Shown piece after piece: positions 1 to 64,000 of a stretch of DNA of 64,000 nucleotides. The DNA is taken from NCBI GenBank assembly GCA_030704615.1, contig CM060734.1, positions 58,094,001 through 58,158,000 on the forward strand. Direction: 5' to 3'. The notes under the pieces are model-generated. The model saw only the letters and a list, made by a program, of their open reading frames with translations. It did no database searches and was not told the origin of the DNA. The DNA comes from Takakia lepidozioides (Eukaryota > Plantae > Bryophyta). Position 1 is the stretch's first letter, and every line of letters begins with the position of its first letter. A program made the position numbers and the translations under genes.

Positions 1-329
1 ATTCCAGATTCTTGGAAGCTGTTGCTCAAAGAGCTCCTCCTCCCCCCCCTCCCCCCCCCCCTCCCCCCGTTTCACACCTGATGATTTCTCTGGAACCCTC
101 AGGTCAACTTCCCAACATATTGACTCTTTCCCGTCAGCTGTTGCCTCCCCAGCCCGGGTCTATCAGTGGTCTGCCAAAACGAAGCTCCCCAGTCCTATAC
201 TTAGCTCCAAGAGACTCGCCCATTCTTCCCTGACTACAACAAAACATGTTTGTTCTCATTGGGGGCTCCGGCATCTCTTCCCTGCAACTAGACCAGGCGG
301 AATGGAAATGGGCCTTCGGGGGTAGGGTT

Positions 330-800
330 TTTCCCTTCTTCTCTTACTCTGCCAAGAGGCCAGATTATAGGGCTCAACTGAATGCCACACCGCTTCACGC
401 CAAATGGAATGATAGATAATCGCATTTCTTTGGCAGATAGCCAACAAGGTCTTGAAGGTTGATCAATTTCTAAACTTCGGGGAGACACTACTTTGCCAAT
501 GTTGCTTCATTGGAACAATTGAGTCAATTGAGCATTGTCTCCTATACTGTTCAGGCCCTCAGGCTATATGGCCGCTGGTGAGAGTTTTTACAGATCATGG
601 AGCCTCATGCCCTCTACCTCATTGGTCATCCTTCTCAACTATGATCAAGAGACCAAAAACAAAGCCTTTGACTGTCGAGTGTTTGAGACCCTTAGAAGTT
701 CCACTCTATGGAACCTCTGGAAAGGCAGGTGCGATTGGACCCTCAAATATGAGAACACATCCCCTACTGCTCTCCTGACTATGGTCTTTTTTGATCTTAC
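330..800 (+). mobile_element. Degenerate LINE (non-LTR) ORF2 C-terminal remnant, zf-RVT region
   Basis: Frames give FLWQIANKVLKVDQFL...CQCCFIGTIESIEHCLLYCSGPQAIW and TLWNLWKGRCDW, resembling the CxxC-ESxxHxLxxC-W and WxLWKxR motifs of plant L1-like ORF2 ends; frameshifted. Confidence 0.6.
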
Positions 801-1609
801 AGTAGCAGCTAAAAAAACTTGGGCGTCACTGTGCAGAGGTCGCCAAGAAGCCTGAGCGCAAGCCTGTCCTCCTCAATACCTTCCGAGCAACGTGGGGGAA
901 GTGTGGGATCCTTTGTCGCTGCGCTGATGATCTCACCTATGTTTGGGCAGACAGAATTCCACACTGCTGGCAGAGACACATAGCTAGGCTCTTCGGCATC
1001 CCCGGAGTTCGACAGATCTGAAATTAACCGGAGGCACATCAGGCCTTCCTCATGAACAAGGCTCCATTTCCATAGATAGGATTATTTTATCTTCTGCTTG
1101 ATCTTCCCTCCCTCCGATCCATACCCCCCTCCGCTCTATCCCTCCTTCCTCCATACTTTCATCTTCCCAGGGTTCTCCGTACTTCCGTTCTGCCACTGTT
1201 ACATGTCCAGGGCCCACCGAGGCTCTACTGCCGTTACGGCCTGCTGTGATCCTCCATGCTAGGGTGGTCGCTGTTCTGAGGCAGGTGCCTCAGGTTTATT
1301 TTTCGGGGTGTTCCCACCTTCATGTTATTGTTTCACTATCGGAAGGCTTCTCCCTTCCATACCTGGTCTAGGTAATTGTTCGTTCTCAGTTATCCGCCAT
1401 GGTCGACCATCATGCGAACATGCCTTATGGCAGCCCTCGGGCACCGTGCCAGCTCAATGGCGATCGAAATTCTTCACGATGGTGAAAATAGAAAGAGCAA
1501 GTGAAGGAGAGTGCAAAGCGTTGGCTGTGTTCTGGACACTTGGCCCTCTCCATCCCAGACTGCTGTAGTTGGGTGGCTAATGAAGGTGAAACGCTCGACA
1601 AGTGTGTGA

Positions 1610-2977
<1,368 letters not shown>

Positions 2978-4320
2978 ACGTTTTGAGCTCTCCAACTTTG
3001 AACAATAAATGTCTTTTGAGGCATTTCTCTGTACTGTATGTATGTATAGATTCATGTGGGATAGACATCACAGCCAGCTTGCACACCTTATTTTTAGTCC
3101 CCTTTTCTGTATTTGTTATGTGCTTGTTAATGCATCACTTTTTTCCTTTCCCTTTTTTTTTTACAGAAGAGGGATGGAGGCCTCAGAACTTTATAAATGT
3201 GAGGGATGTAAATATCCTGAGGAGAACAAAGACGAAAAAATAACCTCTGCGAAGCCATGAAGGCTGAACCAGGAAGACAACGCTGCTTAACCCAAAAACA
3301 AGAGATGAAGGAGAGAAACGAAGGTATCAGACTAGGGGAGGTAACGTAGAATTCTAAGAAGCAGCTGAGAGGCACAAATAAGATCAGCAGCAGAATTGGA
3401 GTGAGAAGTGAAAAGAAAATCTTGTGGAAACCCTACAGTAGCATTCCTAAACAGGCTCGGGAAATTAGTATCTGACCACAAGATTGACCTGTTGTGGTGT
3501 GACACAGTTGCTATAGTGATTGTTAATACACAGTAGCATGGAAGTTGGTTTGTTCAAAGTTTTGGCTGTTCTGGAGGAGATGCTTGTGGAACTTTGGCGG
3601 TTGTAGTCTGGTCTTTAAAAGGCTGTGATTAAAGCTTGGCTGCTCAGCCACACACAGGTGGTTTACACAGAAAAATCCAAGCTCACCAAACTTCAGACAT
3701 GAGTGCAGAAAAGAGGTTCTTTGGTGTGAGACTCAGCCACACCCCCTTTGGGGGAAAATGGAGCTAGCCTTGAGAAAAGGTCGAACACAATGCGATGGTG
3801 AATGGATATGAAAATATGGCATAAGTTTTGTGTGAACATTGAAGTTTCAAGATGGGAGTCCAGATTCTGATGGCAGATTATGGTCGGAGCACAGATTCTG
3901 GTCAAGCAAGTGCCGTGGAGGGCCTACGATCAAGTATAATACAAGGTCGAGCACAATCTGGTGATAGTTTCATTGTTGATGTAAACCATGGAGCTCTAGG
4001 CCAAGAATGCAATGGGTATTGTTCTGACGATGCTTCAAGGGATTCAACTCAAGTAGGTAAAATTAATACAGTGGATTCTCAAACATGCAATAGTATTTTG
4101 TCCCTGTTTTGTGTGGCAAGAGTCAGTCATCTTCAAGAGTATTTTTGTCACAGTATCCTTGAAACATACTAATTCAGGGGTTTGAGTTGAGAGGTTTGTA
4201 ACAACTAGTTTTGGCATGCAGGATTGCTGCATTCAATCAGGGACAATTGTTTGCTGGACATCCAACTGGTGGACGGGGTAGAACCTCCACCATCACCGCT
4301 GCTTTTGAAATTGGGTCAGA

Positions 4321-6457
4321 GAGGGAGGCAAGAACTGTTCTGGTACTTGTGCAGATATATGGACACTATGTAAGGCAGGACGGCTGAAAGAAGCTCTATA
4401 TATTTTGAATAAAAAAGGCATTCAGGTCGACTCCAGTACTTATATCAGTCTCTTGCAGGTGTGCATCAAGATGAATGACCTGGCAGCAGGAAAGCAGGTG
4501 CATGCCCACGTTATGCAAAGTGGATTCAAGCGAAACACTATCATACTCAACACTCTTATCAACATGTATGGCAAGTGTGGGAGCATTGTGGATGCACGCC
4601 TAGTGTTTGACAAAATGCCTGAACGGACATTGTTTACATGGACTATAATGATAGCAGGATATGCCAAGCATGGGTATGTGAGGGAGGCTTTTGAGATTTA
4701 TGAGCAAATGCAACAGGAAGGAGTGACCCCCGACAGGGTGATGTTCATTTGCATTCTTAATGCATGTGCCAGCAGAGAAGCCCTGGAGAAGGGTAAAGAG
4801 GTGCATGCTGCCATCATGGAAGCTGAAATTGTGTCATACATTAATTTGGAGAATGCCCTTATTGACATGTATTCCAAATGTGGGAGTGTAAAGGATGCGC
4901 GTGAAGTGTTTGACAAGATGGCCAAACGAGATGTTGTCTCATGGAGTGTGATGATTGCTGGATATGCCGAGAATGGGAGTGGTAGGGAGGCCTTTGGGAT
5001 CTACAAGCGGATGCAAGGGGTAAGGGTGAAGCCCAACAAGGTGACATTTATTTGCATTCTCAATGCATGTGCAAGTCTGGGAGCCCTCGAAAAGGGCAAG
5101 CAGGTCCATGCTGACATCATCAAAGCTGGAATATCATCATATATTAATTTGGAGAATACCCTTGTTGACATGTATGCCAAATGCGGGAGTGTGAAGGATG
5201 CGTGCAAAGTGTTTGACAATATGGCCCACCGAAATGTGGTCTCATGGAACGCCATGATCACAGGATATGCACAGCATGGGTATGGTAGGGAGGCTTTTGA
5301 CGTCTATGAGCAAATGCAACAGGAAGGGGTGCCACCCAACAAGGTTACTTACATTTGCATTATGAATGCCTGTGCCAGCCTAGGAGCCCTTGAAAAAGGC
5401 AAAGAGGTCCATGCAGAGATCATTAAAGCTGAAATTGAGTCGTATGTTAATTTAGAGAATAGTTCATTGACATGTATGCAAAGTGTGGGAGCCTAAAGGA
5501 TGCGCTTCAAGTGTTTGACAATATGGCTGAACGAGACGTTGTCTCATGGAGCTCGATTATCGCAGGATATGCTCAGCACGACCATGGTGATGAAGCCCTC
5601 CAATTATTTCAACAAATGCAGGATGAAGGCTTGAAGCCAAATGACGTCACCTTTGTATCTATCCTGTCTGCCTGTAGTCATGCAGGTCTACTGCATGAAG
5701 GACGTCTATACTCTGACTCCATGACTCGAAATTTTGGCGTAACACCTACAGTGGAGCATTTTGGCTGCATGGTGGACCTCCTTGGCCGTGCAGGGAAATT
5801 GGATGAGGCAGAGGAATTCATCAACAAAATGCCAACGGAAGCAACTGCTTCATTGTGGCGGGCCTTACTGAGCGCTTGCAGAATTCACGGGGATGTGGAA
5901 CTAGCTGAACGTGCGGCAAAAGCCAGTTTGAAGTGGGGCTCCATAGCACCCCGCAGCTTATGTGTTGCTGTCAAATATCTATGCTGCTGCTGGAAGATGC
6001 AATGAGAGAGCAAAGGTGAGAAAATTGATGGAGGAGAGAGGTGTCAGAAAGGAGCCAGGGCACAGCTGCATTGAGGTTGACAACCAAGTGCATACATTTG
6101 TTTTAGAAGACATTTGGCACCCACAAACTGATGAAATCCATGCTGAGCTGAAGACACTGACCAGACAGATGAAGTCTGCTGGGTTCATACCTGACACACG
6201 CTTTGTATTACATGATTTGGAGGAGCAAAAAGAGTCTTCTCTTTGCCACCACAGTGAGAAGCTGGCCATTGCTTTTGGGCTCATTAGAACTCCCCCACCT
6301 CTTGGAAGTGGTGAAATCGACTGGCATCCCGTACAACAACTGCTCGCCCCACAATCCTTGAGATAAACTTGGTGGCCGCGTGGCAATCACTGCACACCCG
6401 AAGATTCTTGATGATGTGGATTGGTGTTCCTCCTGTTCTTGTGGGGATTACTGTTGA
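4321..6457 (+). pseudogene. PLS-class DYW PPR pseudogene (4 PLS triplets, E1/E2, DYW)
   Basis: Repeating MYAKCGS / VVSWNAMIAGY motifs, KEPGHSCIEV, HSEKLAIAFGL. Frameshifts near 5465 and 5955, inversion 6298-6430 inside the DYW domain, ends CSCGDYC*. The N-terminal part (possibly from 3852) is broken by stops. Confidence 0.9.
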
Positions 6458-6846
6458 GAAAACTTCAACCTGGTGGACCCTGGGAGGTTGCGTACATGAT
6501 CCAGCGCATCTGTAGGAAAGGGCTTGGCTTCAATCCCCATAAAGGTTGCAAGGAATTTTTGGTTCCACAATCTTCTTATATGAGATTCGTCAGTAATCAT
6601 CCGACTGGTCTGTGGGATATGACCACAGATTCTTCCTCCCAGTCAGGTCATCAGGACCAGGATTTGTTTTCCTAATAATGTCCAGTTTGCAAACTGTTTA
6701 TGAGCCTGTTAGGGTTACCTCTTAGGCAATGTACTTCGTTCCTGAAGAAGGTTGCAGTGAAAGGATTTTAGAGAATCCTTCAATAACTTTGTCCCATAGA
6801 GTGCAGAGGAAGTTGTCAATTTTCGAAGTTGCTTTCTGCAACCAGC

Positions 6847-9800
6847 GCTAGTGGTGGATCCAGTTATGGTGGCCACAAGTGGTGATGAGCTAGGGGAGCC
6901 AGCTATTCTTGGTGCCCTTTGGTATGTTATGGCACAAGCTATTGTATTTGTAAACGGTTTATTCTACTGAAGTCTTTCTGATAAGAGGTTCTGATAATTT
7001 TTCTCAGTTGACGTTTATCTGCTTGGCTAGGTTGTTCTAGTATGTTTTCTCTTTCCTCGTGAAGAGACAGAGAGGTCAACTAAACCTTTATGTGATGAAT
7101 GATTCTTCAGTTTGGATCATTATGTGGCTTCCTCTTTGTAGGGGCAAACTCTTTCCATTGGCAGACCTGGTGACCCCAAACATACCTGAGGCATCAGCCT
7201 TGCTTGGAGGAGAGTGTGTGAGAAATATCTCTGACATGTGCACTGCTGCAGCTGTCATTCACCGCCTGGGGCCTCGGTTAGTTTTCCCTTCATCTTCTTG
7301 TGTTGCAGTACGTTTGCACCCACTGTAGGGAGGTGATGAAGTTGGAGGGGAGCACAAGGCTGTAGTCATAATTACTGTTAGTTGTTGTGTGATGCTTTCT
7401 ATAGGGGTCCTCTATTTTTGCCGGATATATGGTCTATCTTTCCTATTGATTTTGCCTTTGAACTGTCTGGATTCTCCCTTACATGTACATGGATGTATAG
7501 ATTGCAGTCAGGATCAAATTGGCAGTCTGTAGCAGACCAGATAGTTATTGATTTGAATTAGCAATGGTTGGTGGCTGTTTGCTGTTACGTTTTGGTCAAG
7601 GGTGGGCATTTACCGGGTCCAGGCGACATTGTCGATGTTCTATATGATGGTATTATCACTTTTGCTTCTAGAAACTCCTCTACAAAATTTTCTGGATGGC
7701 TGTTGAGTAGACCATTCTCATCCTGAAATAAATAGATATCTTGGTTATTGGATGGAGGCATTCCTGGCATAATGGGTTGTGGGACTTACATGTTGCAAAT
7801 TTATGTTTTCTGCTAAGGGCTTATAGATGCACAAGCTCAAGAGATATTTATCCTACCTTCTCAGGCAGTTGGATTGGAGTACTTCTGCTTAGTGGGTAAC
7901 CCAATATAGGGTTTCCAGTATAGTGTACAGTATCAAATCCTTGCCTTATTGAGGTCAGGCTTTTGTACCATTGATGAAGATTCTCTTGATGGACATATAT
8001 GCAGGCAAGGAATGGCATGAGCTCCCTGGGCCCCGCATTGAGACGCGGAATACACATGGCACAGGCTGCACATTGGCATCTGCAATAGCGGCTGAACTAG
8101 CCAAAGGAAACCCTATGCTTCCTGCCGTTCTGGTATTTATTCGAAATATCATAATTTCATTTTATTGTTCCAGGCCTATGGATCCTGAGACATTTTGAGA
8201 AGAGAACAAGTGGCTAGTTGCATAGTGGCTCCTGTTGATGCCTTCTATGTTGCTTTTTGTATAGCAGAGAACATTATAAAAGTCAACTGAGAAGAAATGA
8301 TCTTATGGGTCAGAAAAAAAGTGGAAACAAACTCAGATGGCAACCCAGTAATCAGCCACCACAACCATAACTAACTAGTCCATATCAAGTTATTCTCCAA
8401 GGTGGAAAGTTCACATAAATATGCTCTTGAGCCTCAATCTCTAGTCTCTCAGATTTTGAGTGCCCTCAGTGCATGTAGAGTACTTGTTTTGGAGAACAAG
8501 ATGAAACCTTGAGTTGTTAAGGGATAATACTAGAGGGACCTTGACATCCATAGAACTTGATATGAGGAGGATAATCGAGATTGTGGGTAAGATGTGGATA
8601 CCACTGGACTGAAAAGGGGAAATTGTGGTTGGTTGGTAATGTTGGTTACTGAAAAGCGTATGGAGATGACTAGGTAATATCTTTATAGATTGTACTCATA
8701 AGACGGTGTTTGCCGTAGGTAATATCTTTATAGAGATAAAGATAAAGACTGTTTACCTTTCAAGAAATTTACAGAGCCTACTACTGCACGCCTAGCCCAT
8801 CAAGGGGCTAATGGTCTTGATGAATGACTTTTTGTTCATGGATGATGGGTATCAACGACAAGGTAAGGGTTGAACCAAGGAAGGTGGATCTGTTAATGGA
8901 AACATTGACAGGGGAAGTTAATCTCCTGTATGCAGTCACGGATGTGGCAATGAACAAACGTTGGGGCCGTTCCACTCCAGATGCAGTTAGGGGGGCTATT
9001 GAAGGGGGGGCTACTATCATCCAAATCAGGTGCCATTTTGTTTATCCAATTTCTTTCTGCTCTCCAGGTATTTTCCTTCCTAGTGGTCTTGTAGGCTTAT
9101 GGGGCTGTTGCTCATCTTCCTTGAAATAAGAGTTCCATAAGGTACACTGCAGATGCTGAAGGGCTTTGTAATACGTCATAGGCATTCTGTTATCTAATCA
9201 TCAGTTCATCTGTCTTTATTTCCTCCTTTTGACATCTTTCCTTAAGCTATTAAGCAAGTGGGTACTTTTTGGGGGTGGAGGTTTTTTAGCATTCCAAAAA
9301 TTAGATTACTACTGAAAGAAATGATGGATATGCAGAGAGAAGGAGGCCGAGACCGGCGAGTTTCTTCATGTTAGTTTCCATGCTCATATCAACTCATGTT
9401 CTTTCAAATTTAGTTTATGTTTCTTCTTTGTCATGATATGTTTAATCCATTGCTTCTGTTTGCAAACAATGAACGGCACAGGTACAGATAGATGAGAGGG
9501 GACTGAGTTGGAGAGCACAGGTAGATGGAGACATTTGTGATTGGACAGATCCATCTTTTTGCTTCAGTGTAGGCTTGAGGGCTTAATCCCTGGATAGAGG
9601 TCCAGATTCATCTAAGAGGGCGGAATTTCACACACAAGATTACGTCTAATTCCCTGTGGATACTATTGCTTTGAGCACACCAGGGTAGGAAACTGATCCC
9701 AAATGCAGGTTACGCTTTGTGAGAAGGCCACAGGGAAACGTGCTTTGTCAGAGTACTTTTGCACATCCAAGATCCATTGGGTCAGAGGGTTGCTTGTGTG

Positions 9801-9935
9801 ACCAATGAAGTGCTGGCACTGACATCGTGCTAGAGAACGTGACGTGCATTCCAGCATTAATACACAGTGTGACACTTGAAAGGGGGTGGCTGTTGTCTCG
9901 GCGTTGTTTGACCAGTCTGATGCAAGGAGGCGACA
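6847..9935 (+). pseudogene. TH1: Partial thiamine-biosynthesis bifunctional enzyme (ThiD kinase / ThiE synthase), 5'-truncated and degenerate
   Basis: Exon remnants: VVDPVMVATSGD (~6850), LADLVTPNIPEASALLG (~7160), YVLVKGGHL (~7587), [20 protein letters not shown] (~8050), [19 protein letters not shown] (~8925-9029), EKEAETGEF (~9337), GVAVVSALFD (~9885). N-terminal and several ThiE exons were not found, and the acceptor before 7587 looks mutated. Confidence 0.8.
8690..8715 (-). mobile_element. Extremely 5'-truncated copy of the short non-LTR repeat (3' end ...CTTATGAGTACAA)
   Basis: ttgtactcataagacggtgtttgccg flanked by the direct repeat taggtaatatctttataga (8671-8689 and 8716-8734); matches the reverse complement of the end of the 60471-60824 insert. 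Confidence 0.8.
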
Positions 9936-10930
9936 CACAATTTGCGGGAACTTTTGGTGAATACTCTTGATGGCTCAATTTCCTTCAGATCTTGAAGGAT
10001 GCTGGTTTCCTCTTCGTTCTATTCAGAGAGCCAAGGAGAGATGGAGCTCAATGTGGATCGTGACAGATCTGGCATAGCATGTTGAGGTTTTCATCTCATT
10101 TCCCTTGAAAAGGTGACAGTGCCCACCAAGTTGCCGACGTCGTGATGGTGGTCGAGTCCTATCATGTCCAAATGCATTTGCTCAGTGGCCTGCAAGTAAT
10201 CCGTTCTTGCCAGCGTTGGCCATCCTGGACTCAGCTGCCAAGTACCCCAACAGATTCAGTTAAGTGAGTGGAGAATGGAGTCCCATCAAGATGATGCATA
10301 CTGGGGTCAACTGTTCAATATCGAGTACTCAGATTCTTTGAATATTTCCCAGAAAATGTTGCTCAACAAATTCTGCCTCCCAAAACTCACAGATAAGTTA
10401 AGACAAATCCAAACAATGCATCGGGCATGAAAAGAAGATGATGAACCAGTTTTCCGGATTTGGAGATCTATGAAGTTTCGATCTTTGGAAATCAGACAGA
10501 AAAACCATGTGCTGCCTGGAGGTTATAAAGCTCGAATTTTTCGTCTTTTTTCGTTGTCATAAGCAGCTGTTTGGGGCTCTTCCTAGCTCGTTTGGGGATG
10601 TTTTGGGCTGCTTGTCCAGAGCCGGGCTAGAAGAGAAAGAATTCTTGTTTCCTGCTTTCTTAAGCTCTTTGAGCTTTCTGTGGACGTTATAAATTTCTTT
10701 CCTTTTCTTTCTCTGAAGATCTCTCTCTCCCTCCCCCTTGCTCTATAATTTTTACTTCCTGCTCTCTTTGGGCGTCCCAAGTTTGTTACTTCTTATTGTT
10801 TCTCTCTTTCTCCAACCGACTCCGTCAGAGCTTCAGATTCAGACTTTCTCCAGAGGCCGCCCCTGGGTGGGCTTCAAATGAACTTAGACTCGCCTTTCTC
10901 TTTCATCATGAGGCTTGTATCCTTAAGTTA

Positions 10931-11095
10931 CCTAATACTCTCTGCAATGCTCCCCTCCCATTCCAATGAGTCGTCTATAGGATATTGATTTTTTTTTAAA
11001 TAAAAGGGAAATTTCTAGTTAAAATCAAAATTATGTCTAGTTGTATTATGTTAGAAGTCTATTCATAAAATATAAATAAAATACTGCCCCAAATC
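10931..11095 (+). repeat. Dispersed duplicated segment; second copy at about 18513-18956
   Basis: cctaatactctctgcaatgctcccctcccattccaatgagtcgt and tagttgtattatgttagaagt..ataaaatataaataaaata..actgccccaaat occur at both places. Confidence 0.8.
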
Positions 11096-11230
11096 CTCTC
11101 TTCTTTCTGGTTTTTTCTTAAGAAAATAAAGGAGCTTTATAGCCCTTGGAGTATTTCAAAAAAAGAAAGGGGGTGATTAGTTGATGGTAAACTAACTAGT
11201 TAACATGGCTGATAAGTAAGTAGTAAATAC

Positions 11231-11962
11231 CAGTGTTGGTCTGGTATCAACATTTTTTGATACCAGGACTGGTCCTGGTATATAGGTGGCTCTCAACATG
11301 ACATACCAAGGGAACACTGGTACCAGGGATATTTTTCAAGTTACATACCAGTCTGGTATGGATACTGAGAAATTTTTAATCACCTATGCAATGGTATCAA
11401 TACAAATCTGCTCAAGAAATACCAACTGGTATACATACTGGGGATTTGATATCAACATAAAACTTAAAAAACACTTGTTGAGTGTATTATACATGAACAG
11501 CAAAACTGCACATGGAAATGATCTCATTGCCACGGACTGCAAACTGCATATCATACTAAATTATTGCTAATCAATGTTGCATGCACGTTTGCTCTCAAGG
11601 CCAATTTGTGGGCTTAAAATTCTTCATGCATGAGCAATTTGGTTTGAGACACCCCAAGTGGACCTGAGAACTGTCCACCAACACTAAGCTGCGAAGTGAC
11701 CGCCATAACATACTTTCCTACTTCCCGTCAACAAGAGTTGATACCAGTCGAAATATGGTTGCGATACGATTGCAACGAGCATCAATACTAAACCCTAGCC
11801 GTCAACACCAGACTGGTATGGTATTCTCTAACCCTACGCCAAGCCAGGCAATGGTATCACCCTGACTATGTAGAATGTAGGACGAGGCTGGTCTGGTCCC
11901 TGATACCAGGGTTGATATCAGGGTTGATACTCTGGTCTGATACCCATACCAGACCAACACTG
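11231..11962. mobile_element. Non-autonomous hAT-type DNA transposon (MITE), 732 bp
   Basis: Perfect 17-bp TIRs CAGTGTTGGTCTGGTAT (11231-11247 and 11946-11962), 8-bp TSD GTAAATAC (11223-11230 and 11963-11970), many subterminal GGTATC/GATACC motifs, no transposase. Confidence 0.93.
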
Positions 11963-12613
11963 GTAAATACTGGGATACGGTTCAGTAAGTAAGTGTCGTC
12001 TGTCAGGGTACCGTCTGAAGGAATATAAGAAGGTGGCAGTAACTATTTTCAAACCCTAACTGCGCTTGGGTTCGGCGGCCAGGCTGCTGCTAACTAGAGA
12101 TGGATGGATGACTCGCTGTAAGTCTCTGAACGATGAACGTATGGATGGAGATCAGTTATATTTAGATTTTTAGGCTTCAACGTAAACCATTCATTCATTG
12201 AACTAGGCATCCAATATTTTTCTTTTTCTTTTTCTTTTTTCTGTTTCTGTTTTCTATTTAGGTGATTTCAATTTTAAGACATCCAAGCTTCTTTTTTGTT
12301 TTTCTGGAAAATTGTACAACCATTTCGAGCACGAACGTGTGAGTTAGTCTGAATCTGAACCACTGATTGAATTGAATCTCTTGTAGTTGAAGTTTGTTTA
12401 GAATTGATCTGTGACCTAATTTCAATTTCTTTAATCTCAAGTTTGACTAAGGACGACGGGATAGGTAATAATTAGGCAAACCCAATATTCACTGAATCTG
12501 TGGACACTTTCTTTTTCTTTTATTAAGAAAAGAAAAGTCTGTGGACACTATTATAGTGCACAGCAACCGCTATGTTTATCAGCATGTTGTTTAAGGCCTT
12601 GGCCTTGAGTCAC

Positions 12614-12621
12614 TATATAAA
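12614..12621 (+). promoter_or_regulatory. Candidate TATA box of the Gly/Pro-rich gene
   Basis: TATATAAA about 130 bp upstream of the ATG at 12747. Confidence 0.5.
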
Positions 12622-12746
12622 CTAAGTTTTGGAGCGGCTTACCAATAGCTTGTGTGTGCGTCTGCATGAGCTTGCTATAGATTTGGGAAAGAAGGAGAGG
12701 TCTAGGTCCTTTAGTCTAGGTCCAACTAAAGGATTGATTGCTTGCA

Positions 12747-13964
12747 ATGAAGACTGTGCAACGAATTCATACGGTGTCTTTCCTCTTGTTTTTTATTTTC
12801 TTAGTAGGGAGTCTGCAAGCTGATTGTCGTAGAACGCCTGGTATTGGTATTGTTGATAGTAAAGCTCGTCCTTGCGATTTGGAGAGTGGAAGTGTAGGGG
12901 ATGGGAACAAGCATGATTCAGAGAGTGTAGTGGTGGGTGGCACTAGCAGTAAAGCTCATCGTTTCGATTTGGAGAGTGAAAGTGAAGGTATTGGGAACAA
13001 GCATGATTTAGAGGGTGTAGTGCTAGGTGATTTGTACCTCAACAACAAACCTAGTGTTCATAGTCCTTTGAGTAGTTTTGGGCCTTCTATTGGTCATGAT
13101 CTTGGAGCCCTAGCAAGTCCTCTAGGGCCCAATGGTGATGGTTCTCAGAGTAGAAATCCAAGTGATGAAGGCATTCATGATGGAGGTGGAGAAGTGGATG
13201 CGTCTCTACATCCTCATGTGAGAGCCGACCTTTCAAATGGAGATGATATCGGAGGACACAAGCAAGGTGATCATTCAATGGAACTACCTACTGGCAATAA
13301 TCTCAATATTACTAGTGAAAAACGTCCAGTCCGTCCTCCTCCTCCTCCATTTGGAGGTTTTGGACCATTCGGACCTAGTGATCCCGGCTCATTTCCAAGG
13401 GGCGGTCCAGGATTTCCCGGTGGGCCTCCTCCTCCTCAAGAAGCTATGGCATGGGCAAGTGGGTATGGTAATCTGAAGTACTTCGATGCTAAACATCCAT
13501 TTTGGCATCTTCCTCCGTTTGGAAGTTATGGACATTTTGGAGGTGATCCATTTTTGTTTCCCGGCGGCAGCGGTCCAGGATTTCCCAGTGGTGGCTTTCC
13601 AGGATATCCCAATGGTGGCTTTGCAGGATATCCCAGTGGTGGCGTTCCAGGATTTCCCAATGTGAATCTGAAGTACTTCGACGTTAAACATCCATTCTGG
13701 CATCCTCCTCCGTTTGGAAGTTATGGACCTTTCGGAGGCGATCCCTTTTTGTTTCCCGGCGGCAGCGGTCCAGGATTACCCAGTGGTGGCTTTACAGGAT
13801 ATCCCAATGGTGGCTTTCCAGGATTTTCCGGTGGTGGCGTTCCAGGATTTCCCGGTGGCAATGGTGTTCTTGAATTTCCCAATGTGCCTCCTTCACGAGC
13901 TCTGACATGTGCAAATATTGGTACTTATGATAATGAGGTTTATTGCGTTACTAAACATCCATAG
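12747..13964 (+). CDS. Secreted glycine/proline-rich repeat protein, family unassigned, single exon
   Basis: Signal-peptide-like MKTVQRIHTVSFLLFFIFLVGSLQA; two SKA..DLES..G.GNKHD repeats; two ~65-aa NLKYFD.KHPFWH.PPFGSYG.FGGDPFLFPGGSGPG.PSGGF.GYPNGGF repeats. Confidence 0.75.
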   Translation: MKTVQRIHTVSFLLFFIFLVGSLQADCRRTPGIGIVDSKARPCDLESGSVGDGNKHDSESVVVGGTSSKAHRFDLESESEGIGNKHDLEGVVLGDLYLNNKPSVHSPLSSFGPSIGHDLGALASPLGPNGDGSQSRNPSDEGIHDGGGEVDASLHPHVRADLSNGDDIGGHKQGDHSMELPTGNNLNITSEKRPVRPPPPPFGGFGPFGPSDPGSFPRGGPGFPGGPPPPQEAMAWASGYGNLKYFDAKHPFWHLPPFGSYGHFGGDPFLFPGGSGPGFPSGGFPGYPNGGFAGYPSGGVPGFPNVNLKYFDVKHPFWHPPPFGSYGPFGGDPFLFPGGSGPGLPSGGFTGYPNGGFPGFSGGGVPGFPGGNGVLEFPNVPPSRALTCANIGTYDNEVYCVTKHP

Positions 13965-14689
13965 TACCATTCTCCTCAGTTAGAAACTATGGCATGGGCA
14001 AGTGGTCATGGTTATCCATGATTTCCAGCAGAAGGACAAGGATGGATTGCATATCAGACCCTTCAAGGCTGCAAGATTGCCTAGTCACAAAAGTGTAGCT
14101 AGCTGAAACATATGAGGTTTTTTTTTATCTTGTATGTCAGCCATTGCATTTGAGTAAATCAATTCTTTCCCCACAGTCACTGTAGTATGATTGTTGACAA
14201 TGGTCACAGGTCTGGATCACTTGTTTAACTAAACTTCTACTTGAGAATGTGCAGAGGATGAAGCATGATTGATTAGTGAGTTTGCCCACAAAGTTACTTT
14301 GCATAGAAGGCCCTTTAATGTCAGTAGCTTGACTTTGGCGGGAAGGCAGTGCCACTGGATCTTTATCTTCACCCCTTTTCAACACCAAGTTCAGTAACCT
14401 GGGCAGCGCCAGAGGATGGGCCCATCCTACTTTTCAACAGAAATGTATGGCATGTTTGGCAAGCAACCAACTTGCTTGACTCCCACTGATGACAATGGAA
14501 GAGAGTCCGCATCCACGTCAGTTTCACCGACCCCTGTTTTCAGATCTATTGCAACAATTTTACAGATGAGAGTAAGAAGTAGCAGTGAGGAAAAGAGTTG
14601 CACCTCTGATTGTAATCTAGGTCTGGCGTTTTCATCATCTCTATTTGAATTAAGGTTGAGAGTATTAGGGTAGTTGGGGTGTTACGGCC

Positions 14690-16100
14690 ACAATTTCTCT
14701 TGCAGGGGTTGGTGGAGTAGGCTTCATCACCACGGAGGGCCTCACTGTCCCACGCACACAACTCCCGCAATCGTCAGCGCACGTCTGAAGTCACAGACAT
14801 TGCAAAAAGATGGTGCCACACTAGAGAAGAACAACTAGGAATAGTTCATCTGATTGCCCCACTGCTTGGTCAGACAAAGGGAGCACAAAGATGCCAGGCA
14901 CAGATACTCTGTGAAAGGACGGATACCATGGTGTTACAACGGGCGACTTCATCGCAGCTAGTCCATACCGCGTTGATGTCACAGGCACTACACTGTCCGC
15001 ATCCCCACTGCAAATGAGACAACTCGAGTTACACAAAATCCTCTTCGATCATGATCTCTCTCCCTCGATTCAGCTTATAAGACCCGACAGTTAAATTTCA
15101 GCTCAACTTTGACAGCTATCTATCCCCTGTCTAAGAAAATCTCTCCCATGCAAATACTAGATGGGTGTATGACTTGAGATGATTTTGCAATTCTCCAGCA
15201 GAACCTAAGCTTGCAGCAAACAGTAACGACAATTCAGTTTGCCAGACCTATTCTCTGCAAACAGAGCAATGTAGAAAATATTGCTTCATATAACCTCCAG
15301 TAACACTTTCTCAAACCATTTGACAGCCGGAAGATTCAAGCACCTGTAAACCCATATCCTTAAGTCTGCAGCAATGAGGTCCCAGTATGTGGGAAGCATT
15401 GAAAATTCCGAATCTGTCCAGTTGAGTATATTACTGTGACACAGCACCAACCACATGAAATACTGGTTAGACCCAATCACTGCTAAATTGAAGTATTGAA
15501 TTGTGCACTTCAAATATCCAAACTCACACATCATTTTCATTTACCCATAGGTAGCTCAGTTGGATGGGGCACTGAGTGCCACCCAGGTGATGATACTGTG
15601 TTCAATTGCAAGTTGCGTCCCCAATTGCAAGTTGTAGTATGTTGTTCCCTGCATCCCTCAGATATCAGTTGGTAGCCCTGGAATATTATTGTCATACGTA
15701 CCATGAACCCCTTCAAGTTGATCTTCCTCCCTTGTTATGGTGCAACATCACCTTAGCTAGCTGTGGAATATGCCCTGCCATGTCACAAGGTCCATGGATC
15801 AATAATTATCCCTAGAGAATACTCAGGTCACTACAGTCGACCAATAATTACCTAGAATACATAGTTACACACTAGAAGTGTAGATCTATAGAGTAGATCT
15901 CTATACTACAAGTGAAGTGTTCCTCCTTCCATATAGAAGAGACTTTAGCGTGATACCAGCTTCTCCAGTGATGTAGAAATCACGTGTCTTGTACTGTGGG
16001 GAGCGCTTCAACCAACCTATCAAGAAAGCATATGTGGGCGAAAGAGAAGCCCACACAGGTGGGAGATTCCAGCCATAACATGTTAACATCTGCAAAATTG
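14690..16100 (-). pseudogene. Serine carboxypeptidase-like (S10 family) pseudogene fragments
   Basis: [50 protein letters not shown] and [15 protein letters not shown] occur in order on the minus strand, with frameshifts and missing exons. Confidence 0.8.
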
Positions 16101-18645
16101 GATTCCACAAAAGATGTTCTTACTAAAGAGTATTGTATGGAGTTGATCATTAAATGCACTTCCTGTAGATAATCTGACAGTAGTTTGATTAGGGCCTGTA
16201 TTGTGCAAAAGAGTACTACTAAGATGGCATTGTCAGGCATTGGAACGCACATTTATAGAGGAGTCCAGAAACGGTCATAGAGTCCCCTATAGCACAATCA
16301 AAGAGCAGCCTATATGTAATATTCATATCTTACTCATACCATCTTCAAAAATTATGCTCCAACTTGTGGAGTGTGTGGGACAAATTTGTCGACAATCTTT
16401 GATCGATTCTGAGATTGGATTCCATTGTTATGTGCCGAAGAGCAGAGACTTGAGCTTGTACCTCGGTCATAGGGCAGGATACATAAAGAGAGAGTTTGAG
16501 GTGATAGTAGAACCTTTGCAGGTCCAAGCATATTGCTTAAGATGAGTCACGCATAGACACACGCATAGACCAGTAGGGACGGTCTATCCAAGGACGGACT
16601 TCCAGAACGACTGGCACTTGCCGGTGATTTGACCGTCTCTCATGCTAAATGAACAGAAGCCAGCATCTTTCATCCGTGTGCTTACGAATGATTTTGGCGG
16701 GCTGGCCTGTGAGCGCGGGAGGGAGAGCAACAACCGCAGCAGCGTGGCGATGGCGCTGCAGAGATGGCGGGTGCGGTTTAGGGTTTAGGGTCCACGATCG
16801 GCATGCTTCTCTGAAACCATGGAGGGGGATTCGCTGGATTAGGATGGAGGATGATTTGTTGCGCGGATTCGCTTTGGCGGTGCTTGTGAGGGTTACATTG
16901 TCGTGTGCTGCTGTACGCTCGTGCTGGCATCCAATGATTTTGCAAGGGGCGGTTCGTGGGCATCCAAGGTGAAGAGAAGACCTGAATGTTGCTAACTGTC
17001 ACCAATTCAAGGGAGGTGTAGGTAAGTGGAGCTCTGTCACATGTGAAGTGGGACATTTTTAGTCGGAGGGATCGATTCTGTAGCAGAGCTAAGTGGCGAG
17101 GGTATAGCGGAAGGGGAAATTGCTTACAGGGATAGATGGGAGCTGAAATTAATTGTTGCAGGCCAGGGGTGAGTCGCACAGGTGTGGAAAACTGAAAGTG
17201 AAAGTTCCTAACAATTTAGACCTCGTACTTTTGGGTTAGCCCATCATTGTGCTGACGGCTGGCTTGGACTTAGCCTTGGGCATGGTTTTGTGGTGTCCTG
17301 CATGTTTGTCAAGGTGCTAGCTGTGGCAGATAATCATGTTATCTTTGTTGGTCCCTCCAGATGGGGTAGGGAGGCATTCTGCAGCGTCCCCTAATTCTGT
17401 TGTTTGTTGTGACTTGCTTCATGTGGGGAGTGGTTTATCTAGCCACTCTTGTTGTTGACTTTGTCTAATTCTCCATCTGGTATGGGTCTCCGAGTCGTAA
17501 GGTTATAAGGTTTGAGGTTTCTCACTTTGTACGGTTTTATGCACAAACATCATTTCTTAACCAGATATAGAGAGAAGCTGAAAGAGGAGAGAAAATCTAA
17601 TGCTGCCGGACTTAACTATCTGGGTACATTCCGAATGTATTTAGTTGACTAAATCTGCACATGTATATTTGGCCTAAATATGGCCTGTTGGAGGGACCTC
17701 TTCTGATTCCTAGTGCCCTGATGGATGTAGGTACTCATGAAATCAACAGGAGACAAACAACACTCCATTTTTGCATCAGAGGTGTTCCAGAGTACCACTG
17801 GCATATCTAAAGTGACATCCAATCCTATGGTAAACTCCAGCTCATTATACCAGCGCAAATAAATCAGCTATCGAGTCAAGTTTTCCCAGAACCACAATGG
17901 ATTGCATGAACCAGAACCATGTGGCGGGGGGGGATGTTTTAAACCGAAAGCATTGTACCAGAAATCCAGTTGGATAGATTATCCTGCGAGGCTCGGCAAC
18001 GATAAAATTGGCCTTGCACTGCAAAATATGCTATGCTGCTATCTATTTTCCCGAATCATATCTTTGAATCAGGCACTTTCTTCAATGCGTTGCTGGAACT
18101 ATGGAATTCCAATTCATTGTAAGCACTCAAATGCTTATTGAGTTTTACTTAGTTTTTGGCTTTAGTTTAATATTATTTTACAGTTTTTTTTTTTTGGTTT
18201 TGTTTTGTTTTTGGTTTCCAAGGAAACACCAGCCCCAGCTAGTGGAGGGGAAAAATAAACCCCTTTTCTGAGCCATGGAGACATACCCATGGAGGCAGAG
18301 GGACAAACCCTAATATTATTCTATTGTTGTTTTTAGGTGAATTTTTACCAACAACAATTTGGAGCTCCTCGAATTTCCGAGGAATTAAATTCGTATATAA
18401 CAGCGCCCGCCCCACAACCCTATGACAATTCCACATTTGATTTTTCAACCCTTCTTCCGAACATAACTAGTTGGTTTGGTGGGAAGTGCCAGTACGTATA
18501 TCCAACCATACACCTAATACTCTCTGCAATGCTCCCCTCCCATTCCAATGAGTCGTTCTCTAAACATAAAAGATTTGGGCTAACTTTTCCTTCATTGCGT
18601 AGAGGTTGATTATTTCACGGAATTGCATCGTAATCAGCTTTATGA

Positions 18646-18850
18646 TTCTAGTGACCTATTCTGAGTCTGGAATATGACAGTGAAATAGGTCACTAGAACT
18701 TAGCCCTAATCTTTTATGCAAGGGAACGACTAGTGACTAGATTTCTAGTGACTATTACTGCAGGTAAGATGCCGGCGAACCTGAGGTAGGCCGAGCGTCA
18801 GTCAGCGGACATCGAACCTGCTGTAATAGTCACTAGAAAACCCGTTCCCT
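18646..18850. repeat. Two adjacent inverted repeats (fold-back / MITE-like)
   Basis: Perfect 15-bp arms at 18646-18660 and 18684-18698; 24-bp arms with one mismatch at 18742-18765 and 18816-18839. Both share a TTCTAGTGAC core. Confidence 0.7.
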
Positions 18851-21800
18851 ATTATGAAAATCTTTTTTAGTTGTATTATGTTAGAAGTATATTTATAAAA
18901 TATAAATAAAATATTCAGTTTCGTTAAACCTTCCGTTAAACCAGACTGCCCCAAATGTTTTTTAATATATGATCATCTTTTTGTATGTACAAAAAAACAA
19001 AAACAAAAACAGTAATGCACAATTAAATCACTAGGTGATACACAGCAAGATGATGGATGATGGGTCCAAAGCCATTATTGTTGGATGTTGTCCATTATAG
19101 CTTGTGTCCAGCTATGAATTGGGGGTTACTGAACTGATCGGGCACCGTGAATATTTGGGGGCTTTCCAGTCTTTGGATTTGTACAACCGAGAACAATGTT
19201 TTCTTTTTCTTAAGAACATATTCTGGTTGAAACTAATACTCCATAATCTATGCTTACTAGTGTACAAAATAATTTTATAGCCAATCAGATATATGCTATA
19301 GTGCTAATAAACTGGAAAACAAACATGGACTCTTTCTGAATCAAGTGTACCTTTAATATAGTATTTATTTATTGATTGATTAAAATCGATATTCTGGAAG
19401 CAATGTGGGACTGTGACAGGATCTGTGCAAATATCACTTACATTCAATGCTACATCACCAAGTTTTGTTGGGAGAGGTTTTTATATGTAATAGGGGCGAC
19501 ATTCGCATTAATTTCAGGTTCATGACATAAAGTAAATAACTATAACTATAACTATGATATATGATATATGCTATCTTATTATAAATCATACGATTACATT
19601 AAATATCATGCATGAATATAAAATTATCACTATATTCTTTCATTCTATTTCAAAATATAATATACAAACGCGTGATTTTACGTTTGGTGTATGCAGTAAT
19701 TATGTTACTTGTTTTTGTTGCGCAAATGAGAAAGGTGCGTCCACCACATCATAAGAATAATTTAGATTTATGTTACCATTTCTCACATACGAATTTTCAA
19801 ATGAAAGTATGTGAAATAGGAATCTACACTAAATATTGTAGATGATACAAATGATAAACGAAGTGAACAAAATTGTGTTTAAATCCTTGCAACACAAATG
19901 CATTTTTGCTTTTTTTTTTGCTTTTTTTTTTTTTTTTTTTTTTTGGCAGAAAATACCCCTTTTACAAAAAGAGAGAAAGAAATAAATCCCCCAAAGAACT
20001 ATAGAGAAAAATACACACCCAAATGTAAGGGCGAACCCATGACACAATACTAAAAAATGTGGATGTATAACAAACACTATGGAAACCAATTGAAGAACTG
20101 GTATCATATTTGTTCACCTAAATACATTCGTACTAAAGAGAGATAGAAGACTCCGGCCAGAGCTGCCCTAACTAAGAGCCACTTCACCTTGCGGCTACTG
20201 CTCCCTTTTGGGGGTAGGCCCTATATAAAGAACTCAAACAGAATTTACTTTCAACTAAAACTCACTTTAAGAATAAGAACTCAACTTAACAAAATTTAAA
20301 GCTACATGTCATTGTCAGAATCCTTATAATAATAGAAACAAACTGTCAAAAGAATCGAAAATGATATTGAGGGCCCAGCCTTGCCCAAATGCATCAAAGT
20401 TGTATATGATAAATAAATAAATAACGATAGTACAGAGTATGAGACTAATATAATAAAAATAAAACTTTCCTTAGCATACCACAAAATTATCTAGTGTCAG
20501 ACTCTGTTAGACAACTATCAACATAAAGAGATTCAACCTGGAATTATATTCTAACAATACGGATATTTAAAATAAAATAGTATTATTATATAAATTAAAA
20601 TTTTAGTATTAATTTTAAAACTACTTTAAGAAACCATTCAAACAAAACTATGTGGGAGTCTGGAGAACACTAGGAATAATGTGAGAACTTAATGCACACG
20701 TGCAATCTCTGACAACAATCTCTGACAAGACAAAGAGTGTAACTTAGGTCTACACTCGAGTCGTGGTCACACTGGGCTACATAGTGTAAACTCCACTTGA
20801 CGGGGAGTGTGCATCCACTGGGGGTTATGGCTTACCTGGAAAGAGGGTTTACATGGAGGGAGTGTAATTTTACGCATCACATTTGGTCTCGAAATTTTGA
20901 CTAATAAGTATAGAATGGGCTATGAGGAGTTTATACACAAAACACAGGGTGACACTACCTAGGGTCACACCAACCTGGGATTACACTAGCTGCAGTTACA
21001 CAAACCCACTGTTACATTAGCCCGAGTTACACTAGCCACCCATCAAAAATTAAACCCGCCTCCTCGCTGTCTACCTATACTGGCATCATTCACCGCTATT
21101 AACACCCACTTGCATTCTAATATATTTAATGGTGAATCGGGGGTACAAGGGGGTGGGGAGGATTTGACAGGGACCCCGCGGAGGCTGCCTGAAATCCTAT
21201 GAAAGAAAGTACCGTCAGATTGCACACATGCATTAAGTTCCTATGTTATTCCTATTGTTTTCCAATTATGTCAAACTATTTAAATAGTATCAATTTTTAT
21301 TTTATGTTTTCAAAAAAGGAAACCTGGGAGCGACCTTCTTGTGAAATATTGAATGGCCCATTTCATTCTGAGGTTTTGCCCTAAACAATGACAGAAGGAT
21401 ACTAAAGGCGATGAGTATGACCATGAAGACAATACGTCAGTGGATAGTTTATCTACATCAAACAAAACTCGAGACAAAAATGAAAATCTACACAAAAACC
21501 AAAAATCAAATAAAATTGAGTCAGATTCTGATGATGATGATGATGAGGATGATGATGAGGACTCCAATAATATGGCGATGAAAAAATACTAAAAAATGTA
21601 GTTTAGTGGTTATATTGAGCTAACAATTGATAAATTGATTATATGTATTATGATAGGTTCAAAGTATCAATAGAATACTATTTTTTAATGTAACATAAGG
21701 TTACTAGATCTGTTTCTTTAAATAGAATAACATATAGATATATTATTTTATTTCATATACTAATATGAAATGGGCGGAATATTATACAATATCAACCAGA

Positions 21801-22266
21801 AAAAATATTCAACTATAAATAAGCAAATAGATAAATCTATAGTTCTAAAAACATCTTACACTAGTGCATATTATTGGGGTTCCATATTATTGCGTGTAAT
21901 TTTTTAATTTATTCATTTATTTGGATTTATGTAGTGGATAAGTCAGAGTAAGAATAAATAATATAACCGGATGCATGGTTTTTATTTATTCATATTCTTA
22001 CCTGCATAAGAATTAGTTTTTGGATTTATCTTTATCATTACTCCTAATGAGCAAAATGGTTTGCATATATCCTCTGACAAATAACTGTATTTAGGAAGCA
22101 TTGTTTTTTCTTTTCTTCAATTTTCAATATTTGCTGGTGGGGCCACCTGCCTATTCTACCCAATGTCTATTTGACAATGATGTCGTGCACCTAAGCATCG
22201 TGCCACAACATACATCATTGTCCACCACACATTCTAATCACACAATCCTAGAAAGCTATGCCACAA

Positions 22267-22818
22267 TGATAAGAGATGAAAAATGAGAGAAGTGGAAGAC
22301 AATGAATTCTCTCAAGCATGAAGCAATCACACTAAGAACAAGCCCTAGTCCTTCCAAGTGAAATCCATTCTATCACATAAACTAAGTCAAGCCAAGGGCA
22401 CCTTTGCTAAAGGAATCCACCCTACAAAGCCCTCAATACACTCCTTCTCAATACCTAGAGCTATAGAGGTGAAAGAGGCTTATGGAGGCTCAACTACAAG
22501 AAGATGAGCTCTCCTCCACACTCACAAGGGGAAAACCATCATCATGTCCCAAGTGAGGTTTGACACCTCACTTGGCATATGAGACCAAATGAAGTCCCAA
22601 CACCAAAAAAAATACAAATATAAATATCCAAAATGTCCTAGTTAACTAGAAGTAGGTAATTCTAGTTACTACATCGCTGTCCAAAACCACACAACACACA
22701 TGTGCACACCACACACTAGTATACCACTAGTCCATCACTAGTCCAACCACTAGGCTACAACTAGTCAGTCACTAGGCTGCCACTATGCTGCCCACTATGG
22801 CAGTCACTAGTCCACACA
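22267..22818 (-). repeat. Related, chimeric LTR in tandem with the 3' LTR of the main element
   Basis: Starts TGATAA and ends CACA on +. Shares the motifs aagtcaagccaag, ggaatccac and gaggctcaact..aagatgagc with the main LTR; its last ~150 bp (22668-22818) nearly equal 23176-23325. Confidence 0.65.
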
Positions 22819-22819
22819 A

Positions 22820-23325
22820 TGATAAAGAAGAAGAATACAAGCACAAGCTCATGCGAGGTCACAAAGCTGAAGCATAAACTCATGCATATATAACCTCATC
22901 ACTCAAATATAAGTCAAGCCAAGTGCACCCCACGCCATGGGGAATCCACACTACGGCGCCATAGCTAGGCGCCGTGAGGCTCAACTCGAGAAAGATGAGC
23001 CTCCCGCGCTTGCCGTGAAGATAACCACTCCAGGGCCTAAATCTGCCTTGACCCTTGGATTGACACTTGGGCCAATCCTAAATGTCAATATGTAAAAGCT
23101 AGCTATTTCCTAGCTAGTTTCACACTAGTGGTAAAATAACTTGACAGCTGTCGTGCGCATACATATCGCTACACAACTACATCGCTATCCAAAACCACAC
23201 AACACATGTGCACACCACACACTAGTATACCACTAGTCCAGCCACTAGTCCAACCACTAGGCTACAACTAGTCAGTCACTAGGCTACCACTATGCTGCCC
23301 ACTATGGCAGTCACTAGTCCACACA
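22820..23325 (-). repeat. 3' LTR of the main element (TG...CA), preceded on the minus strand by a short G-run PPT
   Basis: + strand TGATAAAG...CCACACA; minus strand CTAGGGGGGCAAT (23326-23338) lies directly before it. Only 22820-23146 is shared with the other LTR copy, so the right boundary is inferred. Confidence 0.7.
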
Positions 23326-23594
23326 ATTGCCCCCCTAGCTGGTGCTTGGGTCCCTCTAAGTCCAGGTAGCCACAAGATGTGATAGTGACCATAGCCTCAC
23401 TAAGTTCTCTACCACTGTCCCTACTACACTCACACTCGATACATCAAGAGGTCGGGTGCAAGAGTTGCCCCATCGTTAGTCGCTGTCTTGCAACCTGTGA
23501 ACTTGAGCCCGGGATCTCGTGTATTGACTCCTATGAGTTTGGCCTCCCATGTCTTCTTAGTTGCCTCTAATCATGTCCACTGCCACTATCCCAA

Positions 23595-23732
23595 GCAGTA
23601 TGGACATAACCAATCTCCATCAGGAACCCTCGACTCAAGAGGTGGTGTCAAGCATCCCATATGCCAACCTCTTTAGCATCGATCACACACCAGCATGGTG
23701 GCTGCCCCTTTGGCAGACTCACAGAGCATGCA
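23595..23732 (-). pseudogene. PHD finger (Cys4-His-Cys3) at the integrase C-terminus
   Basis: Reading through the TAA at 23673 gives CMLCESAKGAATMLVCDRC*RGWHMGCLTPPLESRVPDGDWLCPYC, then LG and the stop at 23586. Confidence 0.9.
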
Positions 23733-24830
23733 CCTCAAACCTGCAGGTACCACTGCCAAGTTTGGATCAACTCTGCCATCGACATTGGAAAGGTGACATG
23801 GCGCACAATTACGCACATGGTCTTTCCAAGTCATGCCATCCCGACCCTCCAAGATCAGGATTCCTGAGGGCAACACATCTCGAACCCTCAGAATAACACG
23901 TCCTGAAGTGACATCTAGGGTCGTAGGAGCAGTGTGCTGCAAATAAACATAGTCAACAGGGCTAAACCTCTGAACCCCAGGACGATATCCTCCACCACGT
24001 ATAGTGGCATACCTCAATGTATCACGGTGTTATGCAATGGTAAGGTTCTCAAAAGCCATGGGCCTGACTTTCTTGAACAACTCTGCACGCTGATCACATA
24101 CATGTACCCACACGTCCGGATCGTCAAGGTTAAGGACTTGAGCAGTGTCCCTACGAATGGCTGCAGGCAAATCCGGCTCTCGGCCAAAGAGAAGGAAATA
24201 TGGTGAGAAGGAGGCAAGTGATGCTTGTTTGCTGAACCTGTAGCCCATGGCTAACCAAGGCACCTAAAGATCCCAATCTCCTAGGTGTCCCTTCTGCAAG
24301 CCATACTTGCGCAAACCCCTCTTCACCGTCTGAACAACTCTCTCTTCCAAGCCATCGGCCTCAGGATGATCCTGAGAAGTGGTGCGGTGGTCTATCAAGG
24401 CTTTATCACACAAAACCTGAAATTCCCCCAAGAACTCTCTCCCTTGGTCCGTGAGTACCTCAGCTGGAGCACCGAATCGGCTAAGCACACGATCCAAGAA
24501 TGCATACGCAGCCCCCTCACTAGCCTTGTCAGGCAATGGAACCAACTCAATCCACTTGGAGAAGTGCTCCACCATCACCAACACATATCTGTGGTGGCGC
24601 ATAGTCAGTGACAACGGTCCTGCGAAGTCAAGACTCCACCTGTAGCCCAACCCCATGATTGGTAAAGGATGCAACTGTGGTGTAAGGGCGTTGAATGAAG
24701 CACGCACCCTATTACACACCATGCACCTAGCCACGAACTGTTGCACCTCTGTATGCATACCACGTCACCAATACTGCCCCTGCAGTAAACTGTGAGTCGC
24801 ACTCCAAAATGCCCCAACTCCTCATGGGCA
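23733..24830 (-). pseudogene. Gypsy integrase (HHCC zinc finger, DDE core, C-terminal region)
   Basis: AHEELGHFG...CMVC; WSLDFAGPL, VLTDQGREF, HPEADGL.ER; SPYFLLFGREP; in-frame stops at 24264 and 24030. Confidence 0.92.
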
Positions 24831-25199
24831 CGCTGTGTTGGGTGAGGCACGATCCTCACCCGACCATCCTCCCACACTCGAAGCAGGTGTATCCCCTCCC
24901 ACTTGAATCTCTTGGCTCGTTGTAGGATCCGATCCCTCTCCTTGGCAGTCACAGTGTCTGTCGTATCTCCCGTGCGGAGGTAGTCCAACACAGCCAAATC
25001 CTCATGTGTATCTCTGGCACCACCTGGCTCATCACTAGCCTCAGGGTCCTTAGACACTCCATCTATAGTCATCCCTGTTGTAGGTCCAACCTGACCTCTC
25101 GATGCCAATATACACAAAAATGCAGATGCCTGCCATCCCGGCACCATCTCCTCGTCCGTCTCACCATGCCACCAAGCTCCAGTGTCATCCTGCTGGCTC

Positions 25200-26330
25200 G
25201 TGCATGGATTGCGACTCAATCCATCCGCATCCCGATTGACCAAACCCGGTCGATGCACAACTTGAAAGTCATACTCCTGGAGTATGAGTGTCCACCGTGC
25301 AAGCTTCCCTGTAAGCTTGTCTGACTCCATCAACCACTTGAGTGGCTGGTGATCCGTGACAAGAGTGAAGAGATTGCCGTATAGATAGCACCTGAAGTGT
25401 GCCACGGCCCACACCGCAGCTAAGCACTCTCCCTCATATGAGCTGTACTTAGCCTCTGCAGCATTGTTCGAGCGGCTAGCATAAGCCACTACGAACTCTT
25501 TTCCCTCATCATCCACCTATGAGAGCACCGCTCCAAGCCCCAGCATGCTCCAATCCATATGCAGCTGAAATGGACGCCCCCTGATAGGTCGTCTCAGGAT
25601 AGGCGCCGAGGTCAACCTCACCTTGAGCTCCTGAAAAGCTCGTTCATGTTCATCTTCCCACTGCCACTCCTGGTCCACCTTGGTCAGCTTGGTTAGAGCC
25701 TTTGCAATAGCACTAAATCCATTGACAAACCGTCTATAATAGTTTGCCAACCCCATGAAAGCTCGAACTCGGCTCACATCCGTGGGGCGTGGAATTTGTG
25801 CAATGGCCTCTACCTTAGTCTGATGTTCCCCCAATCCTCCAGGATATATCATGTGACCCAGATACTCAATCTGGTTGTGGAAAAACTTGCACTTCCCCGG
25901 GTGTAACTTCAATCCGTGCGCTCTCAAGCGCTCCAATACCACCTGAAGGTGTCTCTCGTGCTCCTCCACTGTGCTAAAGACCTTAGCATGCCGCATGGCA
26001 TCAAAGATCTCGTCCGGTGTGGGCATGACATACTTATCGGACTTGGTCTGACGATTTACAGGCCGGTAATCATCGCACATACGTCTCTCCGTCCAATTGC
26101 CATAGACATCCTTCTTGGCTGGCATCACTGTGACTGAAGCATACTCTCCACCAGAGAGCTCCACCAAACCTGCCTCCCAGAGATCTTGAGTCCTCATCTG
26201 AATCAAAGACCTCTCCATGTCACTGTATCTATAGGGTCTCCGAAAGATTGGCGTGTCAGTGGCTAACTCAATACGGATCTCTTGACCCTTCAGTGCTCCC
26301 AAATCCTTCAAACTGAAGGCAAAGCAATTC
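25200..26330 (-). pseudogene. Reverse transcriptase (catalytic core deleted) plus RNase H
   Basis: PIFRRPYR, RMCDDYRPVN, AKVFST joined directly to VEEHERHL, KCKFF..IEYLGH, FMGLANYYRRFV, VVAYASRS, ECLAAVWA, LVTDHQPLKWL. Confidence 0.92.
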
Positions 26331-26769
26331 GTATAAGCCCTTCGGAACCGCCGTATACGTTGTCTCTCTCCTCCGGTAACAATGGGTCCAATGTCAGGCT
26401 CCCAATTGTCCTCCGTAACTGCAACCTTCAATCTAGTGGGCTTAGAGGTAGAGGACGCGTCCAGTGGTTGCTATGTTGCAACCTCTTGAGCAGTAATCCC
26501 TACCTGCTCAGTCAGTGACAATGCCTCATCCTGCCCCATCATCTCATCCTCGAGGACTTCCTCCACCCGAGAAAAATCCCTAACCTCATCCATCACCGCC
26601 ACCTTGGCTGCCAACTCCCTCTGAACCTCGAGCACCTCCCACGTGTGCCGGGATGCCTGCACCCCGTGGTCCTCACCGGCTTACCCCCACTCACTGTCTG
26701 TACCGTCTCGGTAGGCAGAGAGACCATCGAGGGAAGTGTACTCCGCACTCTGCATTGCTCAGCCATAGC

Positions 26770-27717
26770 CAAGCTGATAATCCAGGTCAAGCAATTGAGA
26801 TCCATTGCTTGCCCCAACACGTGACGACGTGATGCCTCAGAAAGAGACGACACCGCCGTGGTACCAGTGGTAAAACCCATCGCCCGCTCACGCTCGTCAG
26901 CATTAGGCTCCACTAATTGCTGCAACTGAGCATCCCATAGGAGGCCAGGTCCACTATCTCGGAAAGCATGCGATCTTGGGAAGATGAGCAGTGTAGGTAA
27001 TGCTGCTCGTGGTTGACCCATCTTGTTGATCACTGCCAAAGGCGAACGGTCATCGTGTCTCACACGCTGAGACTGCCTCCCTGTATCCAAAATGTTTATC
27101 CACTGTGAGGTGTGCTGGCCGCTGCATCCCATCAAATCCATGCTTGAGCAATCCGGGTGACATCAAGTTAGTCCACCATAGCCGTGGACGATGAACCCGT
27201 GACCCCACTGCAGCTGCATCCAACAACATTGCTGACCCAAGCCATGACCGGACTTGATGCACACTGGCCATCACCCTGGCCCGAGAATGGCTCATCACTG
27301 GCACATTCTCCAAGATGTATGCTGGAGATACAGCTTGATGAAGCTGCAAGTGGCGCAAAACCCGCACCATCTCCCAAAACAGACCCGACCTCGAGTCTTG
27401 CAATCCATTGTCATGCCCGGCTGATGAATGCCCTTGGCAGGGCCAACCTGCCACTACTAGATCAACGGAGCCAACCCGCTCCAAATCCTGCGCCCCCAGC
27501 AACGAAATGTCTGTAAGCACGCCTGCTGATATCCACGAACTGCAGACACCGTCAACAACTCAGGGTATTACTGCACCTACTGAGCAACATGACGAAGTGA
27601 AATGTGTCGTGCAGTCTCATCCCTCTCCATATACAGGTAACGCCAAATTCATACACATGGCTATAACACAGCAGCCAATCCGGTGCTGATCCCGCCAAAT
27701 AAGTCCAGAAGACAAAT
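26770..27717 (-). pseudogene. DNMT3-like C5 cytosine DNA methyltransferase domain embedded in pol between protease and RT
   Basis: Motif I LDLFGGISTGL; II RYLYMERD; III DI; IV DLVVAGWPCQGHS (Cys codon 27437-27439); V GLQDSRSGLF; VI YILENV (27302-27310); VII-VIII LDAAAVGSRVHRPRLWWTNL; IX ERERAMGF; X RRHVLGQAMD. Interrupted by several stops and two frameshifts. Confidence 0.92.
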
Positions 27718-28139
27718 GTCTTCATCCGGATACTGCCACACGATTGGTGTGGTATCCAATGGTGATAACTGAGGTGGTCCTGGTGCAATCCCCGCACTAT
27801 CCTCCTCTCCTGACAGCACAAAAGCCTCTACCCAGGCTTGTTGCACCCGTCGATCAGCAACCCGCTGCAAATCCTTGCTCGAGCCCCACAATGGAGTATG
27901 AGCAACCATGGCAGGCAACTCCGCCATACCATGCATGTCATCCTGCTCTCCTGGAGGTGACACATCCTCTGAATGAGTGTTGCCATCTAACAACTCTCCA
28001 GGCCAAGTGACTGCAGTTGTGAATGCTGCTAGTGTCGGCATCTTGCCCTGCTGGGCAACCGCAACTCCTCCTATGAACGTCACAGGGAGCTGCACACGCC
28101 GGCCCTCCCCTGACTGCCATCTAGGCCTATATGAAGCTG

Positions 28140-28460
28140 ACTCCTCCCAAAAATCCAGGGTGAAGCCCATGGGGTACAACACTGCCCCACCAACCATGAC
28201 ATTGTACGAGACCGCGTCTGTCACAATGGCCTTGGCTCGCATCACTGAGCCATCTGTAGGGTGATCCGGCCGTAGTCTGATAGCCAACGCACGCCGTGTC
28301 ATGCCCCGAGCCTACTCCGATCCTCACAGAGACGTCTGTATTTGGAAAAGACAAGGCTCCATATCCGCCTCCGTGAGGCCCAAGCCTATAATAGCAGCTC
28401 TGTCCAGCATCAATGGCTGAGCTCTCGAGTCCAACAAGAGCCGCAGTGGCCGGTACCTCT
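28140..28460 (-). pseudogene. Retroelement aspartic protease
   Basis: LLLDSRAQ (likely a mutated LLDSGA; Asp codon 28429-28431) and downstream YNVMVGGAVLYPMGFTLDF. Confidence 0.75.
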
Positions 28461-29339
28461 TGCCTGCCGGTCCACTCAAATAGAAAATGTCATCCTGGTT
28501 GTCTAACATGACAACTTCAGGTGTCACCATGGCGCGCTCAATGGCGGCCTAGCTGGCAACTCCATCAACCTGGCAGCTGCAGCTTGCCATGGCACCGCCG
28601 TGGCAGTCTTGACCCTCAAATCCGAGGATCCCTCCGGCACTACACCTCCCATTATCTCCGCAGAAGATGAAGTAACCTCCCCACTCTCACAGAGTATAGC
28701 TGCCAGCCTGAACACCTCAGCTGGTTTTACCCCCGGCGTCGCAATCATGGTAGCCGAGAACAATGGAGCCTGGCACACAGATGTGGCCGCTCCCAACAGC
28801 ACACTAGCTGCCATAGCCTTGACAACACTAGGTAGTGGTGCTGCCCATGTAGCTCTCCCCAATGACATAGTAACCTCCGCCTCGGTAACAGTAGGGCGAA
28901 AACTAGGTGCCATGGATGGCGTCGATACTGTCTCCACCAATGTGAATGACTAAGGAAGCCTGGCCTGACGGCTGGCTTCCCCACGCCGTGGATCCAACTC
29001 CACCTCTGCACCTCGTGGCTCAGGAACTCGTGCTGCTCCTCGGGTCACGGCTGCAGCAGACTCCATCTGCACTAGTGGTAGTGCTGCTCCGCACATGAAT
29101 CCCATGCCTCCTATATCTCCTCCCTCAGGAGCAGGAGGTGGACCATCCGGCCTTGGGGCCGGTACCACCTGAGCTGTAGTTATGGCAGCGAGCCTCTGCT
29201 CTAGCTGCTGAAGCCGGTTGGCCATGCCTTTGTCAACACCCTGACCTCCGCGTCCTTGGCCATGTTGAGCTTGTCCTTGGCCTGCACCTTGTGCCTGGCC
29301 ACCTCGTCCTCTCTGGGCTGCTCCACCTCCCCGACTACC

Positions 29340-30584
29340 ATTGTTCCCTTGGATCTACAACTCAGGATGCTCGTGCTTGCCACAATGCCCACACTGCAAC
29401 TGTGTAGGCTGTGCATGTGCCGACCCTTTGCCTCCCCCTGGGAAATCCTTCTTGACATGGGGTCATCCACATGTCCAACACACCACCTCAGCCCGTTGTT
29501 GGCCTACAAATGAAGGAACAGACCCCTATGTCTGAGGTCCTCTTTGTCCTTCCTTGAGCTTCACCTGAGCCCCCTTGTTGCCTTGAGCACGTTGAAGTAG
29601 TGGTTGGCTAGGAGCACCACTACCCCGTGGTGTCTCCTTAGCAAATCCCACCATGACCACTCGTTCATCCACTATGTTGAGCTCTATCCGCTCTGCCAAC
29701 AAAAACACATTTGCTAAGGTGGGTTGGGCCGCTTGTAGGAAAGTTGCATCCCGCACCCTTCTCCTCAGCTCCTTGTCCAATATCCTACACCAGAATTGGA
29801 CTGCCTGAGCTTCCGTAACCCCTTGGGTTACATTTATCAAGCGCCTCATGCGAGTGAAAGCCTCCCTCAAGCTCTCAGTCGGCTTCTGTTGGAACTATTG
29901 CAAGCTCCGCAACTTCTCTGTCCTCACCTCTTGGTAGTTCCCTTTCAACTCTTTGAAGAACTCCACAACAGGGTTGAAGGCAGGCACGGGTACTGGTGAT
30001 GGTGCGGTAGTGGCTTGGGTGGACGTCGTAGCTACGGTACCACCAGTTCCACTAGTCCCACTGCTGCTTGCTGAAGCTGCCGGTGCAGCAACAGGTGTAG
30101 CCACTGCCCTCGTGACTCTAGTGCCCCTAGTGATGGAGACATAGTCGGGTGACCAGTACATCCTCCACTCCTCGATCTCAACCTCATGCCATCGCCTGTA
30201 ATCATCCATAGGCGGCCCCTCAAGGTGCTGAAACAGCCCCTTCCATGCCATGAAAGACGTAAATAGTTGTGGATTGCGCATTTGCTGCAAATCACACCAA
30301 CTATCAAACTCTTGGATAAAATCATCCAACTCGATGGTGCCCACCGCCCTAGAGTACCTTTGTGGCCTATTGGTAGCTCCATACATCTCCTCCATTGTGT
30401 CCCACAACAATGGCAAGGAAACAAATTGTACCGCCGGTGTGAGTCCTCTTGATTCACAATCCGATTCAGAACCTTCCGTAGAAGATACAGGAGGTGAATG
30501 TGGCCTAAACCGCACACCTCGTCTCGTGTACCCACTAGTATTGCTAGTGCTCGAACCGGCACTGTCCCCAGCAACTAGTGGCAC
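29340..30584 (-). pseudogene. Gag with two degenerate zinc knuckles
   Basis: KLRSLQ*FQQKPTESLREAFTRMRRL resembles the Gag core motif; CWTCG*PHVKKDF and CGHCGKHEH lie downstream. Confidence 0.75.
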
Positions 30585-31254
30585 TTCCGTGTTGACAAAC
30601 TGTCACTCAACCGGTCATGAACATGTCCCTAACCCCCTCTCCACAAGGTAACCGAGTAGAGGATCTGTTGCGGCTTATGGTTTGGAATACTAGGTTCCTA
30701 ACATAGCCTACACCTGCACCTGCATCCACCGCAAGCACTCCTATGGTTGGCTGATCATCACCTCCAACCTCACCACAAGAGAAACAATGATGGTCTGACT
30801 GGTCATCACCCCAGCCTCACCATCGACAACATGCTCTAGGACTGGCCGGTGATCAAATCCGGACCAATCACCTATAAAAACAAGCGCCCACACAAAACTA
30901 ACATGGCGCACAGTCAAGCATGCAGGTATGAAGGGGATCTAAACACAAAAAATCAGAACGACAACTCCCCCACACCAAAAACAACTCCACGGTGTTGCTC
31001 CTGCAATGACACCCCAACCCAAACCTGGACTGACTCTTGCCTCCACCTACGGAAAGGTCTTGGCCTAATGAGAGGGTGGAAAACTACGAGGAAGAGAAGC
31101 TAAAGCAATGCCTAACCCAAGCATGCCCTCATCCCAACACTCTTCATCTCCTCTCTTTCCTCACTTGCATGACCATGGGAATATCATGAAGATATTCCTC
31201 AAACCGCCCTCCACGAGTGTCAAAATTCGGCCTTCAAGTCCACATGCCAGTCCT

Positions 31255-31945
31255 AGGCAGTCCACCAGTGCCTCCACGAGTCAGCACAGGCCATCCACAG
31301 GTCAGCACAGGCCGTCCACAGGTCAACTCGGGCCACCACAGACCAGCACAGGCCCACACAGATCACAGGCTACAGCCCCACAGCCCATCACAGCCCCAAA
31401 GGCCACAGGTCACAGCCTGTCACAGCCTGTCACAGCCCTACACAGGTCACAGGATCACAGCTCCACAGGCCATAGCCTGTCAGAGCCCCAAAGGCCACAT
31501 GTCACAGCCTGTCATAGACCGTCACAGCCCCAAAGGCCACAGGGCACAGCCTATCACATCCTGTCACAGCCGTACACAGGTCACATGGTCACAGCCCCAC
31601 AGGCCACAGCCTGTCACAACCTATCATAGCCCATCAAAACCCCAAAGGCCACATGGCACAGCCTGTCACAGCCCCTCATAGCCCCAAATGCCACATGTCA
31701 CAGTCACAGCCTATCATAGCCCCTCACAGCCCCAAAGGCCACAGGCACAGCCCATCACAACCTGTCACAGCCCCTCACAGCCCCACAGGCCACAGGGCAC
31801 AACCCATCACAGCCTGTCACAGCCCCACAGGCCACAGGGCACAACGTGTCACAACCCGTCACAGCCCCACAGGCCACAGGGCACAACTTGTCACAGCCCA
31901 TCACAGCCCGTCATAGCCCCACATGCCACATGGCATAGCCATCCA
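31255..31945. repeat. Degenerate minisatellite (CACAGCC / GTCACAG / CACAGGC) in the retrotransposon leader
   Basis: Dozens of cacagcc, tgtcacag and ggccacag units; this explains the spurious ORFs at 31108-31966. Confidence 0.9.
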
Positions 31946-32399
31946 TGGCCACTCATGGCAGTTTAGCCATTTCTCCAAGGGGTTTAGCCATGCCAAGCTA
32001 GGGGGTTTGTGTCTCTTGGGCTCTAGGCTTCTTTGCACCGAGCTATGGCGGTTGTGAGGAAATCAACAAGGTATTCTTGCTATTTATGGCCCCCACACAC
32101 CACCAATAGTAGCTCTAATTCCAAAGGAAGATATTTACAACCGAAACTAAGTGCACAAGCTTCCTTTTAACTCACAAAACAACGCCATTGATCCCTATGA
32201 CGACTAACCAAACATGGTTGACTTCCAACCCTTGTAGGCACTCATTCACGTGCTTTTCTTGACCATAGCATGCCCTTCACACCTAATCCAGCCCCTGCAC
32301 CTGCTGCTTCAAGAGTTGTGCTCCCTTCAAGCTTGAAGTTGAAACCCCAACTCACATAGGCCCTACAAGTGCTTTTATTTCACCCCTAGTGGAAACCAG

Positions 32400-32710
32400 C
32401 CCTAGCCCTTCCGTTCTAGCTCTCTAAAGCTTGAAAACAAGAGCCTCAATGGGCTGAAGGCATGCTCCACACATGCCCCACTCTCACCATAAGAGAATCA
32501 GTTCCTTCCTTCCTTTCTTGCACTCCCAAACCTGAAAGTACAAGCCTTCAATAGGCTGAAAGCATGCTCCACATATGCATTGCCCTCACATAAGAGAAGT
32601 CAGCCCTTCCCTCTTCCTTGCTTGCCCTCCAAGCTTGAAGATGGAAGCTTCAATGAGCTGAATACATGCTCCACACATGCAACCTCTTCACACAAGAGGT
32701 ATCAGCCCCC
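32400..32710. repeat. Three diverged tandem copies of a ~102-bp unit in the retrotransposon leader
   Basis: The anchor catgctccac occurs at 32461, 32563 and 32665, each preceded by caat..gctgaa and followed by aagag..tcag. Confidence 0.8.
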
Positions 32711-33374
32711 TATCTTGGCTCCTTGGCTCCTTGATGCTCTCTAAGACAAGACTAAGCACTCCACAGCCTTTGCCAAGCTCTTGAAACCCTAAGGCTTACA
32801 TTTCCAGCTACAAGACACTCCTCTTGTGGTGCAAGAGCTCTTCTTCCAAGCTCTGAAACCCTAGGTGCACATTCCATGGCCTTGCCGCACCTCTTAGCTC
32901 TTGTTCCAGCCCTGCTCTTGCCATGACAAGAGCCCTCTCAATGCTGAAACTCGGGATTGAAACCCAATCTCAACATACTCCACAAAGTGCACTGATTGCC
33001 CCAAGCCAAATCAGCCCTTTTGCTTGGTCTTGCAATCCTTCACACAATGAAAGCTCACATTCCCAAGTCCAGTTCTCAGCTTTGCCACCAAAGCCACTCT
33101 AACCTGCTCTTGACTGGTCCTCTTTCCAATCGTGCTTGCTCATTCATGTACACAATCTGAAACCATCAAGGTGCTCTGCCTGCAGCATGATGCTTTCATC
33201 TCTGAAGCTGAAGATCGAATGCCAAGGTCTACTACCTCGTAACCCACATCGCCTCCGCTTCTAACAACCAAGAGCTCCACGGTGCTCATTGCATAATAAC
33301 CTGGTTTCTCTCATTCTCAAGCAAAAACCACAAGTGCTACAACTAACTCGTATCTGACACTCATAGATACGAGT

Positions 33375-33388
33375 TCATCTTTCTCGAG
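33375..33388 (-). promoter_or_regulatory. Candidate self-priming primer-binding site
   Basis: The 14 nt abutting the 5' LTR (+ tcatctttctcgag) are the perfect reverse complement of LTR-internal 33546-33559 (ctcgagaaagatga). There is no TGG tRNA-type start. Confidence 0.7.
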
Positions 33389-33707
33389 TGATAAAGAAGA
33401 AGAATACAAGCACAAGCTCATGCGAGCTCACAAAGCTGAAGCATAAACTCATGCATACATCACTCAAATACAAGTCAAGCCAAGTGCACCCCACGCCATG
33501 GGGAATCCACATTACGGCGCCATAGCTAGGCGCGGTGAGGCTCAACTCGAGAAAGATGAGCCTCCCGCGCTTGCCGTGAAGATAACCACTCCAGGGCCTA
33601 AATCTGCCTTAACTCCTGGATTGACACTTGGGCCAATCCCAAATATCAATATGTAAAAGCTAGCTATTTCCTAGCTAGTTTCACACTAGTGGTAAAATAA
33701 CTTGATA
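33389..33707 (-). repeat. 5' LTR of the main element, probably truncated at its outer end
   Basis: Near-identical to 22820-23146 (roughly ten substitutions and one short indel by eye); abuts an older integrase remnant. Confidence 0.9.
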
Positions 33708-34625
33708 TGTGACATCCAAGGTCGTTGGTGCTGTCTGCTGCAGATACACGTAGTCCCCATAATAGAAACGCCAAACCCTTGGACGATATCCCCCTCCACA
33801 TATAGTGATATATCTCAATGTGTCTCGGTGTTGGGCAATAACAAGGTTCTCAAAAACCATAGACATTACTCTCTTGAAGAACTTTGTCCGCTGGTCACAT
33901 GCCTGTGTCCATACATCCGGATCATCAAGGTTGAGGACTAATGCAACCTCCCTACGAAAAGATGCAGATAAATCTGGTTCTCGGCCGAAGAGAAGAAAGT
34001 AAGGTGAGAACGAGGCAAGTGATGCTTGCTAAACTTGTAGCCCATGACCAACCAAGGTAGCTGAAAGGTCTTAATCCCCTAAATGTCCCTTCTGCAAATC
34101 ATACTTGCGCAAGCCTCTCTTGACTGTCTGAACAACTCTCTCCGCCAAGCCATCAGCCTCAGGATGATCCCGAGAAGTAGTGCGGTGGTCTATCAAGGCT
34201 TGCTCACACAAAGCTTGAAACTCCCCCAAGAACTCTCTCCCCCGGTCCGTGAGTACCTCGGCTGGAGCACCAAATCGGTTAAGAACTCGATCTAAGAATG
34301 CATACGCAACCCCTTCACTTGCCTTGTCAGGCAATACCACTAGTTCAATCCATTTGGAGATGTGTTCCACCATCACCAACACATACTTGTTATGACGAAT
34401 CGTTAATGACAATGGGCCTGTGAAGTCAAGATTCCAACGATAGCCCAAACCCATAATGGGTAAATGATGCAACTGTGGGGTAGGTGCATTGAGTGAAGCA
34501 CGCATCCTATCACACACCATGCACCTAGCCACTAACTGTTGCACATCCGTGTGCATGCCCCGCCACCAGTATTGTCCTTGCAGCAAACTATGAATACGCC
34601 GCACCCCAAAATGTCCCAACTCCTA
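33708..34625 (-). mobile_element. Integrase remnant of a second element of the same family
   Basis: GHFGVRRIHSLLQGQYWWRGMHTDVQQLVARCMVC...WNLDFTGPL...LTDRGREF...YVYLQQTAPTTLDVT, closely paralleling 23905-24830. Confidence 0.92.
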
Positions 34626-34997
34626 ATGGATTGATGGAAACGATGTGTGGAGATCCTTGTGGAACAATAAGTACAATAACAAGTTCAACATCCTCCATGT
34701 TCAACTACGAATCCTTCATCGAATAAAAAATAAGAAAAATAAAAATCCTTCACAAATTAGCTCAGCCTCTAAAATAAACCACAATTCAATCAAAACCCCG
34801 TACCCTAATTGTTAAACCCTGTCTTGCTTGGAGGTAATCCTCAAGCCCTAAATTTTTTGCTGGCTAGTGAAAGTAAATGGGACTTCTCTCCCTCTCTCTT
34901 TCTCTCTCTAACTTGTTTTGCAGGGAAAGGCATCAGTACATGCTCTAACTTCTTCATTCTGTTATCTTTCTTTCTCTCTCTCTCTCTCTCTCTTTCT

Positions 34998-35064
34998 GTT
35001 CCGCTCAAATTGAGCGCGGGGTAAATGGCCACAAGGCTACGGAAAACAACGTCTTATGAGTACA
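34998..35064 (+). mobile_element. Truncated copy of the short non-LTR repeat inserted in a (CT)n tract
   Basis: ccgctcaaa..ggccacaaggctacggaaaacaacgtcttatgagtaca; flanks tctctctctctttct and tctctgtctctttct (probable TSD, one mismatch). Confidence 0.75.
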
Positions 35065-36029
35065 TTCTCTGTCTCTTTCTCTTTGCCCTTTTCTTTGCCA
35101 CATCGTCCCCATCTTGTGCTGGGTTGGACAACAATTCTGGAATCAACCTCATTCCGTTGAGTATGATGTCAGTGCTAATCTTTCTATCAACAATTGACTC
35201 CTTGTATGGGGTTTTTTCGGGCTGTGGGTGAGTGCTAAGACAAGGCCAGGCCGAGATCGTGGTTTGAAAACGCCACTTGAAACACTTTAAAGGAAAGAGA
35301 CATCTTACCCTTCTTGTCTGCATATATTTAAGTAAAACAGGAGTTGGATGAAAGTATCCTAATATTTCAAAATTGTGCTAACTTGAGCTGGCTTCACTTG
35401 CAGGTAGCGGTGTCACTGGCCGCATGTATCTATTTTCTCAATGACCGTCTTAAGAGTCTCGGCAGAGCTTTCATTCTTGGGTGAGGTCATCTGTACCCCA
35501 CTTGTGGACTGCAATCTACTTTAGTGCTCTGGAATATTTGCAACGGTTTTTTAGCCCAGCATCACATGTGAAGCCTACAAAATCACTCAAGGGTGACTCA
35601 GTAGGTTGGTGCTGGCACTACGACAGTTTAATAGCTAGATTTCATTCCAGTTCTGAAAAGCTCACTGCTAGTTGGAGCATTGGTCATGGGAAAGAGAGTG
35701 AGCATGAGTTTGTTTAGATTTTGTTGCAAAACCCCTCTGGCTATAGATGTACTACTTACTGACCATGCTTTGAAACATTGCCATAACAGTATGCCTAAGG
35801 AGAATCATTTCTGAGCTGATTTTGATGATGGGTGCTAATCTCATCTTGAACCTGCTGGCACAGTGGATAACCATCCATCTATAGACATCGAGACTTAAGG
35901 GCCGGTGTGGGCAACATACAAAAGAGTGTGTACTGATTCCAGCTCTGCAATTAGCTCTCTACTTTTTACATAGACATGAAGCATGGCCTTTGGTTGCACT
36001 GCTGGTGGCGCCCTAGTGAGAAGAGGACA

Positions 36030-36340
36030 GCCAGGGCTTTAGGCTCAACCTTGAGATTTTGAAAGTTGTATGTGACCATCTGTTCACCAACTTCCGATAA
36101 TCTTGAGGCTGACCCTAAAGCCCTGGCCCTGTTGGGGTGTTATTGCTGGGAAGCTCACACATAGCAGATCGATGCTTGTGTTAAGGGCTTTCAAGAAGAT
36201 ATCTGGAAAGCCCGAACTATTTGTTTATACCAAGGTAAGTCCCACTACTGGAGTGAGCCTCTCACAAAGGTAGTATCTGTTCCCTTATGTTCCGCCCAAA
36301 CTCGGCACAGGGTCTATGGCCACAAGGCTATGGCAGAGTA
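36030..36340 (+). mobile_element. Older, diverged copy of the short non-LTR repeat with a 5' fold-back
   Basis: gatgcttgtg..gatatctggaaa..aaggtaagtc..ggccacaaggcta aligns to about 60560-60800; inverted arms at 36030-36068 and 36088-36127. Confidence 0.7.
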
Positions 36341-36981
36341 TACACACACACACACACTCTCTCTCTCTCCCTCTCTCACAACTGCCTTGACGAAGTTAGG
36401 CATAAAACTTCCCTGAACTTATTTCCAGTTTGTGACATGGGTGAGGACCTTAAGGATGATTGAGGGCCTACCTATGATTGGTGCTAGACTGAAATTTAAA
36501 TTCAGGGCCGGGAGTTTTCCTTTGAACAATAAACAGATGCAGAGAGGAGAGGGAGATTGTCAACGCCCAATTTGCGGGCGGCCTGAAGATTGATACAATG
36601 ACTGAATTGTATCCGTTTTGCTGATACAATGTCCCGAGGTACTCTCATCAAAGAGAAACCCTTTTCAGGACCATTGAGAATGTAGTCCCTGAACCTGGCA
36701 TGTAGGTGCAGGGGGTAGGTGGGCACAGATTGTCCGGTCAGTATTTCGAAATTGTAAAACCCAATTTTGCAGCAGGGGGTCGTTTTCCTGGATAGAAAGT
36801 CAGACTACCCCGGGGGCGTTTAGGGGTTAAACAACCAGTTCCAATCAAAAGAGACGCTCACATTGCCATTCGCAAAAACCAGTGTGGCAAGAAACTACGA
36901 AAACACTGGAAAAATTCACGACACCATTCAATTGAGACACTGGGAATTGATGGCCAACTGGAGGCAGCAGCACAGTTGACT

Positions 36982-39900
36982 ATGGCAGGCAGTCCCACGA
37001 CAACAAGCGCGTCGTTCATACAACCAAGCCACAAGATCGATTCTGGGACTTGTGGGCATGTGAGGACACTATGTGAGGCAGGACAACTGAAAGAGGCTCT
37101 GCACATTTTGAACCAAGGAAGCATTTTGACCAACTCTGATACTTATTTGTGTCTCTTGCGAAAGTGCATCAATGTGAAGGGCTTAGCAGTAGGAAAGCAG
37201 GTCCATGCCCACATTATGAAAAGTGGATTCAAGCCGAACGTGTTTCTGTACAACACCCTTGTCAAAATGTATGTCAAGTGTGGGAGCATCATGGATGCAC
37301 ACCGAGTGTTTGACAGGATGCCTCAACGAGATATGTTTTCATGGACTATAATGATGGCAGGATACACCAAGCATGGGTGTGGTAAAAAAACCTTGGAGAC
37401 CTATGAGCAAATGATCCAGGAAGGGGCAACACCCAACCAGGTCACATTCGTTTGCGTCCTCAAGGCATGTGCGAGCGTGGCAGACCTTGAAAAAGGCAAA
37501 GAGGTCCATGCTGACATTGTGAAAGCTGGAATTGTACCAAATATGATTCTGAATACCACCCTTGTGGATATGTATGCAAAATGCGGGAGCATTGAGGATG
37601 CAAAGGTAGTGTTTGACAGTATGGCTGAAAGAAATGTGGTGTCCTGGAATGCGATGATCGCAGGATGTGCCCAGCATGGCTATGGGTTGGAGGCATTGGA
37701 GATCTATGGGCAAATGAACCGGGAAGGGGTGAAGCCAGACCAGGTCACATTTGTTTGTATTTGCAATGCCTGTGCGAGCTTGGCAGACCTGGAAAAGGGC
37801 AAAAAGTTCCATGCTGAGATCATTAAAGCTGGATTTGTACCAGGTGTCATTCTGAACACATCCCTCATGGACATGTATGCCAAATGCAGGAGCATCAAGG
37901 ATGCAAAGAGAGTGTTTGACAACATGGCTGAACGAAATGTGGTGTCATGGAACGCGATGATTGCAGGATATGCCCAGCATGGATGTGGGATGGAGGCTTT
38001 GGAGACCTATGAGCAAATGATGCAGGAAGGGGTGAAACCAGATCACGTCACGTTCGTTGCCGTTTGCAATGCTTGTGCGGGCCTGGCAGCCCTGGAAAAT
38101 AGCAAGGAGGTCCATGCCAACATCATGAAAACTGGAATTATACCACGTCTGATCTTGAACAATACCCTTGTGGACATGTATGCCAAATGTGGGAGCATGA
38201 AGGATGCAAAGGGAGTGTTTGACAATATGACTGAACGAGATGTGGTCTCATGGAGTGCGATGATCGCAGGATATACTCAGGATGGGAGTGGAATGGAGGC
38301 TCTGGAAACCTATGAGCAAATGATGCGGGAAGGGGTGAAACCCAACCAGGTCACATTTGTTGGCGCTTGTAATGCATGTTCAAGCCTGGCAGACCTAGAA
38401 AAGGGCAAAGAGGTCCATAATAACATCCTGAAATCTGGAATTGTTCCACATACGATTCTGAGCAATGCTCTCATGGACATGTATGCCAAATGTGGGAGCA
38501 TCAAGGATGCAAAGAGAGTTTTCGACAGCATGGCTGAACGAAATGTGGTGTCCTGGAATGCGATGATTGCAGGATATGCCCAGCACGGCTGTGGGTTGGA
38601 AGCTTTGGAGGCCTATGAGCAAATGATGCAGGCAGGGTTGAAACCAGACCAGGTTACGTTTGTTGGTGCTTGCAGTGCATGTGCTAGCCTGGCAGCTCTA
38701 GAAAAGGGCAAAGAGGTCCATGGTGACATTGTGATAGCTGGAATTGTACCACATCTGATTCTGAACAATACCCTGGTGGACATGTATGCCAAATGCGGGA
38801 GCATCGGCAATGCAAAGGGAGTGTTTGACAATATGGCTAAACGAGATGTGATATCATGGAATGCGATGATCGCAGGATATGCCCAGCATGGGAGTGGCAT
38901 GGAGGCTTTGGAGACCTATGAGCAAATGATGTGGGAAGGGGTGAAGCCAGACCAGGTCACATTTGTTTGTGTTTGCAATGCGTGTGCCAGACTGGCAGAC
39001 CTGGAAAAGGGTAAAGGGGTCCATGCTGACATCATTAAAGGTGGAATTGTACCAAATATGATTCTGGACACTGCCCTTGTGGACATGTATGCCAAATGTG
39101 GGAGCATCAAGGATGCAAAGGGAGTGTTTGACAACATGGCTGAACGAAATGTGGTGTCATGGAGTGCCATGGTCGCAGGATATGCTCAGCATGGGAGGGG
39201 GACAGAGGCTTTGGAGACCTATGAGCAAATGATGCGTGAAGGGGTAAAGCAGGACCATGTTACGTTTGTTTGCGTAGCCAAGGCATGTGCCAGCCTGGCA
39301 GCCCTGGAAAAAGGCAGAGAGGTTCATGGCGACATCATTAAAGCTGGAATTGTACCAGATGTCATTCTGGACACTGCCCTTGTGGACATGTACGCCAAAT
39401 GCGGGAGCATCGAGGATGCAAAGGGAGTGTTTGACAGTATGGCTGAACGAAATGTGGTGTCATGGAATGCGATGATAGGAGGATATGCCCAGCATGGTTT
39501 TCATAGGGAGGCCCTGCAACTATTTGAATGCATGCAAAAGGAAGGCTTGAAACCAAACAGTATCACCTACACATGTGTTCTCTCTGCATGTAGCCATGTT
39601 GGTCTTGTGGATGAGGGCAGACACTACTTTGATTCCCTTAGTAATAATCATGGCCTCACCCCTACTGCGAAGCATTGTGGCTGCATGGTGGACCTTCTTG
39701 GCCGTACAGGGCGATTGGATGAGGCGGAGGACTTCATTAACAAAATGCCAATCAAACCGGATGCTGTTGTGTGGAGGGCCTTGCTTGGTGCCTGCAGAGT
39801 TCATGGCAATGTGGAGGTGGCAGAACGTGCAGCAAAATGTGTTCTCAAGTGGGATGTACAGGATGCTGGAACTTATGTGTTGCTATCAAACATCTATGCT

Positions 39901-40377
39901 GCAGCTGGCAGGTGGGATGACACTGCAAAGGTGAGACGAATGATGAAGGTCAGAGATGTCAAAAAGGAGCCAGGTCGCTGCCGCATCGAGGTCGGCAATG
40001 GGATGCACACCTTTGCTGTCGATGACAGATTGCATCCACAGATTGAGGAAATCCATGCTGAGCTGAGAAGATTGTCTGGGCAGATGAAGGAGGCAGGGTA
40101 CTTGCCTGACACACGCTTTGTGTTGCATGATATGGAGGAGCAACATAAGGAATATTCTCTCTGCCACCACGGTGAGAAGCTGGCCATTGCTTTTGGGCTT
40201 ATAAGCACAGCCCCTGGGACGCCCCTCCGTATCATCAAGAACCTTCGGGTGTGTGGTGACTGCCACACGGCAACCAAGTTCATCTCAAAGATTGTTGGGC
40301 GAGTAATTGTTGTACGGGATGCCAACCGCTTTCACCACTTCAAAGATGGGATTTGTTCTTGTGGGGAGTACTGGTGA
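36982..40377 (+). CDS. PLS-class DYW PPR protein (organellar C-to-U RNA editing factor), intact reading frame
   Basis: Eight L-S-P triplets at 303-nt period, then L2/S2, E1/E2, KKEPGRCRIEV, HGEKLAIAFGL, KNLRVCGDCH, FHHFKDGICSCGEYW*. First in-frame ATG is 36982; an upstream exon is possible. Confidence 0.95.
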   Translation: MAGSPTTTSASFIQPSHKIDSGTCGHVRTLCEAGQLKEALHILNQGSILTNSDTYLCLLRKCINVKGLAVGKQVHAHIMKSGFKPNVFLYNTLVKMYVKCGSIMDAHRVFDRMPQRDMFSWTIMMAGYTKHGCGKKTLETYEQMIQEGATPNQVTFVCVLKACASVADLEKGKEVHADIVKAGIVPNMILNTTLVDMYAKCGSIEDAKVVFDSMAERNVVSWNAMIAGCAQHGYGLEALEIYGQMNREGVKPDQVTFVCICNACASLADLEKGKKFHAEIIKAGFVPGVILNTSLMDMYAKCRSIKDAKRVFDNMAERNVVSWNAMIAGYAQHGCGMEALETYEQMMQEGVKPDHVTFVAVCNACAGLAALENSKEVHANIMKTGIIPRLILNNTLVDMYAKCGSMKDAKGVFDNMTERDVVSWSAMIAGYTQDGSGMEALETYEQMMREGVKPNQVTFVGACNACSSLADLEKGKEVHNNILKSGIVPHTILSNALMDMYAKCGSIKDAKRVFDSMAERNVVSWNAMIAGYAQHGCGLEALEAYEQMMQAGLKPDQVTFVGACSACASLAALEKGKEVHGDIVIAGIVPHLILNNTLVDMYAKCGSIGNAKGVFDNMAKRDVISWNAMIAGYAQHGSGMEALETYEQMMWEGVKPDQVTFVCVCNACARLADLEKGKGVHADIIKGGIVPNMILDTALVDMYAKCGSIKDAKGVFDNMAERNVVSWSAMVAGYAQHGRGTEALETYEQMMREGVKQDHVTFVCVAKACASLAALEKGREVHGDIIKAGIVPDVILDTALVDMYAKCGSIEDAKGVFDSMAERNVVSWNAMIGGYAQHGFHREALQLFECMQKEGLKPNSITYTCVLSACSHVGLVDEGRHYFDSLSNNHGLTPTAKHCGCMVDLLGRTGRLDEAEDFINKMPIKPDAVVWRALLGACRVHGNVEVAERAAKCVLKWDVQDAGTYVLLSNIYAAAGRWDDTAKVRRMMKVRDVKKEPGRCRIEVGNGMHTFAVDDRLHPQIEEIHAELRRLSGQMKEAGYLPDTRFVLHDMEEQHKEYSLCHHGEKLAIAFGLISTAPGTPLRIIKNLRVCGDCHTATKFISKIVGRVIVVRDANRFHHFKDGICSCGEYW

Positions 40378-40969
40378 CACCCGATCAAGGAAATCCCAGC
40401 CATCAAAATCCAAAACCCTTGGTGTTTCTTCATGTAGGGTGAGGCCCTCGGACGGGGGCCTAGGCACTTGGCATCGTGCGGGGCCCCTCATTTCAGGAGA
40501 GCCCCCGTCCTTGGGCCTCACCTCACCCTACATGTGAAACACCATCCCAAACCGACCGGTCACAAAAATTACACTGCACAGGAGTAGGTAGTATAATTTG
40601 AGCCCATGTGATACATAGTGCACTATCCAATTGAGTACTTAGGGTTATATGTTGTCCTTGCTATCCGCCAACCCAACGGTCTCTTGGATAGTGGTGATGA
40701 TTGTAGGACATGAATCAACTTTCTCTGGATTCATCTTGCATTGCATCTTACAAGGTTAATATGGTAACTAAGGGGTCAATGTAAACTTCAGTGTGCAGTC
40801 AAGGCCCTCGTGGTAAAGCAATAAAGCAACACTAGAAAATTATATGGGACAACCCCTGAAGGAACCAGGAACAGAAACTTTCCACAAGCTTGGTGCTATA
40901 ATCTCTGGGGCCATTAACTCACTCTCTTCACACTTCAAGCATTGTAGGTATTTGCCATAAATTTTATCA

Positions 40970-43900
40970 TCACAGTTCTGCAAGTATCCTTTGACATTTT
41001 TCAATGAGAATCTTGATTGCTTCCGTGAACAGCACTTCAGGAGGTAGGGCGCCCGTTGATTCAATTGAAACTGCAGACAACAACAGGAAAAACAATAAAT
41101 TCCAGTCATGCCAAAAATCAACTCAACGCTCTGATACCTCCTTTACACTACTTACAGAGAGTGCAGGCTGCACATACCTACACATGCTCAAGAAAGGACA
41201 GCATTCATGGGAGTACTGGACTCAGACACCAACTGAATAAAATGGATAATGCCAATCTACAGCCAAGAAGGTACAGAAGCCTACATATGAAGTGCTCTTT
41301 CACACGCCGTACTTGCAGCCGCTTGTCCCATCCCTCTCCCCTCACACACTCACGACATAGAGTGCAGTCCCTGGGCCTTGCTACTACAGCTTTTTTTCTT
41401 CCTGCTCCAAGACCAAATTTGTCATGTTACATGGGCAAATCCAATCATACACCCAGGTCCTACTAGGAATCCAAATGCCTGCATTGATGATCCCTTGCAC
41501 ATGCCCTCCTCAGAGGAGACAAAACCAGCAAAGATAAGGGAAAGGTGGAAAACAGCCCCTTGCACCTACGTCTGTTTTCATACTCCCTACAGAATATTGT
41601 TGGTGAGCCTCCAGCAACTGATGAATATGGAGAAACAACCAGGCAAAATATATCCAATTTGTGTTAAGAGAGACCCCTGGTTCCCTTCTCCAACTCTTTG
41701 CTAATACCCCGGTAAGGAATATAATACAATACAACACGTAAGGTGTTGCTTACCTGGACCTACAGTACAACAGGTAAGGAACTGAGTACCTGGATCTACA
41801 TCTTCAATGTCAAACACACGCACAGGACATGTTTGAACAAGCTCCTCTGCAAGATCCCCTTCAATGTCTTCCAACAGCACCACCTGTTCAGCATGACAAA
41901 AGCAATGTGAGAGGGCATGATGTGCATGCCTTGTCCCAGGCAGCAGATCCTAGGCAAACATGCCACCATTTTCATGCACAGGGTGAACAGCAGGTCTGAC
42001 TGTAGCTACCTCTGGAAGCATCCTATACTTGGCAGTTGCAACAGGCGACCACTTGGCATGCGTCTTGCCTATTCCTTTGACCGCATGTGCCTCCAGTTCA
42101 ATAGCCTGTCATTAATTTACCATCCACAGCCTCACGTTAGGCCCTCACACCTCTGCTTCCCCCAAACTTAAGACAAGCAAGATCCACATGAGTATGACAT
42201 GATAATGTATCCGATGTGGGAAGATTGGCAAATTGTGTGAAACACACTTAAGTGGAGATCCATTGCTAGAAGATACTAGTGAATCAATAAATACAGAGGG
42301 GTCAACAAAATGCCTCCATGTAAGAGGATCAGTCATACCTGACCTGGCCTGAGCTTGGCAAGGACAATATCAGGATACCGACATGCAATGGGTTCACTGG
42401 TAAAGGCAGGCAAGGAACTTTGACTGCACCCAAATGCTGTAAACTTTGTCTTTGTATCAAATGGCATTTCACTGCCTTCTGTCAGCCACTTGAGCTGTTC
42501 CGATTTCACTGCCATCCCAGTGCCGATCAGCTACTCCCTAAAACAATGCAATAGAAGACTAGTATCCAATATAAGAACACTGACCACAGGGCAGAAACCT
42601 CCACCTATCCCTCCCTTCCACAGTCAGTTGGTTTTCAATTATATTCAACGTATCACCACAGAAGCAGCGATAGAAAAGGCACATTGACATAAACTTTGTG
42701 TGAAAGTAAAGTTAAAGATAAGGCATTCCCCCTATATGTGCAGAGGAGTCTTGGAAGCAATTAAACCTAGGAAACTCTGTTAACTGAGGAAAAGTGGATG
42801 GTGATCAACAGCAGACCCATTGATAGCAGCTACAAGCAGAATCTTCAAACAAATGAGGGCCCTACCTGAAGCATTCTTCACCCGGTCTCCTTGTCGAGTG
42901 CATACCACATCAAGTTTGAAGACAATCGTGTTTTTCTCACTTGCAATCTCCTCATCTGCAATTGAGTCCCTCCAAGAAAGAAAGAATTTTCAATGTCGTA
43001 GACAGAAAAACAATGGCTCCAACCAACTCTTAACTCACAAACCACCAGGTTACAACACACAGAATGCCCATAAAAGCCAACTTCCCACAATGAGGACACA
43101 CTTATTACGGTAAACAACAAATAATAACCTCAAAAGAGAAGTTTATCGCTGGCAACAACTGCAGGTGATCAATTCAGATACCTGTCTTATAATCAAATAG
43201 CCGGGGATCTGCCTTGATAGGCACCAAGCCCAGCCGATGGGCCAGCACTTCATCTTGAATGACAGATGTATTGTTTGCAATATATACCTTTTCTATAGCC
43301 ATTGTCGGCACCTGCACATGTAAACACTCCCATCAACAACCTATTGCAAATTTCATCATGAATGCGGCATGTCAGTACGAGAGACAAATCTGGAAGAAGG
43401 AATCAGGCAAGCTGACAGATAGATAAGAAAAAATATTCAACAGATAATGGCCTCTTACTGGTGATTTGCCATTATGGCGACCACATTTAAGGGAAAATCC
43501 ACCTTCTTTGAGCCAGACAACCTATCAACCAGCTGTGTTAACCATGCAAAGTGGGGGAAACTATACACAAAAGCTTATATATAATATCCTGCCAATAATC
43601 AGTATGTTCAGAGCCCAGGATGGTGCAAGTAGAAGGAAATGGTGCGAACAGTTCTTGCTGCTGCCCTGTCCACACTGCAGCCTGATGGAAACCTCTTACT
43701 TCAAGTAGAGCTTCCACTGAATTGGTCCAACCAGATGTTTAGTCCAGACTGCTTGACATGGATGAATCTAAAATAGCATACAGGAAACTTGGCGAGGCAT
43801 GGACATAGGTTCACAAACCTCGGCAATCAGAATCCTGCGCAAGGTATTGGCAAGGGCAGCATCAATGCCAACCATGTCGAACTCAATATCGTCCTCATTC

Positions 43901-44440
43901 ACAGACATAACTTCCACACGAAAGTTTTTCCGGAAGTCATCCAGCCGCAAACTGTTATCCACTCCGTACGCCATGTAAGCTCCTGAATACTGCACTGATT
44001 CTGTCTGCATCCATAGTCACCACTGTCAGTGCCTGCGAATTAATACAGCACTCCCTTCCCACTAGCTTTTCAACATACCCAGTTGGACCGGTCGCTTCGA
44101 CATCTGATTTCTCACTCTTTTTGGCCTCACTTCCATCCCTCCCGTCCTTCCATCCTATTTTCCATGATTCTTTCTTCCTTGAAGTGGCCTGTAAATCCAG
44201 AGAACCTAGAGTAGAACAATCGCTATAGTTTCTACGTACTGAACACCACTACAAAAAATGAAATTCTGCACAAAGGACACAATGCAAAGACTTCAAAGGA
44301 AGAAAGATGGAAGTGTGACGCACGTAAGAGGGAGCATCCGAAGCACACACGACACGGGTGCGCTGGAGCTCAAGATGCGGAGGTAGCTGTCCTTTGGGTA
44401 CATCCTCCATCTCTGTAGCTGATGGCGGTTTCATCCCCAT
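40970..44440 (-). CDS. RPAC1: DNA-directed RNA polymerases I and III subunit AC40 (RPAC1), 9 exons
   Basis: GT-AG exons 44440-44324, 44004-43819, 43311-43182, 42955-42866, 42508-42339, 42105-42010, 41883-41790, 41401-41285, 41070-40970. Motifs [71 protein letters not shown]. Confidence 0.93.
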
Positions 44441-44602
44441 GACTGATTTGAAACAAGCTGCGCCTCTTTCAGATGTCCTCCTGCTGCTTGTACCTACCTG
44501 ACATGCCCTTCGTTCACATGGATTGCGGGATAGCCTAGCCTCCCTCTTGTCCCTGTTGGAATGTTTGAAAATGAGAGCGGGTGGGGTGCGAGACGGTCGC
44601 GT

Positions 44603-44683
44603 TCCAATAAGCCCTAAACCCACACCTAGCCCTAACTTCTCCTCCAATAAGCCCTAAACCCACGCCCTAACCCTAACTTCTCC
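44603..44683. promoter_or_regulatory. Tandem 2 x ~40-bp repeat with telo-box-like motifs in the RPAC1/GCN1 divergent promoter
   Basis: ccaataagccctaaacccac..ccta.ccctaacttctcc occurs twice; CCCTAAACCC and CCCTAACCCTAA resemble the AAACCCTA telo-box. Confidence 0.5.
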
Positions 44684-45078
44684 GGGTCAATTCATTTTCC
44701 TCATTCAAGCCAGAGTTGTTTAGGAAGGAGAGGCAGGGACCGTAACGGAGCCTGAAAGCGTCGTTGCGAGCTACATTCTGCCGGCACTTTCAGTGATTTC
44801 ACCCCCATATAACTTTTGTTGAAGCAGCCAGTGCGTACATTGTAGTGTGCACTACAGAAAACCATCGCCGGATACTGCAGATTCTGCTTCACGCACAATG
44901 TATAATTACATCTAGGAAAAGACTTGAATATGCTCGGGGTGTTGATTCCGGGTACGTCAGACTGTGGATCTTCGCGGTAAGGTTTCTCGTACAAAAGATT
45001 TTTCTGGGATTCATCTGGAGTGAGGGACCAACATAATTATGCAAGGATAGTTTGGGTATCGTTGAGGGCTGGACCAGT

Positions 45079-48000
45079 ATGGCACACGTGCCTGCTGTGC
45101 TTCAGGCTGCAGCTCAGGATGTGTCTACTGCCTCCACCAAACAGCGGATTTCCATTTTTTCGGCGAGCATTCCGTCTGCTCTTGACTCTGCAGGTACTGT
45201 GCGGTGCAGTTCATGGCTTCATTCTTGCTTCTGCTGTTGTTTTGCGCTGCCTGCAACCCGATTTTTTCGAGATAGCAGCAATGGTCGGAGTGTTTTGATT
45301 TTGCTGACTCCTATGTTTTTGGTCATGGGGCTCTCTGACAGCTGTACGTTGAGCTAAATGTGGTCTCTGCAGAACTCTAAAGCAGAAGAGTTCTGTGCAG
45401 CATCCGTACATGGCCTACTGACATGTACTTTGCTGGCAGAATTGTTCCTGTTGTCAATGCTAGATCATCTCTGGGCATGTTGGCGGCCTGAGAAAGGTTA
45501 AAAGGTTCTAGATTGCATGTCTTGGAGACTGAAGAGAGTGGAGAGTTGCGAGTGAAGGAATTTGTGGCAGTGTAAATTGGAAGGGACATGACATGCTGTC
45601 ATTGGACGGGTGCTTGCTGCAGTTTGATGTTGATTCTGTTAACCTTAAAGCAAAAGTAACAGGGATGGGGGACTGAATGGGATCCTCAATTTATTTATTG
45701 CTTTTTAGGATCTGCTGACAGATAACTCACAGTAGCAACTGCACCACGATCAAGCTACTTACCCTTGGAAAGTAAATAGCATTTTAGTTGGCCATTCAGT
45801 ACGCCGGGCCATGCGCACCGGAGGACAACCTCAAACTGACATCAACAAATGCAAGTTATAGACCATATTGAGTATCTTGCACAATAATGAATTGGGTGAC
45901 AAATGCTCCCCTCAGCTTTCGTGCTGGGCAATTTAGAAATTGGTTGCCCATTTTACTTTGCCAAATTCCTTGCACACCTTTCAGAACCATCATATTTTGT
46001 TCCTTGGGAGGAAAAGGAAAAATGACCTCACGAAAATTGTCCGCATCTTTAACACAATCCCTGGTGACAAGCTTGGTGTCAAAGGCAAATGCCGATCATG
46101 AAAATATCTGTTAAGTTGTTCCTCATGAAATCTCTTGAGCTTCGCTGGTTGAAGAATACTAGCCCCACTTGCATTTCTTTCAGATTGCCACAAGGGGAAC
46201 AACTTACAGGGTTTGCCCACACAGGTTGCAGTTTGTCTACTGTGCACTCAGGTGTTTCATTGTAACTATGAATCACACTTAAGATTGTGGTCTCATCAAT
46301 CTATATGTTGTTAATCCAGATACGTTTTCAACTTTATGTCTGACTTGCAGGGGACAGCATTGGGGAGTATGTGGTGGACCTAGTGGATGTCATTTTTTCT
46401 ACGTTGTCACTCTATGAAGACCGGGCATCTCAAGCAGCTGTGGAGCATGTTATATCAAAGGCCCTAAAGGAGCCTACCTTTGTGAAGGCATTTGCAGGAG
46501 TACTTGTGCAAACTGCTGAGAGTTCATGCAGGGCAAGTAGTGGTGCAGTGCAGTTAAAGCTGCTAAGGTGGTCATGCCTGCTTATCAGTCACAATCCTGC
46601 CCTAATGTCAGCCAAGTCTGCCTTCTCCAGGGTGGCAGCGATGCAGGCTTCTCTTCTCTCTTTGCTCTTCCAGGCCTCCTTTCGTTTGCAACGATCGAGT
46701 CGGCACATCTTCTTGCGCCAGCTTTCTAAGGTGTATTGCCTTTATTTTTTGGCAGATTATACTGTGATTTGTCTCATTACGTGTTCCATCCATTTATAAC
46801 ATGATTCAAGAAGACAGATTTTCAGTTGTACTAAAATTTGAAGGCATTTGTAAACTAGTTGTGCCGTTGATCGAGATTATGCTAATTGAACAATTGTGCT
46901 CCACAGGTTGATGATCTTTTTGAGCACTATGTCTCTGAGCTACGGGGGTCTGCCTTGGGCTTAGAGAGCAGCAGTGGTCTGATCAGGATGCTACTAGACT
47001 TCTGTGTGGGAAAGCCGCCGTTGGTTGAGATGCATAAGGTGAAGTCTCTTACTAGGTGTTTATGGTTTGTGCTGCTGGGAGTGTTTGCTAATTTGGAACA
47101 AGAGATGTATCCTCATACCTGCTTGTGCTGATTCTTCTCTAAATGCTATTCATGTGCCAGTGACTACGGCTGGGTGAGAATCGCTTTGGAGCTGAGGCAG
47201 TTTGATTAGCAGATGAAGTGCATGCACTGTGTGGTAGGATGTGCATCTATTTTACCTTCAAATCAAACAGTGTTTGGGCTAAAGTATGGTTTTCACTTTG
47301 TAAGCAGTAGTTTAACAATGTGGTTTGCTGCTGACTTCTGCCCATAGGCCTGGTTTCTGGAGTTATACATCAAGCTCGTTTTGACCTCAAGAGAAAAGCC
47401 ACCCAAAGCATTGACTCTAGCCTTTCGGCCCCTGCTGCAAGAGTTGACACATGATGAGTTCGGCAAAACCGTGGTGCCGACTGCAGGGAAGATGTTGAAG
47501 AGGAATCCAGAGCTGGTCATGGAAGCTGTTAGCCTTCTCTTGACATTCATAAGCCTGGATCTTAGCAAGTACACCGCAGAATTATTGCCCACTGTACTGC
47601 TGCAGGCCCGCCATACAGATGAGGCACGGCGCAAGGAGGCTCTTGCCGTCCTGACCCACTTGGCTTCTCATTCGAGTGACCTCGATGCTGTCTCTGCCAT
47701 GTTTCAGTCTATCAAATCTGTTTTCGCAGGTTTCACTTGCTTTCTCTCTCTCATAGACTCACCCTCCTACTTACACATCTCTTTCCTGTTGTTTCCTTAC
47801 ATCTGTGTATCTTGTTATCTTGGATGTGGGTGTATTATTTATCTTTGTTTACCTCTCAAATGTGAGTTCAGAAATTACTAGGCTATCACATTGATATATC
47901 TTGCGTTTCTGCTGTGCAGTGTGGGTCTAAGATGGCAAGGTATTACAGTAAAAATTTACTGACAGGGTCTTGGCACTGCTAGTGTATGAATGAACCTACA

Positions 48001-51000
48001 TAAGGTATCTCTGCAAGGGAGTGCAATCAAATGCACTCGGCCAAATGTGAACCCAATCATGTTCGAGAGTAAGCTGTTCCAAGAGAAATGGAAATTTGAT
48101 CGGAGTATATCTGGTGCCAAGAGGAACAAACAAATTTTGGGGATAACTCTGTCTACAATCAGAAGTTGATATGGGATTGGCGAGTCTAGTGCTGTAGGAG
48201 CTCCTTGTGGGTTTCTCACTCAGTATTTTGGCTTGCATTTTGGATTGTTTGTCTCCACAAAAGTTGCAGATTTTGTTTTTATTTTGGGCTAGTTGGAACG
48301 AGACAGGTCAAGGAACAACTTGATCTACAGTTTAGGCACAAAACATATAGAAGTTTGGTATCACATTTGCAAATTGACAACGGAGAGGGACTTTTGGCTG
48401 CAGGGTCGGAAGGAAAGCTTATCTTTCCTTACCAACGAGTAGGTATGATGTATGCTGTGCAAGCACTTTCAAATGCGCCTGGAGGAAAAGTTGTTACTTC
48501 TCTCGCTTCTGCGATAGTTGTATACCTCTTGTCAGTATATAAAGATGATGGTATGCTGTTGAAACTTGCACTTTCTGGCACGGATTTAATAAGAGGCCTA
48601 GAGATTGAGCTTGCTATGTTTGTGACAACTTTTCAACAAGATAGCCCTCTGATGTGCCTCTCATGAGAAAGAAGTAGAAAATCAACAAATTTATGTTTCA
48701 GCAGGAATATGTTGTCCATGACCTGCTTTAGGATGGTTGTTGTTGTGGGTGAGCCATATCCATGAAATCCCCTACAAAGTTACTTTACGGCCAATGTTCA
48801 CTAGGAACAGTCAGCGAGGACAAGTGTTTCACTTGGGAGAATCAGGCTAAAGTCGCCTGTAAATATGTGAAGGGAATTGTGTGGCTCCTTGATGCACCCC
48901 TTCATACTGCTCATTCACAGAAAGCCTAAACAAAGAGATGGACATTGCAGGAAATGAAGAGGTGCGGATTGCAGTTTTGGGGGCATTAGGTGCTTGGCTA
49001 GCAAGAGCTGGAGAGTGCGCCCCTGCCGAATGTGCCATGTTTTTTACTGCAGGCCTTAAGGAGAAAGAGATGCTCCGCCGGGCTCACCTTCGCTGCCTGC
49101 GAGTAGCCTTCAGAAACAGGGACTTACCAAGTCAGGTGCCACAATTTAAGAGCAGCTTGAAACCAGAAGTCGAGTCAATGCCTTATGCGGTCACTGCTTA
49201 CTAGTCAACATTGCCCTCTCAACTTTGCCAGTGAGGTGATTGGAATATGTATAACCGGCGGTATGTTTCTCGTGCAGCTGCGAAAAATAGTGGAGCCCTT
49301 GCTGATGCTAGTTAAGAGTGGTGCTTCAAAGCCTGCTCAGCGAGTGGATGGCATTTACTCGCTTCTACTTGTGGCCATGATTGCTGCAGTTGATATCGGA
49401 TCTGGTAGGTGCCATGGTTCAATCTTCAATCTTCAAAACTTCAAAACTTAAAACTTCAAATTCAGCTGGCCTGTCACTGTTGCAGTTCTGGTTTTTTGCA
49501 TATACTTTTATCTTCTGTCTCTGTAAGATTTTTCAAACCCTAGGTTATACTGACAGTTTAGGCTACATTCCATTATCTTCTCTTTGTAGGCACAGGGAGC
49601 AGTATCAAATTTCAATCCCTATGTTTGTAAGCATCTGATGTGGTTTGAGTGGTGTGATAAATAGGACTCCATATACCTTCGAAAGTGAGGATAACCAGTT
49701 GTAGCAACTGTGACTCTACATGCCTGCATGATCTAAGGGGCTGTCTGTGAATGTATCTTGTCACCGCCATGCTGATGTGAAGAAGCAATATATTAGCTTT
49801 CTCAGCCTTGGAGCTCTGTTATAATATGGACCTCCTGTCAGGAGTGGCAAAACCTGACTTCAGCATTGGATACTTTCAGTGACTTTTGGATTTTTCGCCG
49901 CCTTCCTGAGAGCCACAATCATTTGACAAGTTTTCCTGGCTAATTTGGGATGGTGACAGATGACAGACTTGTGAAAGAAAAGATATGGAGTACAGTTTTG
50001 CAAAAAGATTCAGCGCTACTGTCTCCTTCTTTGGTATGCCACTCTTGAAGTGATGACAATTAGTCATAGAATATTTGACATGTGGTTGTTGTAATTGTGT
50101 CTTCATCAATCACTGCTTTCCTCTTAAATGCTAGTTGAAAGTCTTGCATGATGTGTTTGCACGTGGCAGGAAGAGGAGTGGTCTGCTTTGCACTCACCTT
50201 GTTAGACCTTGTTGCAGGTTGTGAGACTGCAACCAGACGATTGCGTAGCTCTTACAGAAATGATTGAAGTTGTGGTCTTACAACACCCATCTAGGTTTGC
50301 ACCTCCCTTTCCCTCTTCTTGTGAGAAAGGACTTCTATGTGAGTAGAGTCTGAAGAACAAACCTCCAAATTGCTTTGTTTTTGCAAAACTCTATGAGAGA
50401 GGATTCAGTTGAACGTTTGAGGATGGACACCCTTCACTCTCTGACATATGTTATTGCAGTAAGCGTACAAACCTCAAAGAATTGTTTCTTCATATTTTTC
50501 CCAGTAACAACTTGACGACTCTCTTTGCAGGGTGACAGCAAATCCCGATGGGGCAGCAGAGCTATTTCAGGTGAAGCAAGAATACTGTCCTATGATCATA
50601 TGACAGGAACCAATGTTGTTTCAATATTCTCTGGGCTGTTTTGACAACTAGAATGCTTGTTAGTCACGGCCAAACAGGTAGGCAGAAATTTTACATGGAA
50701 GGTCAAACCTCTCTGCACTGTATGCAGCTACTGGTGAACCTGCTGTGGAATCCTTCATGGGGCGTGCGGAAAGCAGCATCTGCAGTGGTTGCACGTTTCC
50801 ACTCAGCTGATCTCTCGCTGTCTGAGGGTCTTTTTAATGCCTTTGGTGCTTGGCTTCCCGCGTTGGATGAACAGTATTCGCTCCTCAAGGCTGGGTAAGA
50901 GTAAGCTTGGAATATTGGGATCATACCTCATTGCTTTTCTTGCTACATCATGTGGATCACTGGTTGTGCAGGACTTACCCACCTGGTGGATGCCAATTTT

Positions 51001-54000
51001 TCTCCTCTTTGCGAAGCCACCTGCACATCAAGGCTATCCCATGACCATTATATAGTTTTTGACACCATGATTTTGTGGGCTTTTCTCCCACGACGATGTT
51101 TGTTTGGGTTACATTTCTGTACCACCCGCCAGATACGGGCGGTAAATTAAGTGATGAACACCCTTTGAATCATCGGGATTAGGATGAAATTCTGAAAGAG
51201 GTGTGGTGGCATGGAGTTGTAGTGACGCAGGAGAGGCAGGTGCAGACAGCGTATTGCATAGTGTGCCAGCAGCTGAATTGCTGGCCAAGGCCTTACTGGC
51301 AGTGTCTGCTCCCACATTAGCAGCCCGCCCTGCCATTTGTGATCAGCTTCTACTATTGTCTCATCATCCCTGTATTGCGAGAGGCCACCTCAAAGATGTG
51401 GTTTGGAAGGTAAGTTGATAGGATCATTTCAATAGAAAGGAAGAAAAAATTCATGTCCGTGGGAGGCCAAACGGTCCTAAGGGATACAGAACAAAACTGA
51501 ACCATCGCTTTGGCTCACGAACAAAACAGAATCAAGTGAAAACAAAAGTGCAGGGTCCGTGAGAGCTTGTTCACAGTTGTGGGCTAGGGTGATGTTTACA
51601 GGGTGGTCATAGGCACTGTTGAGTACGAACACTTTTTCAAGGATCAAGTTCAGTTCTGATTTTGTTAATTGTGGATGTGGAGAAGCAGTTGTCCCAGGAT
51701 ACATCTGTAGAAGTTTCTGGATAGTGTGGGTTGCAGTAATGCACTTGGCAGTTTGATGTTCCTGTTACTGGTCAGCTTGCAAGACTTCAAGGGAAAGTCA
51801 TGTGATGATCTCCATTGGGAAATTGTTAATAATTTACTAGTTGTTCAATACGAGGTTTTGCATGTTTCAACGTTATAAAGCACCATTTCAGGTTTTTGTA
51901 AATTTGTGGTTGATCTGTGTATGAGATTTGCTTCTGGTCACATTTTGTTCTTGTTATCATTGTAATGACTTCGTTGTAAGCAAGTTAAATATGGTCTGAT
52001 TGGCACTTACATTGGTACAGGCTGCTGTGAAGAAAATGGAAAAACAAGGCTTGAACATGACCAGAATACTAGCATCTGATCCTGCTCTGGTCTGCAAGGT
52101 AATCTAAGTATGCAATGGTCCACACTGTACCTAATTGTGACAAGCAAGTATCTAAGCCAAGGGTTTCATTAGCTGGCACGTCACTACTATAGTAGTGTAT
52201 GTTGGTACCTTCAAATACAGTGACACCACCAGTGGCTGGTTCATGAGGTCACCAGAAAGTAGAGAGGCACTGCTAGTACATGAGCACGGATGATATTTTC
52301 CCATGACACACAATTATTGAATCTGCGCTTTTCCATCTTGGTTAAAGAGCTATGCACTATGGTTATGTGGCCGTCCAGGAAGACACTAAATTTGGCTTTA
52401 CTTGGGGCTTCTGACCTGTGACTGTCCCTAGTCTTGGGCCCATGTCCTATTATACGTTCTTCTTGAACATTATGACTACCAAGAACTGGATTATTAACCT
52501 GAAGATTTATATTCCAGCCCGAAGGAGTGTGTAGAGGTGTGCACTTCTAGGGATCTTATGGCAAGAAGGTTGAGTGCTATTGTGCTTTGTTGGAGGTGTA
52601 GGTTCTGCTGGGGTCGAGTGGCTTGATTAGCACACGGACATCTGAGTCACAAGCTGCTATTCATGCGCTTTCCACGGCTATGCAGACATTTCCGAAGGAA
52701 TTCTTTCCTCAGTTCCTGTGTGTATGTACCCTCTTTGGGAATCATGTTTAGCATAGTGATGTGCATGTTCCTGACTGATGACAATCCTGTCGTTCTTTAC
52801 CAAGCTGAGTAGAGTATGTACTCTTTTGTTTGCTGTTTTATGTTGCTCTGCAGTTATAGTGACACAGACACTCAGATCTGTTTGAATTGTTTGTCTGCCA
52901 TTTCCTGTTTAGGAACTGGACAATCTTGGAGATCGAACTCTTCATGATGCCGTCACTCAGAATGATATCATGGTATCTTGTTTCCATAAAGCTCATGTCT
53001 TCCTTTTGTGCTTGGCAATGAGCATATGAACCATCCTTGGTTGTGTGACAAGGTTGTCCAATTCCAGTTCACCTGTGAATTCTTGTGAATAGCCTGATTG
53101 CTGTGAAGATGGATGCATGGTTACAGATACTATTTAACAGAGATTATGCCCTTGATTTGAGGTTGAATTGGAGACTGGTTCCAAATTTAGACCAGAGATT
53201 TGAGCAGATTGTGTTCAACTTGCACAAGTGAAGATACATGACTGCTGTAAAGCTTTTTTCAGTTCATTTGTTGAGTATGTTTGAACTACTTCCATCTGGG
53301 CCCTACATACCTAGCTGTCTCACTTGTGGATCTTCTACCTGACAGATCCTAAATACAACAGATGGAGTGCTGTCAACAGAGCAAGGTGTTTATGTTGCAG
53401 AGGCTGTGATGGATAAGAATGTCAGGCATGCAAGGGGTCGGTTCAAGATGTATGGCGATTCAGCAGATGAGGTTTCATGTCAACCCTTTCTCTGTTTGTG
53501 TTTTTCCGTTGCTGACAAATACTCAAAGTTATAAGCTGGGCCTTTGCATTATCTTGCTATGATTAGGTTAAGTGGCTTCCGCTTAGTACATCTTGCCTCT
53601 CATGGGAAAGAACGGAACCCTGATAAAATTTTGAGTTCAAAACCCACCAACTCCTGTCCACATTCTGCATCATTGTCTTTTTACAAGCTCTAGCATTCAT
53701 TGCAGGAAGAGCCACCTGCAAAGGAACCATTGAAGACTATACGACAGAGTTTCACCAAAAAAGAGACTGTGATTTCTGGGAAAAGGGACGCTTCAAAGGC
53801 AACAAAGAAGCCTGGTAGGTGCTTGCTTTTACTTTGCCCTTGTTCTAGTTAGAGCATTTAGCCAATTTCCTGTGATTTCCAAGGACTACACATGAGAAAA
53901 TTGGGTGGTTTTGTAAGTCAATCCCTTGATGCTGGTCTTGTAAATGCTCGCAGGTGAAATCGACAAAGCAAGGTCAGCTAAAGAGGAAGCTCGTGAGTCA

Positions 54001-57000
54001 CAATTGAGGGAGGAGGCTGCCATTCGCATGAAGGTGCAAGCGATTCAAAAGAGATTGTCTTTGGTGCTGGAAGCTCTGGGTGCAGTTGCCTCAGCAAATC
54101 CATCATTTGCACATGAGCAACTGCCTCTGCTGGTGAGAGCTCTATTTTAGATTGTTGTTATAAGAACTTGGGTTATTAATTGTAAGTCAGTACTTGCATG
54201 TCATTTAAGGTACACGGAGTATCTGAAAAGTAAAGTGATTATTTGAAGGTGCTTTGTTCTGAGACCTTGGAAGGGAGCACCCAGAAAGGAAAGCTCATGG
54301 GTTGCTGCTTGTGCAGGTTGATCGGGTTCTCCCGTTATTAAAATCTCCCACTGTGAGTGCTGAAGCCTACCAGACAATGGAGAAGCTGGCTGGCTGTGTG
54401 GCAGCCCCTCTAAGACACCTAGGACCAGATATTGCAGCCACACTCAGGATGGTGGCGTTGACATCAGTTTTGGAGGAGTTGGAGGCCCCTGTTGGAACCA
54501 TAGGGTCAAACCGAACAAACAGGCCAGCTGTGGTGGATAGGGTGGTAGCGGGTTTGGTGTTGGCTTGCAAGGATGGGCCCCTACCTGCTCCATCTTTTGC
54601 TCTCGTCTTTCCGGTGAGATAATGTTTACCTGAGTATCATTTGCTATCTTGTTGTTCTCTCCCTGTGCACATCTTGTTGTCCTACTTATCTCATGGGCCC
54701 TTGGGGCCCCCTGTAGAGGTTATAAAGGTCTCTTTCTTTGTGCCCCTCTCTTTGCAGGGAAGCAAATTATACATTTTCTTCATCTTTCATTTTCTATGAA
54801 AAAATCTCCCTATCACAAACCAACGCAAGACAGTATGAACTAGATACTTACCTTTCTATTTGAGTGACAGCTGACCATGTTGGCACTGGATGGAACAAGC
54901 AGATTGTGGGGCAAGTATTGCTGGCACCAAAGAAGACGAGGCTGCATGACGATGTGCTCGGGGTGTTAGCCTGGCATTCCTCCCCTGCTATGCCGTTGCC
55001 TCGCCTCCGGATGCTGGCTGTAAGCTCCTCAATTCTACCTCAAGTGTCTTGTCTTCCTGTTTCTCCATGCCTTCCTTCAGCAAAGCATCTTGAGCAGCTG
55101 TGCCAGTTCTAGTGTTTTCAGCTGGTATCTTATTGCAAGGCGGAGCCGGTTGGCTTTGATGAATTTGTCTGTAGTCCAAGGTGTGAACGCTTAAATGATA
55201 ACTATGTTATTGTCATGCTTGATATGCAGGTTCTGTACCATGTGCTTGGATGTGTGTCTTCTTATCACCTCAGGGTTATCCCCCTGTTGAATGAGCTTTG
55301 CAAAGGGCTAGAGGCTCAGGACTTGGCTGAGGTCAGAACTTAATAATCATCTTTCTGATTCCTTGCTATATGCAACATTCCATTCTACGTATGTTTCTCT
55401 GTTGCAACCATGAATCGTAAGTCTTTTGAGGCTGGGCTGGAGCAGGCATTATCAGGGTTGTACTCAGAGCATGCGTATGTGCGGTATGCTTGCTTGAATG
55501 CGGTGAAAAATGTGCCAGCCCTTGGTAGACGAGCTGCTCTCAAAGATTTAACTGTTGCAACGATACTCTGGGTAGCTCTATATGACCCAGAGAAGGTGTG
55601 TTACACAGTTCTTTTGAGCTGCAGTCACATATTTGTTCTTGATACGTTTCTTTTCTGCCCGACAGCTTCCAAGTACTTGTTCTGCAATGGTTGCATATAA
55701 TACACTGGATCAAGTTTTATCCAATGGTCATACATCTCCTTGATGCTAGTTTATGTCATTTTCCCAAATGGTATGTGATGGGATATTGTCCTTTAACTTT
55801 CTTCATGTGATAGTCAAATGCAGAACTTGCGGAAGAGGTCTGGGATCTATATGGTCACGAGTTGGGAACAGACTATGCAACAGGGCTCATAAGGGCCCTT
55901 GCACATGCTAATTTCAATGTGCGACAAGCTGCTGCAGAAGCCATAGCTGCAGCTATGGATGAGTACCCGTCTTCTGTTCAGGTTGGTTGATTTGTTATAG
56001 ATTTTTTGTTTCAGGAATAATCTTTTCTTAATGCTTTGTGAGGGGCATGGGTGCCAATTGGAGAGATTAATGTACTTATTGTAACATCTCTATGCTGAAA
56101 TGACCATGGATTTTTTTTTACGCCTCAATTTGTGTATATTGTTGCAGGAAACATTGTCTTCTTTATTTGCCCTCTACATACGGGAACTACCAATTGGACA
56201 TGGTCCTGTGGACTCAACTTGGCGTGGAAGACAAGGTGTAGCTTTGGCGCTGCTTGCAGCAGCTGATGTTCTTACGGTTAGAGACCTGCCAGTGGTTTCG
56301 ACTTTTCTCATCTCACGCGCACTGGTACGTGGGTTCTTGTTGGCATGTTGAAGGCCTGCATCTAATTTTGTCCAATCTTGTTTGATTTTTACTCATCCTT
56401 TTTACTACGATGGTTCTCTGTCCTCATTTGGAGAAAATGTGAGTTTGCTCTTGGCAGGCGGATTCAAACCAGGATGTGCGTTCAAGGATGGTAGATGCTG
56501 GTGTTGCTATTATAGATCGGCAAGGCAAAGACAATGTGGGGTTATTACTTCCAATCACTGAAAATTATCTGGATAAGAAGGTCTACCTCTTTTCCCATTT
56601 CTTGTCATTCAGTTGAATGCCCAAGGTTTTCTTTCCAAAGGAGATTGATGAGAGATGACATCAGATTTGAGAGATGACAAATCAGATCTGGTACCTATTT
56701 GATAGTTGTAGCCAAGGATGCAATCTGTTCATGAAGATCAAGATCTAAGTGAGATCCATTGTCTGGTTGGCAGGCAGCAGATGAAGAGCGATATGATTTA
56801 GTGCGGGAAGGAGTTGTGATATTCATGGGTGCTCTTGCAAAGCATCTTTCTTTGGTATTGATTCTTTCAATTATACCAAGCTTATGTTGGTCTTGGTGTT
56901 GGTGCAAAATAGGATTCTAGGGGTTGGATCTACTTGTCTTATTTGCAAATAAGGGCTTACTTTTGTGGGGTTGTCCATGCTGTGGAAAGCATGGAGTGCA

Positions 57001-60000
57001 TATGGACTTGCTCACTGATAATGACGATGGTGTGCAGGATGATTCAAAAGTGTCAGCTATACTAGAGAGGCTACTGGAAGTCCTGAACACTCCTTCAGAA
57101 TCAGTGCAACGTGCTGTTTCCAATTGTTTGCCACCTCTGATGCAGTCGCAGCAGGTATTTTTGTGACATGACATTCTACTCATGCGAGGTATATTACCAT
57201 GAGGGGGTGGTGGTTTCACTGCATGGTTCACTATTCTCAGGTGTAGAGTATTAAATCCTCTAAATCTGATCAGCCCTTTCTAATCTTTAGGGGTTCTGTG
57301 TTTAGTGTGAAATATGGTATGTGTGTGGATGCAGTACCGGTATAGACTGTCACCCGTTGGGTGAGTTTCCAATTTGACTGCAGGATAATGCGCCAGTGCT
57401 GATTTCAAGGCTTTTGGACAGACTGATGAAGTCTGATAAATATGGAGAACGTCGCGGAGCAGCTTTTGGATTGGCAGGTGTGGTCAAGGGTCTTGGAATC
57501 TCAAGTCTGAAGCGCTACGGAATCATGGATGCTCTGAAAGCAGGCCTAGAAGATAGGTGAGTTAGTGTCTCTGGAGGTTCTGGTTTACAGTGCTCCAGTA
57601 GCCTCATGTATAGCCTGCAGATTGATGTCCCATCAAAAGTGTTTTCATTTGGCGATCACTTGTGCAGGAACTCTGCCAAAGCGCGAGAAGGAGCTCTGCT
57701 AGGTTTTGAATGCCTCTGTGAAAAGCTGGGTCGGATATTTGAGCCGTAAGTGGCTTCTAATCCTTGCCTATGCTTGTCATCAAAAGTGTTGCTTTGTTGA
57801 TAAGATAACTAGGAATGGAATCATGGATGCTCATTTTCCTTTTGCCAACAATAAAAGAAAACAACTTCAAGTTGTGAGATTTGTATGCTGCAAGTGACAG
57901 AGGAAGGGTAATAACCAGTTGAGGGCATGGGGATGCAGATATGTGATTCACATTTTGCCAGTTTTGTTGGTCTGTTTCTCCGATCAAGTTGTCGCGGTGC
58001 GAGATGCGGCAGATGCTGCGGCACGTGCTATCATGGCCCAGCTCAGTGGACAAGGCGTCAAACTTGTTCTTCCAGCTCTACTTAAGGTGCTCCCATTGGG
58101 ATATCAAGAGACTAGTTGTTTTCTTTGTCCAGGGTCTGTTCATAACTTCCGAAATGTCTTAAAGAGTGAGAAATATGGTGATTGTAGCTTTCTTCACTGG
58201 TTGGTTGGCACTTCATGGACAGATGCAATTGTACGAACACTGAGAAGGCATGTGAGATTACTCTTTCCTTTTGCATTGTTCTTTCAACTTGTACACCTTG
58301 CTAAACAAAGATTGTCCCATTTGCTTTTAAGCTGTGGGTTCAGAGATACAGCACATGCCCAAAGGAACTCATACTGGTGAGGGTGGTTAGTTTGAACCTT
58401 GAATTCTGCATGGATGTAGGCCTTCCCTTCAGAACTTTGTTATTCTTTCATGCTATCTGTCTAATGTTGTGTAACTTCCACGTTTTCTGGAGCGAAGGGA
58501 CTGGAGGACAAGGCATGGCGTACGAAGCAAGGCAGTGTGCAGCTACTTGGTGCCATGGCCTTTTGTGCTCCTCGTCAGCTATCCCAGTGTCTTCCCACCA
58601 TTGTTCCAAAGCTCAGTGAGGTGTATTGATTGCTAAATACACATCCTGCATTCTTCCAAAGTACTTGATTCTATCACAGTATGGCATTCTTTTGGAGGTT
58701 TGCATGCATTGCTGAGCCCACTATGAAACACTGGAGATGTGAATGTGAGGACGTGGGTTAGATCTGACATGGCTGCGTTGTAAGCTTTCCAATATTCAAT
58801 CAGCAAAGTGACAAGACGAATAAGAGCAGTGGAGTTCTAGATATTTAGGAATGATATATTGGTATCAAATTTGAATGCGGGAGGAGATGAGTCTAAGAAT
58901 TGCAGGAATGATATGTGCACAGGTCTTGACTGACACGCATCCCAAAGTACAAACAGCTGCGCAGACTGCATTGCAGCAGGTACGTAGCTGCAGACAGCTT
59001 GCTTGGCCTCACTCTCTTGGGTGCCTCTTTGGTTTTTCTACAGGCAGTGTGATAGGGGTAAGGGTGGTTGTCAGGTTGGGAGTGTGATCAGGAACCCTGA
59101 GATTGCTGCACTTGTTCCAACTCTTCTTGTGGGAATAGCAGATCCCAACGATCACACCAAAACCTCACTTGACCTTCTTTTGCAAGTAAGTACATTCTCG
59201 TTAGGAAAAGAAATTGATCTTCCTTTTGTTGTGTTGCGCAATATAGGGTGCTCAGTACATTGGTGGTTTCGCTTGCTATTTGTTTCCTGCTGAGTTCTAC
59301 AAACCGCTGGTAGTCCATGAGAAAGCCTGACGTAACCGACATCTGTTTAGCTACAGAGGCAAAGTTGACCATGATGTCATGTCAAGCCAGGTTGTTGCTT
59401 TGTTCTCTTATGCATTCTGATAGCTTCACCGAAAAGTCGGTAGGAAGTAGAATCTTACCTACACAGGCTAAGTGTAGGCAGAGGCTGAATTGTGGAAGTT
59501 TTGCAGACTACATTTGTCAACTCAGTGGATGCACCATCCTTGGCGTTGCTTGTCCCCATTGTCCACCGCGGCCTCCGAGAAAGGAGTGCAGAAACAAAGA
59601 AAAAAGCAGCCCAAATTGTTGGCAATATGAGTTCTCTGGTATCAGAGCATAAGGACATGCTTCCCTACTTGGGTCTGCTGCTACCTGAGGTTAAGAAGGT
59701 AATCATCAGAATGCATTCTTGCATAGACATGCTAGCCAAAGTTGCAATCTCCTTTGAGGGCTTTGGTGAGGGGGTACTAGTATGAGCTCCTTTTTTTGTA
59801 CAGTTGGATTGCAAGGGGTTTGTCAGGCTTAAGTAGGGGTCTGCTTTCTGGAAACAGGTTCTAGTGGATCCAATTCCTGAGGTGCGTACAGTTGCAGCAA
59901 AAGCTCTTGGTTCACTAATTAAGGGCATGGGAGAGGAGAACTTCAAAGACTTGGTTCCATGGCTCTTGGAAACCCTGAAATCTGAGACCAGCAGTGTAGA

Positions 60001-63000
60001 ACGATCAGGAGCTGCGCAAGGTTTAAGTGAGGTATGTCAGTCAGGTTCTGGTGAGCAATTTTAGCAAGTGTCTGTGATGTGTTTGCTGAGCATATTATGA
60101 ACTTGATGGCAGCTTGAGCATACTTCCAGCAGCCCACATTCATGCAGTTTCTAGTTTCGACTTTTAACTCTTTCGTTCCAGCGGAAAGTTCTTTCCATGT
60201 TCAATCTTGCTCATGACTGTTCATCTCAAGGTTTCAATAGTTTCTTTATCTTTTTTATGTAGTTTGCATGGGTGAAGATCCGCTGACAAAGATTCACCAT
60301 CCTGTTTCCTTGTCTGTTTCTGCTAACAGGTTTTGGCAGCAATAGGAACAACCTACTTTGAGTCTCTGCTACCTGATGTGATATCAAATTGTTCACACCA
60401 GCGTGCTGCTGTTCGTGATGGGTATCTTACACTCTTTAAGGTGACTGTTTCTTTTCTTATTGCCAATCATTTTGTGATACACTGTCCGGGGTTCTCTCAC
60501 CAAAGAGACGCTCTCTTCAAATCTATCAAGGGAATTTTGTGCCTGTACCCCTATTTACCAACTTTGAAAGTCTTGAGGCTGAGCCAAAAGCCCAGGCCCT
60601 CCTGAGGCCTAGTTTTTGAGCAAATCACACACAGCAGATTGATGCTTGTGTGAAGGGATTTCTAGAGGATATCTGGAAAACCGATTAATTCTATATATGA
60701 AGGTAAGTCTTACTACCCACGCCAGCCCCTGACAGAGGTAGGTTCTGTCCCTTTTGTTCCCGCTCAAACTGGGCACGGGGTCAATGGCCACAAGGCTACG
60801 GCAAACAACGTCTTATGAGTACAATCTTATTGCCAATCATCCAGTTAGTGTACAGGAGGCCACTCCAACACTGACACCGTCTCATCTGATTTTGTGCAGT
60901 ATCTACCTAGCTCACTGGGCCCTGTATTTCAGCAATATCTGCAACGTGTCCTGCCAGCAATATTGGATGGTATGTTATTATGTTCTATGTTGATGTACTT
61001 CAAAAGAGCGAATGAGCATCACCACTCTGTCCCTTTTTGCTTCAATTGCGAGCTTTTTGCTTCAACCCATTTATACTACCTGTTATGCTGCCAAAATTTG
61101 ACATCATCTGATTTGGTCAGGTCTTGCTGATGAAAATGAGTCTGTGAGGGATGCTGCTTTAAGTGCCGGACATGTCCTCGTCGAGCATTATGCTGCAACG
61201 TATGTCGTGAAACTTTTGTAGTCATCCTCAATTGTTTGGACTTGTAAATTCTAGTGCTCAGAAGGTAAGAGCATATGTGGTCTCTGGTTATAGAGTCCAC
61301 CCCCCAAAAGAGGGCAATATCTGCACGGGGAAGAGGCGCTAATTTATGCCAACTCCAGTTGGCTTCCGCTTTCTTCATGTTCTCTTGAGGGGCTAGGTGT
61401 TTGATGTGTTGGTCATTATGATGCTCAATTTAAGTCTGGGAGTTTTTCATCAGCAAATTGTATTCTTGGAGAATTGAGCTCTGTGCATGTTGACAAGTAT
61501 AGTGTAGGCTTGGTTATTCAGCAAATTGTGCACTTCTGAAAGAGTTGAGCTCCACTTGTATTCATTCATACTTAAGGTAACAGTTTCTTACTGTCACTTT
61601 CCTTGGTTCCAGCTCTCTACCACTTTTGCTTCCTGCGGTGGAGGAGGGAATCTTCAATGATAACTGGCGTATCCGTCAAAGCTCTGTGGAACTTTTGGGT
61701 GATTTGCTTTTCAAGGTATGTAATTGTTGCATTTCACAATGTGAATGCAGTTTGCAGGTCTGCACTGCTGAGCTGAAGCAGAACAAAGAAACTAACTTTG
61801 TAATGTCCACAGGGTGCCACAAGGGCCCACGTAAAAAGAAATTATCATTTCAGTTAGAGAGTGGAAATTGTAGCTAATTTGCATCTTTTCAACTGAGTGG
61901 TACTGTCTTTGGCTGCCTGATAAAAATACTTGCTGAAGCTCACTAGGCATGTTTTTATGTGGCACACAAGCTCACAAGGCTTGATGACCTTGGACTGTAG
62001 GTGGCAGGAACTTCAGGCAAAGTGGTAATTGATGGTGGTAGTGATGATGAGGGGGCCAGCACGGAGGCACATGGGCGGGCTATTGTTGATGTGCTAGGTA
62101 GGGAACGCCGCAATGAGGTTTTGGCAGCTGTTTATATGGTGCGCTCAGACGTTAGCCTTACTGTCCGGCAGGTATTCAACCTTGTCCACCTCTTAAGGTT
62201 TTAGATGGCTTTGGAGTTATATCTGAATCACTCGGCTTTGCAATCTCAGCATGCAATGTTGACTCAAATTTGCATATCAATTCTGGTTGCAAGCCGGAGG
62301 AAGCACCTGTCAAGTTGTTCCATTTGGTGCTTTGTTGCGTTAAAGCTGGTTTATGTGCTGTCTAAGGTGCCACTTGTTTCCTGTTTCATTTTTTCTTATT
62401 GCATGTACTGGTTTCCAGGCTGCCTTGCATGTGTGGAAGACTGTGGTGGCCAACACCCCCAAAACTTTAAAGGAAATCATGCCTGTCTTGATGAGCACCC
62501 TTATTTCTTCACTGGCCTCAACATCTTCAGAACGCCGTCAGGTGCGGTTGTTGGTTCGAAGGACAGTGGTTGCTTTGTTAACTACAGTGTAGATTCTGTT
62601 CAATATACAGGAGCTTATTTTTGCAAGGTGGTGATTTGCAGAACACTACTTGTATTCTGCTATTTTCTGTAGTTATGATTCAGAAGCCATCCACCCTTCC
62701 TGTTTGTCAACACACTTCAACTGGTTTCTTAAATCAATGCTTTGTTTCCCTTTGCATAGGTTGCTGGCCGCTCACTAGGTGAGCTTGTGCGAAAACTAGG
62801 CGAGAGAGTACTCCCATCCATCATTCCTATACTAGCTCGCGGACTGGAAGATGAAGTTGCAAGCACACGACAGGTCAGTCATCCATGCTCATGCCTGACA
62901 GGATCCTGTTTGCATAGTGACATTAAAGCCAAGTACTTACAACCTTCTTGTTTGGTGGGATATGCAGGGCGTATGCATGGGTCTTAGTGAAGTCATGGGA

Positions 63001-64000
63001 AGTGCAGGCAAGCACCAGCTTGTGGCATATATGGCGGAGCTTATTCCCACCATTCGGACTGCCCTTTGTGACAGGTGCTTTTTTCTTCTCCATTTTGAAG
63101 GGTGAAAATTTACTAGTATTTGTTTTGGCTGATCTTGTATTCATTTAACCCTTGTTCTAAACTTTGTCTGTTGGCATTTTATGCAGGGTTCCCGAAGTTC
63201 GAGAGGCAGCTGGCTTAGCATTCAGCACACTGTTCAAGGTCTGTTCTTGACTTGTTTTCTGCTGAATTGAGTAATATTGCTTGGGTCTATTATCATTAAA
63301 GTGGGCCAGGCTGTAAGAACACTGACCGAGAAATCTATGGACGGGTTTGATTTTTCTCTGATTTTAGATGCCACTTTCATCTGACAGAGTGCAGGGATGC
63401 AAGCAGTTGATGAGATTGTTCCTGCTCTTCTTCATGCTTTAGAAGATGATGACACCTCGGCAACTGCTCTTGATGGCCTTAAGCAGATTCTCAGGTATTT
63501 CTGAAGGAAATTCTTTGGAAGCATGCTTTAGAAGTTTCGTGGTTTTCAGCAAGGTGCTGAAGTATGAAGGCACAGCTGACCATTGTTTGTATCTGTACCA
63601 GTGTGAGAACAGCAGCAGTACTCCCACATATCCTGCCAAAGCTGGTGCATCCACCCTTGACGTAAGCTTCTGGCTCTTGGGACATGTCACCACTCTTTCA
63701 ACTTTCAATTCATTTTTTACTGTGTGGTTTGTGTCGTGCACTACGTACCATGGTTTGTGACATGTATTATGTACCGTGTGTGTGTATTCTGGACTATGTT
63801 TGCAATGCATCAAGACCACTTAATGACATTTGGTTCCTAAACCTTGGGTTCACATCCATACAACCTTTATAAAGTAGGCACATATGATGATAATGGCTCT
63901 GCATTTTCTTTTGTCCTGTCTAAGGTTTGATTTCTTGCAGTGCTTTCAATGCACATGCGCTAGGAGCTCTGGCAGAGGTGGCAGGGCCTGGTCTAAATAC
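45079..64000 (+). CDS. GCN1: GCN1 / ILITYHIA HEAT-repeat translational activator, multi-exon, incomplete at the window end
   Basis: ATG at 45079 ([23 protein letters not shown]). Exons include [135 protein letters not shown]. Observed introns are GT-AG. Confidence 0.96.
60471..60824 (+). mobile_element. 354-bp non-LTR retro-insertion (SINE or truncated LINE 3' end) in a GCN1 intron
   Basis: Perfect 16-bp TSD TCTTATTGCCAATCAT (60455-60470 and 60825-60840); ends ...CTTATGAGTACAA with no poly(A). Confidence 0.88.

What the first reader, a model, noticed from the sequence alone, without database searches (positions are those of the whole stretch)
26770..27717. Ty3/Gypsy retrotransposon carrying its own DNMT3-like cytosine methyltransferase inside pol
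Seen: on the minus strand, between the protease (LLLDSRAQ) and the RT, all C5-MTase motifs appear in canonical order (LDLFGGISTGL, RYLYMERD, AGWPCQ, ILENV, LDAAAVGSRVHRPRLWWTNL, ERERAMGF, LGQAMD). There are no introns, and motif I shares an open frame with the protease C-terminus (ORF 27661-28302), so the domain looks like part of the polyprotein rather than a later insertion. Knowledge: the wording is close to DNMT3 (LSLFDGIATG, IDAKEVSAAHRARYFWGNL, EMERVFGF, RQRLLGRSW) and is not circularly permuted like DRM. DNMT-carrying retrotransposons have been reported in dinoflagellates and the charophyte alga Klebsormidium; I am not aware of a characterised land-plant family. Inference: the element could methylate its own cDNA or its insertion site, as self-regulation or camouflage. 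This copy is dead.
Basis: partly seen in the sequence, partly recalled or inferred. Interest (0 to 1): 0.96.

Follow-up and report, generated by a model that had tools for sequence, protein, structure and literature searches.

The report
Dead plant retrotransposon carrying DNMT3-like methyltransferase
This is a broken copy of a very abundant Gypsy-type jumping gene whose family carries its own DNMT3-like DNA-methylating enzyme. The type was described in 2018 from the alga Klebsormidium; here it sits in a land-plant genome, and its closest named relatives are in the liverwort Marchantia.

Summary
On the minus strand, between protease and reverse transcriptase, lies a C5 cytosine methyltransferase domain with motifs I-X in canonical order (Pfam PF00145, E 1.3e-14). 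It is split into three reading frames and carries two in-frame stops.

It is not a chance fusion or a private insertion:
- At least 45 relatives, some with fully open polyproteins, have the same gag-PR-DNMT-RT-RH-IN(-PHD) order.
- 29,114 contigs of the source organism cover the DNMT part in every bin, as they do the flanking protease and RT parts.
- The domain is sister to copies in Marchantia polymorpha (65-75% identical in the core).

A family profile matches DNMT3A/B/C best (E 1e-24, colinear). DRM matches only as a permuted partial hit. A pLDDT-93 model of an open relative finds only DNMT3 structures in its top 50.

The element spans about 33707 to 22668. It has A-internal-B-A-B split repeats, as reported for KnitGypsy-Dnmt3, and a TAG-CAA-CCA stop between DNMT and RT.

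This copy is dead: frameshifts, stops, and a roughly 230-nt deletion in RT.

Verdict: a new (land-plant) member of a known kind. What the enzyme does is unproven. This scan had already found the same family on other DNA of this genome.

The parts
33389..33707 (-). Repeat A1, the 5' terminus of the element. Its first two bases read TA where A2 has TG.
   Evidence: About 95% identical to A2 at 22820-23146. Two Marchantia copies have the same arrangement.
33375..33388 (-). 14 nt directly after A1 that are perfectly complementary to 33546-33559 inside A1. A candidate Tf1-type self-priming site.
   Evidence: The Marchantia copies have an 11-12 nt complement at the same two places, with different letters on both sides (covariation).
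30585..33374 (-). Long non-coding leader. It holds tandem repeats of 42-nt period (31337-31980) and 102-nt period (32407-32681).
   Evidence: The Marchantia copies also have about 2.3 kb between A1 and gag, but the sequence is not conserved.
28546..30584 (-). gag with CCHC knuckles, broken by several in-frame stops.
   Evidence: Three-frame translation. tblastn of a Marchantia gag gives 40-46% identity.
28147..28545 (-). Aspartic protease. The active-site region reads LLLDSRAQ.
   Evidence: 51% identical to the Marchantia copy. Aligns to the protease of P0184.
26776..27747 (-). DNMT3-like C5 cytosine methyltransferase domain, in three frames: 27747-27610 (with two stops), 27529-27053, and 27096-26776.
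   Evidence: Pfam PF00145, E 1.3e-14. tblastn. 32 of 35 conserved residues kept. Profile and fold matches to DNMT3A/B/C.
26465..26473 (-). TAG-CAA-CCA: an in-frame stop between the DNMT and RT, in the CAR-YYA context known from tobamovirus leaky stops.
   Evidence: The same nine bases occur at the same place in both Marchantia copies. Many relatives are gag-PR-DNMT ORFs of about 1330 aa that end there.
24803..26440 (-). Reverse transcriptase and RNase H. About 230 nt of RT is missing at 25969/25970.
   Evidence: Pfam RVT_1, RT_RNaseH. tblastn gap. Contigs of two runs carry 232-233 extra letters at that point.
23595..24797 (-). Integrase (rve) followed by a C-terminal PHD finger. The PHD is broken by a stop.
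   Evidence: Pfam rve. 54% identical to P0184 through its PHD. 80% identical to the Marchantia copy. Translation.
23149..23327 (-). Repeat B1, preceded by a purine run (G6 at 23330-23335). It is followed by GC and then A2, and the junction reads as the palindrome GACAGCTGTC.
22820..23146 (-). Repeat A2.
22668..22819 (-). Repeat B2, the 3' terminus. It lacks roughly the last 27 nt that B1 has, so no target-site duplication can be read here.
   Evidence: The sequence switches to 34% GC beyond it.
33711..34631 (-). Older integrase fragment of a related element, abutting the 5' end. Not part of this copy.
   Evidence: 81% nt identity to 23908-24827. tblastn.

Best explanation
This is a full-length-in-extent but dead copy (about 11 kb, 33707 to 22668, minus strand) of a high-copy Ty3/Gypsy-type retrotransposon family of land plants.

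Family layout:
- A conserved TAG stop in a leaky context follows.
- RT, RNase H, a DDE integrase and a PHD finger come next, in the same frame in relatives.
- The ends are split direct repeats (A-internal-B-A-B).

Shown here: the domain content and order; the DNMT3 affinity; the conservation of catalytic residues across the family; the family-wide presence of the domain; the kinship with Marchantia copies; and the defects of this copy.

Inferred:
- The methyltransferase is made at Gag-like levels, while RT-IN-PHD is made only by occasional readthrough.
- It travels with the particle as part of Gag-PR-DNMT.
- It methylates the element's own newly made DNA, or its landing site, de novo.
- The integrase-PHD reads histone tails to choose or mark the site.

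I put about 0.4 on self (cis) methylation as the function.
For: Domain identity:
- Pfam DNA_methylase, RVT_1, RT_RNaseH and rve hits on the pieces.
- Colinear tblastn to the open polyproteins P0157 and P0184.

The domain is integral to the family:
- 45 full DNMT domains sit in the PR-DNMT-RT order, including open ORFs of 2300-2370 aa.
- 29,114 contigs of the source organism lie on 25500-28600 with every bin covered. A 2754-nt contig of a second organism spans RT plus DNMT colinearly.

DNMT3 type:
- The family profile matches DNMT3A/B/C at E 1e-24, colinear over motifs I-VIII. DRM scores 1e-16 and only as a permuted partial match. HhaI scores 1e-9. No DNMT1 or CMT chain is listed.
- A model of the P0184 domain (a metagenomic relative, not the window's copy; pLDDT 92.9) has DNMT3A/B/C as all of its top 50 fold matches (target-normalised TM about 0.82-0.85 against isolated catalytic-domain chains, lower against longer chains).

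Constraint on the domain:
- The catalytic Cys, ENV, RxR and ERE-G are invariant in 20 sequences of 43% mean identity.
- The DNMT core is 65-75% identical between the window and Marchantia, against 40-51% for gag and protease.

Kinship: the window is sister to Marchantia in the DNMT tree (SH-aLRT 95).

Land-plant host: a PPR-E-DYW gene, a class-3 ADH (87% identical to Sphagnum) and GCN1 exons lie in the same window.

Stop codon and repeats.
Against: - No activity has been shown for any Gypsy-borne DNMT3. The Klebsormidium domain gave no methylation in yeast, which the authors called inconclusive (PMC5890265).
- No run on record as RNA holds the stretch. One run guessed to be RNA has 90-95% contigs over parts of it, which proves nothing.
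- The copies examined in Marchantia and here all carry premature stops, so current activity in land plants is not shown.
- The tree has no host DNMT3 or DRM outgroup, so 'captured from a host DNMT3' rests on profile and fold ranking plus the 2018 phylogeny.
- Readthrough of the TAG is inferred from its context only.
Confidence: 0.9

Rival explanations
1. Chance juxtaposition: a host DNMT3 gene or pseudogene that a Gypsy element landed next to, or a private later insertion of a DNMT fragment into this one copy.
For: The domain here is in three frames, separated from RT by a stop. On its own that could suggest foreign origin.
Against: - The same order and spacing occur in dozens of relatives, including open ORFs.
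- They also occur in two Marchantia insertions with their own target-site duplications.
- Contigs of the source organism cover the DNMT part in every bin, as they do RT and protease.
- The frame breaks coincide with single-base indel differences to other copies.
- There are no repeat boundaries around the domain.
Confidence: 0.02
2. The domain is real and selected, but it acts in trans on host chromatin or on the insertion neighbourhood, to build heterochromatin and throttle the element or its competitors. It does not act on its own cDNA.
For: - The DNMT sits upstream of the stop, so it would be made in excess over RT and IN.
- The integrase carries a histone-reading PHD finger.
- Family abundance is huge, so trans effects are plausible. 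The 2018 paper discusses this option.
Against: There are no data on methylation patterns here. CpG depletion is genome-wide, not element-specific. Klebsormidium's methylome is not unusual despite its elements (PMC5890265).
Confidence: 0.25
3. The domain no longer methylates DNA. It is kept for another role: RNA methylation, SAM or nucleic-acid binding in the particle, or a structural part of the polyprotein.
For: - The yeast assay of the Klebsormidium domain was negative or inconclusive.
- Motif IV reads ECQ instead of PCQ in most relatives.
- Pfam fails on some copies.
Against: - The catalytic Cys, ENV, RxR and the motif IX/X residues are invariant across both architecture classes.
- The fold model matches DNA-bound DNMT3 structures over the whole domain.
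Confidence: 0.15

Closest known systems
KnitGypsy-Dnmt3 of Klebsormidium nitens (de Mendoza et al. 2018, PMC5890265)
   Same: - A Gypsy-type pol with an intron-less, non-permuted DNMT3-type domain inside the polyprotein.
- Conserved catalytic residues.
- Repeats in the A-coding-B-A-B arrangement.
   Different: - The host is a land plant, not a charophyte alga.
- Copy number is very high here, whereas the paper notes few copies in K. nitens.
- I could not obtain K. nitens sequences, so direct orthology and the position of its DNMT (before RT or after RNase H) are untested.
- The paper's main text does not mention the PHD finger, the conserved TAG stop, the 4-bp duplications or the self-complementary primer site.
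Marchantia polymorpha gene models MARPO_0063s0090, Mp_6g11220 and MARPO_0084s0073; Sphagnum fallax BDL97_09G086500 (annotated only as hypothetical proteins)
   Same: - Same family: gag-PR-DNMT, then TAG-CAA-CCA, then RT-RH-IN-PHD.
- Same A-internal-B-A-B ends.
- 65-75% identity in the DNMT core and 80% in IN-PHD.
   Different: - Only about 68-73% identical at DNA level.
- Leader sequence not conserved.
- The Marchantia copies keep their complete 3' end and duplications (CCCT, GGGG); this copy does not.
- No paper in the searched library names these models.
Eukaryotic DNMT3A/3B/3C catalytic domains
   Same: Best profile matches (E 1e-24) and best fold matches (target-normalised TM about 0.82-0.85 against isolated catalytic-domain chains). 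Same motif order.
   Different: Only 21-24% identical. No PWWP or ADD domain next to it; a PHD finger sits on the integrase instead. Embedded in a retroelement polyprotein.
Plant DRM1/2
   Same: Closest plant relatives with solved structures. Share the LFSGIG motif I wording.
   Different: DRM is circularly permuted. This domain is not: DRM aligns in two swapped pieces.
DIRS-like elements with split direct repeats (PAT/Ngaro type; SymbioDIRS-Dnmt3)
   Same: The A-internal-B-A-B repeat layout, with an internal copy of the joined ends.
   Different: These have a tyrosine recombinase. Here there is a DDE integrase, TG...CA ends and, in the Marchantia copies, 4-bp target duplications.

Membership tests
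Ty3/Gypsy (Metaviridae-type) retrotransposon | Pol order PR-RT-RNase H-IN, with Gypsy-type RT_RNaseH and rve domains | tested here: met
   Pfam RVT_1, RT_RNaseH, RT_RNaseH_2 and rve on the window pieces. Full set in relatives.
Ty3/Gypsy (Metaviridae-type) retrotransposon | Two identical long terminal repeats flanking the internal region | tested here: not met
   No LTR pair. Instead A1...B1-GC-A2-B2, here and in two Marchantia copies.
Ty3/Gypsy (Metaviridae-type) retrotransposon | TG...CA ends and a short target-site duplication made by the DDE integrase | tested here: inconclusive
   Met in the two Marchantia copies (TG...CA; duplications CCCT and GGGG). In the window the 3' end of B2 is missing and A1 starts TA, so it cannot be read.
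Gypsy-DNMT3 retrotransposons (KnitGypsy-Dnmt3) | Intron-free, non-permuted DNMT3-type domain inside the polyprotein of a Gypsy-type element | tested here: met
Gypsy-DNMT3 retrotransposons (KnitGypsy-Dnmt3) | DIRS-like repeat layout, A-coding-B-A-B | tested here: met
   The layout is as worded in the legends of Figs 1e and 4c of PMC5890265.
Gypsy-DNMT3 retrotransposons (KnitGypsy-Dnmt3) | Sequence kinship with the K. nitens elements themselves | not testable with these tools
The nearest named alga is Closterium.
DNMT3 family of C5 methyltransferases | Motifs I-X in canonical order, with DNMT3 the closest by profile and fold | tested here: met
DNMT3 family of C5 methyltransferases | N-terminal chromatin readers (PWWP, ADD) joined to the catalytic domain | tested here: not met
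   No such Pfam hits in the window pieces or in open relatives. The only reader domain is a PHD after the integrase.
DNMT3 family of C5 methyltransferases | De novo DNA cytosine methylation activity | not testable with these tools
   Needs an enzyme assay. The published assay of the algal domain was inconclusive.
DRM (domains rearranged methyltransferases) | Circular permutation: motifs VI-X before I-V | tested here: not met
   DRM chains align to the query in two swapped pieces, so the query itself is in canonical order.
DIRS-like retrotransposons | Tyrosine recombinase instead of a DDE integrase | tested here: not met
   rve and Integrase_H2C2 are present. No phage-integrase hit.

The most novel reading that the evidence does not exclude
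The bryophyte Gypsy-DNMT3 elements may be a distinct replication and chromatin strategy rather than just 'a Gypsy with an extra domain'. In this reading:
- Priming is Tf1-like self-priming.
- End regeneration uses an internal copy of the joined ends (B-GC-A, the palindrome GACAGCTGTC), as in DIRS-like elements.
- Insertion is nevertheless by a DDE integrase, with 4-bp duplications.
- A DNMT3 made at Gag stoichiometry, upstream of a leaky stop, methylates the new DNA inside the particle.
- The integrase-PHD picks the chromatin.

Because Marchantia is genetically tractable, this would make the open question of what transposon-borne DNMTs do directly testable in a land plant.
Probability: 0.2. 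Interest if true: 0.8.

Novelty: new member of a known kind. Interest (0 to 1): 0.6.

Why it matters
DNA methylation is the host's main weapon against transposons, so a transposon that carries the de novo enzyme itself is a paradox. So far it has been documented in dinoflagellates and one charophyte alga, and no function has been proven.

This family is abundant in a land-plant genome. It is also present, with near-complete copies, in the model liverwort Marchantia polymorpha and in Sphagnum. That moves the question into organisms with methylomes, mutants and transformation.

It also warns that domain-based counts of plant DNMT3 genes can be inflated by such elements. Conversely, some copies can be missed, because two of the three Marchantia models escape Pfam.

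Tried and rejected
- Rooted phylogeny against host DNMT3, DRM, CMT and MET1: not possible. No named host sequences could be obtained, so I used PDB profile and fold ranking instead.
- K. nitens elements: not found among named hits.
The 68-row LG+G4 quick tree is the one reported.
- Classical LTRs: searched for and not found, neither here nor in L001. L003 is a 99.8% head-to-tail repeat of an 8262-nt unit, and L004 has a complicated mix of direct and inverted repeats. Neither settles the end structure.
- CpG and CWG observed/expected: depletion is genome-wide, so it gives no element-specific sign of methylation.
- Expression: no holder on record as RNA. Contigs of a run only guessed to be RNA cover parts at 90-95%. 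No conclusion drawn.
- Species identity: run labels are coded. The class-3 ADH is closest to mosses (87% Sphagnum, 86% Ceratodon) and 75-78% to liverworts. The DYW-type PPR argues, from published knowledge rather than any test run here, against a marchantiid. I therefore claim only 'bryophyte-grade land plant' and could not confirm the earlier notes' 'liverwort'.
- Literature: no paper in the held library describes a land-plant Gypsy-DNMT3 or names the Marchantia models. The library lacks most subscription journals.

Full report
**What is there**

The minus strand between about 30.6 kb and 23.6 kb reads as a retroelement polyprotein, broken by stops and frameshifts. In order it holds:
- gag with CCHC knuckles (30584 to about 28546);
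- an aspartic protease (LLLDSRAQ, 28545-28147);
- a linker;
- a C5 cytosine methyltransferase (27747-26776);
- a TAG stop;
- RT and RNase H (26440-24803);
- an integrase (24797 onward);
- a PHD finger ending near 23595.

Pfam confirms DNA_methylase on the middle DNMT piece alone (E 1.3e-14, 54.8 bits against a cutoff of 22). It also confirms RVT_1, RT_RNaseH and rve on the downstream pieces.

**Why this copy is dead**

- The DNMT is in three frames and has two in-frame stops after motif I.
- gag and the PHD finger carry stops.
- RT lacks about 230 nt at 25969/25970.

Contigs from public runs bear this out. Records from two runs carry 232-233 extra letters exactly at the RT gap. The window's frame breaks near 26649, 27095 and 27518 coincide with single-base indel differences to other copies. 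Even so, read through with X at the breaks, the copy keeps 32 of the 35 columns that are at least 90% conserved in 67 relatives. These include the catalytic Cys, ENV and RxR. The decay is therefore recent relative to the age of the family.

**The domain is integral to the family**

- A search of 1.8 billion representative proteins with the 156-aa middle piece gave 3735 hits. Many of the best are long polyproteins.
- P0157 (2327 aa) and P0184 (2358 aa) are fully open metagenomic ORFs with zf-CCHC or protease, then DNA_methylase, RVT_1, RNase H and integrase. P0184 also has a C-terminal PHD.
- Mapping five domains onto 115 long hits shows two architectures. Class I is PR-DNMT-RT-RH-IN(-PHD), as in the window. 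Class II is RT-RH-DNMT-IN-PHD. Among full-length DNMT domains, 45 are class I and 94 are class II.
- In the source organism's own DNA run, 29,114 contigs at 85% identity or more lie on 25500-28600 and fill every bin. A 2754-nt contig from a second, differently labelled organism spans RT plus DNMT colinearly.
- There are no repeat boundaries around the domain.

**It is DNMT3-like**

- A single open domain finds DRM and DNMT3A/B as its best solved relatives. DRM aligns in two swapped pieces, which shows the query is not permuted.
- A profile of 20 domains from both classes (43% mean identity) scores DNMT3A/B/C at about 1e-24, colinear over motifs I-VIII. DRM scores 1e-16 to 1e-13, M.HhaI 1e-9 and DNMT2 1e-8. 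No DNMT1 or chromomethylase chain is listed.
- The AlphaFold model of the P0184 domain (a metagenomic relative, not the window's copy) has mean pLDDT 92.9 and pTM 0.92. Its top 50 Foldseek matches are all DNMT3A, 3B or 3C, with E about 1e-19 and 20-24% identity; target-normalised TM is about 0.82-0.85 against isolated catalytic-domain chains and lower against longer chains.
- In the 20-sequence alignment, the GW-CQ Cys, EN(V), R-R, W, N, the ERE...G of motif IX and the G of motif X are invariant.

**Host and relatives**

The window also holds a 1133-aa PPR protein with E motif and DYW deaminase, further PPR ORFs, an intron-less class-3 alcohol dehydrogenase, and GCN1 exons.
- From published knowledge, DYW-type PPR proteins are a land-plant hallmark and are absent from marchantiid liverworts.
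- The ADH is 87% identical to Sphagnum, 86% to Ceratodon, 84% to Selaginella and 75-78% to liverworts.

The element is thus embedded in a bryophyte-grade land-plant genome. I cannot name the plant, and I could not confirm the 'liverwort' label of earlier notes.

The closest named DNMT relatives are three Marchantia polymorpha 'hypothetical proteins' (MARPO_0063s0090, Mp_6g11220, MARPO_0084s0073). One Sphagnum fallax model follows them. Closterium carries class I, while Monoraphidium and Haematococcus carry class II.

In a 68-row tree, the window is sister to the Marchantia pair (SH-aLRT 95) inside a 100-supported four-row clade. Class II forms one 100-supported clade. The tree is unrooted, so the order of events is open.

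Against a Marchantia copy, identity by region is:

| Region | Identity |
|---|---|
| gag | 40-46% |
| protease | 51% |
| DNMT core | 65-75% |
| RT-RH | 53% |
| IN-PHD | 80% |

. The methyltransferase is therefore among the better-kept parts.

**Ends of the element**

There is no LTR pair. On the minus strand the layout is:
- A1 (33707-33389);
- the internal region;
- B1 (23327-23149);
- the two bases GC;
- A2 (23146-22820);
- B2 (22819-22668).

A1 and A2 are about 95% alike, and B1 and B2 about 96%.

Two Marchantia insertions (AP019871.1 and KZ772735.1) have the same layout. They have TG...CA ends and 4-bp target duplications (CCCT and GGGG). The internal B-GC-A junction reads as the palindrome GACAGCTGTC, that is, the two ends joined.

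This is the 'A-coding-B-A-B' arrangement that de Mendoza et al. describe for SymbioDIRS and, by reference, for KnitGypsy-Dnmt3. The 4-bp duplications and the rve domain, however, point to DDE-integrase insertion.

In the window, B2 lacks its last ~27 nt and A1 begins TA, so no duplication can be read. The 5' end abuts an older integrase fragment (33711-34631).

Directly after A1, 14 nt are perfectly complementary to a site inside A1. The Marchantia copies have an 11-12 nt complement at the same two places, with different letters on both sides. That fits Tf1-type self-priming. A G6 purine run precedes B1.

How reverse transcription yields A-I-B-A-B is not resolved here. One option is opening a two-end circle at the palindrome. 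The other is using the internal junction as a template for the ends.

**The stop codon**

TAG-CAA-CCA lies at 26473-26465. The same nine bases lie at the same place in both Marchantia copies. Many relatives are gag-PR-DNMT ORFs of about 1330 aa that end shortly after the DNMT. From established knowledge, UAG followed by CAR-YYA is the tobamovirus leaky-stop context. Readthrough here is inference.

**Mechanism**

Shown: a conserved, apparently catalysis-competent DNMT3-type domain in the Gag-PR reading unit, and a PHD on the integrase.

Inferred:
- The enzyme is made at Gag levels and is carried into particles as Gag-PR-DNMT.
- It methylates new cDNA or the landing site.
- The PHD reads histone tails.

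The only published test of the algal domain in yeast was negative. The authors called it inconclusive, because human DNMT3B also failed. No RNA evidence was obtained here.

**Novelty**

The kind has been known since 2018. A 2026 preprint still cites only that work for 'streptophyte Gypsy-DNMT3'. I found no paper in the held library that reports it in land plants or names the Marchantia models. This scan had already met the same family on other pieces of this genome. My tests agree with those notes on the family, the PHD and the stop. They add the end structure with duplications and the primer-site covariation.

Read-through used X at every break.

Noticed in passing
window 33707-33389, 23327-22668; L007 5123-5412 and 15144-15663; L008 5289-5539 and 16123-16599: Split direct repeats A-internal-B-GC-A-B instead of LTRs. 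In Marchantia they have TG...CA ends, 4-bp target duplications (CCCT, GGGG) and a palindromic internal end-junction, GACAGCTGTC. This is a DIRS-like layout combined with DDE-integrase-type insertion.
   Followed up: partly
window 33375-33388 paired with 33546-33559; L007 and L008 directly after A1: The 11-14 nt after A1 are perfectly complementary to a site inside A1 in all three copies, with compensating differences between the window and Marchantia. This fits Tf1-type self-priming and would put the transcript start near position 149 of A.
   Followed up: partly
window 26465-26473; L008 11844; L007 11846: A conserved TAG-CAA-CCA stop lies between DNMT and RT. Many relatives are gag-PR-DNMT ORFs of about 1330 aa that end there.
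   Followed up: partly
proteins P0038, P0073, P0109, P0212 (Monoraphidium), P0386 (Haematococcus) and about 90 others: A second, larger architecture class has the DNMT between RNase H and integrase (RT-RH-DNMT-IN-PHD). Its DNMT domains form one well-supported clade. Named members are chlorophytes, while class I named members are streptophytes.
   Followed up: partly
L003 1-18357 (ENA ERZ25067493, contig name ending _c): An open class I element with PHD occurs as 2.2 head-to-tail units of 8262 nt at 99.8% identity, with no internal repeats. It could be a tandem array or an assembled circular form.
   Followed up: no
alignment, motif IV: The window, Marchantia and P0366 read GWPCQG (canonical Pro-Cys). 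Most other relatives of both classes read GWECQG.
   Followed up: no
L007 and L008, polyprotein frame: All nine stops in the two Marchantia copies' polyprotein frame are TAG (including the conserved TAG-CAA-CCA stop in each; seven are premature). In the window's family, transitions make up most differences, and the window more often has A/T where other copies have G/C.
   Followed up: no
P0383 (Mp_6g11220), P0385 (MARPO_0084s0073): These Marchantia gene models contain the DNMT domain by alignment but give no Pfam hit at E 0.001. Pfam-based surveys of plant DNMTs would miss them.
   Followed up: partly
window 31337-31980 and 32407-32681: Tandem repeats of 42-nt and 102-nt period lie inside the 2.8-kb leader between A1 and gag. 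The long plus-strand ORFs there are a by-product of the repeat.
   Followed up: no
window 1616-2974 (+), 4405-6002 (+), 36976-40374 (+), 47381-58377 (+): Host genes: an intron-less class-3 ADH with an N-terminal extension (possibly a retrocopy), PPR ORFs, a 1133-aa PPR-E-DYW editing-factor gene, and GCN1 exons.
   Followed up: no
window 33711-34631 (-): An older integrase fragment of a related element (81% nt identity) directly abuts the 5' end of the DNMT element. Its continuation is not found beyond the 3' end.
   Followed up: no
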